A stretch of 55,151 bases of DNA, taken from the NCBI GenBank assembly GCA_050943575.1, contig JBMNPL010000003.1:1-55151 (forward strand), given 5' to 3'. The position numbers and the translations under genes were made by a program. Below, piece after piece: positions 1-55,151 of the stretch. This DNA comes from Alphaproteobacteria bacterium. Its GTDB lineage: Bacteria; Pseudomonadota; Alphaproteobacteria; Rs-D84. Each line of letters starts with the position of its first letter. The stretch's first letter is position 1. Under the pieces are notes generated by a model. The model worked only from the letters and a program-made list of their open reading frames with translations, did not search any database and was not told the origin of the DNA.

Positions 1-73
1 ATTGGAAAAAAGTTTTACGTACATTTGAAAATGGCTATAATGCCAATTAAAAACATAACTAATAAAAAGTGTA

Positions 74-104
74 AAAACCCCAAGATTTTTATCTTGGGGT
101 TTTT
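74..104. terminator. Rho-independent terminator-like hairpin (bidirectional)
   Basis: 13-bp stem aaaaccccaagat/atcttggggtttt with an A-run on one side and a T-run on the other. It lies downstream of the minus-strand tRNA-Ser. Confidence 0.55.
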
Positions 105-158
105 ATCCGTCTGCATCCCTAATATAATAAAAAACTTAACAGGTCTATTTTATTATTC

Positions 159-248
159 TGGCGGACAGAGAGGGATTCGAACCCTCGATACCCTTGCGAG
201 TATGCCTGATTTCGAGTCAGGTACGTTCAACCACTCCGCCACCTGTCC
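159..248 (-). tRNA. tRNA-Ser (anticodon CGA)
   Basis: Cloverleaf read on the minus strand. Acceptor is ggacagg/tctgtcc, and the anticodon stem cctga/tcagg carries loop ctCGAaa. There is a long variable arm, T-arm gaggg-ttcgaat-ccctc, discriminator G and an encoded CCA. Confidence 0.9.
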
Positions 249-313
249 GCACAAAAGATTATACAAAAACTGATTTAATTTGCAAGTTTTTAGAAAGTAA
301 AATTATTACTTAA

Positions 314-958
314 TTAAATTAATTTTCGTGCAAGCGGAAGTTCTTTTCCACCCTGCTCTATTATAATTTTTTCTAAAAACTTTTTAGTTATATCCAAATT
401 TACAGGCAAGGTATAAAGTTTATCCAAATAAGGAGTTGCACATTCACCACACACTGCACGCGCAGTACGTGGTGATAAATGTGTTAAATTATTTGTTTTT
501 CCGCAACTTGCACATTTACCTAAATCCAAAGCATACCCCAATGCCCCAAGTAAATTTATTTCCCAATTTAAGTAATGTTCATTTGCATTTTTATCTAAAT
601 TTTCAAGCATGTTTATAGTTTGATGCCATAGTATTTCATATTTTTCACGTTCTGGTAATAAAGTATACAGCAACGCAAATGAAGAATTCATAAAACTTAA
701 AGTTATCGGATTAATCATCAATGACACACTTAGATTTTTTTCAGATTCCCAATGAAATACACCTAATTGAGATTCTAATCTGGCATTCCATGAAACTGCA
801 CCAAATTGCCCAACCAAAGGTTTATTTTTCTTTGCAATAGCCCCGCCTTTTATCATTCCTGATAAAATACCATAATCTTTTGTAAAAATACGGGCTAAAC
901 AATCACGTTCGCCAAATGATTTAATATCTATTAATATTCCAACAGAATCAAATTTCAT
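314..958 (-). CDS. recO: DNA repair protein RecO
   Basis: 214-aa ORF with N-terminal MKFDSVGILIDIKSFGERD (RecO OB-fold start) and a C-terminal CxxC...CxxC zinc motif (CASCGK...CGEC). Confidence 0.85.
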   Translation of the reverse strand: MKFDSVGILIDIKSFGERDCLARIFTKDYGILSGMIKGGAIAKKNKPLVGQFGAVSWNARLESQLGVFHWESEKNLSVSLMINPITLSFMNSSFALLYTLLPEREKYEILWHQTINMLENLDKNANEHYLNWEINLLGALGYALDLGKCASCGKTNNLTHLSPRTARAVCGECATPYLDKLYTLPVNLDITKKFLEKIIIEQGGKELPLARKLI

Positions 959-972
959 AATTGCATTATAAC

Positions 973-999
973 AAAATCGCGCCTTGATGGCGCGATTTT
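973..999 (-). terminator. Rho-independent terminator after rplI
   Basis: Hairpin aaaatcgcgcc-ttgat-ggcgcgatttt directly follows the rplI stop codon and has U-tracts on both strands. Confidence 0.6.
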
Positions 1000-1665
1000 T
1001 TATTCGGCGGTTTTTTCTGCTTTCGCTTTTTTTACCTTTGCCGGTTTTTCGGCTGGTTTTTCTTTCTCGTCCGAATCTTCTGAGCTTTCAACTTCTTCCG
1101 GTTTTTCAGATTCTTCTGATTTTTCAGTATTCTCTGATTCTGGTGTTATTTCTTCGTCTTCAGCTTTCTTTATCCCATAAGTTAAAACTTTACCAGCAAC
1201 CAGTGCATCAATTTCATCTTGTGTTTGAGCAACATAAACTTTAATTGGCACAACTACATCAGGATGCAAAGCAATTTCTGTATCAAATGTACCAATTTCT
1301 TTAATCGGGTTACCTAATAAAACTTGGGATGATTCAATAATAACACCTGTCAATTCTTTTAACAAACGTGCAATATCACGACTAGAAACACTTCCATATA
1401 AATGACCTGTATCACCTGCTTGCCTGATCATATGGAATTTAGCAGATTCTACTATTTTACGATTAGATTCCGCAGATTTAATCGCTGCTTCATGTCTTGC
1501 TGCAAGTTCCGCTTTCTTGGATTCGAATAAAGCCACATTTTCACGTGAGAAACGTAAAGCTTTGCCCTTTGGTAATAAATAGTTGCGCGCATAACCAGTT
1601 GCAACTTCAACTTGATCACCAATGTTTCCCAATTTATTAATTTTTTCTGTAAGTATAACTTTCAT
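1000..1665 (-). CDS. rplI: 50S ribosomal protein L9 with long acidic C-terminal tail
   Basis: N-terminus MKVILTEKINKLGNIGDQVEVATGYARNYLLPKGKA is the canonical L9 signature. The gene sits downstream of rpsF-rpsR. The last ~65 aa are E/S/K-rich low complexity. Confidence 0.93.
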   Translation of the reverse strand: MKVILTEKINKLGNIGDQVEVATGYARNYLLPKGKALRFSRENVALFESKKAELAARHEAAIKSAESNRKIVESAKFHMIRQAGDTGHLYGSVSSRDIARLLKELTGVIIESSQVLLGNPIKEIGTFDTEIALHPDVVVPIKVYVAQTQDEIDALVAGKVLTYGIKKAEDEEITPESENTEKSEESEKPEEVESSEDSDEKEKPAEKPAKVKKAKAEKTAE

Positions 1666-1712
1666 AATCTGTCCTTTTTCAAGTTAGGGATAATTCCCAA
1701 ATAAATATTAAT

Positions 1713-1940
1713 TTATCCTAGATGATTACGCACAAACGGCAATAATCCCAGATGACGAGCACGTTTAATAGCGATTGCCAATTTACGTTGATCTTTGGCA
1801 GAAACACCGCTTATACGAGACGGGATAATTTTTCCACGTTCTGAAATATAATATCCCAATAATTTAACATCTTTATAATCAATAATCTTGCCCTTTAATG
1901 GGTTAGATTTTTTACGATAAATTGCTGCACGAACTGCCAT
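1713..1940 (-). CDS. rpsR: 30S ribosomal protein S18
   Basis: 75 aa with [50 protein letters not shown], the S18 signature. It is 1 nt downstream of rpsF. Confidence 0.95.
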
Positions 1941-1941
1941 T

Positions 1942-2280
1942 TTATTCCGCCTCCTCTGCGCTTTTTTTCATCATGATTGAAGGACCTTTTTCCAAGGCAT
2001 CTACGCGAACATTCAAGAAACGAATAACATCTTCGTCCATACGATAGCGACGTTCCAATTCTGTAATTTGTTTACCATCCAGTTCTATACCCAACATAAC
2101 ATAATGAGCCTTGCGGTTTTTACGAATGACATAAGCCAATCCTTTGAGCCCCCAGAATTCTGTGGTTTTTACTTTACCGCCCAATTCTTTAATTATTTCT
2201 GAAAATTTAGCCGCTTTTTCTTTAACCTGCGGTTCGGTTAAATCTTGGCGAAATACCAAGACGCTTTCATAAAATACCAT
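1942..2280 (-). CDS. rpsF: 30S ribosomal protein S6
   Basis: 112 aa starting [14 protein letters not shown], typical of S6. SD aaggag lies upstream, and the gene heads the rpsF-rpsR-rplI operon. Confidence 0.93.
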
Positions 2281-2396
2281 TTTATCTCCTTATGGACTAT
2301 GGGCTGTTGCACCATGCAACAACCAAGAAGCGACTTTATTATGATTATTTTTTTTATAAATGCAAGAAAAAACTTATTTTTTAAAATAAATTTTTA

Positions 2397-2426
2397 TTGA
2401 CGCGATTTATATAAATTTATTATGAT
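2397..2426 (+). promoter_or_regulatory. Putative sigma-70-type promoter for the motA-like operon
   Basis: TTGACG (2397-2402), then TATTAT/TATGAT candidates 15-18 nt downstream, about 20 nt before the ATG at 2448 (SD gaggg). Sequence pattern only. Confidence 0.35.
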
Positions 2427-2447
2427 GTAATCACTGAGGGATTTTAC

Positions 2448-3236
2448 ATGAGCAATAAGTTTCATAGTTCATTAAATAGAATGGCTCTTTTTACAGCCGT
2501 AATTTTAATCGGCGTTATTTTATTTCATCAAGAAATAATTCAAGTAGCAACTGTAAATATCTGGTTAAATGGCATTATACTAGGAACTACTCTTTTTGGT
2601 ATTATTATTTGTTTTGTTAATGTTTTACGTTTAGTCCCAGAATATAAATGGATGAAAAATTTTTTCAATAATAATAAAACTGATAAATTACCACCAGATG
2701 TTTTGCGCCCCATAGCCATTGTTCTTGATCGCGCAAAATCACAAAAAAAGAATTTTATAAGCGCCCAAGCAATGAACACTTTATTAAATTTAATTGCGGG
2801 ACGTTTTGAAGATCAACGCGATCAATTACATTATATTACAAATGTTTTAATATTCTTGGGCTTGCTTGGAACATTTTGGGGATTAATTCATACAATCGGC
2901 GGATTTTCAAATTTAGTTTCGGTATTAGATTTTAATGATGAAAATGTTATGACTGCAATGCAGCAAAATCTGGCACATCCATTAGCAGGTATGGGGACAG
3001 CTTTTTCTTCATCTTTGTTTGGATTGGCTGGTTCTTTAATTGTTGGATTCCTGGGGTTACAAAATATAATCGCTCAAAATTCTTTATATCGTGAACTAGA
3101 AGAAAATTTAGCCGACAAAACCAGACTAGCAAAACAAGTTGATGCTGATGATTCCGCAGGCAACGTAAATGCGGCTGTAAAAGATTTAACCATTGCAATT
3201 TCAAGGCTGGAACGAGCAGTTACAAAAATAAAATAA
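2448..3236 (+). CDS. MotA/TolQ/ExbB-family proton-channel protein
   Basis: 262 aa with two N-terminal TM helices and a C-terminal TM pair carrying family motifs (FLGLLGTFWGLIHTIGGF; GMGTAFSSSLFGLAGSLIVGF). Confidence 0.8.
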   Translation: MSNKFHSSLNRMALFTAVILIGVILFHQEIIQVATVNIWLNGIILGTTLFGIIICFVNVLRLVPEYKWMKNFFNNNKTDKLPPDVLRPIAIVLDRAKSQKKNFISAQAMNTLLNLIAGRFEDQRDQLHYITNVLIFLGLLGTFWGLIHTIGGFSNLVSVLDFNDENVMTAMQQNLAHPLAGMGTAFSSSLFGLAGSLIVGFLGLQNIIAQNSLYRELEENLADKTRLAKQVDADDSAGNVNAAVKDLTIAISRLERAVTKIK

Positions 3237-3257
3237 TTTTTATCTAAGGAGAGAGAA

Positions 3258-4394
3258 ATGTTAAAAATCAGATTTAAAGAAAAAAATAATTCATGGCCAG
3301 GGTTTGTAGATTTATTTTCTAACCTTGTAATCATTCTGGTATTTTTATTAATTGTTTTTGTTTTTCTTTGGACAACAACAAATGTTTTTAATACAAAAAG
3401 TACTGATAAAAAAGTGGCTGCCTTGCGTCAACAAAATAGCGAGCAAACCGAGCAAATCGCACAAATGATAGAAGATGAAGCCGAAGCAAAAAGATTACTA
3501 ATTTTATCTCGTGAAAAATTAGAAACTTTGGAAAATGATGAAGCCGAAGCAAAAAGACTATTAATATTATCTCGCGAAAAATTAGAAACTTTGGAAAAAG
3601 AAAAGGCAGAACTAAGCCAACGTCTAGATGTTGCGAACGAATCTATGAATTATCTTCAATCTCAACTTGCAGAATTATCCGAAGAGTATCATAAAACTGC
3701 GGCTGTAACTGAAGAAGAACGCAGAGTATTAAAATCACAAATTCAACAATTGCGCTATCAATTAGCAGATACTGAAGAAATGAGTACAGCACAACAACAA
3801 TCTTTGACGACAGAAATAGTTAGATTAAATAAATTATTAAATATATCAGAACAACGTGCCAAAGATCAGGAAGCACAATATGTTGAAATGTCAACTCGTT
3901 TAAACAAAGCGATGGCGGATAAAATAGCGGAACTTGGTCAATATCAATCTGAATTCTATACTGCTATAAAGCAAGCTTTACAATATTCTAATAAAGTAGA
4001 CACCAGCACTGATAGATTTATTGTCCCAAGTGATATTTTATTTGCACAAGGATCCTATTCTTTATCCCAAGAAGGCAAACGTCAATTACAATTAATTGCA
4101 AAGGCTATCATCAGTCTTGAAACAATTATCCCTGCTAATATTGCATGGATAATACGTGTAGACGGACATACTGATAAAATACCTGTTGTGCCTGGTACGC
4201 ATAAATTTAAAAACAATACTGAATTATCATTACTTCGGGCACAAGCTGTAGTAAAAAAATTAATTAGTTATGGAGTTGCCCCAAGACGTTTGGTTCCAAG
4301 TGGTTTTGGTGAAACTCATCCCGTAGATACAGGAAATAGCGTTGAATCTTTACAAAAGAACCGCAGGATAGAATTAAGGCTGACAAATCCGTAA
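3258..4394 (+). CDS. MotB/OmpA-like protein with long coiled coil and peptidoglycan-binding domain
   Basis: 378 aa. N-terminal WPGFVDLFSNLVIILVFLLIVF places an Asp just before a single TM, as in MotB/TolR/ExbD. About 230 aa of coiled coil follow, then a C-terminal OmpA_C-like domain (VDGHTD...LSLLRAQAV...NRRIELRL). Confidence 0.8.
   Translation: MLKIRFKEKNNSWPGFVDLFSNLVIILVFLLIVFVFLWTTTNVFNTKSTDKKVAALRQQNSEQTEQIAQMIEDEAEAKRLLILSREKLETLENDEAEAKRLLILSREKLETLEKEKAELSQRLDVANESMNYLQSQLAELSEEYHKTAAVTEEERRVLKSQIQQLRYQLADTEEMSTAQQQSLTTEIVRLNKLLNISEQRAKDQEAQYVEMSTRLNKAMADKIAELGQYQSEFYTAIKQALQYSNKVDTSTDRFIVPSDILFAQGSYSLSQEGKRQLQLIAKAIISLETIIPANIAWIIRVDGHTDKIPVVPGTHKFKNNTELSLLRAQAVVKKLISYGVAPRRLVPSGFGETHPVDTGNSVESLQKNRRIELRLTNP
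3474..3599 (+). repeat. Codon-aligned 63-bp tandem duplication inside the motB-like gene
   Basis: Two units encode DEAEAKRLLILSREKLETLE(N/K). They differ at 5 nt, of which 4 are synonymous (tta/cta, cta/tta, att/ata, cgt/cgc). Confidence 0.95.
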
Positions 4395-4413
4395 AATAAA
4401 AGCAATGGTGTTT

Positions 4414-4498
4414 TGGTGGGGACGGGGGGACTTGAACCCCCAAGGATTTCTCCACAGCATCCTTAGTGCTGCGCGTCTACCAGTTCCGCCACGACCCC
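4414..4498 (-). tRNA. tRNA-Leu, anticodon reads AAG
   Basis: 85-nt class II cloverleaf on the minus strand. Acceptor is ggggtcg/cgtcccc with one U-U mismatch. The D-arm gcggaactggtagacgc is very similar to E. coli tRNA-Leu. Anticodon stem cagca/tgctg carries loop c-t-A-A-G-g-a. There is a 13-nt variable arm, T-arm ggggg-ttcaagt-ccccc, discriminator A and an encoded CCA. Confidence 0.85.
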
Positions 4499-4633
4499 AA
4501 ATTGCAAAAATTTTACATTATAAGTTATTTTTTTCAAGTATTTTAATTCAGCTTTTAATAAATACAAATAATTTCGTTTTATTAAGTTTGTTTTTATGAT
4601 AAAATTAATAAAAGTAAATAAGCAGGATAATTT

Positions 4634-5962
4634 ATGAAAAAATCAATATTTATTATTTCTTTGATTGTTATGCCTTTTGCTGTAAATGCTACGGGGACTT
4701 ATTATACTGGAAATTATCAATCTCCACAATACAGATATGCACAACCAAATTCTATGCAACATGCCAGATATCAAAACTCTGGTTCGCAAAACAGCACATG
4801 GCCCCCCTATCCTGTTGCTACAAATTATTATCAACCAAAATCTGTAAATACGAAAAAAACTAATTCCGTTCAAAACAAATTTAATATTTCTGGCGGCTTA
4901 TCACGTGAAGTTGCCAACTGGCAAATGGAGATGAAAAATTCCGGAAGTATTTTACATTATGATAATATTTCTTGGAATGTTCTTGATGTAAACGCGGATT
5001 ATAATTTTGGTATGGTAAAATTAGATGCTGGTATAAAATATGGTATGCAAGCTGGCGAATCTCATATGATTGATGATGATATAACTAATGGTGGTTATTA
5101 TATTGATACTCTTTACTATGATCATGACAATAATCCATTAACTGAAGATGAAATATTGGGGGATGTTTACGGAAAGACAATTTCTGCTGGTATTAGCGAA
5201 GGTGGCAATATGCTCGGGTTTAATATCGGATTAAGTTTAACTGATAAATTTAATATCGGTAAAGCTAAATTAACCCCATCTATTGGTTATCGTCATTTTT
5301 CTTATACATTAGAAACAAATAAAAATAATGGTTTATCATTGCAATCTGGATATTGTTTTGTTGTTCCAGGTTCTGATGAAACACAATGTAATCCTTTGAT
5401 TATGATTGATGAAGATAATGATGGTAATATAGATTCTGTAATTTGGGATGATTACACTTTACCGATCGGGGAAGTATACTTTGGTAACACATTTGAATTT
5501 AATCAACCAAGGACTTCTCATTTATACAAAACATCTTGGTCGGGTCCTTATGTTGCATTGGATTTAGATTACGAAATTAATCAAGACAATGCGTTAAATG
5601 CACGTTTAGAAATCGGATTACCAGCATATAAATCAATAGGTGATCAACCATATCGTACTGATTGGGCACACCCAAAAAGTGTTAAAGACTCCGCCGGTAT
5701 AGGTAATGCTTGGCATATAGGTTTGGGGGCTGATTTTCTAACTGCAATAATAGATAATGTAAAATTATCTTTGGGATTCACTTATGATTATTATAGTGTT
5801 AATAATGCCGATGCAAAAACCTTTTTAAATAAAAATATAGATATTGAATCAGACCCAGAACTACAAGCACAATGTCCAAATTGGGTATGTACACAAAAAG
5901 GCGAAATAAGTTCGTTCTATAAATCAATGGGTATTCGTATCGGGCTTAATTCACAATTTTAA
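4634..5962 (+). CDS. Outer-membrane beta-barrel protein with Q/N/Y-rich N-terminal segment
   Basis: Signal peptide MKKSIFIISLIVMPFAVNA, then a Q/N/Y/P-rich stretch. Alternating-hydrophobic strands follow, and the C-terminus ...GIRIGLNSQF ends in an aromatic residue typical of OMPs. Confidence 0.6.
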   Translation: MKKSIFIISLIVMPFAVNATGTYYTGNYQSPQYRYAQPNSMQHARYQNSGSQNSTWPPYPVATNYYQPKSVNTKKTNSVQNKFNISGGLSREVANWQMEMKNSGSILHYDNISWNVLDVNADYNFGMVKLDAGIKYGMQAGESHMIDDDITNGGYYIDTLYYDHDNNPLTEDEILGDVYGKTISAGISEGGNMLGFNIGLSLTDKFNIGKAKLTPSIGYRHFSYTLETNKNNGLSLQSGYCFVVPGSDETQCNPLIMIDEDNDGNIDSVIWDDYTLPIGEVYFGNTFEFNQPRTSHLYKTSWSGPYVALDLDYEINQDNALNARLEIGLPAYKSIGDQPYRTDWAHPKSVKDSAGIGNAWHIGLGADFLTAIIDNVKLSLGFTYDYYSVNNADAKTFLNKNIDIESDPELQAQCPNWVCTQKGEISSFYKSMGIRIGLNSQF

Positions 5963-5967
5963 TAAAA

Positions 5968-6564
5968 ATGAAAATAAATAAAAAATCTTTTTATAAAAAT
6001 ATTATAAAACATGTTTTTATACTATTTGCTTGTATAATTATTTTTGAAAATAATGGGTATTCTATTCAAATTGAAAGAACTGCTGAAACTGCCGCGGCTG
6101 CAAAAACAAGTGCAATAAATGATGCTCGCAGGACCGCATTTGCAAAAATTTTGCAAGAACATATTTCAGAAAATGAGGCAAAAAAAATATCCGAAAAAAT
6201 TATGGATAATGAATTAGCAACTATGATTTATTCTATATCCATAGAAAATGAAAAATTTGATGCGACAAATTATTCTGCTGATATTGCGGTAGATTTTGAC
6301 GAAGATGCTGTAAATAAATGGCTGGCGAACAATGGGATAGGTAAAATTACTGAAATATCTGATAAAAACGATAGAGCCCCTATATTTTTTGAATTAAATA
6401 ATATATATGAATTTTCTAAACTTATGCATGCTTCTCGTGAAACTAGTGCCGATTTAAAAATTACGGCTATTTCTGGTGAACGTATTTCGGCAAATGTACG
6501 TGTAAGTGCATATCAACCATTTGTATCACTTGTTCGCAACGCGGGCATTACAATTTCTTATTAA
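5968..6564 (+). CDS. Hypothetical exported/membrane-anchored protein
   Basis: 198-aa ORF 5 nt after the preceding gene, with N-terminal hydrophobic helix HVFILFACIIIF. I recognise no family. Confidence 0.6.
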   Translation: MKINKKSFYKNIIKHVFILFACIIIFENNGYSIQIERTAETAAAAKTSAINDARRTAFAKILQEHISENEAKKISEKIMDNELATMIYSISIENEKFDATNYSADIAVDFDEDAVNKWLANNGIGKITEISDKNDRAPIFFELNNIYEFSKLMHASRETSADLKITAISGERISANVRVSAYQPFVSLVRNAGITISY

Positions 6565-6577
6565 AAGAGGTAAAAAA

Positions 6578-7429
6578 ATGAAAATAAAATTTTTATCTGG
6601 TATTTTAACAATAACATTTTTTCTTTCACCTGCCCTAGCAGATGATAAAGCAATTGAAATTTCTGAACCTTCAACAGAAATTGTTGCAGATAATCAAAAC
6701 AAAGAACCTGTATCTGTAAAACTACGCGAAAAAGAAAAAAAAGAAAAAGATTCTCGTAAAACTGGCAATAAAGCCGCAAGAATATCTATTGCTGGTGCTG
6801 CAACACAAATTCGTAGCCCGGCGGCTATGCCTGTACCTGTGATTACACCAAAAGTTGTCATAGAAGAAGTTGAATGTGGCATAGGAGAATATTCAAAACT
6901 TGGAAAATGTACCCCTTGTGATCAAAAAAATAATCCGGGGGTAAAATGGGCTAATCCAGGGAAAGATTGTAAAATTTCAGAATGTATTTCTGATGAATAT
7001 GTATTAGTTGATAAAGACAAAGAACAACCACAATGTTTACAAATATGCAACGTTTGGGGCGGTGTTGCATCACGTGAATGGAAACGAGATGATGCTGAAT
7101 TTTCATTTTGTGGTAGTGGTAAACATCTAGAATGTGAAAAAGGTTTTGCCAAAACTCGTGAGCAAACTGGTAGCAGCGGAACTGAATTTGGTCATTGTGT
7201 ACTAGAAGGTACCATGACTGGCGAATGCAAGAAAAAAGGTGATATGAAACCAGGCAAGTTTTCAAATGGTCGTTGTATGCAAGTATGCGAAAACGGATTT
7301 TGGAGTGGTTGCACATTACAAAGATTTTGTGAAGAAGGATTTAAAGAAGATAATTTTAGGGATGTTATTTTTGTAAAAGATAAAAAAGATAAAACAACTT
7401 CTGTATTTGATTGTGTGCCAAAAAAATAA
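6578..7429 (+). CDS. Secreted Cys-rich protein (ECxxGF / GxCxxVCE motif family)
   Basis: I place the start at ATG 6578 (SD aagagg 8 nt upstream), not at the track's 6506. Signal peptide is MKIKFLSGILTITFFLSPALA. The C-terminal half carries more than 20 Cys, with LECEKGF, FCEEGF and NGRCMQVCENG. Confidence 0.7.
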   Translation: MKIKFLSGILTITFFLSPALADDKAIEISEPSTEIVADNQNKEPVSVKLREKEKKEKDSRKTGNKAARISIAGAATQIRSPAAMPVPVITPKVVIEEVECGIGEYSKLGKCTPCDQKNNPGVKWANPGKDCKISECISDEYVLVDKDKEQPQCLQICNVWGGVASREWKRDDAEFSFCGSGKHLECEKGFAKTREQTGSSGTEFGHCVLEGTMTGECKKKGDMKPGKFSNGRCMQVCENGFWSGCTLQRFCEEGFKEDNFRDVIFVKDKKDKTTSVFDCVPKK

Positions 7430-7446
7430 AATCTGGATAAAATAAC

Positions 7447-7475
7447 ATGGGGCTTGTAGCCCCATTTTATTTTTT
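7447..7475 (+). terminator. Rho-independent terminator
   Basis: Stem atggggc/gccccat with loop ttgta, followed by ttttatttttt. Confidence 0.7.
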
Positions 7476-7578
7476 AACAATTTTGTTTAATAAAGTTATT
7501 ATTTGCTCTCTATTGAATTTTTACTAAAAGGCACTAAATCTATATTAGATAATAAAACGATAATAAAAAGGTATAAAT

Positions 7579-9633
7579 ATGAATCCAGAAGATATGAAAG
7601 AAACACCCGAAGGGGCAATAAAAAAATATACGACTGATTTTACCGAATTGGCTGCCAATGGTAAACTAGATCCTGTTATTGGTCGTGACGAAGAAATTCG
7701 TCGTGCGATTCAGGTTTTATCTCGTCGCACGAAAAACAATCCTGTGTTAATTGGAAATGCGGGTGTTGGCAAAACTGCAATTGTTGAAGGATTGGCGAAT
7801 AGAATTATCGCAGGTGATGTACCAGAAAATTTATTGAATAAAAAATTATTATCTTTGGATATGGGTGCATTAATGGCGGGGGCTTCATTTCGTGGTCAAT
7901 TTGAAGACAGATTAAAAGCAGTTTTAAAAGCTGTCAAAGATTCTAATGGTGGAATTATATTATTTATTGATGAATTACATACAATGGTTGGTGCTGGTAA
8001 AGGTGAAGGCAGTATGGATGCTGGAAACTTGATGAAACCAATGTTGGCACGCGGAGAATTACATGCAATGGGTGCAACTACTTTGGATGAATACAGACAA
8101 TATATTGAAAAAGACCCTGCCCTGGCGCGTCGTTTTCAACCAGTATTTGTTGATGAACCATCTGTGGATGATACAATTTCTATTTTACGCGGATTAAAAG
8201 AAAAATATGAAGCTCATCATGGTGTTCGTATTTCCGACACGGCTATTGTTTCTGCTGTTCGTTTATCTGAACGTTATATCACAGACAGATTTTTACCAGA
8301 TAAAGCGATTGATTTAATGGACGAAGCAGCCGCACGTGTTCGTATAGAAGTTTCTAGCAAACCAGAAAAATTAGATGAGGTTGATCGTCGTTTAATGCAA
8401 TTAAAAATTGAGCAACAAGCATTAAAAAAAGAAAAAGATCCTGATAGCAAAAAACGTTTAATTGATTTGGAAAAATTAATCGCGGATGTAAGTGCAGAAT
8501 CAGAAACATTAACAAATGAATGGCAAGCCGAGCAGAAAAAAATGCGTGGTTTATCAGATGCGATGGCTGCACTGGATGCCGCCAAGGCCGAAGTTGCATC
8601 CGCAACACGTGCTGGTGATTTTGAAAAAGCATCTACTTTACAATATGGAAAAATTCCAGAATTAGAAAAACAAATTGAATCTGCACGTGTTGAAAAAGAA
8701 TATAAAACTGTTTTGCCAGAACATATTGCCGCAGTGGTTAGCCGTTGGACAGGTGTTCCTGCAGAAAAATTAACTGGGGATGAACAATCAAAATTATTAA
8801 ATTTAGAACAAGATTTGCAAAAACGGGTGGTTGGACAAGACAATGCAATTAATGCAGTTGCACGTGCAATTCGTCGTTCACGTGCGGGACTTTCAGACCC
8901 ACATCGTCCATCTGGTAGTTTTATGTTTTTAGGACCAACAGGTGTTGGAAAAACTGAATTGGTGAAAGCATTGGCCGAACAATTATTTAATGATGAAACT
9001 GCAATGACCAGAATTGATATGAGTGAATATATGGAACCACACAGCGTTTCACGTTTGATTGGCAGTCCCCCTGGATATGTGGGGTATGAACAAGGTGGCG
9101 CATTAACAGAATCAATTCGTCGTCGTCCATATCAAGTAATTTTATTTGATGAAATTGAAAAAGCTCATCCAGATGTATTTAACATATTTTTACAAATATT
9201 GGATGATGGGCGATTAACAGATGGTCAGGGGCGCGTTGTAAATTTTACAAATACAATAATTATTATGACTAGTAATCTAAGGGATGAAGCATCTGTAAAA
9301 AAACATTTTCGCCCAGAATTTATAAATCGCATAGATGAAATAATTTGGTTTAATCCACTTGGTAAAAATGTTATGCCAGAGATTGTCAAAATCCAACTTC
9401 GTAATTTAGAAAAACGTTTAATACAACGCAGAATAACATTAAATGTTTCAGATAAAGCGATTTCTTGGCTGGGGGAACATGGATACGATCCAAATTATGG
9501 TGCACGTCCATTAAAACGTTTAATTATGTCAACACTAGAAGATCCGATAGCAGATAAAATATTATCTGGTAAAATTAAAGATGGTGATACAGTAAACGTT
9601 GATGTACAAGGTAAAAAACTTATAATATCATAA
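7579..9633 (+). CDS. clpB: ATP-dependent chaperone ClpB lacking the N-terminal domain
   Basis: 684 aa. It begins just before [28 protein letters not shown], the NBD1 entry motif. It has two Walker A sites ([18 protein letters not shown]) and the ClpB-specific coiled-coil M-domain. Confidence 0.92.
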
Positions 9634-9634
9634 T

Positions 9635-9666
9635 AAAAAAAATCCCGCAAGTATGCGGGTTTTTTA
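9635..9666. terminator. Bidirectional Rho-independent terminator
   Basis: aaaaaaaa-tcccgca-agta-tgcggg-tttttt lies between the convergent clpB and the 120-aa ORF. Confidence 0.75.
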
Positions 9667-10026
9667 TTTTGGTGCCAATGTAAATCTGGCATTTAATGGA
9701 TCAGTTGATACTATTTCTATTCGTAAAATATTTCCATCACGGGTAAAGATTTGCATTTTGCGTTCATCTGTTATATTTTTCCATCCCAATTCATCCAAAG
9801 CATCACGATAAAAACGTTGAAATTGACGTCTGGAAATTTCATCACTGGCAACTGTTGTTTGTGCGATTTTTCCATCTGGCTGAGAATACACAAACCCATC
9901 ATCTTCAATTATATAAGTTTTTTCCATTTTTGGAATATCTTCAAAATTGGGCAACCATTCATCAGCATTTGCCACACCTATACATAAAGCAAAAATCAAA
10001 GAACTAAAAGCAATTATTTTCTTCAT
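9664..10026 (-). CDS. Small secreted hypothetical protein
   Basis: 120 aa with signal peptide MKKIIAFSSLIFALCIGVANA. I recognise no family. Confidence 0.6.
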   Translation of the reverse strand: MKKIIAFSSLIFALCIGVANADEWLPNFEDIPKMEKTYIIEDDGFVYSQPDGKIAQTTVASDEISRRQFQRFYRDALDELGWKNITDERKMQIFTRDGNILRIEIVSTDPLNARFTLAPK

Positions 10027-10090
10027 TATTTATATAATATCATAAATAAAAAACACGTGCAATCGTATTTATAAAATGATATAATAAAAT

Positions 10091-11872
10091 ATGAAAAATA
10101 TAGAGATGAGAATGAGAACATTAATTAATATTGCTATAATTTCGACTGTTTTTTTAGGGACAAATGTTTTTGCGGCAAATATTTCACCAAATAACCGCGC
10201 ACGTCCAGGTTCTGTTAAAGGTTTTATAATTACCAATCAAACACAACAAGTCAAAACCATTACTGAACAAGGTCCTTATACAACACCAGGGTTAGATATC
10301 CATAATTGTCCAGGGTGCAGACCTGCACCACATATTACTGGGATCCCAAATTCTGAATGTGGTGAAATATTACCAACATTGGGTGTTGATATATGTATTG
10401 CACGTAAAGCATGTTCAGGTATTCAAATTAATGGACATAGTGGTATTTTTGACGAAACAACAACAACATGTAAAATTCCTGTTTGTGCATATAATTGGTC
10501 TGGGATAATAAAAAAAGATACAGAAGACGTCTGCACTTATGTTGATATGAATAAAGTTATTACTTGTAATGCTGATTTATTTGAACAAATAGATTCCATG
10601 CGCAGAACCAGTCAATGGGTTGTTCCTTTGGCAGTTGCAGGTGGTGCTGGCATAGGTACAGGTGTTGGTGCACTTATTGATAACAAACAAAATAAAAAAG
10701 CGGAAAATTTAGCATTAATTGCTGATGAAGTCGGGGCCAAATTTGATAAAACTATTACATTTGCTGGAAAAAATTATAAACTTCCCGAAGATGCTGATGA
10801 ATTAAAAGTTGCTATAAAAGCTAATCATGATTTAAAAGCAAAAATAAATAAAGTAAATACTTTGATTGATGAATGCACTAAAAATATGTTTGTAGAATTA
10901 ACATCTAATACAGTAAACGGCAAACCTAAATGGGGTCGTATAAAATTAACCAATGGTTCAGATTGTGCATCTAGTGATCATGATGTTAATAAAGTTAAGT
11001 ATTGTCAATTTCAAAATCCTCATAGTGGCACCAATAGTAAAGCTGATTGTGCAAAAAATTTATATAAAGAAACACCTTTTAATGACGACTATCTTAAAAG
11101 TGTAAATAGCACAAATCCGATAAGTAGCTATTTTAACTCTTGGGGAAATTGGGGACGTGACGCAACATGTTATTTTCGTGATAGTTTAGGTTCTGGCGAA
11201 GCTAATGTTCATGCAACAATTCAATCTGATTTAGCAACTATAGAATTTTTGAAAAATTATATACAAACTTTTTCAAATGATCCTGATAGACAAATTTTGG
11301 TTAATTTGCTAAAAAAATTTAAATTTGAATCTAATTTTTCAACTTCTGGTGCAAGTAATGTGAATAAAGATATTTTAAATTGGGTTATTGTTAAAAGTGA
11401 AGACAATACAAAATTTAATATTATCTCTGGTGGAAGTTGTAATACTAGAGAACTAGATAATATTTTAAATATTAATAACACAAACTCTATGTCAAGTGGT
11501 GCATCAAGTAATATTTTATTCGAAGCATTTGGTGCATTAAGTGTGTTAAAAAGCATCGGGGTTTCTTTAAGTGATGATTTAAATACATTATTAAACACTT
11601 TAATATTAAGCGATGAAATTTTAGAAATTAAAGGTTTGGGAGATAGTATCAGAAGTGAACTTGGAGCAGATCGCCCATTCTTTAAAACAGCCAAGGGACG
11701 TGGGTTATTAATCGGTTCTGGTGTCGGTGCAGTTGCAGGACTGGGATACTGGTTCGCCGAAGGTGCAGGAACTTTCTGTGATGTAGGCGGATTAGAACAA
11801 GTAAAATTGAAAAAAAGTTATTCTATACCATCATTCCGCGATTACTTAATAAATAAAGGGTTTATAAAATAG
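10091..11872 (+). CDS. Secreted Cys-containing protein with two glycine-zipper hydrophobic segments
   Basis: 593 aa with signal peptide ...ISTVFLGTNVFA and an N-terminal Cys cluster. Segments are VPLAVAGGAGIGTGVGALIDNKQNKKAENLA and GLLIGSGVGAVAGLGYWFAEGAG. Confidence 0.7.
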   Translation: MKNIEMRMRTLINIAIISTVFLGTNVFAANISPNNRARPGSVKGFIITNQTQQVKTITEQGPYTTPGLDIHNCPGCRPAPHITGIPNSECGEILPTLGVDICIARKACSGIQINGHSGIFDETTTTCKIPVCAYNWSGIIKKDTEDVCTYVDMNKVITCNADLFEQIDSMRRTSQWVVPLAVAGGAGIGTGVGALIDNKQNKKAENLALIADEVGAKFDKTITFAGKNYKLPEDADELKVAIKANHDLKAKINKVNTLIDECTKNMFVELTSNTVNGKPKWGRIKLTNGSDCASSDHDVNKVKYCQFQNPHSGTNSKADCAKNLYKETPFNDDYLKSVNSTNPISSYFNSWGNWGRDATCYFRDSLGSGEANVHATIQSDLATIEFLKNYIQTFSNDPDRQILVNLLKKFKFESNFSTSGASNVNKDILNWVIVKSEDNTKFNIISGGSCNTRELDNILNINNTNSMSSGASSNILFEAFGALSVLKSIGVSLSDDLNTLLNTLILSDEILEIKGLGDSIRSELGADRPFFKTAKGRGLLIGSGVGAVAGLGYWFAEGAGTFCDVGGLEQVKLKKSYSIPSFRDYLINKGFIK

Positions 11873-12050
11873 TGGTTAGTGTAGTTCATAAAATAATATC
11901 TCTTTCTTTACAAATATAAATCCGTGCACTCCTGCGTAGGCAGGAGCGAGTCTTTTAACCTTTTAATTTCTTGATTTATGATATATTCGTAATTAGATAT
12001 GGATATTCTATCCCCCCTAACCACAAACACTAACACTGGCCACTAACCAA
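11870..12050. repeat. Modular intergenic repeat, locus R1
   Basis: Left block tagtggttagtgtagt, hairpin ctcctgc-gtag-gcaggag (11929-11946), and right block cctaaccacaaacactaacactggccactaacc. The segment 11929-12000 is an inverted near-copy of 19478-19545. Confidence 0.85.
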
Positions 12051-13848
12051 TAAGTTTCTGCCAGATTGTTTTTTTCTGAACTGGCTTTTGTATCGATTTG
12101 CGTTTTTTACGACGCGGTGCATTTTGAGTTGTTTTTCTAGCCTCGATATGTTCAGCATTTTTCTTTTTTACATCTGTACTGGGGGCATGAATATTTAATA
12201 CTTCATCAGTTTTAACAATTTCCGGTTGAACACGTTGTATTGAATATTGATCTATATTCATCAAACTATCATCGCCAATTATAACAATTTCAGTATTAAA
12301 TTCTTGCTCCATCGCGGACAATTCAGATTTTTTCGCATTTAATAAATAAATTGCAACATCAGTTGGAACATTTATTATTATTTTTTGCGCTGATTTTGCT
12401 AATAATTTCTCTTGTAAATGTCTGAATAAAATAATCGCCGCAGTTTGAATACTGGGAACAACCCCTGCCCCCATACAATGTGGACATTGCACATAACTAC
12501 TTTCTATAAAACTACTGCGTAAACGTTGACGCGATAACATTAAAACTCCAAAATTATTTATCCTAGAAATTTGTATTCGGGCGCGATCTTTTTTCATAAC
12601 TTCCCGCATTTTCATTTCTAATTTACGATTATGACGCTCTTCTTCCATATCAATAAAGTCAATCGCTATAATCCCTGCTAAATCACGTAAACGTAATTGT
12701 AACGCGATTTCTTCAGCGGCTTCCATATTTGTATTTAATGCGGTTGCTTCTATATCTTTTTCTTTAATAGCACGTGATGAATTAACATCAATTGTAACCA
12801 TTGCTTCTGTGGAGTTTATTACAAGGCTACCGCCAGATTTTAATTGCACATATGGTCCGTGTAATCCTTCAAGTTGTTGTTCTACACCAGCCTTTACAAA
12901 TAAAGGAACAGCTTTATCTTTGTATTCAGTAATCTGTCCTTTGGGTATACGACGACCATGCATTTGCTTGTAATAACTTATCGCGGCATCGTATGCTTCA
13001 TCACCCTGCACTACTAGCGTATCTTCGGCATCACTAATAAAATCACGAACGACGCGACGCAATAATGAATCTTCAGTATGAATAGCCGCAGGTGCCACAG
13101 ATTCCAAAGTTGTTGTTCTGATTTCATTCCATAATTTAACTAAATAATCATAATCTTTGACAATTTCTTCACCTGTTGCCCCGAATGCAGCAGTACGTAA
13201 AACAACAGTCATACCACGTGGAATTTTCAAACTATGTAAAATCTCACGCAAACGTGCACGTTCGGGTCTATCGCCAATTTTTTTAGAAATACCATAAGAA
13301 TTACGTTTTCTGCTATTTGGCATCAAAACTGCAAAACGACCCGCTAATGACAAATATGTTGTCATTGCCGCACCTTTTTGCCCACGTTCTTCTTTGACCC
13401 CTTGGATTAATAAAATCTGTTTAGGTTTAATTACATCTTGAATTTTAAATTCTTGTGCGCGTTTTTGAAATTCTTTATTATCTTCACCCGCATCGTTATC
13501 ATCATATTCTATAACTTCAGCATCTTCATTTGGATCATCGTCATAATCAACAACAGGTACATGATCCATTTCCATCAGCTTTTTTTTCTGTTCCGCTGAA
13601 ACTTGATAATAATCTGGATGAATTTCAGAAAATGGTAAGAATCCGTTTTTACCCGTCCCGTAATCAACAAAAGCAGCCTGTAATGAAGGTTCAACCCTGA
13701 TTACTTTTGCTAGGTAAATATTGCCTTTAATCTGTGGTTTAGTTGTTGTTTCTACATCAAACTCGGAAACACGATTGTTTGTCGAATCTACAACCACAAC
13801 CCTTGTTTCTTCCGGGTGGGCTGCATCCACGTATATTTTTTTGCTCAT
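12043..13848 (-). CDS. rne: Ribonuclease E (short form, catalytic N-terminal half plus basic tail)
   Basis: 601 aa. The S1 domain start is GNIYLAKVIRVEPSLQAAFVDYG. An acidic insertion (DYDDDPNEDAEVIEYDDNDAGED) follows, then the catalytic core (IDVNSSR...). The C-terminus is K/R-rich. Confidence 0.88.
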   Translation of the reverse strand: MSKKIYVDAAHPEETRVVVVDSTNNRVSEFDVETTTKPQIKGNIYLAKVIRVEPSLQAAFVDYGTGKNGFLPFSEIHPDYYQVSAEQKKKLMEMDHVPVVDYDDDPNEDAEVIEYDDNDAGEDNKEFQKRAQEFKIQDVIKPKQILLIQGVKEERGQKGAAMTTYLSLAGRFAVLMPNSRKRNSYGISKKIGDRPERARLREILHSLKIPRGMTVVLRTAAFGATGEEIVKDYDYLVKLWNEIRTTTLESVAPAAIHTEDSLLRRVVRDFISDAEDTLVVQGDEAYDAAISYYKQMHGRRIPKGQITEYKDKAVPLFVKAGVEQQLEGLHGPYVQLKSGGSLVINSTEAMVTIDVNSSRAIKEKDIEATALNTNMEAAEEIALQLRLRDLAGIIAIDFIDMEEERHNRKLEMKMREVMKKDRARIQISRINNFGVLMLSRQRLRSSFIESSYVQCPHCMGAGVVPSIQTAAIILFRHLQEKLLAKSAQKIIINVPTDVAIYLLNAKKSELSAMEQEFNTEIVIIGDDSLMNIDQYSIQRVQPEIVKTDEVLNIHAPSTDVKKKNAEHIEARKTTQNAPRRKKRKSIQKPVQKKTIWQKLIG

Positions 13849-14056
13849 TTATAAATCCTTTTGTATTTGTGGCAAACATAAATATGGTTTCAATCTGTCC
13901 CCATGAGCCTGTGGCCATTCCAGAGGAACGCATAAATAAAATAACACAAAATGCGACACAAATTGAAAAAATTAGAGATAAAAATAACATCCCAATTCAC
14001 CCATTTTTAAGTTGCAATATTGATGGTATCATGGAAAATTATAACAGACAAGTAAT

Positions 14057-15079
14057 TTATTTTTTTCGCAGTTTTTTCGGTATTTTTGGACGTGGTAATT
14101 TATGAACAAATGCGGATGCTTCGGCTGCCCATTTTTTCATTTTAACACGCAACCAGTTTTCATAAATAAAGAACAGACCGCCTGCCCCAATTAATGGTAA
14201 AACATTATAAATTATGCGATATGCTAATAATACGCCAAAAACAGTAGCACGATCAATATCGCTGGGTAATGCTAATAAAAATATACTTTCAAAAACTCCA
14301 ATTCCTGCGGGAACTTGACTAAATACCCCCGCAACCTGAGAAATTACAAAAACACCTATGAAGAAAGTAATTGGAATTTTTACAAATGGTATTAAACAAA
14401 AATACAGAACCATTCCCGCTAAAACTGTATCTAACATCCCGATTAACATTTGATAAAATGCTTCTTTTGTTTTAGGAATTTGAAAATGTATTTCACCTAT
14501 TTTTACTACTTTATTTCTAAAAAATATAGTCATTGCAAAATATAAAATTACAGATACAAGACAAAAAATAAATAACCCATTTAGACCAATGCTAACACCA
14601 ACAGAATCTGCAAATAAATCTCGTGGAACTAAAAAATATCCCAGAATAACAATCGCAGAGCAGCCTAAAAAGTAAGTAAATCCATTAAAAGTCAGCATTT
14701 TTACTATATCGCCTGCATTAATGCGCCAACGCGTATAAAGTCTGTATCTGATTGCACCACCAGAAACAACAGCATGTCCAGCATTATTTGATATAGCAAA
14801 TCCCAACATGCCAGCCAGCATCCATTTCCACCAACTGACCATTTTTCCAACATAACGCAATGCCAGATAGTCATAAAAACTAAGAGCAACATACCCCAAC
14901 AAGCATGCAACAGATGCCCAAACTAGATTTATAAATGGAATTTGTAACAATGAGTTTATTATTTCAGATAATGAATAATTGCGTAATTGCCAATAAAGCA
15001 TCCCGACCGCAATAATAAAAAAGAAAATACCCGACCAAGAAATAATTTTTTTAATTAATCTTTTCGCTTTTGCTGACAA
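14057..15079 (-). CDS. Polytopic membrane protein, LPG-synthase-TM/UPF0104 (flippase-like) type
   Basis: 340 aa with about 8 predicted TM helices and basic termini. The overall pattern resembles the MprF N-terminal/UPF0104 family. This assignment was made by eye only. Confidence 0.5.
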   Translation of the reverse strand: MSAKAKRLIKKIISWSGIFFFIIAVGMLYWQLRNYSLSEIINSLLQIPFINLVWASVACLLGYVALSFYDYLALRYVGKMVSWWKWMLAGMLGFAISNNAGHAVVSGGAIRYRLYTRWRINAGDIVKMLTFNGFTYFLGCSAIVILGYFLVPRDLFADSVGVSIGLNGLFIFCLVSVILYFAMTIFFRNKVVKIGEIHFQIPKTKEAFYQMLIGMLDTVLAGMVLYFCLIPFVKIPITFFIGVFVISQVAGVFSQVPAGIGVFESIFLLALPSDIDRATVFGVLLAYRIIYNVLPLIGAGGLFFIYENWLRVKMKKWAAEASAFVHKLPRPKIPKKLRKK

Positions 15080-15140
15080 ATTTTATCCTTTTTATACGAC
15101 AGAACAAAATAATACCTTGTTTTATTACTCAGGTCAAGAA

Positions 15141-15300
15141 GTGTAAATTTGTGATTAGTGATAGTGTTTGTGGTTAATAATTATTTAAATTAATTAATGT
15201 TTAATAAACTCATTTCGTTTTTTATTTATTATTTTTGCAATTAATACATTTCCCCCTTGTGTCATTCCTGCGTAAGCAGAAATATAAGGACTTAACTTTT
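15141..15300. repeat. Modular intergenic repeat, locus R2 (decayed)
   Basis: Block gtgtaaatttgtgattagtgatagtgtttgtggtta and a degenerate hairpin gtcattcctgc-gtaa-gcagaaat (15261-15283). Confidence 0.7.
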
Positions 15301-15348
15301 ATTCATAATGCAAAATCAATATACTAAATTAAAAACACAAACCGCTAT

Positions 15349-15528
15349 TTATAGTCCATAATTACCACGTGGATGACCAAATCTATTAATATACTGGGAA
15401 TATCTTTCATCCTGTTTTTGTCTTTCTTTTTCTAAATCAGAAAATTGGGCTTTTCCAGCTTTGCGTTTTTTTAATTGTTCTAATTCTTGTTTTGCTTTTT
15501 CTATTCTTTTTTTATCTTTTTCTGCCAT
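15349..15528 (-). CDS. Small basic/coiled hypothetical protein (59 aa), absent from ORF track
   Basis: ATG preceded by a strong SD (aaggagtaaataATG). Translation is MAEKDKKRIEKAKQELEQLKKRKAGKAQFSDLEKERQKQDERYSQYINRFGHPRGNYGL. It falls below the 60-aa track cutoff. Confidence 0.55.
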   Translation of the reverse strand: MAEKDKKRIEKAKQELEQLKKRKAGKAQFSDLEKERQKQDERYSQYINRFGHPRGNYGL

Positions 15529-15647
15529 TATTTACTCCTTTGATACACTTAGTATTTTATATAAAAAAGGCATATTTTTCAATAAAATTATATTTACAAT
15601 ACAATTTGACATATATATAATAACAAAATAGTGAAAAAGGAATTTTA

Positions 15648-16361
15648 ATGAGACCAAGTTTAAGACAAAATAATCAAATTCGCCCTGTAACAATTGAAAC
15701 AAATATTAATAAATGGGCCGAAGGTTCATGTTTAATTAAAATTGGCGGAACTCATGTTATTTGCACCGCATCAATAGATTTTAATCAACCATTATGGAAA
15801 CGTCAGCAAAATAAAACAGGTGGTTGGATTACAGCAGAATATAATATGTTGCCACGCGCTGTTGAAACTCGTAAAGGACGCGAGCAAATATTGCGTGATC
15901 ATCGCAGTGCAGAAATTACTCGTTTAATTGGCCGTGCTTTTCGCAGTGTTTGCGATATGGAAAAATTAGGCAAACATACAATAACTATTGATTGCGATGT
16001 AATTCAAGCGGATGGAGGAACACGTTGCGCGGCAATTACTGGTGGCTTTATTGCATTATCTCAGGCTGTAAATTGGTTGTTAAATAAAGGGCGCATAAAT
16101 GAAAACCCTATTTCAGATTTTGTTGCTGCCATTAGTGCCGGTATTTATAATAATGAATTAGTTTTAGATTTAGATTTTGAAGAAGATTCCATAGCAGAAT
16201 TGGACGCAAATTTTGTTATAAGTGGTAATGGTAAATTTATAGAAATACAAGCGACCGGTGAAGAACATCCGTTTGATGCTGATAAAATGCCTGAATTGAT
16301 GAAATTAGCCGCCACAGGTTGTGCGAAATTAATTGAATTACAAAAACAAGTATTAGTATAA
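15648..16361 (+). CDS. rph: Ribonuclease PH
   Basis: 237 aa: MRPSLRQNNQIRPVTIETN...AEGSCLIKIGGTHVICTAS and ...DCDVIQADGGTRCAAITGG, the RNase PH signatures. Confidence 0.93.
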   Translation: MRPSLRQNNQIRPVTIETNINKWAEGSCLIKIGGTHVICTASIDFNQPLWKRQQNKTGGWITAEYNMLPRAVETRKGREQILRDHRSAEITRLIGRAFRSVCDMEKLGKHTITIDCDVIQADGGTRCAAITGGFIALSQAVNWLLNKGRINENPISDFVAAISAGIYNNELVLDLDFEEDSIAELDANFVISGNGKFIEIQATGEEHPFDADKMPELMKLAATGCAKLIELQKQVLV

Positions 16362-16363
16362 AT

Positions 16364-16431
16364 AGTTAGTGTTTGTGATTTGTAGAGATATTTTTTACAT
16401 ATCTAATTACCACAAACACCAAGCACTAATT
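16364..16431. repeat. Modular intergenic repeat, locus R3 (minimal inverted-block form)
   Basis: agttagtgtttgtgatttgt ... accacaaacaccaagcactaat flank an inner hairpin agatat-tttttac-atatct. The locus fills the whole gap between convergent rph and groEL. Confidence 0.8.
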
Positions 16432-18056
16432 TACATCATCCCAGGCATACCACCACCAGCCATTTGTGGCATTGGTTTTTCTTCTGGAATTTCGGTTAAT
16501 ACTGCACCAGTTGTCAGCACCGCACCCGCGACAGATGCCGCTGATTGTAATGCGATTTTTACAACCTTGGCTGGATCAATAATACCCATTTTCAGCATAT
16601 CACCATATTCACCAGTTTGTGCGTTATATCCATGATTATAGTCTTTGGATGATAATGCACGATCTGCGATTACTTCTCCGGATATACCAGCATTATTAGA
16701 AATCTGAATCATTGGTGCAGATAAAGCCGCCGATACAACGGAAACACCTGCGATTTGATCAGTATTCATATTTGCTGTAAATTTATCATCTAATACAGAC
16801 TTTGCGCGTGCCAATGCAACACCACCACCTGGGACAATTCCTTCGGCAACTGCCGCACGTGTTGCGGATAATGCATCATCAACGCGATCTTTTTTCTCTT
16901 TAACTTCTATTTCGGTCATGCCACCAACTTTGATAACTGCAACACCACCGACTAAACGTGCCAAACGTTCGCTTAATTTTTCACGATCGTATTCTGAAGT
17001 AGTTTTTTCCAAGGCAATTCTGATTTCATCTGCACGCGCCTTGATTTTATCTTTATCACCTGCCCCATCAACGATTAAAGTTGCATCTTTGGAAACAACG
17101 ATTCGTTTTGCACTTCCCAAAACAGCAGTAGTTATATTTTCAAAAGACATTCCTAAATCATCAGAAACTACTTGAGCACCTGTTAAAACGGCGATATCTT
17201 TTAACATTTCTTTACGACGATCGCCAAATCCTGGGGCCTTGACCGCACAAACTTTTAATCCGCCACGTAAACGATTTAGAATTAAAGTTGCTAATGCTTC
17301 TGATTCAACATCATCAGCAATAATTAATAATGGTTTACCACTTTGTGCAACAGGTTCTAGAATTGGCAATAATGATTGCAATCCTGTAATTTTCTTTTCA
17401 GAAACTAATATTTGCGCATTTTCTAGTTCCGCCAGCATTTTTTCGCTATTAGTTACAAAATAAGGTGATAAAAACCCTTGATCAAATTGCATACCTTCTA
17501 CGACATCAATTGTTGTTTCTAAACCTTTGGCTTCTTCAACGGTTATGACACCTTCTTTACCAACACGTTCCATAGCATCAGCAATTTGGCGTCCTAGATC
17601 TTCGTCACCATTTGCAGATATAGTTGCAACTTGCGCAATTTCTTTATCATCTTTGACAGGTTTTGCATTTTTTTCAATATCTGCAACAACTGCAACAACT
17701 GCCGCATCAATACCACGTTTAACATCCATCGGATTTGAACCAGTTGCGACAATTTTGCGTCCTTCCTTGATTAATTTTTGTGCAAGAAGTGTTGCTGTGG
17801 TTGTTCCATCACCGGCTTTATCTCCGGCTTTCTTGGCTGCTTCTTGGACAAGTTTTGCACCAATATTTTCTTGGGGATCTTTTAATGAAACTTCTTTTGC
17901 TACAGATACACCATCTTTGGTTGCAACAGGCGCACCATAAGATTTTTCAATCACAACTGTGCGTCCTTTTGGACCCATAGTAATTTTTACAGCATTTGCA
18001 AGTTTATCAACACCCATAACTAATTTATCAGTATCAAAATTTATTTCTTTCGCCAT
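16431..18056 (-). CDS. groL: Chaperonin GroEL
   Basis: 541 aa with [13 protein letters not shown] and a C-terminal GGGMPGMM tail. It is directly downstream of groES. Confidence 0.97.
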
Positions 18057-18098
18057 TTGTTTTACTCCTTGTTTATCTTTTCGCGTTACGCATTACGA

Positions 18099-18386
18099 TT
18101 AGCGCATCACACCCAACACATCCGTTTCTTTAATCAACACATAATCTTTACCATTTATTTTTACTTCATTTGCTGTTGATGCCCATTTAGCAAACAGAAC
18201 AACATCATTTGGTTTAACAGTCATTGGGATTTTTTTATCTCCGTCATAAGCACCATCACCAACGGCAATAACTTTACCACGCGATGGTTTTTCTTTTGCA
18301 CTATCTGGGATTATAATACCGGATGCGGTTTTATTATCTTCTTCCATACGTTCTAACAAAACATAATTATGTAAAGGTTTTAACAT
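18099..18386 (-). CDS. groS: Co-chaperonin GroES
   Basis: 95 aa: MLKPLHNYVLLERMEE...ASGIIIPDSAKEKPSRGKVIAVG. Confidence 0.96.
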   Translation of the reverse strand: MLKPLHNYVLLERMEEDNKTASGIIIPDSAKEKPSRGKVIAVGDGAYDGDKKIPMTVKPNDVVLFAKWASTANEVKINGKDYVLIKETDVLGVMR

Positions 18387-18420
18387 TTATATCTCCTTGA
18401 ATAATTTATACTACAAAGAT

Positions 18421-18450
18421 TTATATAGTTTATTATTGTATAATTTCAAG
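18421..18450 (-). promoter_or_regulatory. Putative sigma-32 (RpoH)-type heat-shock promoter of groES-groEL
   Basis: The minus strand reads CTTGAAA-N15-CTATATAA, about 35 nt upstream of the groES ATG. This resembles the alphaproteobacterial CTTG-N17/18-CYTATNT consensus. No CIRCE inverted repeat is visible. Confidence 0.35.
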
Positions 18451-18497
18451 TGGTGGCGTTATAATTTTGTGGCTAATTACGCGAAAGGAGGAAAAAT

Positions 18498-18713
18498 ATG
18501 ATTTATAATATTCGTGTTATTACAAATGCTAAAGAATCAAAAGTAATTATGGGCGAATCAATCAAGGTTTATACAACTGCTGTTCCAGAAGATGGCAAGG
18601 CTAATAAAGAAGTGATTAAAATTTTGGCAAAACATTTTAATATTGCAAAATCAAAAATTAAAATAATTCGCGGCGAAACCAAGCGAGATAAAACTATTGA
18701 AATTATGAATTAG
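18498..18713 (+). CDS. DUF167/YggU-family protein
   Basis: 71 aa: ...VYTTAVPEDGKANKEVIKILAKHFNIAKSKIKIIRGETKRDKTIEI matches the YggU pattern (APP-x-GKAN ... GxxSRxK). SD is aaggagg. Confidence 0.8.
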   Translation: MIYNIRVITNAKESKVIMGESIKVYTTAVPEDGKANKEVIKILAKHFNIAKSKIKIIRGETKRDKTIEIMN

Positions 18714-18772
18714 GAGTGTTAATTATATAGCCCTTGTCTGCGCAGGAATGATACAAACCACTATTATTAACC
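18711..18772. repeat. Modular intergenic repeat, locus R4 (fragment)
   Basis: Contains cccttgtctgcgcaggaatgatacaaaccacta, a degenerate half of the ATTCCTGC-N4-GCAGGAATGACAC hairpin module, plus a CCACTA block. It lies between convergent genes. Confidence 0.55.
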
Positions 18773-19309
18773 ATTAATTTTTTCGCGCCCTATATTCCGT
18801 GAGATGCGATTTCTTTTAAAGAATTTTGCTTGTCGCAAAGCATCTTCATATTTTCTAACTGCTTGTCTTGCTTTTATATATGTTTCATAATGTTTCAAAG
18901 CGTTTTGTCCGCTTTTTTCAACAGGAACTAAAACATTATAAATTTCAAGATTTGGGCGTTCTTGCTGTTTCAATAAACCTAATACATCATTAACTTTTAT
19001 TACTAATGTATATACTGAATCTATCTTGGATGTATTTGCTGGCAATCTGGAAAAAATACTATTTCTTATCCGTTCGGGCATTTCATTACCATAAAAATAT
19101 AAACAAGAATCAGCACTAATTTTATAATTATTAAAAGCAGTTGTCTTTTTATTTTCAGCCCTTTGTAAATCTGCTTTGACATGCTTTAAACTTTGACAAG
19201 ACATTGTAAGTATCATCAAAGCACAAATACTTAAAATAACCCTAGTATTAGAATTTATTAAAAATCTATTTACTTTAATCATTACCATAACCTTTATATT
19301 GTTGCACAA
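18767..19309 (-). CDS. Hypothetical secreted protein/lipoprotein
   Basis: 180-aa ORF with several candidate Met starts. The hydrophobic N-terminus ...ILSICALMILTMSCQS is a possible lipobox. Confidence 0.55.
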   Translation of the reverse strand: MCNNIKVMVMIKVNRFLINSNTRVILSICALMILTMSCQSLKHVKADLQRAENKKTTAFNNYKISADSCLYFYGNEMPERIRNSIFSRLPANTSKIDSVYTLVIKVNDVLGLLKQQERPNLEIYNVLVPVEKSGQNALKHYETYIKARQAVRKYEDALRQAKFFKRNRISRNIGREKING

Positions 19310-19351
19310 TAATATAAATTAAAACTATTATTTGTCAAGAATAATAAATAA

Positions 19352-19582
19352 TGGTTAGTAATTAGTGGTTAATGTTTGTGAGGTTGTGTCATTCCTGCGT
19401 AGGCAGGAATAAGGCTTATCTAGTGTTAGTGGTTTGTGTTTGTGATAATTGATTGTATAAAAATATATTTTTACTAATTACGAATATATTACAAATCAAG
19501 AAATTAAAGATTTTTAAGACCCTCTCCTGCCTACGCAGGAGTGACACAATGGAGATTGCGAGGAGTGATACTAACCACTAAT
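19352..19582. repeat. Modular intergenic repeat, locus R5
   Basis: Block tggttagtaattagtggttaatgtttgtg, hairpin attcctgc-gtag-gcaggaat (19391-19410), block tagtgttagtggtttgtgtttgtg, inverted hairpin ctcctgc-ctac-gcaggag (19524-19541), and terminal ctaaccactaat overlapping the stop codon of the 990-aa ORF. Confidence 0.9.
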
Positions 19583-22550
19583 AACTTATAAACAAATTAT
19601 TATTATCGGCTGATGGCCAACCATCAATTTTATCACAACCAGATACATTACAATCACCTGTGCCATTTAATCTCCAACACTCTGCGGCAAAATCAAATAT
19701 ACAAGTTGTGCCGGTTAAAATATTCAAAGAGTAATAATTGTTTGGCTCAGCAGGTGGTGTACCTGACGAATAATTTGGATTTCTGTATGTACCATTTGTT
19801 TTATTTATAACAACCCAACGACCAGAACAATTTATAGTATCACCATAGGGATATTCATTTGTTGATGGACTTCCTGAAATTATTCCACCAACACAAACTA
19901 AAAAGTTCATCCCTGGTTTATACCCTGGTATTGATGATGCTTCAGGAATCAAGAAAGCGACTGCAAATTCATTGTCATCACTTGATGAACATATCTTATA
20001 TTCTCCCTGCTCATCAGATTCACCTGAATAACTTGCAGTGGCAGCAAAATTTAAGTTCGAAACTGATTTACTATTATTTGCACCGCAACAATTATTAAAA
20101 TAATCCGTACTATTATTACCTGCACAACAATTTGACCAACCTGCACCCTCCACCCAATCTCCTGTAGAGTAATTAACCGGATCTGAGAAGGATGATTCGG
20201 GATTAACAATATTAAATAAATTTAAAGGACTATCATTAGAGTTTACACAATATGTAATATCACTGGCTAATTGATCATCTGTAGAGCACCCATTGTTAGA
20301 AAGTATATATCCTGGATTACACGTTGAACCATTACAAGATTGATTAGTATTTTCTGCAAACCATGCTAATAAACTATCACTTTGCAAACCGGTATTTAAA
20401 ATTAAACTGTCGCTAATACTAGGACTCTTTGAACAATTACCCCAAATACGTTCTGTAATACGACACAAATCTGCATAAATATTAGAATTATTTGCGCACC
20501 ATAAATGCATACTTGTCGATTGTGCAAGAGTTGTAGTGCCTGATATTGGATCACGAGTATAACTTCCATTACCAACAAAAGTTTCAACATATACACCATT
20601 TTCATTTAAGGAACCAAATTTACCAATATTTGTCATAATATTTGAAATAACTGGTGTACCGGCGGCTGCAACACATTCTTGTACTTCACCCCAACAAGGA
20701 TTATCAATATTAAGATTTAAAAGATTTGTTCGTATAATTGATGTTTCGGATTGACATAAACCAAACTTGGATTCCAAATTCATACAATTACGGATTATAC
20801 AATTTTTACCAACTTCAGTACATGTAGTAATAATTTGATCCAAAGTTTTAGCCGTAGCTATATTTCCAATCGCTTCACCCCAATAACCATCTGTTTCCTG
20901 ACCATTTATTAATGCAGTACAAGCAGTTTTAACATCCGCACAAACTTGATTAACATTCTTATCATAGCTAACACCAAAAATTGAAAGTGCACGAGAATCA
21001 AAATCAACCAAAGAGCCCGAAGTATTCATCATACATTGTGTTGTGATTGTTGTGCAACTTTGCCGCATATCTTCTAATTTTTGTTCCTGTGCTAATTTTA
21101 TTTGTGCCAACGCATCTTCTAAAAAAGATGCCCAAACAACAGACCCCAACGATTCACAATTTTTCATTGATGGTTCTAAGTATTTTTTCTTGGATTCTAA
21201 AAATGTTACAAATTTTTTATTTTGACCCGCTTTACTCCATTTTTCATTACCAGTCGGACGAGTAATCATATCCCCCAATTGACTTAAATCACTTGTTAAT
21301 ATCGCTGAACCAGTCGCAGGATTAATATATTTACCCGACCAATCTAAACATTTACCCATATCCTTGCCACAAACTGATGAATCAGATAAGGCATCCAGCA
21401 TTTTTTTCTTGCATGCTAAAATATCATCAGAATTGCGAGTTTGCTGATTGTTTAATCTTGACATTTCCAGCAATGCGCCGCCTTCGCGAACCTTTTCTAA
21501 AGTTTTATCTTTTAATCCAGCATAAGTTTTTGAAACAGTATTACAATCTTGTTCTATAGCAGCAGTATAAGCATTTTGAGCAATTGGAATTTCGTCCGGT
21601 TCACAAACTTCCGCTGCCATTTCTAGACATGTTGGCAATGCCGCTTTATAAAGATTTTCACCTTCTTTAACCGTTGTTTCAATTCCCATTTCTGGATCAA
21701 TCGTATCAAAAACATTTGTGTCCATTGATAAACTCATCGCAGAAAAATTATTTGCAGATTGAGTATCCGCATTTGCAGATTTTAATTTTTTCATAATCGT
21801 GTTTAATATATTTTTTGAATCTGATTTATCATCTTGCTGAAATGCTAATTCACCTTCGGTAGCAATAGACATTGCAGCAGCATCTTCTTTATCCATATTA
21901 ACAGCCAACAAGCGCTCATTAAAATCTAATAATTTTTGCTCCACCGTATTCAAAGTTTTTTTAATATTATCAAATTCATGTATTCGTGCTGAACAAGCAC
22001 AACGTTTTAATTGTGCATCTTTATTAGCACAAAATTCATCCATACATTGAAAAAAAGTGTCGCGACATAATTTATATCCCGTTGCAGGCTTGCCAATTGT
22101 GCGCGTTGAACTAACACCCGAACGTGCAACCATTGCACTGCGTGGAACCGATAATGTGCCAACACGAGTAGGATTTTTAATAGCACGTCCACCAACATGT
22201 GTGCTTGCAATATTAGTATCAGGGTTACGTGATTTAACCGATGGATTAACTGCTGATCGTGATAAAACTTCACGCGGTTGAGCCACCTGTGCAACCGCAG
22301 CGCGCGTTTTTACATTCGCAGCCGCACGTGGTACCGTGCCACGCACTGATGTTTGTTGATTTGATTTTGTTGTTGATGATTGTTGATGTGCCCTTTGTTC
22401 ACGACTATCCGCCCTGCTGGATGTAGTTGATGTATTTATAATTGATGCACCACGCACTGCTGCACGTGCTGAATCAACATCTTCGGCACGCACAAAACCT
22501 GTGCAAAACAGCATTGCACAAAAAGCAAAGACTAACGGCTTTTTCATCAT
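19578..22550 (-). CDS. Large secreted Cys-rich protein (family A paralogue, 990 aa)
   Basis: Signal peptide MMKKPLVFAFCAMLFCTGFVRA, then an Arg/Ala/Ser/Val-rich low-complexity region. Next come YKLCRDTFFQCMDEFCANKDAQLKRCAC and many further Cys pairs. The C-terminus is N/S/G/C-rich. Confidence 0.85.
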   Translation of the reverse strand: MMKKPLVFAFCAMLFCTGFVRAEDVDSARAAVRGASIINTSTTSSRADSREQRAHQQSSTTKSNQQTSVRGTVPRAAANVKTRAAVAQVAQPREVLSRSAVNPSVKSRNPDTNIASTHVGGRAIKNPTRVGTLSVPRSAMVARSGVSSTRTIGKPATGYKLCRDTFFQCMDEFCANKDAQLKRCACSARIHEFDNIKKTLNTVEQKLLDFNERLLAVNMDKEDAAAMSIATEGELAFQQDDKSDSKNILNTIMKKLKSANADTQSANNFSAMSLSMDTNVFDTIDPEMGIETTVKEGENLYKAALPTCLEMAAEVCEPDEIPIAQNAYTAAIEQDCNTVSKTYAGLKDKTLEKVREGGALLEMSRLNNQQTRNSDDILACKKKMLDALSDSSVCGKDMGKCLDWSGKYINPATGSAILTSDLSQLGDMITRPTGNEKWSKAGQNKKFVTFLESKKKYLEPSMKNCESLGSVVWASFLEDALAQIKLAQEQKLEDMRQSCTTITTQCMMNTSGSLVDFDSRALSIFGVSYDKNVNQVCADVKTACTALINGQETDGYWGEAIGNIATAKTLDQIITTCTEVGKNCIIRNCMNLESKFGLCQSETSIIRTNLLNLNIDNPCWGEVQECVAAAGTPVISNIMTNIGKFGSLNENGVYVETFVGNGSYTRDPISGTTTLAQSTSMHLWCANNSNIYADLCRITERIWGNCSKSPSISDSLILNTGLQSDSLLAWFAENTNQSCNGSTCNPGYILSNNGCSTDDQLASDITYCVNSNDSPLNLFNIVNPESSFSDPVNYSTGDWVEGAGWSNCCAGNNSTDYFNNCCGANNSKSVSNLNFAATASYSGESDEQGEYKICSSSDDNEFAVAFLIPEASSIPGYKPGMNFLVCVGGIISGSPSTNEYPYGDTINCSGRWVVINKTNGTYRNPNYSSGTPPAEPNNYYSLNILTGTTCIFDFAAECWRLNGTGDCNVSGCDKIDGWPSADNNNLFISY

Positions 22551-22592
22551 ACTACTAAAATATTAGCAAAAATAAAGATTTGGGTGCAAGGG

Positions 22593-25500
22593 TTAAATAC
22601 CAACAGAATGTTTTATTTTTAACATAAATATAGATTCATCCCCGAATTGATTAGTATGGTCTGGATTTATACGATAAACAAAACCAAGTGCGCCTGTTGT
22701 TGCTCTGCCTAACTGGCTGCGATATGCTAATGAAAATCTTGTTTCACGAACATTGGGCGCTAAATCAAAACTTGCTATATAAGGCGTTGTATTTAATTCA
22801 TACCCACCATCATTTTCAGTAATTTCATAATCCATTGTGGCATATTGCATATTACCAGAACGCACCGCCAAAGGTTGTGTAATTGCAAAAGACCAATTTT
22901 TATAATCAGCAGAGATTGCGAACGAATTTGATTGAATTTCTGATAATCCTAAAATTATATCTCCGTTTGGATTTGCACGAGTATTTACAAATGTAGAACG
23001 TGCAGTTAAAGTTAGCGAATCGGATGGTGAAAACATCAAAGTAGTATCAAGATAAATTGTATTTCCTCCGCCCAGTTCTAATAACCCATTTGAGTATGCA
23101 CCCAGCAATGTATTGTTTTCATGTGCTGTTCCGAAAGAGGTTTTAATAGCGAACTTTTCACCAGTGAAGCCGACCGTGCTTTCGGCGCCTTGGATTAAGC
23201 CTAATTTTTGTGATTCATACATTCCAGAAATTGCAGGGTCTGATTCTAATAATTGTTCGTCTGTGATTTTTCCGCTAAATGCTTTCATACCCACATTCCA
23301 CGCGCCACTAATCCAATTTGCGCCGGTTGATATTGCGTCTGATGCCAATGATAGCACTGGATTTGAGCCGTCTCCGCGTAATACAATATTATCCGAATCG
23401 TTTAAATGATGTTTATATTCGGCGTTTAGTTTCCAATTACCCAATTCATAACCAAATGACATTTCAGATAACCCATTCATATTGATTGTTCTGTTCGATT
23501 CGGAAAATTTCATACTGGTTGAAAATCCATTTAAATTTTGCTCTATTTTATTATTTTTTTGAGTTTCAAAATCACCCAAAACATCACCCAGATAAATTCC
23601 ACGACGATTTCCCGATAATGCAAAATTATTTTCAAATATACGCGGTAAAGTCAAACTACCATCTGCTGATTGTATATAATCCCAAGTTGGTACCGATATA
23701 GATGCACCGCGAGCACCAAAAGCACCCGATAAAGAAAGTCCAGTTTGATGAGCAGTTCCCGCACTAGCAGAACGCCATTGTCCGCCAGTAATAGATGTTG
23801 TTCCAGTTGAATAATATATAGTTGTTCCTGGTTTTGTTGCGCGTTCTAGATTTACCAATCCGTATCCAAATACTTCGGCAAAAACATCTAGATAATCTTC
23901 TCCATTTGTAACCCGCATATTAAATTCTGGTGGTAATACATATTTATTAGATAAAAAGTCTATTAATTCTTCTTTGGTTTTTGGGGTATTATTTGTATTT
24001 GTCGGCGCTAATAAAGTTCCATCACTAGTTAATGCTAGAAGTGTGAAAATTTGATTAGAATTCATATATGGGAATGCACCCTTTATCGTGGCAACAGCGC
24101 CAGCCATTGCTGATACGGCTTGCTCGCCCGTACTGCCAGCGGCTGCGAAACACCAAGGATCTATATTGCCGGTACCCTTGCCTGCCATACCACATGCACG
24201 CGAAGCATACTCGTTTCCATCAGTCCCTTGTTGATACGAAGCCAAAGTTATTTTTCCTGTGGTAGTATTTCCCTCTATCCCTGAAACAGAATCAATACCA
24301 GATGTTCCATTTAGCGTTTGAACCGCAACAACTGACATAAATTTGTGATTCAAATTAGTCCATAATGCTGGTGCAAGATTTTCAAATGTGGGGCCTAGAA
24401 TACTTAAACTTTTACCTTCGCCAAGTCCCCAATTAAATTCACCAGTTGAGTAAATTAAAATTGGCGACCAAAAACCACCCATACCACCAAATAAATTACC
24501 CGCATCATTTCCTGGAATAGATGTATCTGAGGTGTTTTGATTATAATAACTATTTATAAGACTCAAAAAAATAGATTGTTTCGCAGAAATAGTTTCACCA
24601 ACAGAAATTGCTACCAGCGCATCATTTATTGTTGCCGCATTATTATTACGTAATGGCTGAATTATTGATGAATTTGCAATTACATCTACGACTCTATTTC
24701 CACTCTCACTTAAACTTGCAGAATTTAACATTGCTTGATAATTTAAATAATCTGCGGTTGTTAATTGACCAGAAATAACCAAGTTATTTGTATCTGTATC
24801 TAAAGAATAAATATTTGTTGCCCCGCCCCCTGCATCAATATATAACAAGTTATCAATACCAACAATACCTGTAAATCCATGTGCTCCTGTCGCGGTAAAA
24901 GTTTTGGTATTTGAATCATAAATTACTGTATGTTCTTCTCCGTCTATATCTAGAAAAGCAATTGTTTCAAAAGAATTATTATCTGCGGTACCCAGAATTG
25001 TTCCAGTGTCATCCTCGGTCCAGAGTTTTCCAGCACCTGTTCTATAAACAAGCAATTGGCTATTTGGTGCAAATCCATAATAATCACCAGACGCACGGCC
25101 GCCAAATTCCCAACCAGCAATGATTTTTGCCAACGAAGAATCTATATCTGATGCATATTGATTAAATACAGTGCCATATCCAGATAAATCATATATAGGA
25201 TTTTCAGAACCACCATCTTTTTCATTATTATAATATTTATCAACAGCATAAGTTGTTGAATCTGCAGCCGCACTGGTTGCATAATCTATATTTCCACGAA
25301 CCGCACTACCACCCGTCGAATTAATTCCATTACTTGTTATTAATGCTGTTAAAACTGGACGACCACCACCTGTATCATTTAACATAGCAACAGGTGCATA
25401 TTTACCAGATGCCCCCAAACGAAATGTTCTTTGTCCCAAGTATCCACGTGCTAATGGGGAATAACCGCGCATTAATAATAAATAATTTTGTCTGTTATCC

Positions 25501-26129
25501 GAGGACATAAAATTAAAATCTTCATAATATGGATGATTATCAGAATTGCTATAAAAATCTAGTTCATAATTTGTTCCACTGGGACCTGACGGCAATGCAC
25601 CCAATTCCCATGCTGTTGTTGTTGGGGTTGTTGTTCCGCCACTGGAACCACTACCATGCCCGCCTGAATTTCCAGCACCTGTATTTTTTGAACTGCCAGA
25701 TGATGATGAAGATAACATTGCCACACCACCAATTACTGCCGCGGCACCACCTGCCATTAATACCATATTTTGTGGTGTTGATAATCCGCTAAAAAAACCT
25801 TTGGAAGATTTACCAGCTGATTGTTTTTGATGATATTTTTTTATTTGTTGATCACAATTTGACGCGTCTGCACCATAGGCTTGTAAAATTTGAGCGGTAT
25901 GAATATCATTATTATTTATTGCGGTACAAACTATTGATAATCCTGTACTATCTATATAATTTATATTTACACCCGAACGAACCAAGGCATCAACTGTTCT
26001 GGTATCACCTGCCCTGGCGGCTGCTAATAATCGTGCGGCATCTGAAAATTCTGCACGCGCATGATTTGGCATAAAAAATAATATGCTGTTAATAATTAAA
26101 AACGAATAAATAAAGGGTTTAATTTTCAT
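22593..26129 (-). CDS. Autotransporter-like outer-membrane protein with N-terminal ankyrin repeat
   Basis: 1178 aa. Signal peptide FLIINSILFFMPNHARA precedes an ankyrin-type repeat (AARAGDTRTVDALVRSGVNINYIDSTGLSIVCTAINNNDIHTAQILQAYGADAS). A glycine-zipper segment MVLMAGGAAAVIGGVAML and a G/S linker come next. A long G/T/S/N-rich passenger follows. The last ~280 aa have alternating beta-strand character. Confidence 0.65.
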   Translation of the reverse strand: MKIKPFIYSFLIINSILFFMPNHARAEFSDAARLLAAARAGDTRTVDALVRSGVNINYIDSTGLSIVCTAINNNDIHTAQILQAYGADASNCDQQIKKYHQKQSAGKSSKGFFSGLSTPQNMVLMAGGAAAVIGGVAMLSSSSSGSSKNTGAGNSGGHGSGSSGGTTTPTTTAWELGALPSGPSGTNYELDFYSNSDNHPYYEDFNFMSSDNRQNYLLLMRGYSPLARGYLGQRTFRLGASGKYAPVAMLNDTGGGRPVLTALITSNGINSTGGSAVRGNIDYATSAAADSTTYAVDKYYNNEKDGGSENPIYDLSGYGTVFNQYASDIDSSLAKIIAGWEFGGRASGDYYGFAPNSQLLVYRTGAGKLWTEDDTGTILGTADNNSFETIAFLDIDGEEHTVIYDSNTKTFTATGAHGFTGIVGIDNLLYIDAGGGATNIYSLDTDTNNLVISGQLTTADYLNYQAMLNSASLSESGNRVVDVIANSSIIQPLRNNNAATINDALVAISVGETISAKQSIFLSLINSYYNQNTSDTSIPGNDAGNLFGGMGGFWSPILIYSTGEFNWGLGEGKSLSILGPTFENLAPALWTNLNHKFMSVVAVQTLNGTSGIDSVSGIEGNTTTGKITLASYQQGTDGNEYASRACGMAGKGTGNIDPWCFAAAGSTGEQAVSAMAGAVATIKGAFPYMNSNQIFTLLALTSDGTLLAPTNTNNTPKTKEELIDFLSNKYVLPPEFNMRVTNGEDYLDVFAEVFGYGLVNLERATKPGTTIYYSTGTTSITGGQWRSASAGTAHQTGLSLSGAFGARGASISVPTWDYIQSADGSLTLPRIFENNFALSGNRRGIYLGDVLGDFETQKNNKIEQNLNGFSTSMKFSESNRTINMNGLSEMSFGYELGNWKLNAEYKHHLNDSDNIVLRGDGSNPVLSLASDAISTGANWISGAWNVGMKAFSGKITDEQLLESDPAISGMYESQKLGLIQGAESTVGFTGEKFAIKTSFGTAHENNTLLGAYSNGLLELGGGNTIYLDTTLMFSPSDSLTLTARSTFVNTRANPNGDIILGLSEIQSNSFAISADYKNWSFAITQPLAVRSGNMQYATMDYEITENDGGYELNTTPYIASFDLAPNVRETRFSLAYRSQLGRATTGALGFVYRINPDHTNQFGDESIFMLKIKHSVGI

Positions 26130-26192
26130 TAAACATTCTCTCTTTTGACATTATAGTAAAAAAATCAAAAATAAGTAAAGAGAAAAGTTGCT

Positions 26193-26375
26193 TTTAGTGT
26201 TAGTGATAATGGTTTGTGTTTGTGGGGTTGGAGAAGTAAAGAATACTAACACTAATCACGAACACAAACACTAATCAGGTTTTAAGCCCTATTTCTGCCT
26301 GCGCAGGAATGACACAGAGTTTTATCCTAACCACTAACCACAAACACTAACACTAATAATTAACACTAATCACTA
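26193..26375. repeat. Modular intergenic repeat, locus R6
   Basis: ttagtgttagtgataatggtttgtgtttgtggggttggagaagtaaagaatact, inverted block aacactaatcacgaacacaaacactaatc, hairpin atttctgc-ctgc-gcaggaat (26291-26310), and terminal cctaaccactaaccacaaacactaacactaat... running into the grpE stop codon. Confidence 0.9.
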
Positions 26376-26855
26376 TTTTGCGACTATTACCATTGCTGTT
26401 CTTAAAATATTATCCCCCAGCATATAACCAGATTGAAATTCGCTAATTATTGTGCCAGATGGTTTATCAGATGCTTCGGTTTGAATTGCATTATGTAATT
26501 TTGGATTTAATATCTGCCCTATGGTTTCTATCTTTTTTATATTGGCACTTTCCAACGAACCATTTGCCGCCAACATCAAAGATTGAAAATCTTTATTATT
26601 TGGCTGTTGTTCCAACGCTACACAAATCGCATCAACTAATGGTAAAAATTTTTCCGCAATAGAAATTGCACGAACACGTGCTGCGGATTGAGCATCCATA
26701 GTTGCACGACGTCTGGTGTTTTCTAATTCCGCCATTGCACGTAAATACTTGTCATTTAATTCCGCTATTTTTAATTGTAATTCTTCGGCTTCAGAAATTT
26801 TTTTATCTGTTTTTTCTGTTTTATCTTCTTTTGGAGTATTTTTTTTATCTTTCAT
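26373..26855 (-). CDS. grpE: Nucleotide exchange factor GrpE
   Basis: 160 aa with an N-terminal charged coiled coil (LQLKIAELNDKYLRAMAELENTRRR) and a C-terminal beta domain (GTIISEFQSGYMLGDNILRTAMVIVAK). Confidence 0.9.
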   Translation of the reverse strand: MKDKKNTPKEDKTEKTDKKISEAEELQLKIAELNDKYLRAMAELENTRRRATMDAQSAARVRAISIAEKFLPLVDAICVALEQQPNNKDFQSLMLAANGSLESANIKKIETIGQILNPKLHNAIQTEASDKPSGTIISEFQSGYMLGDNILRTAMVIVAK

Positions 26856-26885
26856 ATTTTATACCTTCATAAATTTATTATTTAA

Positions 26886-27584
26886 TTAATCTATACTATT
26901 TATTATAGATACAAACTCGTCTATTTTCAAGGATGCCCCACCAATTAATACACCACTTACATTTTTAATAGATAAAATTTGCCCAGAATTTGAAGCATTT
27001 ACAGACCCACCATATAAAATTGGCGCGCTTGTCAATTCAGCAATTCGTGTATGTATTTGTTCTATTTCTGGGACAGATGGAACAAACCCTGTTCCAATTG
27101 CCCAAACAGGCTCGTAAGCAATTATAAAATTTGATAATCCCGCAGGGATAGAATTTTTAATTTGTGTTTCAATAATCTTTAATGTTTGTCCGTTTTCTTT
27201 ATTTGTTAAATCTTCCCCAACACAAATAATTGGTATTAAACCAGCCTGAGTTGCCCTTGTGCTGCTGATAGCAACCGTTTCATTAGTTTCATCATGATAT
27301 TTTCGCCGTTCACTATGCCCAATAATTACGTATTTTGCGCCTGTATCCGCAATCATTGTGGCTGAAATATCACCAGTATATGCCCCATTTTCATTTATAC
27401 TGCAATTTTGAGCACCCAAATCTATATTATTTGGTTTATTTAATCCCGTATTTAATAATGTAAAAGGTGGGCAAATTATAATTTTATTATTTGTTTGAAT
27501 ATCGCCCAATTTATCGTAAAATTCACGCAGCATAGAAACACTGCCGTTCATTTTCCAATTCCCTATGATAAATTTCATTTGCAT
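26886..27584 (-). CDS. tpiA: Triosephosphate isomerase
   Basis: IIGNWKMNG, IIGHSERR, AYEPVWAIGTG and ILYGGSV motifs. The start may be the third codon (MKF...). Confidence 0.95.
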   Translation of the reverse strand: MQMKFIIGNWKMNGSVSMLREFYDKLGDIQTNNKIIICPPFTLLNTGLNKPNNIDLGAQNCSINENGAYTGDISATMIADTGAKYVIIGHSERRKYHDETNETVAISSTRATQAGLIPIICVGEDLTNKENGQTLKIIETQIKNSIPAGLSNFIIAYEPVWAIGTGFVPSVPEIEQIHTRIAELTSAPILYGGSVNASNSGQILSIKNVSGVLIGGASLKIDEFVSIINSID

Positions 27585-27626
27585 TTCCCCCGCTTTGTTT
27601 GCTATCTTAGCCCAAAAGGGAAAAAA

Positions 27627-29030
27627 ATGCTAGAATATTTAAGACAAGCGTCAGATAAACCATTAGCAAAAATTTTAGTTGTAATATTAATTTTTAGCTT
27701 TGTTGGTTGGGGTGTTGCCAGCTGGATTCTCGGCGGAAATCAAATGGATGATTCAATATTACGAGTTGGTGGCGCACCGCTTAAAATACAAAGTTTTGAT
27801 GCGGAACGTGGACGTATTATAAATGCAATGAGTCGTGATGAGCAAAAAAAGATTTATTCTGATAAGGCTGCTCAAAAAGTATTTTCAGAACAAATTTTAT
27901 CACGTATGACAACTGAACTTATGTTGCAACAACGGGCGATTGACTTAGATTTTACTGTATCTGATTCTTATGTTGCCATGATATTACGAATGGAACCTGT
28001 ATTTCAAACAAATGGAAAATTTGATTTAGGACGCTATAACGCTATTTTAAGCCAATCACAAATAACCGAAGAACAATTATCAAATTCTATACGTAATGAG
28101 ATTTTACGTAGAATGGTTTTATCTGGGGTTAATACTGGGGTTAAAGCGCCAAAATTTATGACTGACGTAATGTATCAATCCAGATATATAAAACGTGAGA
28201 TTGAGTTCGCCACTGTAAAGTTTTCTGATTTTAAAATTTCAGAAAATCCAACAGAACAACAATTACGCGAAACTTATGCAAAAAATCCAAAAATAATTCC
28301 AGAATCTAGAAAAGTTTCTTATGTTTTAATACCTGCGAAAATGTCGCAACCTGATAGTTATGATGCAGGATATAAAACCGCACAAAAATTAGAGGATGAT
28401 TTAATCGGTGGTGAACCTATGGCAAAAGCCGCCGCCAAAGTAAAAGCAAAATTTGTTTCATTACCTGAAATTTCAATGGGGCAAAAATCTTTGGATCCTA
28501 TAATTGCTGACATAAATATATTCGCAATGGAACAAGGTATAGAAAGCGAGATTATTGAAACAAAATCAGGTTTTGTAATTGTTCGTGTTGATAATATAAC
28601 TGCTCAACATAATGCACCATTTGAATCTGTAAAAAAAGATTTAGTATCAAAATGGCGAATTGAACAACAAGAAAAAATGGCTTATAAAAAAGCAAATGAA
28701 TTATTAATAAAATTAAAAGATGAAAAAAAATTAATCGGTGGCAAAACCGCAGTTATTGGGCGGGCAAATGGTGCACCAGTTGAAGTATTAAATTTTGCTT
28801 TTGCAAATAATATTGGAACAAAAACTATTGTTCCGGCAACAAATGCTTTTTATGTTTTGAATATAAAAAAGGAAATTCCTGCTGATATAAATAAAGAAAA
28901 ACAAACAGCCATAGCGAAAGAATCTGATATATTAATAAATCGTGCAATTGTGGATGATTATATGTCGTTTTTACAACGTAAATATAAAGTGAAAATAAAC
29001 GAAAGAGTTTATAAAAGATTGATTAATTAG
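27627..29030 (+). CDS. PpiD/SurA-N-like periplasmic chaperone (membrane-anchored)
   Basis: I place the start at ATG 27627 (MLEYLRQASDKPLAKILVVILIFSFVGWGVASW, an N-terminal anchor typical of PpiD). The track's 27495 start overlaps tpiA antisense. Divergent tpiA/ppiD is a common alphaproteobacterial arrangement. Confidence 0.65.
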   Translation: MLEYLRQASDKPLAKILVVILIFSFVGWGVASWILGGNQMDDSILRVGGAPLKIQSFDAERGRIINAMSRDEQKKIYSDKAAQKVFSEQILSRMTTELMLQQRAIDLDFTVSDSYVAMILRMEPVFQTNGKFDLGRYNAILSQSQITEEQLSNSIRNEILRRMVLSGVNTGVKAPKFMTDVMYQSRYIKREIEFATVKFSDFKISENPTEQQLRETYAKNPKIIPESRKVSYVLIPAKMSQPDSYDAGYKTAQKLEDDLIGGEPMAKAAAKVKAKFVSLPEISMGQKSLDPIIADINIFAMEQGIESEIIETKSGFVIVRVDNITAQHNAPFESVKKDLVSKWRIEQQEKMAYKKANELLIKLKDEKKLIGGKTAVIGRANGAPVEVLNFAFANNIGTKTIVPATNAFYVLNIKKEIPADINKEKQTAIAKESDILINRAIVDDYMSFLQRKYKVKINERVYKRLIN

Positions 29031-29300
29031 TTATTAGTGTTTGTGTTAGTGGTTAGGGGTTAGTGGGATTAGAGAAGTAAAGAATACTATAAACACTAAT
29101 ATTGTTTCATTAAAATTTTGAACTTTTTGTCACTCCTGCGTAGGCAGGAGGGGGTCTTGATAGTATGTGATTATGATAGAATTTGTAGTTTATGAATTTT
29201 ATTTACAACTTACACTAACACTAATCAGGTTTTTAAGCCCTATTCCTGCCTGCGCAGGAATGACACGATGAAAAAAGAACACAGGGATGATACGATGATA
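29028..29300. repeat. Modular intergenic repeat, locus R7 (full-length form)
   Basis: Same module order as R8: heptamer block, ggg(g)ttag(t)ggga/ttggagag, inverted block, tttcattaaaa(t/c)tttgaactttttgtcac + hairpin ctcctgc-gtag-gcaggag (29133-29150) + ggggtcttgata, inverted block, aggttt(t)taagcc(c/t)tattcctgc-ctgc-gcaggaatgacacga (hairpin 29242-29261). Confidence 0.92.
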
Positions 29301-29310
29301 GCGTAAATAA

Positions 29311-29661
29311 TTAAATATCTGAGAATTTTACATCATTTAAATCAGGAGTTGCGCCAATTGTAAAAAAACCTTCTGATAAATCTAACCAATTCGGGTTCAT
29401 AGTTTCTATCAGTCTATATTTCCAAGCCCGTTTCCATTTTTTTAATTGCTTTTCACAATGTATAGCATCTGTTATTTCATTATAGACTTCAAAATATCCC
29501 AACTTGTTCGTATTATACTTGGATGTATAACTATCCGAAAATTTTCCTTGTTTATGTTGATATACTCGTTTAATCAAGTCCCCTGTTACACCGATATAAG
29601 TCGCTTTTGCACGATTATTAAACATAATATAAACATAGTATCTTCCAACTTTACGAACCAT
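29311..29661 (-). CDS. GIY-YIG domain nuclease (UPF0213-like)
   Basis: 116 aa: YYVYIMFNNRAKATYIGVTGDLIKRVYQHKQG is the GIY-(x10)-YIG motif with a downstream R and a conserved E (HCEKQLKKW). Confidence 0.85.
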   Translation of the reverse strand: MVRKVGRYYVYIMFNNRAKATYIGVTGDLIKRVYQHKQGKFSDSYTSKYNTNKLGYFEVYNEITDAIHCEKQLKKWKRAWKYRLIETMNPNWLDLSEGFFTIGATPDLNDVKFSDI

Positions 29662-29675
29662 TGTTAATATTTGTA

Positions 29676-31100
29676 TTACTTCGAATTATTTAGCATAGTT
29701 CCAATTTCTTCATATATATTTTGATTATTAATTGCTGCATTTGTTTTTAATTCTATGTCAGCAAATTGTTGCGCCACAGTTGGATTTGCAGGGTTCGCTC
29801 CTTGCCATGAAGCCGTTGAAACCAGATTGTTTTGAATGTTTATTTCTTTGCCAGAAGGTTGCTCCATATTCGAGTTTTTATCTTTATTAACTGTCTGTTT
29901 TTGTAGATCTTTATCAATCTTGTTAAAAACTTCTTGTGGTATTTCAGGATCATTAACATCATCTATTATTTTTAATGATGAATTTAGATTATCAGTTCCT
30001 GTTAGGGTTGGGGTTTCAGTAGATTGAGAATCGTAGTATTGTCCCCCCCCTTCATTCTCAACGAAGTCTTCCTGTAATAATGATGTATCATCATTCGTTT
30101 TATTTGCTTCTTGTTCGGCTTTTTTCTTTGCGACGGCATTTACTAATGCATGACCACCAATTGATGTAACCACACCTGCACCAAGTGCAATTGCACCACC
30201 GGTTACACGTTTTTGACTGGTGGCTTGTTGTTCTGCCAGCATTTGAGCATCACGACTGTTTTCATCTAATAAAGCCTCGCTTAATCTGCCAAAAGTGCTG
30301 GATGCACGACCTAAATCTTGATATTCATATAAACCAGTTGTTTTTTCATCCAAAATAACTTCGGATTCTATTCCTGCTTTTAATCCTAGTTGTTCTTTTG
30401 TATTTTTTAATTCCGCGGCTTTATTAAAATATTCTTCACGTAATAAATCTAGCCTATGTTCAGCATCAAGTGTAATATTTACATCGCCATAATTTGCCCT
30501 TTTGTTTGAATAAGAACAATATAGTTTTGATAAATAATCTTGCATATCTCTGATGGCTTCTTTATCTGCTTTCTTTTCAGCTAAACCTTGGGCTAATTGC
30601 ATGCTACCAATACCTATGGCAGCAGTTGAAACACTGGAAATAGCCTTGTTCATGCCACTTTGACCAATCTTGTCGTCAGATTTATCTTCTTCAGCATCAA
30701 CAATATTGGTATCACCGGTATTATTAAAATTATCTATTTCTTCCCCAGATTGTTCAGATTGTCGAAGTTTTGCATAAAGATTGGCAGATTTTTCATTAGT
30801 AGAACTTATTTCTTTTTCCATTTTTTTAATAATTTTGTCAGAATTTTTATTAGCATAACTATTATTTGCAATAAGGTCTTTTATTGTATTTTCGTAATCG
30901 TTAGCGGCAACATCTAATTTGCTAGTTAATGACTTTACAGTATCTATTGTAGAATCTGTCAAAATTTTATTAACTGAGTTTACATAATTACTTTTTGCGT
31001 TTTCTATCAACCTATCAGCAGTATGACGGTCAGTGTTGGCGATTACAGGTGTCGCAACAAAAATTCCAATACTAAATAAAATTACAAATGTTTTTTTCAT
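29676..31100 (-). CDS. Secreted coiled-coil protein with two glycine-zipper segments (474 aa)
   Basis: Signal peptide MKKTFVILFSIGIFVATPVIA. Segments are AAIGIGSMQLAQGLAEKKADKEA and GGAIALGAGVVTSIGGHALVNAVAKKKAEQEA. The start overlaps the upstream stop (ATGA). Confidence 0.8.
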   Translation of the reverse strand: MKKTFVILFSIGIFVATPVIANTDRHTADRLIENAKSNYVNSVNKILTDSTIDTVKSLTSKLDVAANDYENTIKDLIANNSYANKNSDKIIKKMEKEISSTNEKSANLYAKLRQSEQSGEEIDNFNNTGDTNIVDAEEDKSDDKIGQSGMNKAISSVSTAAIGIGSMQLAQGLAEKKADKEAIRDMQDYLSKLYCSYSNKRANYGDVNITLDAEHRLDLLREEYFNKAAELKNTKEQLGLKAGIESEVILDEKTTGLYEYQDLGRASSTFGRLSEALLDENSRDAQMLAEQQATSQKRVTGGAIALGAGVVTSIGGHALVNAVAKKKAEQEANKTNDDTSLLQEDFVENEGGGQYYDSQSTETPTLTGTDNLNSSLKIIDDVNDPEIPQEVFNKIDKDLQKQTVNKDKNSNMEQPSGKEINIQNNLVSTASWQGANPANPTVAQQFADIELKTNAAINNQNIYEEIGTMLNNSK

Positions 31101-32311
31101 TTTTTATTCCCCAATTGGAACATTTCACCCAATGCTTTACCAGCCTGTTCACCTGCGCCACTACCCGCACCAATCGCAGGAGTTACTTTATTTAATACCG
31201 TTCCGCCCATCGTGCCAACACCTGCGCCCATTAATGCACTGGTGGCTGCTTTTTGTTCGCGTGTTAAACGCGCAGCGTCTTCTTTATAAGTTGTTACATC
31301 AATATTAAACCATTCTTGTGTGCAATTAAATGGTTGTCCTGCGTATAATTTCCTGCTGGCAAATGGACCAGAACTGCCCGCAACCCAAAATTCAGCCGTA
31401 TAAACACAACTAAATGAACGTTCATCAAACATTGCACCAATAGCCTTGCATTGTTCTGCCATTTTATCGCGTAATTCATAAAGTTCTTTCTCATCTGCTG
31501 CAACTTGTTTTTCAACATCTTGACGTAATGTGCCCAAAACATCCATAGCACGCGCAGCCAATCCAGAATCAGCAGTTTTGCATTTGTCAGCAATTGTAGA
31601 ACAATCAGAAATTACTTTATCGCCCGCCGCTTTATTTAAACATCCGCGTAATTGTTTGCCACACCCAGAAATAAAACATTCGTTATATTCAGAACCACAC
31701 ATCTGAACATCTGCAAAATCACCAATTAACCTGTAAGCATCACGATCGGCTTTAATCTCTGGTGCAAAAGCAGCATATTCCGCACCCGTACACTTAGATT
31801 TCAAACGACAAGATTCTATTTTTTCACCCCATAATAAATCTGTATCTAGTGCACAATTTTTAAAATTATCACCGCATTTTTCTTGCATACATTTACGTAA
31901 ATTTTCATCACATAAATTTCGTCCGCTGTTCGCAACAGCCGCTGTGCGTGCAGTTCCCACAGAAGTTTTTATTGACGATTCGTCCGCCATACGTTGCGCT
32001 TTTATCATGTCTTTTAAATCTGAACCGGCTGCTTCGCCAGATGATTGCCCATCCAATGCCGCAGAAAACTTGCTGATTTTTTCAGCATCTATTATTGGAG
32101 TTTCTTCCTTAACTTCTTGGACTTCTTCTTTAACAGGTTCTGGAACAACTTCTTTAATAGCCGGTTGAGGAGTCGCAACTGGGCGACGAGCACGACTGAC
32201 TGCTGGCACTTCACTGGTGGATGATACTGTTGGACGTGCAACTACACCCGCAGCATTTGCAAAGCCGGAAATTAAAATTGATAATAAAGAGCAAAAAATA
32301 ATATTTTTCAT
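31097..32311 (-). CDS. Secreted Cys-rich protein (family A paralogue, 404 aa) with C-terminal glycine-zipper
   Basis: Signal peptide ...LSILISGFANA and an Arg/Pro/Val-rich linker (VARPTVSSTSEVPAVSRARRPVATPQP). Cys motifs are LCDENLRKCMQEKCGDNFKNC and later pairs. The C-terminus is ALMGAGVGTMGGTVLNKVTPAIGAGSGAGEQAGKA. Confidence 0.8.
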   Translation of the reverse strand: MKNIIFCSLLSILISGFANAAGVVARPTVSSTSEVPAVSRARRPVATPQPAIKEVVPEPVKEEVQEVKEETPIIDAEKISKFSAALDGQSSGEAAGSDLKDMIKAQRMADESSIKTSVGTARTAAVANSGRNLCDENLRKCMQEKCGDNFKNCALDTDLLWGEKIESCRLKSKCTGAEYAAFAPEIKADRDAYRLIGDFADVQMCGSEYNECFISGCGKQLRGCLNKAAGDKVISDCSTIADKCKTADSGLAARAMDVLGTLRQDVEKQVAADEKELYELRDKMAEQCKAIGAMFDERSFSCVYTAEFWVAGSSGPFASRKLYAGQPFNCTQEWFNIDVTTYKEDAARLTREQKAATSALMGAGVGTMGGTVLNKVTPAIGAGSGAGEQAGKALGEMFQLGNKK

Positions 32312-32317
32312 TCTTTT

Positions 32318-33178
32318 TTACCTTAACCTTTCACACGCGGTTTTTTGAAATTTACATAATTGTTGCGCCATTACCTTTTCGCTTGGAAATTCGGGAGCAC
32401 AACCATTTTTCATATTTTGAGCACATACATTTGAAACACATTTATCATAAGCAGAATTATTTGCACAACCTGATTTGGCAGATTCCAGTTTTGCCTGACG
32501 TTCAGATTTATACCTTTCAACTAGTTTAGTTATTGCCAATTCAGAATTTTTTACAGCATTATCACGCGCGGTTAAATTAGCCGTGCGAATATCATTGGTA
32601 AATTCTGAACATCCAGATGAAGCAACACTACATTCTGAAAAAACACGATTAAAATCAGTATCATCACGACATAATGAAAAATCTGTATTGCATTTTTTTT
32701 CATCACGAATACAGATGTTAATTTCAGATTCGCATACTTGTTTGTCTTTTTTACTTGTAACAGATTTTTGCGCGCTTGCCATTTTGATTTCTATGGATGC
32801 CGCACGACAAGATTGTTCAATTAATTTATCATATTCATCAGTATCATCCGCAGTACATTCATTAATTTTTTTAGAACACTCTTTTATCGCCCATGCGTAT
32901 CTTTCTGCTGGGGATGATGGTGCAGATTTTAATTGCGCAGCAGTTAAAGTGTTTTTTGCAGACATACCCAATGTAATCGCAGACATACCACTGGTATCTT
33001 TTCCAGCATCAGATGTTCCGCATAATTGACATCGGGCAGCTGGATTTGTTCCGATATTAATTGCACATGCAGAATCAAGACATTGATTAAAGTTTTGTTT
33101 CAAGCAAGCAGCATGCGCACCAGCGCAAAAACAAAAAGCGAAAATTCCGCTAAAAAAAATGCTTATTGATTTTTTCAT
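32318..33178 (-). CDS. Secreted Cys-rich protein (family A paralogue, 286 aa)
   Basis: Signal peptide ...FAFCFCAGAHA, then AACLKQNFNQCLDSACAINIGTNPAARCQLCG, KECSKKINECTADD, VCESEINICIRDEKKCNTDFSLC and more, about 30 Cys in total. Confidence 0.8.
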   Translation of the reverse strand: MKKSISIFFSGIFAFCFCAGAHAACLKQNFNQCLDSACAINIGTNPAARCQLCGTSDAGKDTSGMSAITLGMSAKNTLTAAQLKSAPSSPAERYAWAIKECSKKINECTADDTDEYDKLIEQSCRAASIEIKMASAQKSVTSKKDKQVCESEINICIRDEKKCNTDFSLCRDDTDFNRVFSECSVASSGCSEFTNDIRTANLTARDNAVKNSELAITKLVERYKSERQAKLESAKSGCANNSAYDKCVSNVCAQNMKNGCAPEFPSEKVMAQQLCKFQKTACERLR

Positions 33179-33219
33179 ACTCTCTCTATTTAATATATTT
33201 TATCATAAAAGAGAGTTTG

Positions 33220-33729
33220 TTAAAAGCAAAAGTTGTCTGAAATTTTTTTAATTGTATTATTTATTATTTCTAAATCTTCGGATGAAAAGCGCCCCAAAAC
33301 CCAATCAGATGTATCCATAGGCTGATTGCTTCGCCCAACACCAATACGAATACGATGATAATCACGACCAACAGCAGCATCTATGCTTTTAATCCCGTTA
33401 TGCCCCGCACTGCCCCCACCTGTTTTTTCGCGAACATCGCCGATTTTCAAATCAATATCATCATGAATTACCACAAGATTTTCCAATGGGATTTTATAAA
33501 AAGTCATCAATGCCTGAACCGCTAAGCCTGATAAATTCATAAAAGTTTGAGGTTTTGCAAAAATTACATTTTCAGTTTTTGATACCAATGATTTTTTTTC
33601 TTTTTTCCATACCGCATCTGTACCAGCCAGCGCATCAACAGCCATAAAACCGACATTATGACGTGTATTTAAATAAGCAGTCCCTGGATTTCCCAATCCA
33701 ACAATCAATATAGGTTTATTTTTTTGCAT
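33220..33729 (-). CDS. pth: Peptidyl-tRNA hydrolase
   Basis: ILIVGLGNPGTAYLNTRHNVGFMAVD and GGSAGHNGIKSI motifs. Confidence 0.95.
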   Translation of the reverse strand: MQKNKPILIVGLGNPGTAYLNTRHNVGFMAVDALAGTDAVWKKEKKSLVSKTENVIFAKPQTFMNLSGLAVQALMTFYKIPLENLVVIHDDIDLKIGDVREKTGGGSAGHNGIKSIDAAVGRDYHRIRIGVGRSNQPMDTSDWVLGRFSSEDLEIINNTIKKISDNFCF

Positions 33730-33778
33730 TTATAATCTTTTTCTATTATAATTAATAATATCATCAAAGGAGAAAAAT

Positions 33779-34318
33779 ATGAACTTAAAAAAACTAATTA
33801 CCCCTGCATTATTTTCTATGTTGTGTATTGGCAGTGCAAATGCATCATTGGTTGATATGTATGTCGGTGCAACCGGTGGTATCGGAAGCCAAAGATATAT
33901 AGTTGATGGTGTTATGTCCCCTATTGGAAACTTTAATAAATCTGCAACGTCTTATGGCGCATTAATTGGACTGGATGTTCCAGTTGTTCGTGTAGAAGCA
34001 GAATATAATAAGTTAGATACCAAAGCATTAAAAACAAATTTAGCAATGGCAAATGTAATATTTAAATTATTACCAACACCTGTTGTTACCCCATATTTAG
34101 GTATAGGTGCAGGTATGCAATTTAATGGAAGTATGGAAACAGTTGATTCTGATAATAACTGGGCTGCACAAGGAATGCTTGGATTAACATTTTCAATTCC
34201 TGCAACTAGTATGAAAATTGATGCCGAAGCACGTGCAGTTTATATGCCAGATGTATTTGAAGATTGCCTTAATATTATCCATTACGAAGGACGTATCAAG
34301 ATTAGATATCAATTTTAA
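33779..34318 (+). CDS. Small outer-membrane beta-barrel protein (OmpA-like/porin-family), copy 1
   Basis: 179 aa with signal peptide MNLKKLITPALFSMLCIGSANA, alternating strands, and a C-terminal ...YEGRIKIRYQF. Confidence 0.75.
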   Translation: MNLKKLITPALFSMLCIGSANASLVDMYVGATGGIGSQRYIVDGVMSPIGNFNKSATSYGALIGLDVPVVRVEAEYNKLDTKALKTNLAMANVIFKLLPTPVVTPYLGIGAGMQFNGSMETVDSDNNWAAQGMLGLTFSIPATSMKIDAEARAVYMPDVFEDCLNIIHYEGRIKIRYQF

Positions 34319-34352
34319 CATCCGTATATAAATATAAATAAAGAAGTTAAAA

Positions 34353-34925
34353 ATGAATTTAAAAAAATTAATTGTTCCAGCATTGTTTCTATATTGTGTA
34401 TTTGGTGGTGCAAACGCATCATTGTATATAGGTGCAACTGGTGGTATAGGAAGTCAACAATATAAATATGATGGGGTAGTATCATTATATGTTGAAGATT
34501 TTGACGAATCGGTAAAATCTTATGGTGTATTAATTGGACTAGATGTTCCAATTTTTCGTATAGAAGCAGAATATAATCGATTAGATTCGAAATTTGTCAA
34601 AACAAATTTGGCAATGGTAAATGTATTATTAAAAGTATTTCCAACGTCTGTTATTACACCATATTTAGGTGTCGGTACAGGTATGCAATTTGGCGGAGAA
34701 GTAGAACAACCTGGTGGTATGATATACGATGCTAATAACACCCGAGCTATACAAGGAATGCTTGGATTAACATTTTCAATTCCTGAAACTAGTATGAAAA
34801 TTGATGCCGAAGCACGTGCAGTTTATATGTCAGATTTTATTCCTGTAGAAGAAGTAACACCTGTATCAGGTTCTGTAGATACGGTAAATTACGAAGGACG
34901 TATCAAGATTAGATATCAATTTTAA
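34353..34925 (+). CDS. Small outer-membrane beta-barrel protein, copy 2 (tandem paralogue)
   Basis: 190 aa with the same signal peptide type and an identical C-terminal YEGRIKIRYQF. The stop TAA overlaps the polA ATG (TAATG). Confidence 0.75.
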   Translation: MNLKKLIVPALFLYCVFGGANASLYIGATGGIGSQQYKYDGVVSLYVEDFDESVKSYGVLIGLDVPIFRIEAEYNRLDSKFVKTNLAMVNVLLKVFPTSVITPYLGVGTGMQFGGEVEQPGGMIYDANNTRAIQGMLGLTFSIPETSMKIDAEARAVYMSDFIPVEEVTPVSGSVDTVNYEGRIKIRYQF

Positions 34926-37603
34926 TGCTTACACTAATTGATGGGAATTCTTTATTATTTCGTGCATATTACGGCGTTCGTGGGCGTTTAAGTCGCAGTG
35001 ATGGGACACCTGTTAACGCCGTATATGGTTTTTGTAATATGATATTACCATTATTAGCAGATGCAAAATCCACAGATAGATTCTTTTGCGTCTTTGATGC
35101 TACACGAAAAAATTTCCGCAATGATATTTACCCAGAATACAAAGCAAATCGCAGTGATGTTCCCGAGGATTTGCTTGCTCAAATTGAATTAACTCATGAA
35201 GCCGTCCGTGCAATGGGAATGCCAGTATTGGCAATTGCTGGGGTTGAAGCAGACGATGTTATTGCAACACTTGCGGCACGTGAATGTAATACAGGTAAAA
35301 CAAGAATTGTTACCAGTGATAAAGATTTAATGCAGTTGGTTTCACCCTGCTCTTTTTTATATGACGGGATGAAATCAATGGAAATTCACGAGGAACAAGT
35401 TTTTGAAAAATTCGGTGTTCGCCCAGATCAAGTTATTGATGTTCAATCTTTGATGGGAGATTCCAGCGATAATGTCCCTGGGGTTCCTGGAATTGGCCCA
35501 AAAAAAGCAGCAGAACTTATTAATGAATTTGATAACTTGGATAAATTATATGCAAATCTAGATAATGTAAAAAATGAACGCATTCGGGGATTGTTGAACG
35601 ATAATCGCGATAAAGCATATCTGTCGCGTCAGTTAGTTATGCTTAAAGACGATGTAGAATTACCAGATTTCAAAGATGAATACTTTAAATTTAATTTACC
35701 CGCATTTCTTGAATTTGCAAAAATAAAATTAGAAAGTAATTCTTTGCAAACAAGAGCAAAAAAATTATTTGCTGATAAAACTGAAACGGAAAACTTATCT
35801 GAACAAAAACAAACAATTATCATTACAACAGAACAAGAATTAGAAAAATTCTTGACTGGTATCAATGATATTTTAGCAATTGATACAGAAACAACTGGCT
35901 TGGATCAAATGACTGATAAAGTTGTTGGTATTTCTTTGGCGATAAATTCTAAATCTGGGGCTTATATTCCAATTAGGCATAAAGAAAAACAAAATGATTT
36001 ATTCGGAACAGAAAGTGATAATTCATCTGTGCCACAACTTTCTTTAGAAATTGTTCATAATAAATTATGGCCTGTGCTGGTCAATCCAAACATAATAAAA
36101 ATTGGGCATAATCTAAAATATGATTTTCATATATTGTCAAACGAAGGTTGGGATGTAAACGCGATAAATCCAATAGATGATACAATGCTATTATCTTATA
36201 TTTTGCATGGAACTGGGCATGCGCACAATTTGGATGAATTGGCAAAAATTTATCTTGATTATGAAACTATAAAATTTTCTTCTTTGTTTCCTGCAAAAAC
36301 AAAATCAAAAGATATGCATTTTAACACCTTGCCAATAGAAACAGCCGCACCGTATGCTGCCGAAGATTCTTTTATATGTTTTGAACTTTATCAAATATTT
36401 CGTGAAAAATTAAATAAAAATGAGAAATTAAAAAAACTTTATGAAAATTGTGATTTGCCGTTATTAAAAGTTTTATTAAATATGGAGCGCACTGGGGTTA
36501 TGGTAAATCAATCTAAATTAGGTGATTTATCTGAAATTTTTCATAAAGATATGAAAGAATTAGAAAAACAAATTTGGTATTTAGCAGGACGTGAATTTAA
36601 TATTGCCAGCCCCCAACAATTAGCAATCGTTTTATATGAAGAAATGGGATTACCAAAACGTAAATCAACCAATGCGGATACACTGGCGGAAATAGATCAT
36701 CCGATTGCTGATAAAATTTTAGAATGGCGATCATTATCAAAACTGGCGGGAACTTATACGGATGCTTTGCCCCAACAAGTTGCATCTGATGGACGTATTC
36801 ATACGACTTACTTACAAACAAGCACAAATACTGGACGATTATCTTCACGTGAACCAAATTTACAAAATATTCCCATAAAAACAGATTTAGGCGAAAAAAT
36901 TAGAAGATGTTTTATTGCACCACAAGGACGAGTTTTAATATCAACAGATTATTCGCAAATTCAGTTGAGGTTATTAGCAGATATTGCAGATGTAAAATCA
37001 TTCAAAGAAACTTTTGCACGCGGGGAAGATATTCATTCTAAAACTGCACGAACTATTTTCAAAATTCCAGACGATGAACCATTGTCAAAAGATTTAAGAG
37101 CCAAGGCAAAAACATTAAACTTTTCAATTATTTATGGAATTTCTTCATTTGGATTAGCAAATCAATTAGGAGTTTCCAGAACCGAGGCACAATTAATCAT
37201 AGATTCTTATTTAGATGGTTTGCCAGAAATTAAAAATTATTTTGATAAAATAAAACAATTTGCTTTGGATAATGGTTGTGTTTATACACCATGGGGCAGA
37301 CGCATAGAATTACCAGAAGTTAAAAATCCCAGATTGCGCGCATATGCATTACGAGCCGCGATTAACGCACCCATACAAGGATTTGAAGCCGATATAATGC
37401 GACTGGCAATGGTAAAAATTTCTGCTATTGAATCTGAATCGGCAAAAATGATTATGCAAGTTCATGATGAAATAGTTTGTGAATGTGATATTGCAGAAGC
37501 ATTAAGTTTTTCTGATAAAGTAAAAAATACTATGGAGAATGTGGCAAAATTATCTGTGCCATTAATTGCAGAAACAAATATAAGTACAAGTTGGGGAAAA
37601 TAA
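34925..37603 (+). CDS. polA: DNA polymerase I
   Basis: 892 aa with a 5'-nuclease N-terminus (LIDGNSLLFRAYY), 3'-5' exo motif (AIDTETTGL), and pol motifs DYSQIQLRLLA and QVHDEIV. Confidence 0.96.
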   Translation: MLTLIDGNSLLFRAYYGVRGRLSRSDGTPVNAVYGFCNMILPLLADAKSTDRFFCVFDATRKNFRNDIYPEYKANRSDVPEDLLAQIELTHEAVRAMGMPVLAIAGVEADDVIATLAARECNTGKTRIVTSDKDLMQLVSPCSFLYDGMKSMEIHEEQVFEKFGVRPDQVIDVQSLMGDSSDNVPGVPGIGPKKAAELINEFDNLDKLYANLDNVKNERIRGLLNDNRDKAYLSRQLVMLKDDVELPDFKDEYFKFNLPAFLEFAKIKLESNSLQTRAKKLFADKTETENLSEQKQTIIITTEQELEKFLTGINDILAIDTETTGLDQMTDKVVGISLAINSKSGAYIPIRHKEKQNDLFGTESDNSSVPQLSLEIVHNKLWPVLVNPNIIKIGHNLKYDFHILSNEGWDVNAINPIDDTMLLSYILHGTGHAHNLDELAKIYLDYETIKFSSLFPAKTKSKDMHFNTLPIETAAPYAAEDSFICFELYQIFREKLNKNEKLKKLYENCDLPLLKVLLNMERTGVMVNQSKLGDLSEIFHKDMKELEKQIWYLAGREFNIASPQQLAIVLYEEMGLPKRKSTNADTLAEIDHPIADKILEWRSLSKLAGTYTDALPQQVASDGRIHTTYLQTSTNTGRLSSREPNLQNIPIKTDLGEKIRRCFIAPQGRVLISTDYSQIQLRLLADIADVKSFKETFARGEDIHSKTARTIFKIPDDEPLSKDLRAKAKTLNFSIIYGISSFGLANQLGVSRTEAQLIIDSYLDGLPEIKNYFDKIKQFALDNGCVYTPWGRRIELPEVKNPRLRAYALRAAINAPIQGFEADIMRLAMVKISAIESESAKMIMQVHDEIVCECDIAEALSFSDKVKNTMENVAKLSVPLIAETNISTSWGK

Positions 37604-37675
37604 TAAAAATCAACTTTATTTTATTTTAAGTTTCTGATAAAATACTTATTAAGTATTAAATTAGGTGTTTGCCAA

Positions 37676-39988
37676 ATGAAGAAAAAAATTTTACTGATTA
37701 CAGGTTTATTATTCTTGGGTCAAGCAGTTGAAGCCGCACCGGCTGTACGAGGACGACCTGCTCCTGCGAATGCAACACAATCAAATACGACAACGGTGGC
37801 ACGTTCTGGTAGAATTGTACCAAAAGCAGCAGCGACAGCACCAAAGCCAAGTGGAAATGTTGTGGCAGCACGTTCTGCAACAAAACAAAATGTTGTTCAA
37901 TCGGGTGTTGCTATTCAGGCGGCAACTACTAATACAATTGTAAGTGATGAATGCAAAACTAAATATTATGGCTGTATGGATAGTTTTTGTATGTTAGACA
38001 ATGCTAGTGGTGGACGTTGTTATTGCAGTGATAAAAATTCTGAATTTGATAATATACTGGCGCAAATAAAGAAATTGGATGATCAATCACGAGATATGGC
38101 AACCGTTGGTGTTGAAAAAATAGAATTAAGAAGTGCTGATAAAGATAAAGCAGATTATATTTCAGAAACTGTACAAGCTGTGGCTGACGAATTTACAACG
38201 GATTCTTCTCAACCTAAAAAAACTACCAGAACTCGCGCTTCTTTGGATTTAAGTATTTTTGATAGTCAACCGACATTTGGTTTTGATGCAGAAGAAACTG
38301 TTGAAAATGCAGATCTTAGTTTAATTCAAGGTAAAACTGGTGATGTATTACACAATACTGTTCGCAATATTTGCACTAAACAAATTCCAGAATGTTCAAA
38401 AGATATTCAAATGCTGCAAATGATGTATGCGCAAACAATACAATCTGATTGTCGTAGTTATGAAAATTATTTGCAAAAAATGAAAGATGAATCTACGAAA
38501 AAATTACGAGTAGCACAACAAGCCATGCGTGATAAAGCATTAGAGGTTTATGAAGAATCAAATAAATGGGATTTGGGGCAATGTGTGGGTGAGATGCGTA
38601 AATGTATGCAGGATACAGCGCGCGGTGGATGTGGTAATGATTGGACTGGATGTGTTGGTATTGTTGCCGCTGAAAATGCACGTTCGGGGTTATCTTCACG
38701 TACCAGAACTAGATCTGGGATGGTTAGCATAGAAGGAAGTGCGACAAAGATTTCAATCGCTGCGAGTACTTATGATGCATTATTATCAAAAAAACCATTA
38801 TGTGAATCAGTAACTAAAAATTGTGTTGCTGCTGTTAGCAAGGATAAAGATGCGGTATGGAATATATTTTTGCGTGAAATTGCACCGGCTTTGAAATCTG
38901 CGGAATTATTGGCGGAATCAAATCGCAGAACTGATTGTATTGGTAATATTTCAGAATGCTTTAGAAAAGGTTGTGCGGATACTATGACAGATGAAGCAAG
39001 TTTTGATTTATGTATAACCAGACCCGAAGCAATGTTAAATATATGTAAAGTTCAATTAAACGAATGTGGAATTTCAACTAATTCTGCTGCAGAAGCACAA
39101 AAATCTGAAATATGGAGTTTTGTCTTGGCAAGGCTTGCATCAATGCGTGTTGATTCTTGTACAAGAGATGTTAAACAATGCTTGCAATCTGAAGATCGTT
39201 GTGGTGAAAATTATTCACAATGTGTTGGATTAGATATGGATGATGTAATGGCAATGTGTCCACAAGAAAAATTAGTTGGATGTGCTGCTGATACCCCACA
39301 ATCCTTTATTGATAGACTTGATGAAATAGTATCTGGTGTATTACTGGGTATAGATAACGCGATGCAATTGAAATGTCAAGCGGCAGTGGATGAAAAGTTA
39401 AATGAATTACGTGGTGAAAAAGGTGGTTATAAAGCATTTAGTGCAGAAACTTTTGGAACAGAAGGAATTATTCTTGATGAATCTCATCCAGAATATGTAA
39501 CCATTCGTGGACTAATTGATTTTGAAAAACTTACCCATGATGATAATAAAACTGTAGTTGCGGGTACTATGGATGGGACATCTGCCAGTATTTCTAATGC
39601 AAATCTAAAAACAATTGCAAATAGTATAAATAATGTAATCACTCAATTAAAATCAGATCCAAAAATAAATGATTGCGTAAATGGTAGAGACATGACTAAT
39701 ATCCGTAAATCTGGTGGACAATCAGGTGGTAGATTCCCAAATTTATTAGATACGTTTATTCTTGAAATTATAAATACCGGAATAGATACTGCAAGAAATA
39801 ATTATAATACAAAAGTTAATGAATTAAAAACTCAGGCTATGAAAACAGCGCAAGAAAGATTGGTAGCAGCACAAGCAAAACAAGCAGCAGAAAAAAATGC
39901 TAAGCCACCTGTTAATTGTATAAGTCCTGGGATACTTTTTAGCATAGATTATTATAAAAATAAATACCCAAACGTTACTAAGAAATAA
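37676..39988 (+). CDS. Large secreted Cys-rich protein (family A paralogue, 770 aa)
   Basis: Signal peptide ...LLFLGQAVEA and an Arg/Ala-rich linker (AVRGRPAPAN...VARSGRIV...VAARSATK). Cys motifs include DECKTKYYGCMDSFCMLDNASGGRCYC, MYAQTIQSDCRSY and LGQCVGEMRKCMQDTARGGCGNDWTGC. Confidence 0.85.
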   Translation: MKKKILLITGLLFLGQAVEAAPAVRGRPAPANATQSNTTTVARSGRIVPKAAATAPKPSGNVVAARSATKQNVVQSGVAIQAATTNTIVSDECKTKYYGCMDSFCMLDNASGGRCYCSDKNSEFDNILAQIKKLDDQSRDMATVGVEKIELRSADKDKADYISETVQAVADEFTTDSSQPKKTTRTRASLDLSIFDSQPTFGFDAEETVENADLSLIQGKTGDVLHNTVRNICTKQIPECSKDIQMLQMMYAQTIQSDCRSYENYLQKMKDESTKKLRVAQQAMRDKALEVYEESNKWDLGQCVGEMRKCMQDTARGGCGNDWTGCVGIVAAENARSGLSSRTRTRSGMVSIEGSATKISIAASTYDALLSKKPLCESVTKNCVAAVSKDKDAVWNIFLREIAPALKSAELLAESNRRTDCIGNISECFRKGCADTMTDEASFDLCITRPEAMLNICKVQLNECGISTNSAAEAQKSEIWSFVLARLASMRVDSCTRDVKQCLQSEDRCGENYSQCVGLDMDDVMAMCPQEKLVGCAADTPQSFIDRLDEIVSGVLLGIDNAMQLKCQAAVDEKLNELRGEKGGYKAFSAETFGTEGIILDESHPEYVTIRGLIDFEKLTHDDNKTVVAGTMDGTSASISNANLKTIANSINNVITQLKSDPKINDCVNGRDMTNIRKSGGQSGGRFPNLLDTFILEIINTGIDTARNNYNTKVNELKTQAMKTAQERLVAAQAKQAAEKNAKPPVNCISPGILFSIDYYKNKYPNVTKK

Positions 39989-40000
39989 GGAAAATACACA

Positions 40001-40648
40001 ATGAATATAAATAAAATTTTTTATACCCTATTTTTAGGATTTATGATTTCCGTATTTTATAATCCTTTGGCGATTGCTAAATGTAAAGGTAATGATATAG
40101 CAACTGATATTATACGAGGTGTGTATGGATGTAATTGTAAAAATGGGGATCCTACGGATTATAATAAAAAAGATGGCGTAAAGGGAAATTTTAGAATTTT
40201 TGTAGATTTTCCTGATATGTATTATTGTTATACAAGTTTGGTAGATGACGATCGATGGAGAGATGCTAAGGAGTATTTATGTCCTGGATTTAAATATAAT
40301 AATTATAATGAAGAAACCATGATACCAAAAGCACAACATAATGGTCCTTTGGATGGAAATGGTTGTTGGAAATGGGAATGTAAAGAAGGTTTTATTTTGG
40401 ATAATCCTATTACTAAAACATGTAAACCTAAACCAGCAGAAGCACCAACAGCAGAAAATACCGTATTATGTGATGATACATCAAGAATGAATAATATTAC
40501 TATAGGTGAAACCACATATAACAATGTTCCAAAAAATGTAGTATTTGATGGAAAATGTGTTAAAGTATGTGAAAAATCAGCTGAAGTAAATGAAAAATCA
40601 AATATAATAATCGCAGACGAAACAGAGTTTTCAATAAGGTTGCAATAA
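40001..40648 (+). CDS. Secreted Cys-rich protein (ECxxGF / GxCxxVCE motif family, 215 aa)
   Basis: Signal peptide ...ISVFYNPLAIA. Motifs are GCWKWECKEGFILDN and DGKCVKVCEKS, shared with the 6578-7429 ORF. It starts 12 nt after the 770-aa ORF. Confidence 0.75.
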   Translation: MNINKIFYTLFLGFMISVFYNPLAIAKCKGNDIATDIIRGVYGCNCKNGDPTDYNKKDGVKGNFRIFVDFPDMYYCYTSLVDDDRWRDAKEYLCPGFKYNNYNEETMIPKAQHNGPLDGNGCWKWECKEGFILDNPITKTCKPKPAEAPTAENTVLCDDTSRMNNITIGETTYNNVPKNVVFDGKCVKVCEKSAEVNEKSNIIIADETEFSIRLQ

Positions 40649-40666
40649 AAACTTTAACATAATTAA

Positions 40667-40694
40667 ATACCCGCCAAAGCGGGTATTATTTTTA
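40667..40694 (+). terminator. Rho-independent terminator
   Basis: Stem atacccgc/gcgggtat with loop caaa, followed by a T-rich tract. Confidence 0.7.
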
Positions 40695-40758
40695 TATTTA
40701 TAATAAAGATTGACAAATGAAAATTTATAGTTATAATTTGTCAAAAGAGGATATTATT

Positions 40759-41520
40759 ATGGCAAATAAAAAATCAAAAATTATTAATAAAACTGCGGGA
40801 TTTTCCGCTGCGGCACAAAATACAAAAAATAAAGAAATTGCAGATCGTCCTTATTTAATTGTAAGAGCAATGCGATGGTTGTTTGTGCGTATGCCCCGTG
40901 CTGTATGGCGCTGGCTTTGCAATATTGAAATTAATGGACTTTGTAGTTTGACATTAATGTTAATGATAATTATTCTGTTTTCATTTTTAATCGGTCAAAT
41001 GTTAAGCCCACGCTATGATGATAAAAATACCGAAGCAGTAATAGTTACAAATACCCCAGAAATTACCAAAAATGACAATGTTCGTATTTTAAATAATTCT
41101 TTTACTGACGAAATAGTCGCAAATAATAATATTGTTATTAAAACTGAGTATAAAAATAAACCTATGTTTGTTCCAAGAAAAAAAACAACAATAATATTAC
41201 CATTAAAACAACCTGTTAAAACAAGTATATCAAAACCAGAATTTATAAAAATTAATGGAAATATTATTATTGATGGAACACAAATTGGAAAACGTCTGGG
41301 AAACCACACAAGAATTAATGGAAACCTTGTTTTGCAAAATATGCGTGGATTTACCCTGCCCTGTGGAATCAGAATTAATGGAAATTTAATCATTCGTAAT
41401 GTAAATTCATTAAATTTTTGTGGAAACTTTACAGTCAATGGTGATATATACGTATCATCCAATTCATCATTTGGACCAATTCCGCGAAATGCAAATGTAA
41501 TGGGACAAGTGATATTCTAA
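40759..41520 (+). CDS. Membrane-anchored protein with C-terminal INGN(L/I) beta-solenoid/LRR-like repeats
   Basis: I prefer the start at ATG 40759 (SD agagga 8 nt upstream). The TM helix is LCSLTLMLMIIILFSFLIGQML. The C-terminus has ~20-aa repeats KINGNIIIDG / RINGNLVLQN / RINGNLIIRN / TVNGDIYVSS. Confidence 0.65.
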   Translation: MANKKSKIINKTAGFSAAAQNTKNKEIADRPYLIVRAMRWLFVRMPRAVWRWLCNIEINGLCSLTLMLMIIILFSFLIGQMLSPRYDDKNTEAVIVTNTPEITKNDNVRILNNSFTDEIVANNNIVIKTEYKNKPMFVPRKKTTIILPLKQPVKTSISKPEFIKINGNIIIDGTQIGKRLGNHTRINGNLVLQNMRGFTLPCGIRINGNLIIRNVNSLNFCGNFTVNGDIYVSSNSSFGPIPRNANVMGQVIF

Positions 41521-41523
41521 AAT

Positions 41524-41554
41524 AAAAAAACACCGCAAAATGCGGTGTTTTTTT
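41524..41554 (+). terminator. Rho-independent terminator
   Basis: aaaaaaa-caccgca-aaa-tgcggtg-ttttttt, immediately followed by repeat locus R8. Confidence 0.75.
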
Positions 41555-41832
41555 GGTTAGTGTTTGTGGTTTGTATTAGTGGGGTTGGAGAGATTAAAAA
41601 CACTATCACTAATCACGAACACTTACACTATTTCATTAAAACTTTGAACTTTTTGTCACTCCTGCGTAGGCAGGAGGGGGTCTTGATAATTATTAATAAC
41701 AAATTTAAAAAAAACACTATCACTAGCCACTTACACTAGCACTAATAGGTTTTAAGCCTTATTCCTGCCTGCGCAGGAATGACACGAGAAAAACGCGGGG
41801 AGTGATACTAACCACAAACCACTAATCACTAA
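41555..41832. repeat. Modular intergenic repeat, locus R8 (full-length form)
   Basis: ggttagtgtttgtggtttgtattagtggggttggagag..., inverted blocks cactatcactaatcacgaacacttacacta and cactatcactagccacttacactagcactaat, hairpins ctcctgc-gtag-gcaggag (41659-41676) and attcctgc-ctgc-gcaggaat (41761-41780), and terminal ctaaccacaaaccactaatcacta. It is collinear with R7. Confidence 0.92.
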
Positions 41833-41838
41833 AAATCT

Positions 41839-42798
41839 CTACACAACCTCGGTAACTGCGCGTAAACTACCATCACGAGCCAATTGAACTACTCGTATTT
41901 TCTTCTTCATTTCTTCTATTAACTCACTGCGATTATATGCCGGTTGAGTATGTAAAATCCTATCCGCAAATGCAGCATAAGCAGCCTCAGCCGATTCGGC
42001 ATGAATCGTTGTATAAAAATGATCGTGCCCTGTTCCCAACATTTCCCATAATACAGACGCATTGTCCGTAGAAATCTCGCCACCAATAATTACATCCGGA
42101 GTCATACGAACAACCAAATCTAATAACCTTGCATAGTTAAATTTATTAGTTTGCTCTGTTCTGGATAAAATAAAATGAACCCGATTTTTCTGAGGAACCT
42201 TAATCTCACGAGCATCCTCAACCGTTATAACACGCGCATTCTGATCAATCAAAGTCAAAATGTGATTCAAAACTGTTGTTTTCCCAGTACTAGTCGCACC
42301 AGAAATTAAAATAGGACTGCCGTCATTAATCGCAGCCATAACCCTTTCATACGGATCATCAGGTTTCTTTTTACCACGAGGTTTTATCTCCATCAATTTA
42401 TGACCGCGTTTCAAATGATAGTTTTCAAACCCAACATCCGGCGCACCACTGCCACGAATGTTCATCGCAACACCACCCGTCACATCATTATCATCATACA
42501 TAACATTAGGACCAGCAATCGCAGTAAACCTATGATTCCCTGGTAAAGTAGCATAAACAACAGGCATGCCACGAATCGGATCAAATGGACGTTCATAAAC
42601 ATTTGCAACCGTATGAATTAAATCAATCAGATATTGCTTGCTTAGTTTTTCAGATTGATACGCCACCCACGGAACTCGCGCGCCATGTAAACGCATCCAA
42701 ACCTCGCCTGCACGATTAATCGCTATTTCCTCCACAAAAGATGGAGTAAAAAATTCTTCCAAAGGTTTTATTAAAGAATCTAAAACAATATCTGCCAT
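41839..42798 (-). CDS. virB11: VirB11-family type IV secretion/traffic ATPase
   Basis: 319 aa with Walker A GATSTGKTT, Asp box VITVEDAREI, Walker B PDVIIGGEI and His box GHDHFYTTIHA. Confidence 0.8.
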   Translation of the reverse strand: MADIVLDSLIKPLEEFFTPSFVEEIAINRAGEVWMRLHGARVPWVAYQSEKLSKQYLIDLIHTVANVYERPFDPIRGMPVVYATLPGNHRFTAIAGPNVMYDDNDVTGGVAMNIRGSGAPDVGFENYHLKRGHKLMEIKPRGKKKPDDPYERVMAAINDGSPILISGATSTGKTTVLNHILTLIDQNARVITVEDAREIKVPQKNRVHFILSRTEQTNKFNYARLLDLVVRMTPDVIIGGEISTDNASVLWEMLGTGHDHFYTTIHAESAEAAYAAFADRILHTQPAYNRSELIEEMKKKIRVVQLARDGSLRAVTEVV

Positions 42799-42873
42799 AT
42801 TTTATATTTTATCATAAATAGCCCCTTGAATCAAAAAGCATAATTTGTTAAAATTATATAAAAAGAGTTTAAT

Positions 42874-43419
42874 ATGAAAAAATATATTTATTTATCCCTT
42901 GTAATTCTATTAGGTGCTTGTACCACTACAAACAATGCCCAAGATTTTGAACAACCTTGTGAAACAACACCATTTTATAATGAACAATCAGCCGGACTTA
43001 TGGGGCCACATAATCAATACGCAAATATTGATTCTCTCCGTCCAAAAACACCCGAAGAAGCCGCACATATGGATTCAAAATGGAATACTTCACGTAAAGA
43101 AACAACTTGGCAAGAATATCATGGCACAATGGTCAGGATTGAAGTTCTATTAGGTTCAGACGATTTAAGAGAAATGCGGTTGCGTTTAATTCAAAATGCA
43201 AACGGAATGGATGTTGATGGAGATTTTCGCAGCGTTCTGGATAAAGTATCAGAATTTGAAATGAAACGTGTATGTGGACGAAATTCCACATCATATGTCA
43301 TTGTATATGATAAACCATCTTTTGAAGTATTACGCCCAACGCCATATTTTGACTACCGAATTCAAGATGATGGTGTAAATATGCGTGAATATGGTTTCAG
43401 ATGTATTTATAATAATTAA
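42874..43419 (+). CDS. Hypothetical lipoprotein
   Basis: 181 aa with lipobox LLGAC after a hydrophobic N-terminus. I recognise no family. Confidence 0.6.
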   Translation: MKKYIYLSLVILLGACTTTNNAQDFEQPCETTPFYNEQSAGLMGPHNQYANIDSLRPKTPEEAAHMDSKWNTSRKETTWQEYHGTMVRIEVLLGSDDLREMRLRLIQNANGMDVDGDFRSVLDKVSEFEMKRVCGRNSTSYVIVYDKPSFEVLRPTPYFDYRIQDDGVNMREYGFRCIYNN

Positions 43420-43435
43420 ACAAAAAGGATATAAA

Positions 43436-43753
43436 ATGAGAAAATTATTCGCAGCAATAGTTATGGGTTCTGCAATTTTTGTCGGTGCATGTGATAGTGG
43501 TGCAAAACAAGGTGATACAGTTATAATTAATTTTGCCGGATTCCTAAACGGACAACAATTCCCTGGTGGAACCGCAGAAAACTTTCCATTAAAACTAGGT
43601 GATGGACAATTTGTCCCTGGATTTGAAGATCAATTAGTCGGAATGAAAAAAGGTGAAGAACGCGAAATAAAAATTAAATTCCCAGATCAATATGTTCCTG
43701 GATTAGCAGGTGAAAATGTCGTGTTCAAAGTTAAACTAATAGATATTAAATAA
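43436..43753 (+). CDS. Lipoprotein consisting of a trigger-factor-type FKBP PPIase domain
   Basis: I place the start at ATG 43436 (MRKLFAAIVMGSAIFVGAC lipobox). The remainder is GDTVIINFAGFLNGQQFPGGTAENFPLKLGDGQFVPGFEDQLVGMKKGEEREIKIKFPDQY...LAGENVVFKVKL, which matches the trigger-factor PPIase-domain pattern. Confidence 0.7.
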   Translation: MRKLFAAIVMGSAIFVGACDSGAKQGDTVIINFAGFLNGQQFPGGTAENFPLKLGDGQFVPGFEDQLVGMKKGEEREIKIKFPDQYVPGLAGENVVFKVKLIDIK

Positions 43754-43756
43754 TCT

Positions 43757-43785
43757 AAACCGGCAAATCGCCGGTTTTATTTTTT
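43757..43785. terminator. Bidirectional Rho-independent terminator
   Basis: aaaccggc-aaatc-gccggtttt plus T-run, between the convergent PPIase and recombinase genes. Confidence 0.7.
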
Positions 43786-44679
43786 AGCACGAGGATGTGC
43801 GTGATTATAAATAGCGGTTATTTGCGACATATCAACCTTGGTATATAACTGTGTAGTAGATAAAGATGAATGTCCTAACAATTCCTGTAATGACCTTAAA
43901 TCAATCCCGTCAGCCAATAATGCCGTTGCAAAAGTATGTCGTAAAGCATGAGGTGTAACATAATCAGGTAATTGTAAAAAATTACGAACTTTTTCAATCT
44001 GTTTTTCAGCCATACGCGCAGACATCGGCAACCCACGAACACTTTTAAATAAATTACCATCTGTACTATAAGGACAAAGTTCTAAATACTTATCAATCGC
44101 ATCCCATACTGCTGGAATTACAGGAACTAAACGCTCTTTTCTACCCTTGCCAATAATTTTTAAAACTTGAGGTCTGCCAGATATATCATTGATGGTAATT
44201 GATAAAGCCTCGGAAATACGGAGTCCACAACCAAAAATTAAAACTATTAATGCCCAATCGCGTGCCGCAATCCATGGCTCGTTATTTAATTCTTTTACAG
44301 CATTGTACATATTTTCCACATCTTGAGCGCTTATCGCTTTTGATAATGTTTTCGGGATTTTTGGTGAAGATATTAATCCTATGGACGTATTCTTGATATC
44401 AAACTTGTAATCTAGAAATTTATAAAAACTACGTAAAGAAGATAAAGCACGTGCAGTAGATTTTGCCGACAAACCACGTTTTGCTCGATTCGCAAGCCAT
44501 GATCTGAATATTAAAACATCCGCACGTGCTAAATCTGATAACTTACACGAATCGCCATTATATTCACCAGCAAACTTTATAAAATCTTCTATATCAGATC
44601 TGTACGCAACAATCGTATGATTGGAATACTTTTTAGTATTCAAAAGATAATTAATAAAAGATTCTAACTCATTGTTCAT
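43777..44679 (-). CDS. Tyrosine recombinase, XerC/XerD type
   Basis: 300 aa with N-terminal SAM-like domain, ...GCGLRISEAL..., and C-terminal HALRHTFATALLADGIDLRSLQELLGHSSLSTTQLYTKV (R-H-R-Y catalytic pattern). Confidence 0.85.
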   Translation of the reverse strand: MNNELESFINYLLNTKKYSNHTIVAYRSDIEDFIKFAGEYNGDSCKLSDLARADVLIFRSWLANRAKRGLSAKSTARALSSLRSFYKFLDYKFDIKNTSIGLISSPKIPKTLSKAISAQDVENMYNAVKELNNEPWIAARDWALIVLIFGCGLRISEALSITINDISGRPQVLKIIGKGRKERLVPVIPAVWDAIDKYLELCPYSTDGNLFKSVRGLPMSARMAEKQIEKVRNFLQLPDYVTPHALRHTFATALLADGIDLRSLQELLGHSSLSTTQLYTKVDMSQITAIYNHAHPRAKK

Positions 44680-45214
44680 TTGCCAATATTAATTTTATAA
44701 TCTCTTCAGGAGTCTGACTTATATTTATATTATAATCAGCCATATCAGCAATAAAACCTTCGTTTTGCATGTGTGTAAAAACACCGCCAAAAAACTCCCA
44801 ATAATTTGCCGTATTTAAAAAATACATCGGCTTCTTAATCTCACCAATTTGTTGCATGGTTAAAATATCAGTCAATTCATTTAATGTGCCCATGCCACCT
44901 GGTAAAATACAAAAAGCATCTGATAGTTCAATCATACGTTGCTTGCGTTCATTAACACCAGCAACTATTTCTATTTTAGCGCCCTCATGAGCAGGTTCTT
45001 GACGAGCAATAACATGATGAGTTGATATACCAATTACTTCACCACCATTATCAAGCGCCGCACTGGCAACCGTACCCATCAATCCAACATCACCACCACC
45101 AAATACTAAACGTATTTTATTACGTGCTAGTAATTCACCCATTTTTTTCGCATCCCTAGCATAAGCAGGATCTGTTCCAAATCTATGCCCACAATATACC
45201 GCAACTGATTTCAT
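44669..45214 (-). CDS. LOG-family (TIGR00730) nucleotide phosphoribohydrolase
   Basis: 181 aa: VYCGHRFG..., GGGDVGLMG, and the PGGMGTLNE motif. Confidence 0.85.
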   Translation of the reverse strand: MKSVAVYCGHRFGTDPAYARDAKKMGELLARNKIRLVFGGGDVGLMGTVASAALDNGGEVIGISTHHVIARQEPAHEGAKIEIVAGVNERKQRMIELSDAFCILPGGMGTLNELTDILTMQQIGEIKKPMYFLNTANYWEFFGGVFTHMQNEGFIADMADYNINISQTPEEIIKLILANEQ

Positions 45215-45281
45215 TCTGGCTCCCTTTTTTTATTACCAAATAGTTGATTTATATTAATTATAGCATAAAATACAAAATTAT

Positions 45282-46241
45282 ATGAACTTTAAGTTTTTTA
45301 ATTTTATTCAAAAATATAAAAATACACCAGTTGCTTTGGCCGTCAGTGGTGGGGCAGATTCTATGGTTTTAATGCATTGGTACGCAATATCCAAATTACC
45401 CGCTGTTATTCTACATGTAAATCATAACCTGCGTCCAGAAAGCAATATAGAAGCCGAATATGTTAAAAATGAAGCAGAAAAACTAGGGTTAAAATGTGAA
45501 ATCTTAAATTGGGATGGTAAAAAAATTACTTCTGGAATAGAAGCAGCCGCACGCACTGCACGATATAAATTGATGATTAATTGGTGTAAAAAAAATAATA
45601 TTAGTACCCTGATGACCGCACACCAAGCAGACGATCAAATTGAAACTTTCTTGATGAACCTAAAACGTGGTAGTGGTGTTTATGGTTTAGGCGGAATTCG
45701 CGCAGAAATTGAACATGATGGGGTTATAATTACCAGACCATTATTAAATATATTTAGAGCCGATTTAGAAAATTGGTGCGATTTAAACAATATTAAATAT
45801 TTTAAAGATTCAATGAATGACGATGAAAAATTCACACGTGTCAAAATTAGAAAAAATAGATATGTATTAAAATCAAGTCTGGGGATTGATGATGAAAGAA
45901 TATTGCTGGCAATAGAAAATTTATCGCGAGCCAGAGATGCCCTTGAAAAAATCATCAATCAACAATTAGCAAATGTTAAGTTTGATGGTAAACGAGCATT
46001 TTTCTCTTATAACACACTAGCTGCATTATCTGATGAAATCAGACTCAAATTCTTGGGAGAATTAATTAAAATTGTATCCAAGGCAAAATATCCGCCAAGA
46101 TTAATTGAAATTGAACGCTTGCAAGAAAGACTTTCAAATGATAGTATTTCAACACTTTCAAATTGTACTATCAGACGATTGGGAAATAAAATGCTTATTG
46201 CACCAATCGGAGAATCAATAAGTTTCAGGAATAAAAAATGA
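45282..46241 (+). CDS. tilS: tRNA(Ile)-lysidine synthetase (short form)
   Basis: PP-loop VAVSGGADSMVL. The 319-aa ORF overlaps ftsH by ATGA, and tilS-ftsH synteny is conserved. Confidence 0.88.
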   Translation: MNFKFFNFIQKYKNTPVALAVSGGADSMVLMHWYAISKLPAVILHVNHNLRPESNIEAEYVKNEAEKLGLKCEILNWDGKKITSGIEAAARTARYKLMINWCKKNNISTLMTAHQADDQIETFLMNLKRGSGVYGLGGIRAEIEHDGVIITRPLLNIFRADLENWCDLNNIKYFKDSMNDDEKFTRVKIRKNRYVLKSSLGIDDERILLAIENLSRARDALEKIINQQLANVKFDGKRAFFSYNTLAALSDEIRLKFLGELIKIVSKAKYPPRLIEIERLQERLSNDSISTLSNCTIRRLGNKMLIAPIGESISFRNKK

Positions 46242-48076
46242 AAAATAGAATTTTAAAAAATAAAATTAATCAAACAAAACAAGCCGTCCAGAAAAAAAAT
46301 CGTGATGGATCATTAACTTATCTTTTTATCTTTACAATATTACTAATACTAGTTGTTGGACGCGCTTTTATGCTGGAACAACCACAAAATAAAACCGCGC
46401 CTGAAAAAAATTTATCTTTTTCAGATGTTATAAAAAGTGATATCGCAACAATGAATATTCGCGGTAGTAAAGCAACCGGAGAATTAAAAGATGGAACAAA
46501 ATATAATGCAACTATTGCATATGACCCCGAATTATTAACAAAAATATCTAAATCAGGTGCGATTGTAAAAATTGATGATTCTAAATCTTGGATGGAACTT
46601 TTAGCAACTTGGTTGCCTTTATTAATTGGTGTTTTATTTATTTGGTGGATTTTCCGCGGTATTCGCGGCGGTGGAATGCCACGTGCAAGTTCCTTTAACC
46701 CAACAAAAATTACAACCGGAAAAACAAAAACTTCGTTTTCAGATGTTGCAGGAATTGAAACTGAAAAAAAAGAAGTTATGGAAATTGTTGATTTCCTTAA
46801 AAATCCAAAGAAATTTAAAAATCTAGGCGCACGTGTGCCACGTGGAATTTTATTATCCGGAGAACCTGGAACTGGAAAAACATTACTTGCACGCGCAATA
46901 GCCGGTGAAGCAAATGTCCCCTTTTTTGCTACATCAGGGTCTGATTTTTCCGGAATAATTGTCGGTTTAGGTGTGGCAAAAATTAAAGAAATTTTTGAAA
47001 TGGCAAAACGTAATGCGCCATGTATTTTATTTATTGATGAAATTGACGCAATCGGACAACGTCGTAGTCAACACAGCTTTAACGATCAAGATCGTGAACA
47101 AACATTAAATCAATTACTAATAGAAATGGACGGATTCCAAAATGAAAATGGAATTATTGTCATAGGTGCAACGAATCGCCCAGATATGCTGGATGCAGCC
47201 CTGCTTCGCCCTGGACGATTTGATCGCCAAGTTTATATAGAACTGCCTGATTTAACAGGTCGTAAAGAAATTTTAGATTTATATGCAAAGAAAATTAAAA
47301 TTGCTAAAGATGTTAATCTAAAAGATGTTGCACGTGGGACAACCGGATTTTCCGGAGCCGATCTTGAAAACTTATTAAATGAAGCAGCATTGCATGCAGC
47401 AGGTGCAAATAAAAAAGAAATAGGAAAAGAAGATATTGAAGAAGCACGTGATAAAACTTTAATGGGACCGAAAAAAAATCGTAGAATGCGCCCCCAAGAT
47501 ATTAAATTAACTGCATACCACGAAGCCGGACATGCATTTATGTCAATACATTATCGTGATTTAACTGATCCAATACATAAAGCAACAATTATACCCCGAG
47601 GACGTTCATTAGGTATGGTTCAACACTTGCCTATTGACGACAAAGTTTCAATGACTTTGTCCGAAATTCGTGCAAATATCTCTATTTACCTAGCCGGTCG
47701 TGCCGCCGAAGAAATATTCTTTGGTGCAGATAAAATTACAACTGGTGCAGAAAGTGATATTGCAGCCGCAACAAGATTAGCAAGACATTCAATCACAATC
47801 GCAGGATTATCTAAAAAAATCGGATTGCCAGCAATTAATCAAATAACTTCTTTTGGTTCAAGGACTGCATTGGAAAACGCATCTGAAAAAACCGCCGAAG
47901 CCGTAGATAATGAAGTAAAAGCATGGTTAGATGTTGGACATAAAGATGCAATTAAAGTTTTAACTAAAAATAAAACTTTGGTTAAAAAATTAGCAGAAGA
48001 ATTATTAAAACGAGAAACATTAACTCGCGAAGAAATTGAAAAAATTGTATTAAAAAAACGCGTCGTAAAAAAATAA
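46238..48076 (+). CDS. ftsH: ATP-dependent zinc metalloprotease FtsH
   Basis: Two TM helices, Walker A GEPGTGKTLLARAIAGEA, SRH region, and Zn motif HEAGHA. Confidence 0.96.
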   Translation: MKNRILKNKINQTKQAVQKKNRDGSLTYLFIFTILLILVVGRAFMLEQPQNKTAPEKNLSFSDVIKSDIATMNIRGSKATGELKDGTKYNATIAYDPELLTKISKSGAIVKIDDSKSWMELLATWLPLLIGVLFIWWIFRGIRGGGMPRASSFNPTKITTGKTKTSFSDVAGIETEKKEVMEIVDFLKNPKKFKNLGARVPRGILLSGEPGTGKTLLARAIAGEANVPFFATSGSDFSGIIVGLGVAKIKEIFEMAKRNAPCILFIDEIDAIGQRRSQHSFNDQDREQTLNQLLIEMDGFQNENGIIVIGATNRPDMLDAALLRPGRFDRQVYIELPDLTGRKEILDLYAKKIKIAKDVNLKDVARGTTGFSGADLENLLNEAALHAAGANKKEIGKEDIEEARDKTLMGPKKNRRMRPQDIKLTAYHEAGHAFMSIHYRDLTDPIHKATIIPRGRSLGMVQHLPIDDKVSMTLSEIRANISIYLAGRAAEEIFFGADKITTGAESDIAAATRLARHSITIAGLSKKIGLPAINQITSFGSRTALENASEKTAEAVDNEVKAWLDVGHKDAIKVLTKNKTLVKKLAEELLKRETLTREEIEKIVLKKRVVKK

Positions 48077-48087
48077 AATAAAAAATA

Positions 48088-48732
48088 ATGCCAGCAAAAA
48101 TTGAAATTATTTTTATGCAACCTCAAAACACCAACTCGGTTCTGGTGCATAATGATGAATTAGCCGCAATTTTTGATCCATGGGGATGTGCTGAAGATTG
48201 GTTAAAATTATTAGATGAACGTAAATTAAAACTTTATTCTATCTATTGCACTCATGGACACTATGATCATATATCTGCTATAGCAGAATTACCCAAAGTC
48301 CCTTGGTTTGTACATCCAGATGAAATAGAAATGATTAATTGGAGTAATCAAATCTTAAAAACAATGAATATGCCACAAATAGATTTAATAAAAAATCCCC
48401 CGCAAGTATTACAAATGGGTAAAAATGAAATTTTACCAAAAGTTTTTGCCGATACAATTCATTGCCCTGGACACAGCCCTGGATGTGTAGCCTATTATTT
48501 CAAACCTGAAAAAACTTTATTAATCGGGGATACTTTATTTCAAGAAACTGTCGGGGCCTACCACTTTCCTGGAGGAAATGAACAACAATTAAAAGAATCT
48601 ATCGCAAAAATTTATAATATGAATTTGTCAGATGATACTATTGTAATTCATGGGCACGGAATGCATACAACAATCGGTTGGTTAAAGGAAAATAACCCCT
48701 TTTTCACAAATAATTTAAAGGAGAAAAAATGA
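48088..48732 (+). CDS. MBL-fold metallo-hydrolase
   Basis: THGHYDH motif (CTHGHYDHIS) plus downstream His/Asp ligands (CPGHSPG, GDTLF, HGHG). Confidence 0.8.
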   Translation: MPAKIEIIFMQPQNTNSVLVHNDELAAIFDPWGCAEDWLKLLDERKLKLYSIYCTHGHYDHISAIAELPKVPWFVHPDEIEMINWSNQILKTMNMPQIDLIKNPPQVLQMGKNEILPKVFADTIHCPGHSPGCVAYYFKPEKTLLIGDTLFQETVGAYHFPGGNEQQLKESIAKIYNMNLSDDTIVIHGHGMHTTIGWLKENNPFFTNNLKEKK

Positions 48733-49016
48733 AAAAACTTTTAATAATCACCGCAATTATCGGACTTGCAGCATGTCAAACAAATCAAGATCCTGCAAAT
48801 ACATTACCTGCGCAAGCAATAACAGGAACCGTTCAACAAATTACAACCGAAGCAAAACTCACAAAAGAAAATATGAAAACTAGCGCAGTAAATACCAAAG
48901 AAATGGTTAAAACATCAGTTAAAAATTCTAAAGCAGCAGTCGTAAATACTTATACCGATACAAAAACAGAAGTAGAAGAAACTGTTAATGAAGTTAAAAC
49001 TATTATTACTGAATAA
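48729..49016 (+). CDS. Small lipoprotein, hypothetical
   Basis: 95 aa with lipobox IGLAAC and a T/K/E/V-rich repetitive body. It overlaps the preceding stop by 4 nt. Confidence 0.6.
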   Translation: MKKLLIITAIIGLAACQTNQDPANTLPAQAITGTVQQITTEAKLTKENMKTSAVNTKEMVKTSVKNSKAAVVNTYTDTKTEVEETVNEVKTIITE

Positions 49017-49046
49017 AAAATCGCCGTAATTTACGGCGATTTTTTA
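49015..49046. terminator. Bidirectional Rho-independent terminator
   Basis: aaaaaa-tcgccgta-att-tacggcga-tttttt between the convergent lipoprotein gene and gap. Confidence 0.75.
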
Positions 49047-50054
49047 TATCAATTTTCCAATTAAATTTGCAACATCACACATACGATTTGAAAATCCCCA
49101 TTCGTTATCATACCAACTTGTAACATGTAATAATTTATCCCCAATCATAATTGTTTGAGTCGCATCAAATATGCTGCTGTGCGCATCATGTATAAAATCT
49201 ACACTAACCAAAGGTTTCTCATTAAAGCCCAATATGCCAGATAATTTACCCTTGCTGGCAGATAACATTGCAGAATTTATATCTGATGCTTTTGCAGATT
49301 TTTTCAAATTCACAATTAATTCAACAACTGAAACATCAGGAGTCGGAACACGCAAAGATGTCCCGTTTAATTTCCCCGCCAATTTCGGCAATACTAACCC
49401 TATGGCTTTGGCTGCACCTGTGCTGGTCGGTATAATAGACAAGTTCGCTGCACGAGCACGTCTGGAATCGCGATGATTTTTATCCAGTAATTGTTGATCC
49501 CCTGTATAAGAATGGATTGTTGTCATCCAACCGCTGGTAATACCAAATTTTTCATCTAATACTTGAACAATCGGTGCTAAACAATTTGTTGTGCAACTGC
49601 CATTAGAAATTATCTTTGCGCTTTTCTTTAATGTTTTGTCATTAACACCAAAAACAATTGTTGCATCAGCACCATCTGATGGTGCAGAAACTAAAACACG
49701 TTTTGCGCCCGCTTGTAAATGAACTTGTGCTTTGTCAGCAGATGTAAAAACACCCGTGCATTCCATAACAACATCAATATCTAATTTATCCCAAGGTAAT
49801 TTTGCCGGATTGCTTTCCGCAAAAACCTTGATGCTTTTCCCACCAATTTTAATAATATTTTTATTAATGCTTACAGGCTTTGTTAATTTTCCATGCACAG
49901 AATCATATTCTAGTAAAAATGCAGATTGTTCCGCAGGCATTAAATCATTAATTGCTACAAACTCTAAATCTTTACGACCTGATTCTATTGCTGCCCTTAA
50001 AATTAAACGCCCTATGCGACCGAAACCATTTATTGCTACACGTGTTTTTTTCAT
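49044..50054 (-). CDS. gap: Glyceraldehyde-3-phosphate dehydrogenase
   Basis: INGFGRIGR NAD-binding start, catalytic SCTTNCLAP, and WYDNEWGFS C-terminus. Confidence 0.96.
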   Translation of the reverse strand: MKKTRVAINGFGRIGRLILRAAIESGRKDLEFVAINDLMPAEQSAFLLEYDSVHGKLTKPVSINKNIIKIGGKSIKVFAESNPAKLPWDKLDIDVVMECTGVFTSADKAQVHLQAGAKRVLVSAPSDGADATIVFGVNDKTLKKSAKIISNGSCTTNCLAPIVQVLDEKFGITSGWMTTIHSYTGDQQLLDKNHRDSRRARAANLSIIPTSTGAAKAIGLVLPKLAGKLNGTSLRVPTPDVSVVELIVNLKKSAKASDINSAMLSASKGKLSGILGFNEKPLVSVDFIHDAHSSIFDATQTIMIGDKLLHVTSWYDNEWGFSNRMCDVANLIGKLI

Positions 50055-50202
50055 ATTCCCCTTCCCTTGTTATACTTTAAATATAATTTTAACATTAAAC
50101 CGCATTAAAACAAACTTAAAAATATTTATAAAATTAAATCAACAACCGGTTTTTCAACCGATAAACTTGATTGATGAAAATAAATCACGTATAATTCATT
50201 TT

Positions 50203-51090
50203 ATGACGCATCAGTGCTATATCGTTGCTGGACCAACGGCCAGTGGTAAATCTAATTTTGCGTGCGAACTAGCACGTAAAATAAATGGTATTATTATAAA
50301 TTGTGATAGCGTTCAAATTTACAAAGGTATGGAAAACATCAGCGCAAGTCCATTACCCGAAGGACTGGATAAAATTGTCCCTCATAAACTTTTTTCAATA
50401 CTGCCATTAACAGAACAAATTAGCGTTTCAGATTATTTAGAATTAGCAAGGACTGAATATAACACAGCAATAAATGCTGGGCATCCAGTTGTGTTTGTTG
50501 GTGGAACAGGATTTTATATCAATGCGATTCTCAAAGGAATGTCCCCTGTACCAGAAATTTCAAATGAAAATCGTGATAAAGCACGAGCAATTGTTCAAGA
50601 ATATCCCGATGCTGCAAAAAAACTATTAATAAACGCAGATTCAAAATTTGATAGTTTTGATCCACAACGAATGGCACGAGCATTAGAAGTATTTTTGGAA
50701 ACTGGACGACCATTATCAGAATGGCAATCCCTGCCCCGTAAAGGTGCAATTGCGCCAGATGCTTTGAAAATTTTTATCAACCCACATAAAGATATATTAA
50801 TTTCCAGAATTGCAAAACGCATTCCTATTATGATTGAAAATGGCGCAATGGACGAAGCACGAACCGCCATACAAGCAGGATGGAATTTAAATCGCGCTAT
50901 TGGTGCATCCGAAGCTGCACGATTTATACGCGGTGAAATAAGTAAAAGTGAAATGATGCAAAATTGGATTATTAGAACTAATCAATATGCAAAACGTCAA
51001 AGAACTTGGTTCAGGCATCAATTTGGTGCTGATATTGAAATTGGACATATACCAACAAATACGGATCTAGAAAATGTTTTGCAAAAATGA
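50203..51090 (+). CDS. miaA: tRNA dimethylallyltransferase
   Basis: I place the start at ATG 50203 (MTHQCYIVAGPTASGKS P-loop). The track ORF from 49732 is an antisense run-on across gap. Supporting motifs are DSVQIYKGM and RQRTWFR. Confidence 0.9.
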   Translation: MTHQCYIVAGPTASGKSNFACELARKINGIIINCDSVQIYKGMENISASPLPEGLDKIVPHKLFSILPLTEQISVSDYLELARTEYNTAINAGHPVVFVGGTGFYINAILKGMSPVPEISNENRDKARAIVQEYPDAAKKLLINADSKFDSFDPQRMARALEVFLETGRPLSEWQSLPRKGAIAPDALKIFINPHKDILISRIAKRIPIMIENGAMDEARTAIQAGWNLNRAIGASEAARFIRGEISKSEMMQNWIIRTNQYAKRQRTWFRHQFGADIEIGHIPTNTDLENVLQK

Positions 51091-53233
51091 TATTGTAAAA
51101 GTTTTGCTGCCAATAGCTGTTGGTGATGGATACGATTACCAATTAAATGCGCCTGCTGAAATCGGAACTTTTGTTAATGCTTCTGTTATGAATAGAAAAT
51201 TAATCGGAGTAATTATTGGCGCAGGAGATTCAGGATTACCCCTTGAAAAAATAAAACCTGCAATACCATTACAATTTCGTATTACACAATCAACATTAAA
51301 TTGGATTCAAAAAATGTCCGAATGGACAATGATGCCTATCGGAATGGTTTTAAAATTAATTATTAATGTACCCGAAGCCTTTAACCCGCCAAAAACTGAA
51401 CAACTTTATTTATTTGAAGAAAATAAAAAAATAAAAATGACTGATTCCAGACAAGCCATAGCCGACGCTTTTACAAGTAATTATAACGAACCGATGACTA
51501 TATCAGATATTAAAAACATTACTCATGTTAGTTATGCAGTTATTCGTTCAATGATAAACAATAAAACTTTAAAACCAGTTAGCCAACAAATTAAAAAAAC
51601 AGGCTTGGAAGAAATAAATTATTTTGATACAAAAAAAGTAAAATTAAATTCTGAACAAAAATGCGCTGCTGACTCTATTAAACTAGGAGATTTTTCTGTT
51701 TATTTACTGGATGGAATAACTGGTAGTGGAAAAACACAAGTTTATTTTGATGCGGTTTTGCGTGCTTATGCTACAGGAAAATCTGTTTTATTAATGATGC
51801 CTGAAATTGCTTTAACAGCGCAATTTATGAATAGATTTGAATCAAGATTTGGAGCAAAACCTGTTGTGTGGCACAGCAATTTAACCGCTGCTAGACGGCG
51901 AGATATTTGGCGCGGAGTCGCAAATGGTGAAATAAAAATAATTGTCGGAACACGCTCGGCATTATTTCTACCATGGTCAAATCTGGGGCTTGTTGTTATT
52001 GATGAAGAACATGATGGATCGTATAAACAAGAAGATATGGGAAATTATCATGCTCGTGATATGGCGATTTTACGCGGAAAAATAGAAAATTTTCCAATAA
52101 TATTGGCATCAGCAACACCAGCAATGGAGACTTTGCGTAATGCATCAGATGGTAAATACAAACATCTAAAATTAAAATCTAGATTTGGTGGTGCTTCAAT
52201 GCCTGTTATAGAAACTATAGATTTTAGAAAACCCGAAGAACATACAGATAGTGGACATATTTCAACAACTTTATTTAATGCTCTAAAACAAACACTGGCA
52301 GATGGGCAGCAAGCAATGCTGTTTATCAATCGTCGTGGATATGCGCCTATTGTTCAATGTAAAAAATGTGGATGGCATGCAGATTGCCCTGATTGTTCTG
52401 TTGGAATGACACATCATAAAAAAAATAATTCTTTGTTATGCCATATTTGTGGGCGCACGCAGCCAATGCAAAAAAAATGCCCTATTTGTGATGATGAAGA
52501 ATTATCAATGTCTGGGATCGGGTTAGAAAAAATACAAGAAGAAATATTAGCAAAATTTCCAAATGCCAGAACTGCCCTTGTTTCATCAGATACAATAATG
52601 TCACGCCAAGCATTAGAACGATTGGTAAATAAAATGGAATCTGGTGAAATTGATATAGTTATCGGAACTCAAATTCTAGCCAAAGGACACCATTTTCCAA
52701 ATTTAACCTTGGTCGGTGTAATTGATGCAGATATGGGATTATTCAGCACAGATTTTCGTTCTGGTGAAAAAACATTTCAACAACTATTTCAAGTTGCAGG
52801 TCGAGCAGGACGTGCTGAATTACCCGGACGAGTATTGTTGCAAACATACCAACCTGAACATTCTGTATTTAATGCGATTTGCACATATAATCGGGATGAT
52901 TTTATGGCAAATGATATGGCAGGACGACGCGTAGCAAAAATGCCTCCTTTTGGTCAATTAATCGCTATTATCGTAGAATCTGAAAAAGAACATATATTAA
53001 AAAAATTCTGTGAAAATTTAGCAGCAGTTACGCCGAAAATTAAAAATGCGAAAATTTTTGGACCAATTCCTGCACAACTTTATAAAATTAGAACTTGGTA
53101 CAGAATGAGATTTTTAGTTGCCGGAGATGAGCGCGCTAATTTACAATCAGCTGTTAAGCATTGGTTGAGTAAAATCAAGCAACCTGCAAACGTTCGTATA
53201 AAAATTGATGTAAATCCACAGAATTTTATGTAA
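51074..53233 (+). CDS. priA: Primosomal replication-restart helicase PriA
   Basis: Walker A GITGSGKT, DEEH box (VIDEEHD), and Cys-rich zinc insertion CKKCGWHADCPDC...CHICG...CPICD. Confidence 0.94.
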   Translation: MFCKNDIVKVLLPIAVGDGYDYQLNAPAEIGTFVNASVMNRKLIGVIIGAGDSGLPLEKIKPAIPLQFRITQSTLNWIQKMSEWTMMPIGMVLKLIINVPEAFNPPKTEQLYLFEENKKIKMTDSRQAIADAFTSNYNEPMTISDIKNITHVSYAVIRSMINNKTLKPVSQQIKKTGLEEINYFDTKKVKLNSEQKCAADSIKLGDFSVYLLDGITGSGKTQVYFDAVLRAYATGKSVLLMMPEIALTAQFMNRFESRFGAKPVVWHSNLTAARRRDIWRGVANGEIKIIVGTRSALFLPWSNLGLVVIDEEHDGSYKQEDMGNYHARDMAILRGKIENFPIILASATPAMETLRNASDGKYKHLKLKSRFGGASMPVIETIDFRKPEEHTDSGHISTTLFNALKQTLADGQQAMLFINRRGYAPIVQCKKCGWHADCPDCSVGMTHHKKNNSLLCHICGRTQPMQKKCPICDDEELSMSGIGLEKIQEEILAKFPNARTALVSSDTIMSRQALERLVNKMESGEIDIVIGTQILAKGHHFPNLTLVGVIDADMGLFSTDFRSGEKTFQQLFQVAGRAGRAELPGRVLLQTYQPEHSVFNAICTYNRDDFMANDMAGRRVAKMPPFGQLIAIIVESEKEHILKKFCENLAAVTPKIKNAKIFGPIPAQLYKIRTWYRMRFLVAGDERANLQSAVKHWLSKIKQPANVRIKIDVNPQNFM

Positions 53234-53235
53234 TT

Positions 53236-53622
53236 TTATTTGATTTTCTGCTTCATTTTAGCCCACATTTTTTCAAATTCTTTATTTCTTGCTAATCCGC
53301 GTAAATTTGGATATTTATTAAAAATCGGATCTGTATCCCATAAATCAAATATACTTTTACCAACTTGTTTTTCTAGTTTTATTATATCTTTTTTATTTTT
53401 ATCAATATATTTATCACCAATTAAAACCTTGATAATTCTATCAAAATCAGATTTTGATATAAATATATTTGTTACCCATTTTGCCACTTGCTCTATTTGA
53501 TTTCCTTTTAACCAGCGTGCACTTGTAGTTTTTTTAGATTCGCATAATAACATCAGCCATGAATGCAAACGACTATCAAATCTTAAAATCAAATAACAAA
53601 AAACTGCTCGCTTAAATTTCAC
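53236..53622 (-). CDS. Hypothetical protein
   Basis: 128-aa ORF, K-rich, with no recognisable motif. The start is uncertain, with an alternative Met at MLLCESKK. Confidence 0.45.
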   Translation of the reverse strand: MKFKRAVFCYLILRFDSRLHSWLMLLCESKKTTSARWLKGNQIEQVAKWVTNIFISKSDFDRIIKVLIGDKYIDKNKKDIIKLEKQVGKSIFDLWDTDPIFNKYPNLRGLARNKEFEKMWAKMKQKIK

Positions 53623-53661
53623 CTTATAATTATGGTATAATTATGAAAAAGGAGCAAGATT

Positions 53662-54213
53662 ATGTTTTCGTTAAATCAATTTCCACTAAACTTTGCCCGT
53701 AATTCTTTGGAACCATATATTTCAGAACGAGCAATTGGATTTCATTATGATAAACATCTGGGTGGTTATATAAATAATTTAAATGGGTTAATTAATGATA
53801 CTGAATTCCAAGATAAAGACTTAATAGAAATTATAAAAAAATCTTCTGGTAAAATTTTTAATAATGCGGCGCAAACTTTTAACCATGATTTTTTCTTTAA
53901 ATGCTTGAAAAAAGATTGTGATAAATCTGCACCTGATGAAATTGCAGAATTATTGCCTGAGTTTAAAGCCGCCGCAGCCGGATTATTCGGTAGTGGGTGG
54001 GCATGGATTTGCAGAGATAAAAATGGGAAATTAATAGTAGAAACAACCGTAAATGCTGATACACCGATTGCGCACGAACATAAACCTATTTTAACAATTG
54101 ATGTTTGGGAACATGCTTATTATTTGGACTATCAAAATCGTCGTGCAGATTTTATAGATGCATTTGTAAAATATCTGATTAATTGGGATTTTATCATGGA
54201 AAATTTAAAATAA
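53662..54213 (+). CDS. sodB: Superoxide dismutase (Fe-type)
   Basis: FHYDKHLGGY, AAQTFNHDFFF and DVWEHAYYLDYQNRR motifs. SD is aaggag. Confidence 0.93.
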   Translation: MFSLNQFPLNFARNSLEPYISERAIGFHYDKHLGGYINNLNGLINDTEFQDKDLIEIIKKSSGKIFNNAAQTFNHDFFFKCLKKDCDKSAPDEIAELLPEFKAAAAGLFGSGWAWICRDKNGKLIVETTVNADTPIAHEHKPILTIDVWEHAYYLDYQNRRADFIDAFVKYLINWDFIMENLK

Positions 54214-54335
54214 AATTTTATCCTTTATATATTCAACAGATATTTTAAATAATCAGGGGGTTATTATAATAATAACCCCATAATCCCAAATATTATTTAG
54301 TAAGATCTATATCTTTCTGGTTTAAATATGTTGCA

Positions 54336-55151
54336 TTAATACGATTTTTCTCTATTTTTAACTTGATTTATAACATGATCTCTAGCTTCTAATTCATATC
54401 TTACGTCACGAATTTGCAGATCATTATATTCTTGTTCAAATTTTTTTAATTCTTTCTCTTGCTTTTTCTTAAACTCTTGTAAATCTTTCTCTTGCTTTTT
54501 ATTAAACTCTTGTAAATCTTCCATTTGTTTTTTATAAAGATTTGCTGAACCTGTAATATATTTCTCTTGCAGATCTTTGTCATATTTTTTCTTTTTTTTA
54601 CCCACATTTTTTAGTTCTGCATTTGCTTGCTTGAACGCTTCTTCTGAAGCTTTTTCATATTTTGCATAATCTTTTAATAATTCTATAAGATTACCATTAC
54701 GTTCGGATTTTGGGTTTTCAATTGTAGCTATCTTACTAATTTTAAATAGCTTATCATACATATAATCCATGACATTAATTGCGTGATTTAAAGTTCTGAA
54801 ATCCTCAAAACGGTAATAATGTAAATCGTTCAATAAATTTTTAAAATTTTGCCTCTCATTTTTCTTTATTGTTATACGAAATTCATTATTTAAAGGTATC
54901 CTAGGATAGTAAAGACGATTTTTATTACATTTAAATAAACCTTTATATTTATTGGGTAATTTTTCATATTCATCAATAGATAATTCAAAAATAAGTTCTG
55001 GTGGGAAATCCCGATCTTTCATATCGTAAAGCATATAAATATCAGTTATACAATTAGATAAATTTAATAAATCATAATACCACTGCTTTTTATTTATCGT
55101 ATAATAAAGATTATTAGAACGAGACTTTATCTGATCAATTAGTTTTTGTTC
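54336..55151 (-). CDS. Hypothetical K/E-rich protein, 5'-truncated by window edge
   Basis: The track starts it at Met 55034. The same frame stays open with no stop for the 39 codons up to position 55151 (EQKLIDQIKSRSNNLYYTINKKQWYYDLLNLSNCITDIY-MLYD...), so the true start probably lies outside the window. Confidence 0.6.
   Translation of the reverse strand, partial: EQKLIDQIKSRSNNLYYTINKKQWYYDLLNLSNCITDIYMLYDMKDRDFPPELIFELSIDEYEKLPNKYKGLFKCNKNRLYYPRIPLNNEFRITIKKNERQNFKNLLNDLHYYRFEDFRTLNHAINVMDYMYDKLFKISKIATIENPKSERNGNLIELLKDYAKYEKASEEAFKQANAELKNVGKKKKKYDKDLQEKYITGSANLYKKQMEDLQEFNKKQEKDLQEFKKKQEKELKKFEQEYNDLQIRDVRYELEARDHVINQVKNREKSY
54451..54522 (-). repeat. 33-bp tandem repeat (2 full units plus a partial unit) inside the last ORF
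   Basis: tctttctcttgctttttcttaaactcttgtaaa / tctttctcttgctttttattaaactcttgtaaa / tcttcc..., encoding DLQEF(K/N)KKQEK repeats. Confidence 0.9.

Follow-up and report, generated by a model that had tools for sequence, protein, structure and literature searches.

A conserved trio of exported cysteine-ladder and glycine-zipper proteins from gut Alphaproteobacteria as a candidate envelope complex

The chlamydial OMC proteins OmcB, which is β-rich, and OmcA, a lipoprotein, accompany MOMP in host-dependent bacteria with small genomes, and their disulfide cross-links are thought to stiffen the envelope. E. coli YiaD combines a glycine zipper with an OmpA domain, while Lpp, Pal and OmpA serve as envelope tethers. 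Helices stapled by periodic cysteines in an oxidizing extracytoplasmic compartment are found in the twin CX9C/CX3C CHCH proteins of the mitochondrial intermembrane space, and the Hcp proteins of Helicobacter (Sel1-like repeats) are secreted, helical and cysteine-rich. Known membrane-damaging toxins include secreted glycine-zipper proteins. Here, we compare with these systems a three-gene cluster (p286, p404 and p474; Table 1) found in a window of 55,151 nucleotides, the whole stretch of DNA analysed, from a bacterium of the Rs-D84 lineage. Bacteria of the Rs-D84/Enterousia type occur widely in the guts of animals and humans, have genomes of <1 Mb without most biosynthesis and standard transporters, and are inferred to be obligate symbionts or parasites with many unknown membrane proteins (PMC12306168).

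Table 1. Positions of the trio and associated features in the window.
Feature	Position	Strand	Remarks
pth	33220-33729	-	Upstream same-strand gene in the window's clade only; context, outside the system
p286	32318-33178	-	ORF, 286 aa, exported; 20 invariant Cys, all-helical, without anchor segment
p286 signal peptide	33110-33178	-	aa 1-23, AHA↓A, heuristic
p286 Cys-ladder region	32333-33106	-	aa 25-282
p404	31097-32311	-	ORF, 404 aa, exported
p404 low-complexity N-terminal linker	32027-32251	-	aa 21-95; AF2 pLDDT <50
p404 conserved core	31307-32026	-	aa 96-335; 15 invariant Cys
p404 glycine-zipper segment	31157-31264	-	aa 350-385, TREQKAATSALMGAGVGTMGG...
p474	29676-31100	-	ORF, 474 aa, exported
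p474 conserved module	30126-30650	-	aa 151-325; sole part kept in 56 family members
p474 Gly-zipper 1	30585-30638	-	Within conserved module
p474 Gly-zipper 2	30135-30209	-	Within conserved module
p474 Cys195 codon	30516-30518	-	Only Cys of p474; invariant in 56/56 family members
GIY-YIG nuclease ORF	29311-29661	-	Pfam match; starts 14 nt downstream of p474
p1178	22593-26129	-	1178 aa; divergent beside p286 homologue in most relatives (synteny)
p1178 two ankyrin repeats	25845-26048	-	Ankyrin match
p1178 Gly-rich hydrophobic segment	25704-25778	-	
p1178 β-periodic C-terminal 298 aa	22596-23489	-	Crude periodicity test
p990	19578-22550	-	Large paralogue: Cys-ladder domain and Cys/Asn/Ser-rich C-terminal part
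p770	37676-39988	+	Large paralogue with Cys-ladder domain
T2SS/T4SS-type ATPase gene	41839-42798		

Re-examination of the trio returned the ORFs and junctions of the preliminary description unchanged: 41 nt between pth and p286, 6 nt between p286 and p404, −4 nt between p404 and p474, where the start of p474 overlaps the stop of p404 through ATGA, and 14 nt before the GIY-YIG ORF. The trio had been described as inserted downstream of pth; it proves instead to be a core cluster of uncultured Candidatus Enterousia/Rs-D84-type gut Alphaproteobacteria with genomes of <1 Mb. The species-representative genome set contains it at 258 places, and it is inherited vertically and is no recent insertion. 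Only in the window's own clade does pth take the upstream position; the usual neighbour across relatives is a divergently placed homologue of the 1178-aa ankyrin protein p1178. No GIY-YIG ORF was found in any of the 86 related loci of the synteny survey, so the one in the window is probably an unrelated insertion. The tight packing of the trio is kept in relatives, with p286-to-p404 gaps mostly of −20 to +24 nt (79 relatives) and p404-to-p474 gaps of ≤50 nt in 39 of 55, and the order p286-p404-p474 persists even where lineages share only 45% identity. The homologues in distant relatives have a median identity of 46% to p286 and 44% to p404, compared with 51% for TpiA, 51% for GrpE and 45% for PpiD. 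The trio is about as conserved as TpiA or GrpE and, being conserved like glycolytic and chaperone genes, must be central to the biology of the cell; p286 and the p404 core are under strong purifying, not diversifying, selection.

That the trio belongs to no named family was borne out by searches of Pfam, NCBIfam, PADLOC, PDB sequences and Foldseek, all of which were empty; this holds individually for p286 (Pfam, NCBIfam, PDB and Foldseek) and for p404 (Foldseek and PDB), and tblastn gave no match of p286 to phages or of p404 to plasmids. The three proteins define new families, and possibly new folds. Each N-terminus has K/R followed by a hydrophobic stretch and an A-x-A-type site (AHA↓A, ANA↓A and VIA↓N, respectively), in agreement with the Sec-type signal peptides originally noted; the call was made with a home-made heuristic, not SignalP. 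The cleavage regions of p404 (ANA↓AG) and p474 (VIA↓NT) have no Cys at +1, and no lipobox was found in either. The residue preceding the first Cys of p286 orthologues is K, T, S or A, and this variation indicates that p286 has no conserved lipobox.

The cysteine-rich nature of p286 and p404 (7.7 and 4.0% Cys, respectively, against a window median of 1.2%) and the motifs quoted earlier were recovered, the actual signature being the C-x6-C spacing. This spacing separates neighbouring cysteines in six of 19 cases in p286, five of 14 in p404, ten of 28 in p770 and six of 39 in p990, where shuffled sequences would give 0.4-1.3 (P ≤ 0.0014). Homologues of p286 (n = 242, 43-72% identity) are each ∼287 aa in length, and 20 cysteines are invariant in 82 aligned sequences, arranged in four modules (C25-C53, C101-C124, C149-C190 and C238-C282) and including a CxxC at C50/C53. 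An AF2 model of p286 (pLDDT 78) is almost entirely helical, with 12 helices. In p404 (133 homologues), the signal peptide is followed by a disordered Arg/Pro/Glu-rich linker, the helical core with the Cys ladder, a small β-sheet and a glycine-zipper segment that contains the conserved motif TREQxxATSALMGxGxG (p404 family alignment). The Arg motifs of the linker (AGVVAR and SRARRPVAT in the motif survey) correspond to the VVSR...RMPTM element seen in relatives. The core consists of two C-x6-C-x4-C-x6-C-x12/14-C-x5/6-C modules plus C288, C302 and C330, an odd total, and is modelled (pLDDT >85 over approximately residues 130-300) as almost wholly helical with a small three-stranded sheet. The models of p286 and p404 contain helices of 40-49 residues; overall confidence is moderate (pTM 0.43 and 0.36).

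In p474, a signal peptide and a variable coiled coil precede the conserved module, in which two Gly zippers flank a core, and a tail that is again variable; family members range from 341 to 1866 aa, with hypervariable tails, and the core module is also seen in a minimal 286-aa form. Pfam assigns an OmpA domain to 17 of the 28 orthologues (E 1.2e-18 at best; L010, L008, L009 and L043 are examples) and a CarboxypepD_reg domain to 10 of the 28. Among weaker family matches, precomputed Pfam assignments give a trypsin-like domain in six (P0336, P0337 and P0339-P0342) and the same core with a CarboxypepD_reg domain in P0344; P0337, P0344 and P0323 retain the p474-type core Cys, and the two loci that were fetched, P0337 and P0344, sit outside the cluster. 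Relatives also carry EGF/CPL1-like Cys knots. Pfam finds no OmpA domain in the p474 of the window itself, for which an HMM of the orthologues' OmpA tails gives E 0.11. The fusions of the p474 core to OmpA, trypsin-like and CarboxypepD_reg domains point to the periplasm. Gly-zipper Pfam models gave no match for p404 or p474 at E ≤1, nor for the p474 core slice at E ≤10. In p404 and p474, the zipper segments (Kyte-Doolittle values below or at threshold) are not predicted to span the membrane as helices and are too polar to resemble ordinary inner-membrane helices, which weakens the earlier description of these proteins as membrane-inserting partners.

The window holds a wider repertoire, as was originally proposed, with the large paralogues p770 and p990 lying outside the trio; the cluster and its paralogues, an exported Cys/Gly-zipper repertoire, make up ∼28% of the bases of the 55-kb window (summed ORF lengths). 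Among the four paralogues claimed, the relationship between p990 and p770 is clear (BLASTP 1e-15 to 1e-20; HHalign 99.8%). The tie of p286 and p404 to them is moderate, resting on a common domain of ∼130-190 residues (HHalign 64-84%, E 7e-6 to 7e-5). The p404 core alone gives 80-93% with p770/p990 (84% with the F10 row removed), and the Cys region of p286 aligns in register with p404 134-224 and p770 233-464. The Cys registers are consistent across three pairwise alignments (reversed-profile controls give E 0.3-0.8). The support for relating p286 to the large paralogues is only moderate. The conserved neighbour p1178 carries a signal peptide and, besides the features in Table 1, a 730-aa domain of no assigned kind. 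Outside the ankyrin repeats, it gave no Pfam match, even for slices at E ≤10, and no PDB profile match. In a crude test, period-2 hydrophobicity reaches 56% in its last 298 aa, against 18% of windows; a C-terminal β-domain of type Va autotransporters was matched by neither Pfam nor PDB profiles. Nearby envelope genes encode PpiD, two small OMP barrels, a Pom-type porin and an OmpA-family protein.

A lineage-specific extracytoplasmic envelope complex is the most likely interpretation of the trio. More specifically, and with slightly less than even confidence, we propose a new disulfide-stapled envelope scaffold or tether. All three proteins would be exported by Sec; p286 and the p404 core would form elongated, almost wholly helical domains stiffened by disulfide ladders, with ladder cysteines seven positions apart falling on one helix face. 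A DsbA-type oxidase would probably form the disulfides; such an enzyme is encoded in relatives, where a DsbA-like protein with a CPYC site adjoins recO in five related loci and matches PDB DsbA/ScsC structures with E values down to 7e-21. Because p404 has 15 conserved cysteines and p474 one, the unpaired Cys of p404 and the single Cys of p474 probably form an intermolecular disulfide, or a covalent dimer of each. The Gly-zipper/core/Gly-zipper module of p474 would then be a docking or anchoring unit, possibly attaching to the membrane through its zippers, and the domains fused to it in relatives would place the assembly in the periplasm, fixed to wall and to membrane. With p1178, ankyrin-bearing and β-rich, the trio may serve to brace the envelope, or to tether it, in a bacterium whose genome is <1 Mb. 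The richness of the window in envelope genes favours such a scaffold, and the OmpA domains of p474 orthologues and the oxidase of relatives lend new support to the envelope role suggested in the preliminary description. Counting against it are the window's own p474, which carries no OmpA domain, the moderate AF2 confidence, the Gly zippers not predicted to cross the membrane, the hypervariable tails, EGF/CPL1-like knots and ankyrin repeats that are also typical of surface and host-interaction proteins, and the dsbA search in the window, which found no Dsb gene. The habitat is largely anoxic and respiratory chains are absent from the lineage (PMC12306168), which places the route of disulfide oxidation in doubt.

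The main competing explanation, one that we consider unlikely, if far from negligible, is a surface apparatus for contact with a partner or host cell, serving attachment and possibly pore-mediated uptake. The Cys ladders would form its rigid stalk and the Gly zippers would enter the partner membrane, with partner binding left to the variable tails and ankyrin repeats. The inferred obligate symbiotic or parasitic life of a lineage without standard transporters and with many unknown membrane proteins (PMC12306168), the great variation of the p474 and p404 tails in length and sequence, the Cys knots of relatives, the ankyrin repeats of p1178 and the share of the window given to this repertoire all fit. 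However, the partners of the p474 core are of periplasmic type (OmpA, HtrA-like trypsin and CarboxypepD_reg), the strong purifying selection on p286 and the p404 core runs contrary to it, no outer-membrane secretion route was identified, and searches of Pfam, NCBIfam, PDB and Foldseek found no likeness to known adhesins or pore formers. A composite, which we think rather doubtful, would make the trio, p1178 and the large paralogues an undescribed envelope organelle of ultra-small gut Alphaproteobacteria, in which a covalently linked, disulfide-laddered helical scaffold fits interchangeable modules (wall anchor, protease and adhesive knots) into the envelope through the Gly-zipper dock for contact with a partner cell and feeding on it. 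Secreted toxins or effectors against host or competitor cells have very little probability: the T2SS/T4SS-type ATPase gene and the precedent of secreted Gly-zipper toxins speak for them, but the trio consists of single-copy core genes with housekeeping-like conservation, lacks an immunity gene and any mobile or defence setting, and the OmpA fusions would anchor relatives to the producer's own wall. For the host-membrane effectors suggested earlier no positive evidence emerged, and the periplasm-type domains fused to the p474 core weaken that idea.

The three genes could also just lie side by side, their independent, lineage-specific exported products having unrelated roles and forming no complex. 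We judge this improbable, although about 15 of 55 relatives have another gene or a gap of >200 nt between p404 and the p474-like gene, and the p474 core module is also encoded at other sites of the genome; set against this are the adjacency of p286 and p404 with minimal gaps in essentially all 79 relatives, the gene order kept across distant lineages and the complementary Cys counts, one odd and one single. There is a slim chance that the conserved cysteines bind metal or act as a periplasmic redox or sulfide buffer instead of forming structural disulfides. A reducing gut habitat, the invariant CxxC of p286 and a window without a Dsb gene would suit this role, but the cysteines along helices are spaced mainly i,i+7 rather than in the CxxC/CxxxC pattern of metal sites, the invariant Cys count of p286 is even, relatives encode the DsbA-like oxidase and similar cysteines occur in EGF-like knots, which are classic disulfide modules. 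If the scaffold reading is correct, the cluster shows that a diderm envelope can be built and braced by non-homologous means; if the trio instead serves contact, it provides a handle on how these symbionts exploit partners. The new features include a cysteine ladder with heptad spacing and a Gly-zipper module that would dock exchangeable cargo.

Among described systems, the trio resembles chlamydial OmcA/OmcB with MOMP in being Sec-exported and cysteine-rich in a host-dependent bacterium of small genome, and a homologue of the Pom-type (Protochlamydia) porin lies in the same window. It differs in its helical C-x6-C ladder, in having no lipobox and in the absence of sequence or profile similarity: p286 and p404 gave no OmcB/OmcA match in Pfam (E ≤1) or NCBIfam, nor did 48 p404 homologues. 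Its cross-linking is putative, hinted at only by the odd Cys count of p404 and the single Cys of p474. With the Helicobacter Hcp proteins, in which each repeat has one disulfide, the trio shares a secreted, helical and cysteine-rich character, but the Cys pattern and architecture differ, and neither the trio nor the p404 homologues matched Sel1 or TPR profiles in Pfam. The stapled helices of CHCH proteins are similar in principle, whereas the trio has no CHCH match in Pfam, a dominant spacing of x6 in place of CX9C/CX3C, up to four cysteines in a row and ten putative disulfides per domain in much larger proteins of the bacterial periplasm. YiaD-type proteins (Gly-zipper_Omp, YMGG and Rick_17kDa_Anti) share small-residue zippers and the C-terminal OmpA domain of most p474 orthologues; p474 departs from them in lacking a Gly-zipper Pfam match, a lipobox and, in the window, OmpA itself, and goes beyond them with its coiled coil, 120-aa core and one invariant Cys. 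The Lpp, Pal and OmpA tethers are unrelated by homology and differ from the trio, which has no lipid anchor, several subunits and putative disulfide bracing; the resemblance is functional only, and lies in the proposed job of an elongated helical strut that, with a peptidoglycan-binding module, would fix the geometry of the envelope.

The three ORFs of the trio, p286, p404 and p474 (named by length in amino acids), lie where the preliminary description had placed them, and the junctions from pth through the trio to a GIY-YIG ORF consist, in order, of 41 nt, 6 nt, an ATGA start/stop overlap and 14 nt. A promoter and terminator scan gave counts equal to the shuffle expectation and was uninformative. 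The N-termini of all three proteins display one or two basic residues, a hydrophobic stretch and an A-x-A-type cleavage site (AHA/A in p286, ANA/A in p404 and VIA/N in p474), so that the signal peptides proposed earlier are also predicted here, as scored by a home-made heuristic rather than a trained predictor; the same pattern occurs in the large Cys-rich proteins p990 and p770, in p215 and in the ankyrin protein p1178. The Cys content is 7.7% in p286 and 4.0% in p404, compared with a median of 1.2% for ORFs of the window. The C-x6/7-C-[MLI]-x-x2-C motifs cited previously are present, with Cys spacing giving the stronger signal: adjacent cysteines exactly seven residues apart occur six times in p286, five in p404, ten in p770 and six in p990, against 0.4-1.3 expected by shuffling (P <= 0.0014). 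The pattern originally noted is thus real and far above chance. Seven residues correspond to two helical turns, and such cysteines would therefore lie on a single helix face.

Positions of the trio, other features of the window and selected features of related loci
Feature	Positions	Strand	Remark
MotA/TolQ/ExbB-like gene, then OmpA-family gene	2448-4394	+	OmpA-family product 378 aa
Pom-type porin	4634-5962	+	442 aa
Exported Cys-rich ORF	6578-7429	+	283 aa, 16 Cys
Exported 593-aa protein	10091-11872	+	16 Cys, two glycine-zipper segments
p990	19578-22550	-	
p1178	22593-26129	-	
GIY-YIG nuclease ORF	29311-29661	-	downstream of p474, before ppiD
p474	29676-31100	-	ORF call
p404	31097-32311	-	ORF call
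N-terminal region of p404 with the Arg element	32027-32251		
p286	32318-33178	-	ORF call
pth	33220-33729	-	upstream of p286
p770	37676-39988	+	
p215	40001-40648	+	exported, 11 Cys
T2SSE-family secretion ATPase	41839-42798	-	319 aa
Two small ORFs	42874-43419, 43391-43753		
1008-aa Cys-knot protein	L001:10364-13387	+	
DsbA-like protein	L013:3719-4537	-	
Relative with the Arg element	L043:15205-17292		
p474-core paralogues	L085:10001-12037, L086:10001-12286		

Twenty cysteines of p286 are invariant in 82 sequences and include a CxxC within the best-conserved stretch, NPAARCQ[YL]CG. An AF2 model of moderate confidence (42-sequence alignment, pLDDT 78, pTM 0.43) consists of twelve helices, the longest of 49 residues, and no strands. 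A lipoprotein nature of p286 was ruled out by its orthologues, in which position -1 is occupied by K, T or S. In p404 the signal peptide is followed by a disordered linker rich in Arg, Pro, Glu and Thr and then by a conserved core (approximately residues 96-335) with 15 invariant cysteines: two C-x6-C-x4-C-x6-C-x12/14-C-x5/6-C modules and three others. C-terminal to the core are a three-stranded sheet, a TREQxxATSALMGxGxG motif ('glycine zipper') and a tail that is short in the window; tails of relatives can reach 300 residues, are rich in K, E and D and in some cases carry small Cys knots. The AF2 model of p404, also of moderate confidence, has pLDDT >85 at approximately residues 130-300 and <50 at both ends. 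A short Arg element, VVSR...(S/A)RMPTM, follows the signal peptide in p404, p770, p990 and relatives; it is found in 51% of p404 homologues, 95% of proteins of the F10 family of Cys-rich ORFs, some p770-type proteins and at least one trypsin-bearing homologue (P0337), and might serve as a signal for sorting, processing or attachment.

Four Cys-motif paralogues had been proposed. Of these, p990 is clearly homologous to p770 (BLASTP 1e-15 to 1e-20; HHalign 99.8%). Against the p770/p990 profile, p404 scored 80% (E 1.5e-5, 144 columns), or 84% (E 7.2e-6, 141 columns) once a stray F10 row had been removed, and local alignments to the p770 family gave 93% (E 2.8e-7, 169 columns). The corresponding values for p286 were 66% (E 5e-5) and 79% (E 1.6e-5), both over 193 columns, and 64% (E 7e-5, 98 columns) against p404. 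The three pairwise profile alignments agree in Cys register: C149-C190 of p286 corresponds to C134-C174 of p404 and C303-C326 of p770, and C238-C282 of p286 to C205-C244 of p404 and C421-C464 of p770. Reversed profiles gave E values of 0.3-0.8, and the unrelated Cys-rich family F12 scored lower. These profile comparisons firmly support a common 'Cys-ladder' domain in p404 and p770/p990, with p286 (HHalign 64-79%) a more tentative member; p474 stands outside the family. Inclusion of F10-type proteins in the p770 family was rejected, as their 99.7% match was due to a single F10 row in the p770-type alignment and fell to 2.9% without it.

Conservation in p474 is confined to approximately residues 150-325, comprising two Gly-zippers on either side of a ~120-residue core. 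The coiled coil before this region and the tail after it are free to vary, and members of the family range from 341 to 1866 aa. The sole cysteine of p474, C195, is kept by 56 of 56 members. The zipper segments of p404 and p474 are all too weakly hydrophobic for an ordinary inner-membrane helix, and the p1178 segment is a borderline case. Of 28 p474 orthologues, 17 terminate in a Pfam OmpA peptidoglycan-binding domain, including those of the close relatives L008, L009 and L010; CarboxypepD_reg domains are present in ten of the 28 and CPL1-like Cys knots in seven. The weaker family hits include six with a trypsin-like domain, one with CarboxypepD_reg and a minimal 286-aa form of the core. The single p474-type cysteine is retained in P0337, P0344 and P0323, and the two of these that were fetched, P0337 and P0344, are encoded outside the main cluster. 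Attachment to the wall, proteases of the HtrA type and CarboxypepD_reg extensions all belong to the periplasm, and from these fusions the p474 core resembles a module for docking or anchoring that would face the periplasm and carry exchangeable cargo. The p474 of the window is itself without an OmpA domain, a degenerate copy having been considered and rejected. Away from the main cluster, the p474-core paralogues of L085 and L086 lie beside rpsU and ClpB and have as fusion partners either a trypsin-like protease or a set of ankyrin-like, CarboxypepD_reg and EGF-like parts. In one clade, represented by L001, a 1008-aa protein of repeated small Cys knots (C-x3-GG-x-W...C-x-C) sits between the p404 and p474 homologues.

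The earlier view that the trio belongs to no named family held throughout. Pfam and NCBIfam searches with eight candidate proteins, Pfam searches with protein slices at E <= 10, PADLOC for the trio and single-sequence searches against PDB sequences gave no match, and Pfam searches with every family-alignment member returned accessory domains only. Profiles of p286, p404, p770/p990 and the middle and C-terminus of p1178 found no solved structure, the only such matches coming from the two N-terminal ankyrin repeats of p1178, and the best Foldseek E values (4.9 for p286 and 2.8 for p404 against the PDB, 2.6 for p286 against BFVD) are meaningless. No paper on the trio proteins was found in the literature. 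These protein families are new.

Both p286 (242 homologous clusters at 43-72% identity, nearly all of 285-291 aa) and p404 (133 clusters) have homologues exclusively in metagenomes or MAGs labelled Alphaproteobacteria or Rickettsiales bacterium; none of these homologues is named or has a Pfam domain on the conserved part. An exhaustive p286 profile search of 1.84 billion representative proteins gave 66 matches, of which 65 are consistent with full-length or fragmentary members of the family, so that it is closed and lineage-specific; the weakest, P0306 (an 840-aa repeat protein, E 5.7e-4), looks unrelated. A scan of one genome per species located a p286 relative in 258 places, many of them in MAGs of 'Candidatus Enterousia' recovered from the guts of ruminants, horses, mice, humans and termites. 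Enterousia, a member of the order Rs-D84, has genomes of ~0.75-1.0 Mb without respiration, most biosynthesis or standard transporters, and is thought to be partner-dependent (PMC12306168). The nearest relatives of the window, L005-L010 (at 57-65% identity), group as sister to the Enterousia loci. Four of them (L006-L009) are MAGs titled 'uncultured Muribaculaceae bacterium' that carry the alphaproteobacterial cluster with the synteny of the window (pth, polA, ppiD), and these bins are probably mislabelled or contaminated.

ORFs were called and clustered in 84 related loci. The order p286 > p404 is universal, mostly with gaps of -20 to +24 nt, and a p474-like gene comes next in most loci, within 50 nt of p404 in 39 of 55 and separated by an extra gene in the remainder. 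A divergent p1178 homologue lies directly upstream of p286 in ~70 loci, often with two small genes (F4, F8), and genes of the p990/p770 type, as well as further Cys-rich ones (F10, F12), are often close by. The pth-p286-p404-p474 arrangement is restricted to the clade of the window, in which p1178-p990 is displaced by ~3.5 kb. Conservation of gene order and neighbours shows that the trio is a vertically inherited core cluster and not, as had been suggested, an insertion downstream of pth. Searches for a mobile origin by tblastn, with p286 against phages and p404 against plasmids, gave no match, and the G+C content is unremarkable. No ORF of the GIY-YIG family was found in any of 86 related loci, so this gene looks like a recent selfish insertion. 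Besides its signal peptide, the p1178 protein has a pair of ankyrin repeats, a hydrophobic segment rich in Gly and a 730-aa domain without a match; its C-terminal 298 aa are highly conserved and beta-periodic, with a barrel likeness derived from a crude periodicity test. A subtilase-like assignment suggested by motifs had no profile support and was dropped.

Envelope genes surround the trio: PpiD, two small OMP barrels, a Pom-type porin and an OmpA-family protein beside a MotA/ExbB-like protein. The porin matches Pfam 'Pom' at E 5.9e-10, a family of Protochlamydia outer membrane porins that one would not expect in an alphaproteobacterium. The MotA/TolQ/ExbB-like and OmpA-family pair occurs in a lineage reported to lack flagella and is kept beside the cluster in several relatives (F15/F16). 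In five loci (L013, L014, L020, L032 and L051) recO is adjoined by a gene for a DsbA-like protein with a CPYC site, an N-terminal membrane anchor and matches to solved DsbA-like/ScsC structures down to E 7e-21, which argues that the lineage has a candidate disulfide oxidase; none is present in the window, which starts 313 nt beyond recO, just short of the expected site. Further exported Cys-rich or Gly-zipper ORFs are p215 and the 283-aa protein, both with EGF-like C-x-C-x2-G-[FY] patterns, and the 593-aa protein, which is related to the F10 family (HHalign 97.5%) and not to p770/p990. The T2SSE-family ATPase, 85-89% identical across distant relatives, travels with two small ORFs.

It is likely that the trio proteins are exported, disulfide-rich and functionally linked. 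That they form an order-specific envelope complex is plausible and accounts for more of the observations than any other reading, and we propose it tentatively, the case for it being close to evenly balanced. In such a complex, p286 and p404, as rigid disulfide-laddered helical proteins, would be coupled to the Gly-zipper docking protein p474, whose orthologues would be fixed to peptidoglycan in most relatives, and the assembly would work together with the co-located p1178. The invariant Cys parity (even in p286, with 20; odd in p404, with 15; single in p474) suggests an intermolecular p404-p474 disulfide or, alternatively, covalent homodimers. The odd Cys counts of p770 (29) and the adjacent p215 echo this pairing.

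The main rival to an envelope complex is an apparatus on the surface that would make contact with a partner cell. The lifestyle of the lineage speaks for it, as do the hypervariable tails, Cys knots of the adhesion type and the ankyrin repeats; the domain fusions of a periplasmic type and the strong purifying selection on the cores speak against it, and we consider such an apparatus rather unlikely. Three independent neighbouring proteins, metal binding or redox buffering by the cysteines, and secreted toxins are less likely explanations. The nine exported Cys-rich or Gly-zipper ORFs, p1178 included, sum to ~5,190 aa, or ~28% of the window. This share of a minimal genome, together with their conservation, makes the trio worth pursuing; among distant relatives, identities of 46% for p286, 44% for p404 and 40% for p1178 are similar to those of the proteins encoded alongside, TpiA (51%), GrpE (51%) and PpiD (45%).

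Follow-up and report, generated by a model that had tools for sequence, protein, structure and literature searches.

Introduction

CGTC-1 REPs predominate in Alphaproteobacteria and sit between convergent or unidirectional ORFs. Each of them consists of a CGTC tag (TGTC in many repeats, or CCTC variants), an 8-bp stem with complementary A/T at its first and second positions, a 4-nt loop and a short unpaired tail that is mostly CCA, and they occur mainly as head-to-head dimers (PMC3733652). According to Di Nocera, De Gregorio & Rocco (2013), the same repeat is known in Neisseria as dRS3 and in Rickettsia conorii as RPE-6, and no dedicated transposase has been found for CGTC REPs (PMC3733652).

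The NTS hairpin, which contains dRS3, is the target of the Ssn nucleases. These are single-domain GIY-YIG proteins (cd10448) of about 94–120 aa with a catalytic Tyr, Tyr and Glu, which bind the hairpin as ssDNA only and cut a few nucleotides 5′ of it (PMC11893778). The ssn genes are typically flanked by 'Ssn-related motifs' (SRM), as in the NTS-ssnA-NTS architecture, and in N. meningitidis Ssn restricts transformation (Chenal et al. 2025, PMC11893778). dRS3 hairpins are also the constituents of NIMEs, arrays in which they flank families of about 50–150-bp repeat modules and for which the 2007 paper reported no occurrence outside Neisseria (Bentley et al. 2007, PMC1797815).

Here, we analyse eight intergenic repeat loci, R1 to R8, contained in a window of 55,151 nucleotides, by which we mean the whole stretch of alphaproteobacterial DNA under study. 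Our reading, to which we give a probability of roughly 0.72, is that these loci are NIME- or BIME-like intergenic mosaics, in which hairpins of the class targeted by Ssn nucleases are combined with species-specific GT/CA blocks; it includes proposals on how the mosaics spread and on what they do at the 3′ ends of genes.

Results

The organism and its relatives

The window has a G+C content of 34% and its genes include groESL, rne, rph, grpE, tpiA, polA, priA, ftsH and clpB, together with an orphan virB11; several large proteins encoded there are unknown, and ankyrin repeats are present in one of these. The encoded GroEL is 99% identical to that of a Logan contig, 95%, 84% and 82% identical to those of uncultured Alphaproteobacteria, and about 77% identical to that of Candidatus Enterousia. 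DNA of the window was also found in metagenomes from landfill, bioreactors and biogas digesters, where the species is abundant, and traces of the organism are present in four RNA runs among the metatranscriptomes, as a few short contigs only, none of which bears on the repeat loci. The bacterium is uncultured and low in G+C, and it is probably host-associated. For comparison we used the relatives L001 and L002 (GroEL 95%) and L003 (GroEL 82%), as well as two contigs of the same species, L004 and L126.

A dispersed family of modular intergenic repeats

A sequence-only reading of this DNA had listed eight intergenic repeat loci, and all of them carry the sequences ascribed to them, far beyond chance. 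When a 23-nt hairpin pattern was searched with up to 3 mismatches, the 12 matches corresponded to 9 distinct units, all inside the eight loci, and shuffled sequences gave 0. A triple heptamer pattern matched 5 times in the window against 0 expected, and exact RTTWGTG heptamers form clusters in the window at the eight loci only. Two internal similarities that had been pointed out are real as well: R7 and R8 are collinear, with 217 of 243 ungapped columns identical (89%) and 65 gap columns, and a 70-nt segment of R1 is an inverted near-copy of part of R5 (87%).

That reading had also left room for copies restricted to the window, which is not what is found. L126, a metagenome contig from the same population (34% G+C), carries a 680-nt mosaic with five hairpins and GT/CA blocks, within which lies a 243-bp tandem duplication of 97% identity, and in contigs from four metagenomes R8 modules are joined to other unique flanks. 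The loci, and the module map given below, bear out the idea of a dispersed, modular, REP-like intergenic family with nested composition. The repeat is not a known RNA family: an Rfam search of the window at gathering thresholds returned two tRNAs only, with no repeat match, and a permissive search added sub-threshold chance matches on the palindromes (GcvB with 27.5 bits against a 42-bit cut-off, and miRNA precursors). A CRISPR-like reading of the repeats was dropped for their irregular spacing, and an integron attC reading for R′/R″ core sites that are incompatible with GTTAGTG.

All eight loci are intergenic junctions of two kinds, five between convergent genes and three between co-directional genes (Table 1). 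It had been said that all of them lie at gene 3′ ends; each locus does touch at least one, but R2, R5 and R6 also lie upstream, 43–64 nt from the next co-directional gene. Two loci needed to be redrawn. R2 had been given as 15141-15300, of which the start holds but not the end, since it reaches about 15348 with a CA-type remnant that abuts the TAA of the 59-aa ORF, 62 nt upstream of an LPG-synthase-like gene. R4 retains half a hairpin and in this sense is a locus of the family, but it has decayed to a remnant whose predicted folding is not significant (z +1.1 and +0.6).

Table 1. Positions and composition of the repeat loci and adjoining features in the window
Feature	Position	Strand	Composition and setting
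R1 mosaic	11870..12050		Between the convergent 593-aa ORF and rne, both of which stop at a block TAG; short GT block, hairpin with decayed tag 11924-11946, spacer module S 11962-11996, CA block 12015-12048
R2 mosaic	15141..15348		GT block 15146-15179, decayed hairpin 15260-15282(+), CA-type remnant ~15331-15345
R3	16364..16431		Hairpin-free palindrome of GT block, loop and CA block; fills the entire 68-nt gap between convergent rph and groEL
R4	18711..18772		Decayed remnant between DUF167 (TAG 18711-18713) and the 180-aa ORF; half hairpin 18738-18754
R5	19352..19582		Nested palindrome; outer GT block 19353-19380 pairs with CA block 19569-19583; inner head-to-head hairpins 19387-19409(+) and 19524-19546(-) with spacer S between; 990-aa ORF stops at block TAG
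R6	26193..26375		GT blocks, GGGGTTGGAGAAG module, CA block, tail, single hairpin 26292-26314(-), long G-free CA block 26325-26371; grpE stop is a block TAG
R7	29028..29300		GT block, E module, CA block, leader F, hairpin 29128-29150(+), 92-nt spacer with short GT block 29180-29194 and short CA block 29208-29226, hairpin 29243-29265(-); ppiD-like gene stops at the first TAG
GIY-YIG nuclease gene	29311..29661	(-)	116 aa, single-domain; tblastn homologue; Pfam PF01541, E 4.7e-14
Bidirectional intrinsic terminator	41524..41554		Immediately to the left of R8; ACACCGC-AAAAT-GCGGTGT plus runs of A and T
R8	41555..41832		GT block 41555-41581, E module, CA block 41601-41627, leader F, hairpin 41654-41676(+); then tail, CA block 41715-41747, tail, hairpin 41762-41784(-), V module, CA block 41806-41834

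One hairpin unit and mixed hexa/heptamer blocks

What had been described as two conserved hairpins, CTCCTGC-GTAG-GCAGGAG and ATTCCTGC-CTGC-GCAGGAAT, is one unit in opposite orientations, with the consensus TGTC-AYTCCTGC-GYAG-GCAGGAR. Units of the form ATTCCTGC-GYAG-GCAGGAAT have a perfect 8-bp stem and a 4-nt loop, and in units of the CACTCC type, which make up half of the copies, 7 of the 8 stem positions are paired. The TGTC tag is present in 8 of the 9 units, that of R1 having decayed to GTGC, and the tails found in the window are either ATAAGG/ATAGGG or GGGGTC/GAGGGTC. R5, R7 and R8 contain head-to-head pairs of the unit, with the TGTC tags pointing outward and spacers of 114, 92 and 85 nt, respectively.

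The second component had been presented as blocks of GTTAGTG/GTTTGTG heptamers and their complements. These blocks are real, but because Tandem Repeats Finder gives periods of 6, 7 and 13 they are better described as mixed hexa/heptamers. The CA blocks are free of G over up to 49 nt. A module map built with regular expressions shows that several further pieces recur, namely GGGGTTGGAGAAG beside GT blocks, a 23-nt leader, a 35-nt spacer and two kinds of tail, and that modules differ among loci in both order and orientation; for this reason the arrangement is a mosaic and not a fixed element.

Predicted folds of the loci consist of one nested palindrome rather than of small separate hairpins: in it, the terminal CA block is the partner of the outer GT block, and a long stem arises where the two hairpin units are paired with one another. 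For R8 the z-score of the fold was -10.2 on one strand and -6.4 on the other; R5 reached -9.2 and R6 -4.3, and R3, though it has no hairpin unit, scored -3.7 and -5.1. According to these predictions, paired hairpin units can zip into a REPIN-like stem of about 25–30 bp.

The hairpin core matches the CGTC-1 REP class

A scan of one genome per species with the hairpin 22-mer returned at least 120 stretches. The matches listed come from Alphaproteobacteria (including Enterousia and Tisiphia), Legionella, Flavobacteriaceae, Dehalococcoidia and Caldilineaceae, and further ones from Planctomycetota, Nitrospirota, Ignavibacteria and several Patescibacteria. Among the 162 copies listed, the base before GTC is C in 52% and T in 47% and is never a purine, and the T-C-C-A that follows the search pattern represents the last stem base plus a CCA tail.

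How do the window copies compare with the published class? They share with CGTC-1 REPs the unpaired CGTC/TGTC tag, the 8-bp stem beginning with AT, the 4-nt loop, the head-to-head dimers (published as 20–100 bp apart), the location between convergent or unidirectional ORFs and the occurrence in Alphaproteobacteria. Nesting within host-specific palindromes is likewise a trait of some published families, e.g. that of H. neapolitanus. They differ from the class in a compensatory C>T / G>A pair of the stem (CCTGC/GCAGG instead of CCCGC/GCGGG), in a tail that is ATARGG or GGGGTC instead of CCA, and in the incomplete pairing of the CACTCC-type half of the copies. In short, tag, stem and loop, dimers and location are those of CGTC-1 and the tail is not CCA; because the published rule says that 'most' tails are CCA, the deviating tail defines a sub-type and does not exclude the copies from the class. 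Judged by tag, fold and arrangement, the window hairpins belong to the CGTC-1 REP class, that is, to the dRS3/NTS/'Ssn-related motif' class. The sequence-only reading had not recognised any described repeat in these loci. Since the hairpins fit the CGTC-1 definition, the conserved core does come from a catalogued family, and it is the GT/CA heptamer blocks alone that are new.

A GIY-YIG nuclease gene adjoins R7

ORFs near the hairpin in 132 loci were clustered all-vs-all, and among the loci listed one small protein family recurs, at eight loci from different sources. In 9/9 complete loci, from several phyla, the gene of this family lies between a (+) and a (-) hairpin, which are less than 100 nt from the gene ends. 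The window contains a homologue that had been overlooked in the earlier reading: an intact GIY-YIG gene adjoins R7, in the place of the terminal CA block that this locus lacks. The 3′ end of the gene is 45 nt from the R7 hairpin pair and there is no hairpin on its 5′ side. The protein is 41–77% identical to members of the hairpin-flanked family, with Y11, Y22, R32, H36 and E70 invariant in the alignment. The homologue with 77% identity, in L137, is the closest non-conspecific one and has the same layout, the gene being followed by a hairpin pair on its 3′ side. An NCBIfam search returned no family for the window nuclease, and a PDB sequence search gave a marginal match only (UPF0213 BH0048, E 0.35).

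With the NTS/SsnA system the window has in common a small single-domain GIY-YIG gene beside inverted hairpins with a common core sequence, a Tyr...Tyr...Glu spacing of 11 and 58–59 residues (Y-Y 11 and Y-E 59 in the window, 11 and 58 in N. meningitidis SsnA with Y6/Y17/E64), a high hairpin density and a bacterium that is probably host-associated. Unlike in that system, the hairpins are on the 3′ side of the gene only, the post-palindrome C, which is reported as most important for N. meningitidis SsnA binding, is A or G, and heptamer blocks, foreign to the described system, are present. The published SRM search string, HGTCWYN(0-2)YYVSBRHN(0-5)WNVSBRGN(0-2)RNCYNB (PMC11893778), a search heuristic and no functional definition, gave 0 matches to the window hairpins at ≤1 mismatch, because of their stem T (the compensatory T/A pair) and their non-CCA tail. 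Membership of the window nuclease in the Ssn family is probable rather than proven, because the SRM string fails and because the assignment is drawn from domain, size, catalytic spacing and context. By homology and gene context, the window hairpins would be the ssDNA recognition sites of the encoded GIY-YIG nuclease, and these hairpins with their own Ssn sub-family are best filed as a stem/tail sub-type of the known hairpin.

Could the hairpin pairs be classical REPINs that owe their mobility to a RAYT (TnpA-REP) acting in trans from another part of the genome, with the GIY-YIG gene as an unrelated neighbour? The head-to-head pairs with their 85–114-nt spacers do fold like REPINs, and the scan in which no RAYT/Y1 (HUH) or DDE transposase appeared is confined to ORFs of the 55-kb window. 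However, the tag is TGTC/CGTC and not the GTAG that is tied to RAYTs, GTAG occurring in the window as a loop only; Di Nocera 2013 (PMC3733652) found no transposase dedicated to CGTC REPs; and the gene that hairpins flank in all nine complete loci encodes a GIY-YIG protein and not a Y1 transposase. Mobilisation by a RAYT is thus, in our view, highly improbable.

The mosaics are additions to this lineage

Outside the window, the GT-rich blocks of hexa/heptamers and the CA-rich blocks complementary to them were seen in the conspecific contigs L004 and L126 only. They were found neither in the more than 130 hairpin loci of other genomes listed nor in the two nearest relatives, and they were not found at the loci of the nuclease homologues in L137, L139 and L140. 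The possibility had been raised that orthologous loci would reveal the motifs as conserved gene-specific terminators, but the mosaics are absent at the orthologous sites of relatives. At the R8 site of L003, the convergent orthologues of the 256-aa ORF and virB11 are separated by a 52-bp bidirectional terminator only. Relative to L003, R8 is an insertion that has the virB11 stop on one side and the corresponding terminator on the other; the C-terminus of VirB11 is unchanged. L001 and L002 have GC-rich intrinsic terminators after groEL and rph, at the position of R3, and their rph-mprF gap measures 110 bp, compared with 569 bp in the window, where it includes R2. At orthologous junctions the relatives thus possess a plain intrinsic terminator or no such feature at all, and the mosaics must have been added specifically in this lineage.

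Within the species, R1–R7 are located at the same places in 3 further strains (runs X2, X4 and X13; about 97–100% identical), with small indels only and with no empty-site polymorphism among these strains. In the X13 strain, which is 97–98% identical across the flanking gene, R8 occurs without a 72-nt module. Ongoing mobility of whole loci is not demonstrated by this comparison, because the loci are fixed in the three strains.

The sequence-only reading had taken the loci for MITEs with TIR-like ends. The GT/CA blocks would then be the TIRs of a non-autonomous DDE-type transposon (e.g. a TA-targeting, IS630/mariner-like one) that was inserted whole and gained modules later. In favour of this, most loci are bounded by GT...CA ends in inverted orientation, the comparison with L003 shows R8 as a clean insertion, and many boundaries are readable as TA/GTG...CAC/TA. 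The ends, however, are degenerate tandem arrays that vary in length and sequence and have no defined terminus, blocks are also found internally and in both orientations within one locus, and R7 is without one of the ends. Neither the loci nor the empty site of L003 give an unambiguous target-site duplication, and at the boundaries just mentioned a TA duplication cannot be called because TA-GTG is part of the repeat unit. Also against a MITE family are the lack of a transposase in the 55 kb and the lack of empty/filled polymorphism among the strains compared. Together, these features make such an origin improbable.

The blocks provide stop codons

The 50 window genes whose stops were counted end in TAA (38), TGA (5) or TAG (7). 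All 7 TAG stops are located at element edges and no other window gene uses TAG (hypergeometric P ~8e-6 for all TAG stops at block edges). The first TAG of a block is the stop codon of the 593-aa ORF, rne, the 990-aa ORF, grpE, the ppiD-like gene and DUF167, and the TAG of virB11 is 6 nt from R8; the stops of at least six genes had been placed in or near the blocks, and we count seven, each of them TAG. The same coincidence is seen in L126: of its nine genes a single one ends in TAG, and this stop lies at the block. The stop TAA has been retained by rph, groEL, the 180-aa ORF and the 59-aa ORF, where the block begins 0–3 nt after it. DUF167 and its orthologue in L001, which ends in TAA, are equally long, and by this comparison the block replaced the DUF167 stop codon without altering the protein. 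As for termination, convergent junctions of the window have either a canonical terminator or an element, and R8 has both; a near-identical copy of the terminator at the R8 side borders the L126 mosaic.

Did the mosaics evolve in place, mainly as regulatory structures of RNA or DNA, be it as terminators, Rho-loading CA tracts or protein-binding arrays, and did local slippage expand them, with the hairpins as passive passengers? Such an origin would fit the terminator positions that the mosaics occupy, the strong stem that R3 forms without a hairpin unit, the long G-free stretches of the CA blocks and the stability of the loci among strains. Yet multi-module sequences that are 89–97% identical recur at unrelated loci, and this recurrence requires copying between sites. 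Moreover, R8 is not needed for termination, because an intact canonical terminator lies alongside it, and R4 is decaying. We consider evolution in place unlikely.

Discussion

The reading that we favour, that of NIME- or BIME-like mosaics, comprises two layers. The first one consists of CGTC-1 hairpins, mostly head-to-head, which the encoded Ssn-like enzyme would recognise in single-stranded form and nick. In the second one, GT-rich arrays and their CA-rich complements bracket the hairpins and form the outer stems of the predicted folds. The hairpins may spread and rearrange through Ssn-dependent nicking of ssDNA combined with recombination or slippage between microhomologous blocks; cut-and-paste transposition of a TIR element is probably not involved. 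With a stop in every frame, the arrays would have overwritten the gene ends that they reached. Their position and predicted fold suggest that the composite stem-loops now act as 3′-end structures, either terminators or mRNA stabilisers, at convergent and co-directional junctions.

How did blocks and hairpins come together? We infer a function for the heptamer blocks, and their connection with the nuclease is a proposal, no mechanistic link between the two having been found. One may go further and suppose that the GT/CA arrays are a functional partner or a by-product of the Ssn system, an idea that we regard as doubtful and that can be put in two ways. According to the first, repeated nicking 5′ of the hairpins followed by slipped repair would give rise to the arrays, which would then be microhomology 'landing pads' for copying between gene ends. 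According to the second, the arrays would have been selected as portable 3′-end cassettes, made of an all-frame stop and a stem, and these would replace the stops (TAA to TAG) and the intrinsic terminators of housekeeping genes in a reduced alphaproteobacterium. If true, no NIME-type array with a nuclease in cis and a visible effect on gene ends would have been known outside Neisseria before this one.

The find opens no new category, because the conserved core has already been described. It does extend the association between Ssn and hairpin, at 9/9 independent loci from several phyla, to a stem variant (CCTGC/GCAGG) with a non-CCA tail that the published string misses, and it provides NIME-like arrays outside Neisseria with a nuclease gene in the same neighbourhood. 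It bears on the role of Ssn outside natural transformation and on the way in which CGTC REPs, with 'no dedicated transposase', spread. Furthermore, blocks that coincide with every TAG stop of the window, at positions where the relatives have terminators, constitute a testable case of repeats reshaping the 3′ ends of genes.

Comparison with known systems

Several described systems resemble these loci in part. In the STRR sequences of cyanobacteria, tandem heptanucleotides are intergenic and small dispersed hairpin repeats are nested inside them, which is also the case here, although sequence and phylum are unrelated; we know of no GT/CA inverted arrangement or coupling to stop codons in STRR. 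REPIN/RAYT systems of GTAG REPs resemble the window in that two inverted hairpins fold together as a long stem, in that hairpins flank a single-copy nuclease gene associated with them and, probably, in recognition at the ssDNA level. They differ from it in the tag and in the enzyme, which is of the HUH/Y1 type rather than of the GIY-YIG superfamily; to our knowledge there is no evidence of strand transfer by Ssn.

Hairpins interleaved with short repeat modules are characteristic of both NIMEs and enterobacterial BIMEs. With NIMEs the likeness goes further: the number of modules differs between strains, as illustrated in our case by the R8 variant of X13 and the tandem duplication in L126, and an adjacent surface-type gene is mosaic between strains. 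What distinguishes the window from NIMEs is the presence, among its spacer modules, of GT/CA hexa/heptamers in tandem arrays, which both build outer palindromes and provide stop codons. On the whole, the structure resembles the NIME arrays of Neisseria, or BIME arrays, more closely than it does a TIR-bounded MITE.

Hairpins and the published SRM search string

A search string for Ssn-related motifs (SRMs) has been published (Chenal 2025, PMC11893778). With at most one mismatch allowed, this string gave 0 matches in the hairpins of the window and of loci L029, L127, L132, L133 and L137. Because these string-negative hairpins nevertheless flank Ssn-like genes in 9/9 loci, it seems to overlook a hairpin sub-family whose stem is CCTGC/GCAGG and whose tail is either ATAGG or GTGGG.

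Mosaic modules

Two observations concern the L126 mosaic, a 680-nt mosaic on a contig of the same species. First, both copies of a tandem duplication contain a full CACTCC-type hairpin to which, 7 nt upstream, a truncated half hairpin (GTGTCATTCCTGCGTA) has become fused; a nested insertion could account for this, as could a copying event that was aborted. Second, the intrinsic terminator bordering this mosaic (AAAAACACCGC-NNNN-GCGGTGTTTTT) is nearly identical to the one bordering R8, an intergenic mosaic of the window, and the genes that flank the two terminators are unrelated. The bordering terminator may itself move as a mosaic module.

At R2, another mosaic of the window, the putative 59-aa ORF lies within additional DNA, absent from the 95%-GroEL relative, and a GT-type block remnant directly follows its TAA.

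Features of the window and of the L126 contig
Feature	Sequence	Position	Strand	Remark
OmpA-family gene	window	3258-4394
In-frame tandem duplication in this gene	window	3474-3598		63 nt (21 codons), 92-93% identity
Protochlamydia-type outer membrane protein (Pom) domain	window	4634-5962
ClpB homologue	window	7579-9633		684 aa
Putative 59-aa ORF	window	15349-15528	-	lysine/glutamate-rich, no family match
1178-aa protein	window	22593-26129		weak ankyrin-repeat match, E 0.0017, below Pfam's cut-off
474-aa protein gene	window	29676-31100	-	signal-peptide-like N-terminus; directly upstream of ssn-like gene
Tandem paralogous small genes	window	33779-34318, 34353-34925		outer-membrane beta-barrel-like proteins
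Terminator bordering R8	window	41524-41554
Orphan VirB11 ATPase	window	41839-42798		other virB genes not adjoining
Half-hairpin/full-hairpin fusions	L126	6160-6220, 6403-6460
Terminator bordering mosaic	L126	6808-6840

Gene content of the window

In the beta-barrel-like paralogues, segments match at 81-91% identity and the last 38 nt, stop codon included, at 100%, which suggests a recent duplication or gene conversion. The alignment of the ClpB homologue (684 aa) with the 853-residue ClpB profile begins only at profile position 149, so the N-terminal domain is missing. The Pom domain, the weakly matching ankyrin-repeat protein and the orphan VirB11 are hallmarks of a host-associated lifestyle.

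Comparison with known repeat systems

How widely is the hairpin distributed? Among the matches listed in the genome contig scan (loci L005-L124), the 22-mer GTCAYTCCTGCGYAGGCAGGAR is present without mismatch in phyla that are very far apart, among them Patescibacteria (Gracilibacteria, Berkelbacteria and Uhrbacteria), Dehalococcoidia, Planctomycetota, Nitrospirota and Cloacimonadota, and some Dehalococcoidia loci carry dense hairpin arrays (13 copies in 8 kb at L046, for example). The 2013 list for CGTC REPs (PMC3733652) names 5 phyla, and the range among those matches goes beyond it.

Comparison of the 474-aa gene with L138 (1270-3282) revealed mosaicism in two strains that are elsewhere >99% identical. 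The protein keeps a central stretch of 160 residues at 100% identity; its N-terminal part (about 16-124) and its C-terminal part have been replaced, and L138 carries 518-aa and 147-aa genes in place of the 474-aa gene. Nucleotide identity in the ssn region falls to 95.6%. This mosaic gene beside the ssn-like gene is reminiscent of the dRS3/NIME arrays of Neisseria, where neighbouring genes vary.
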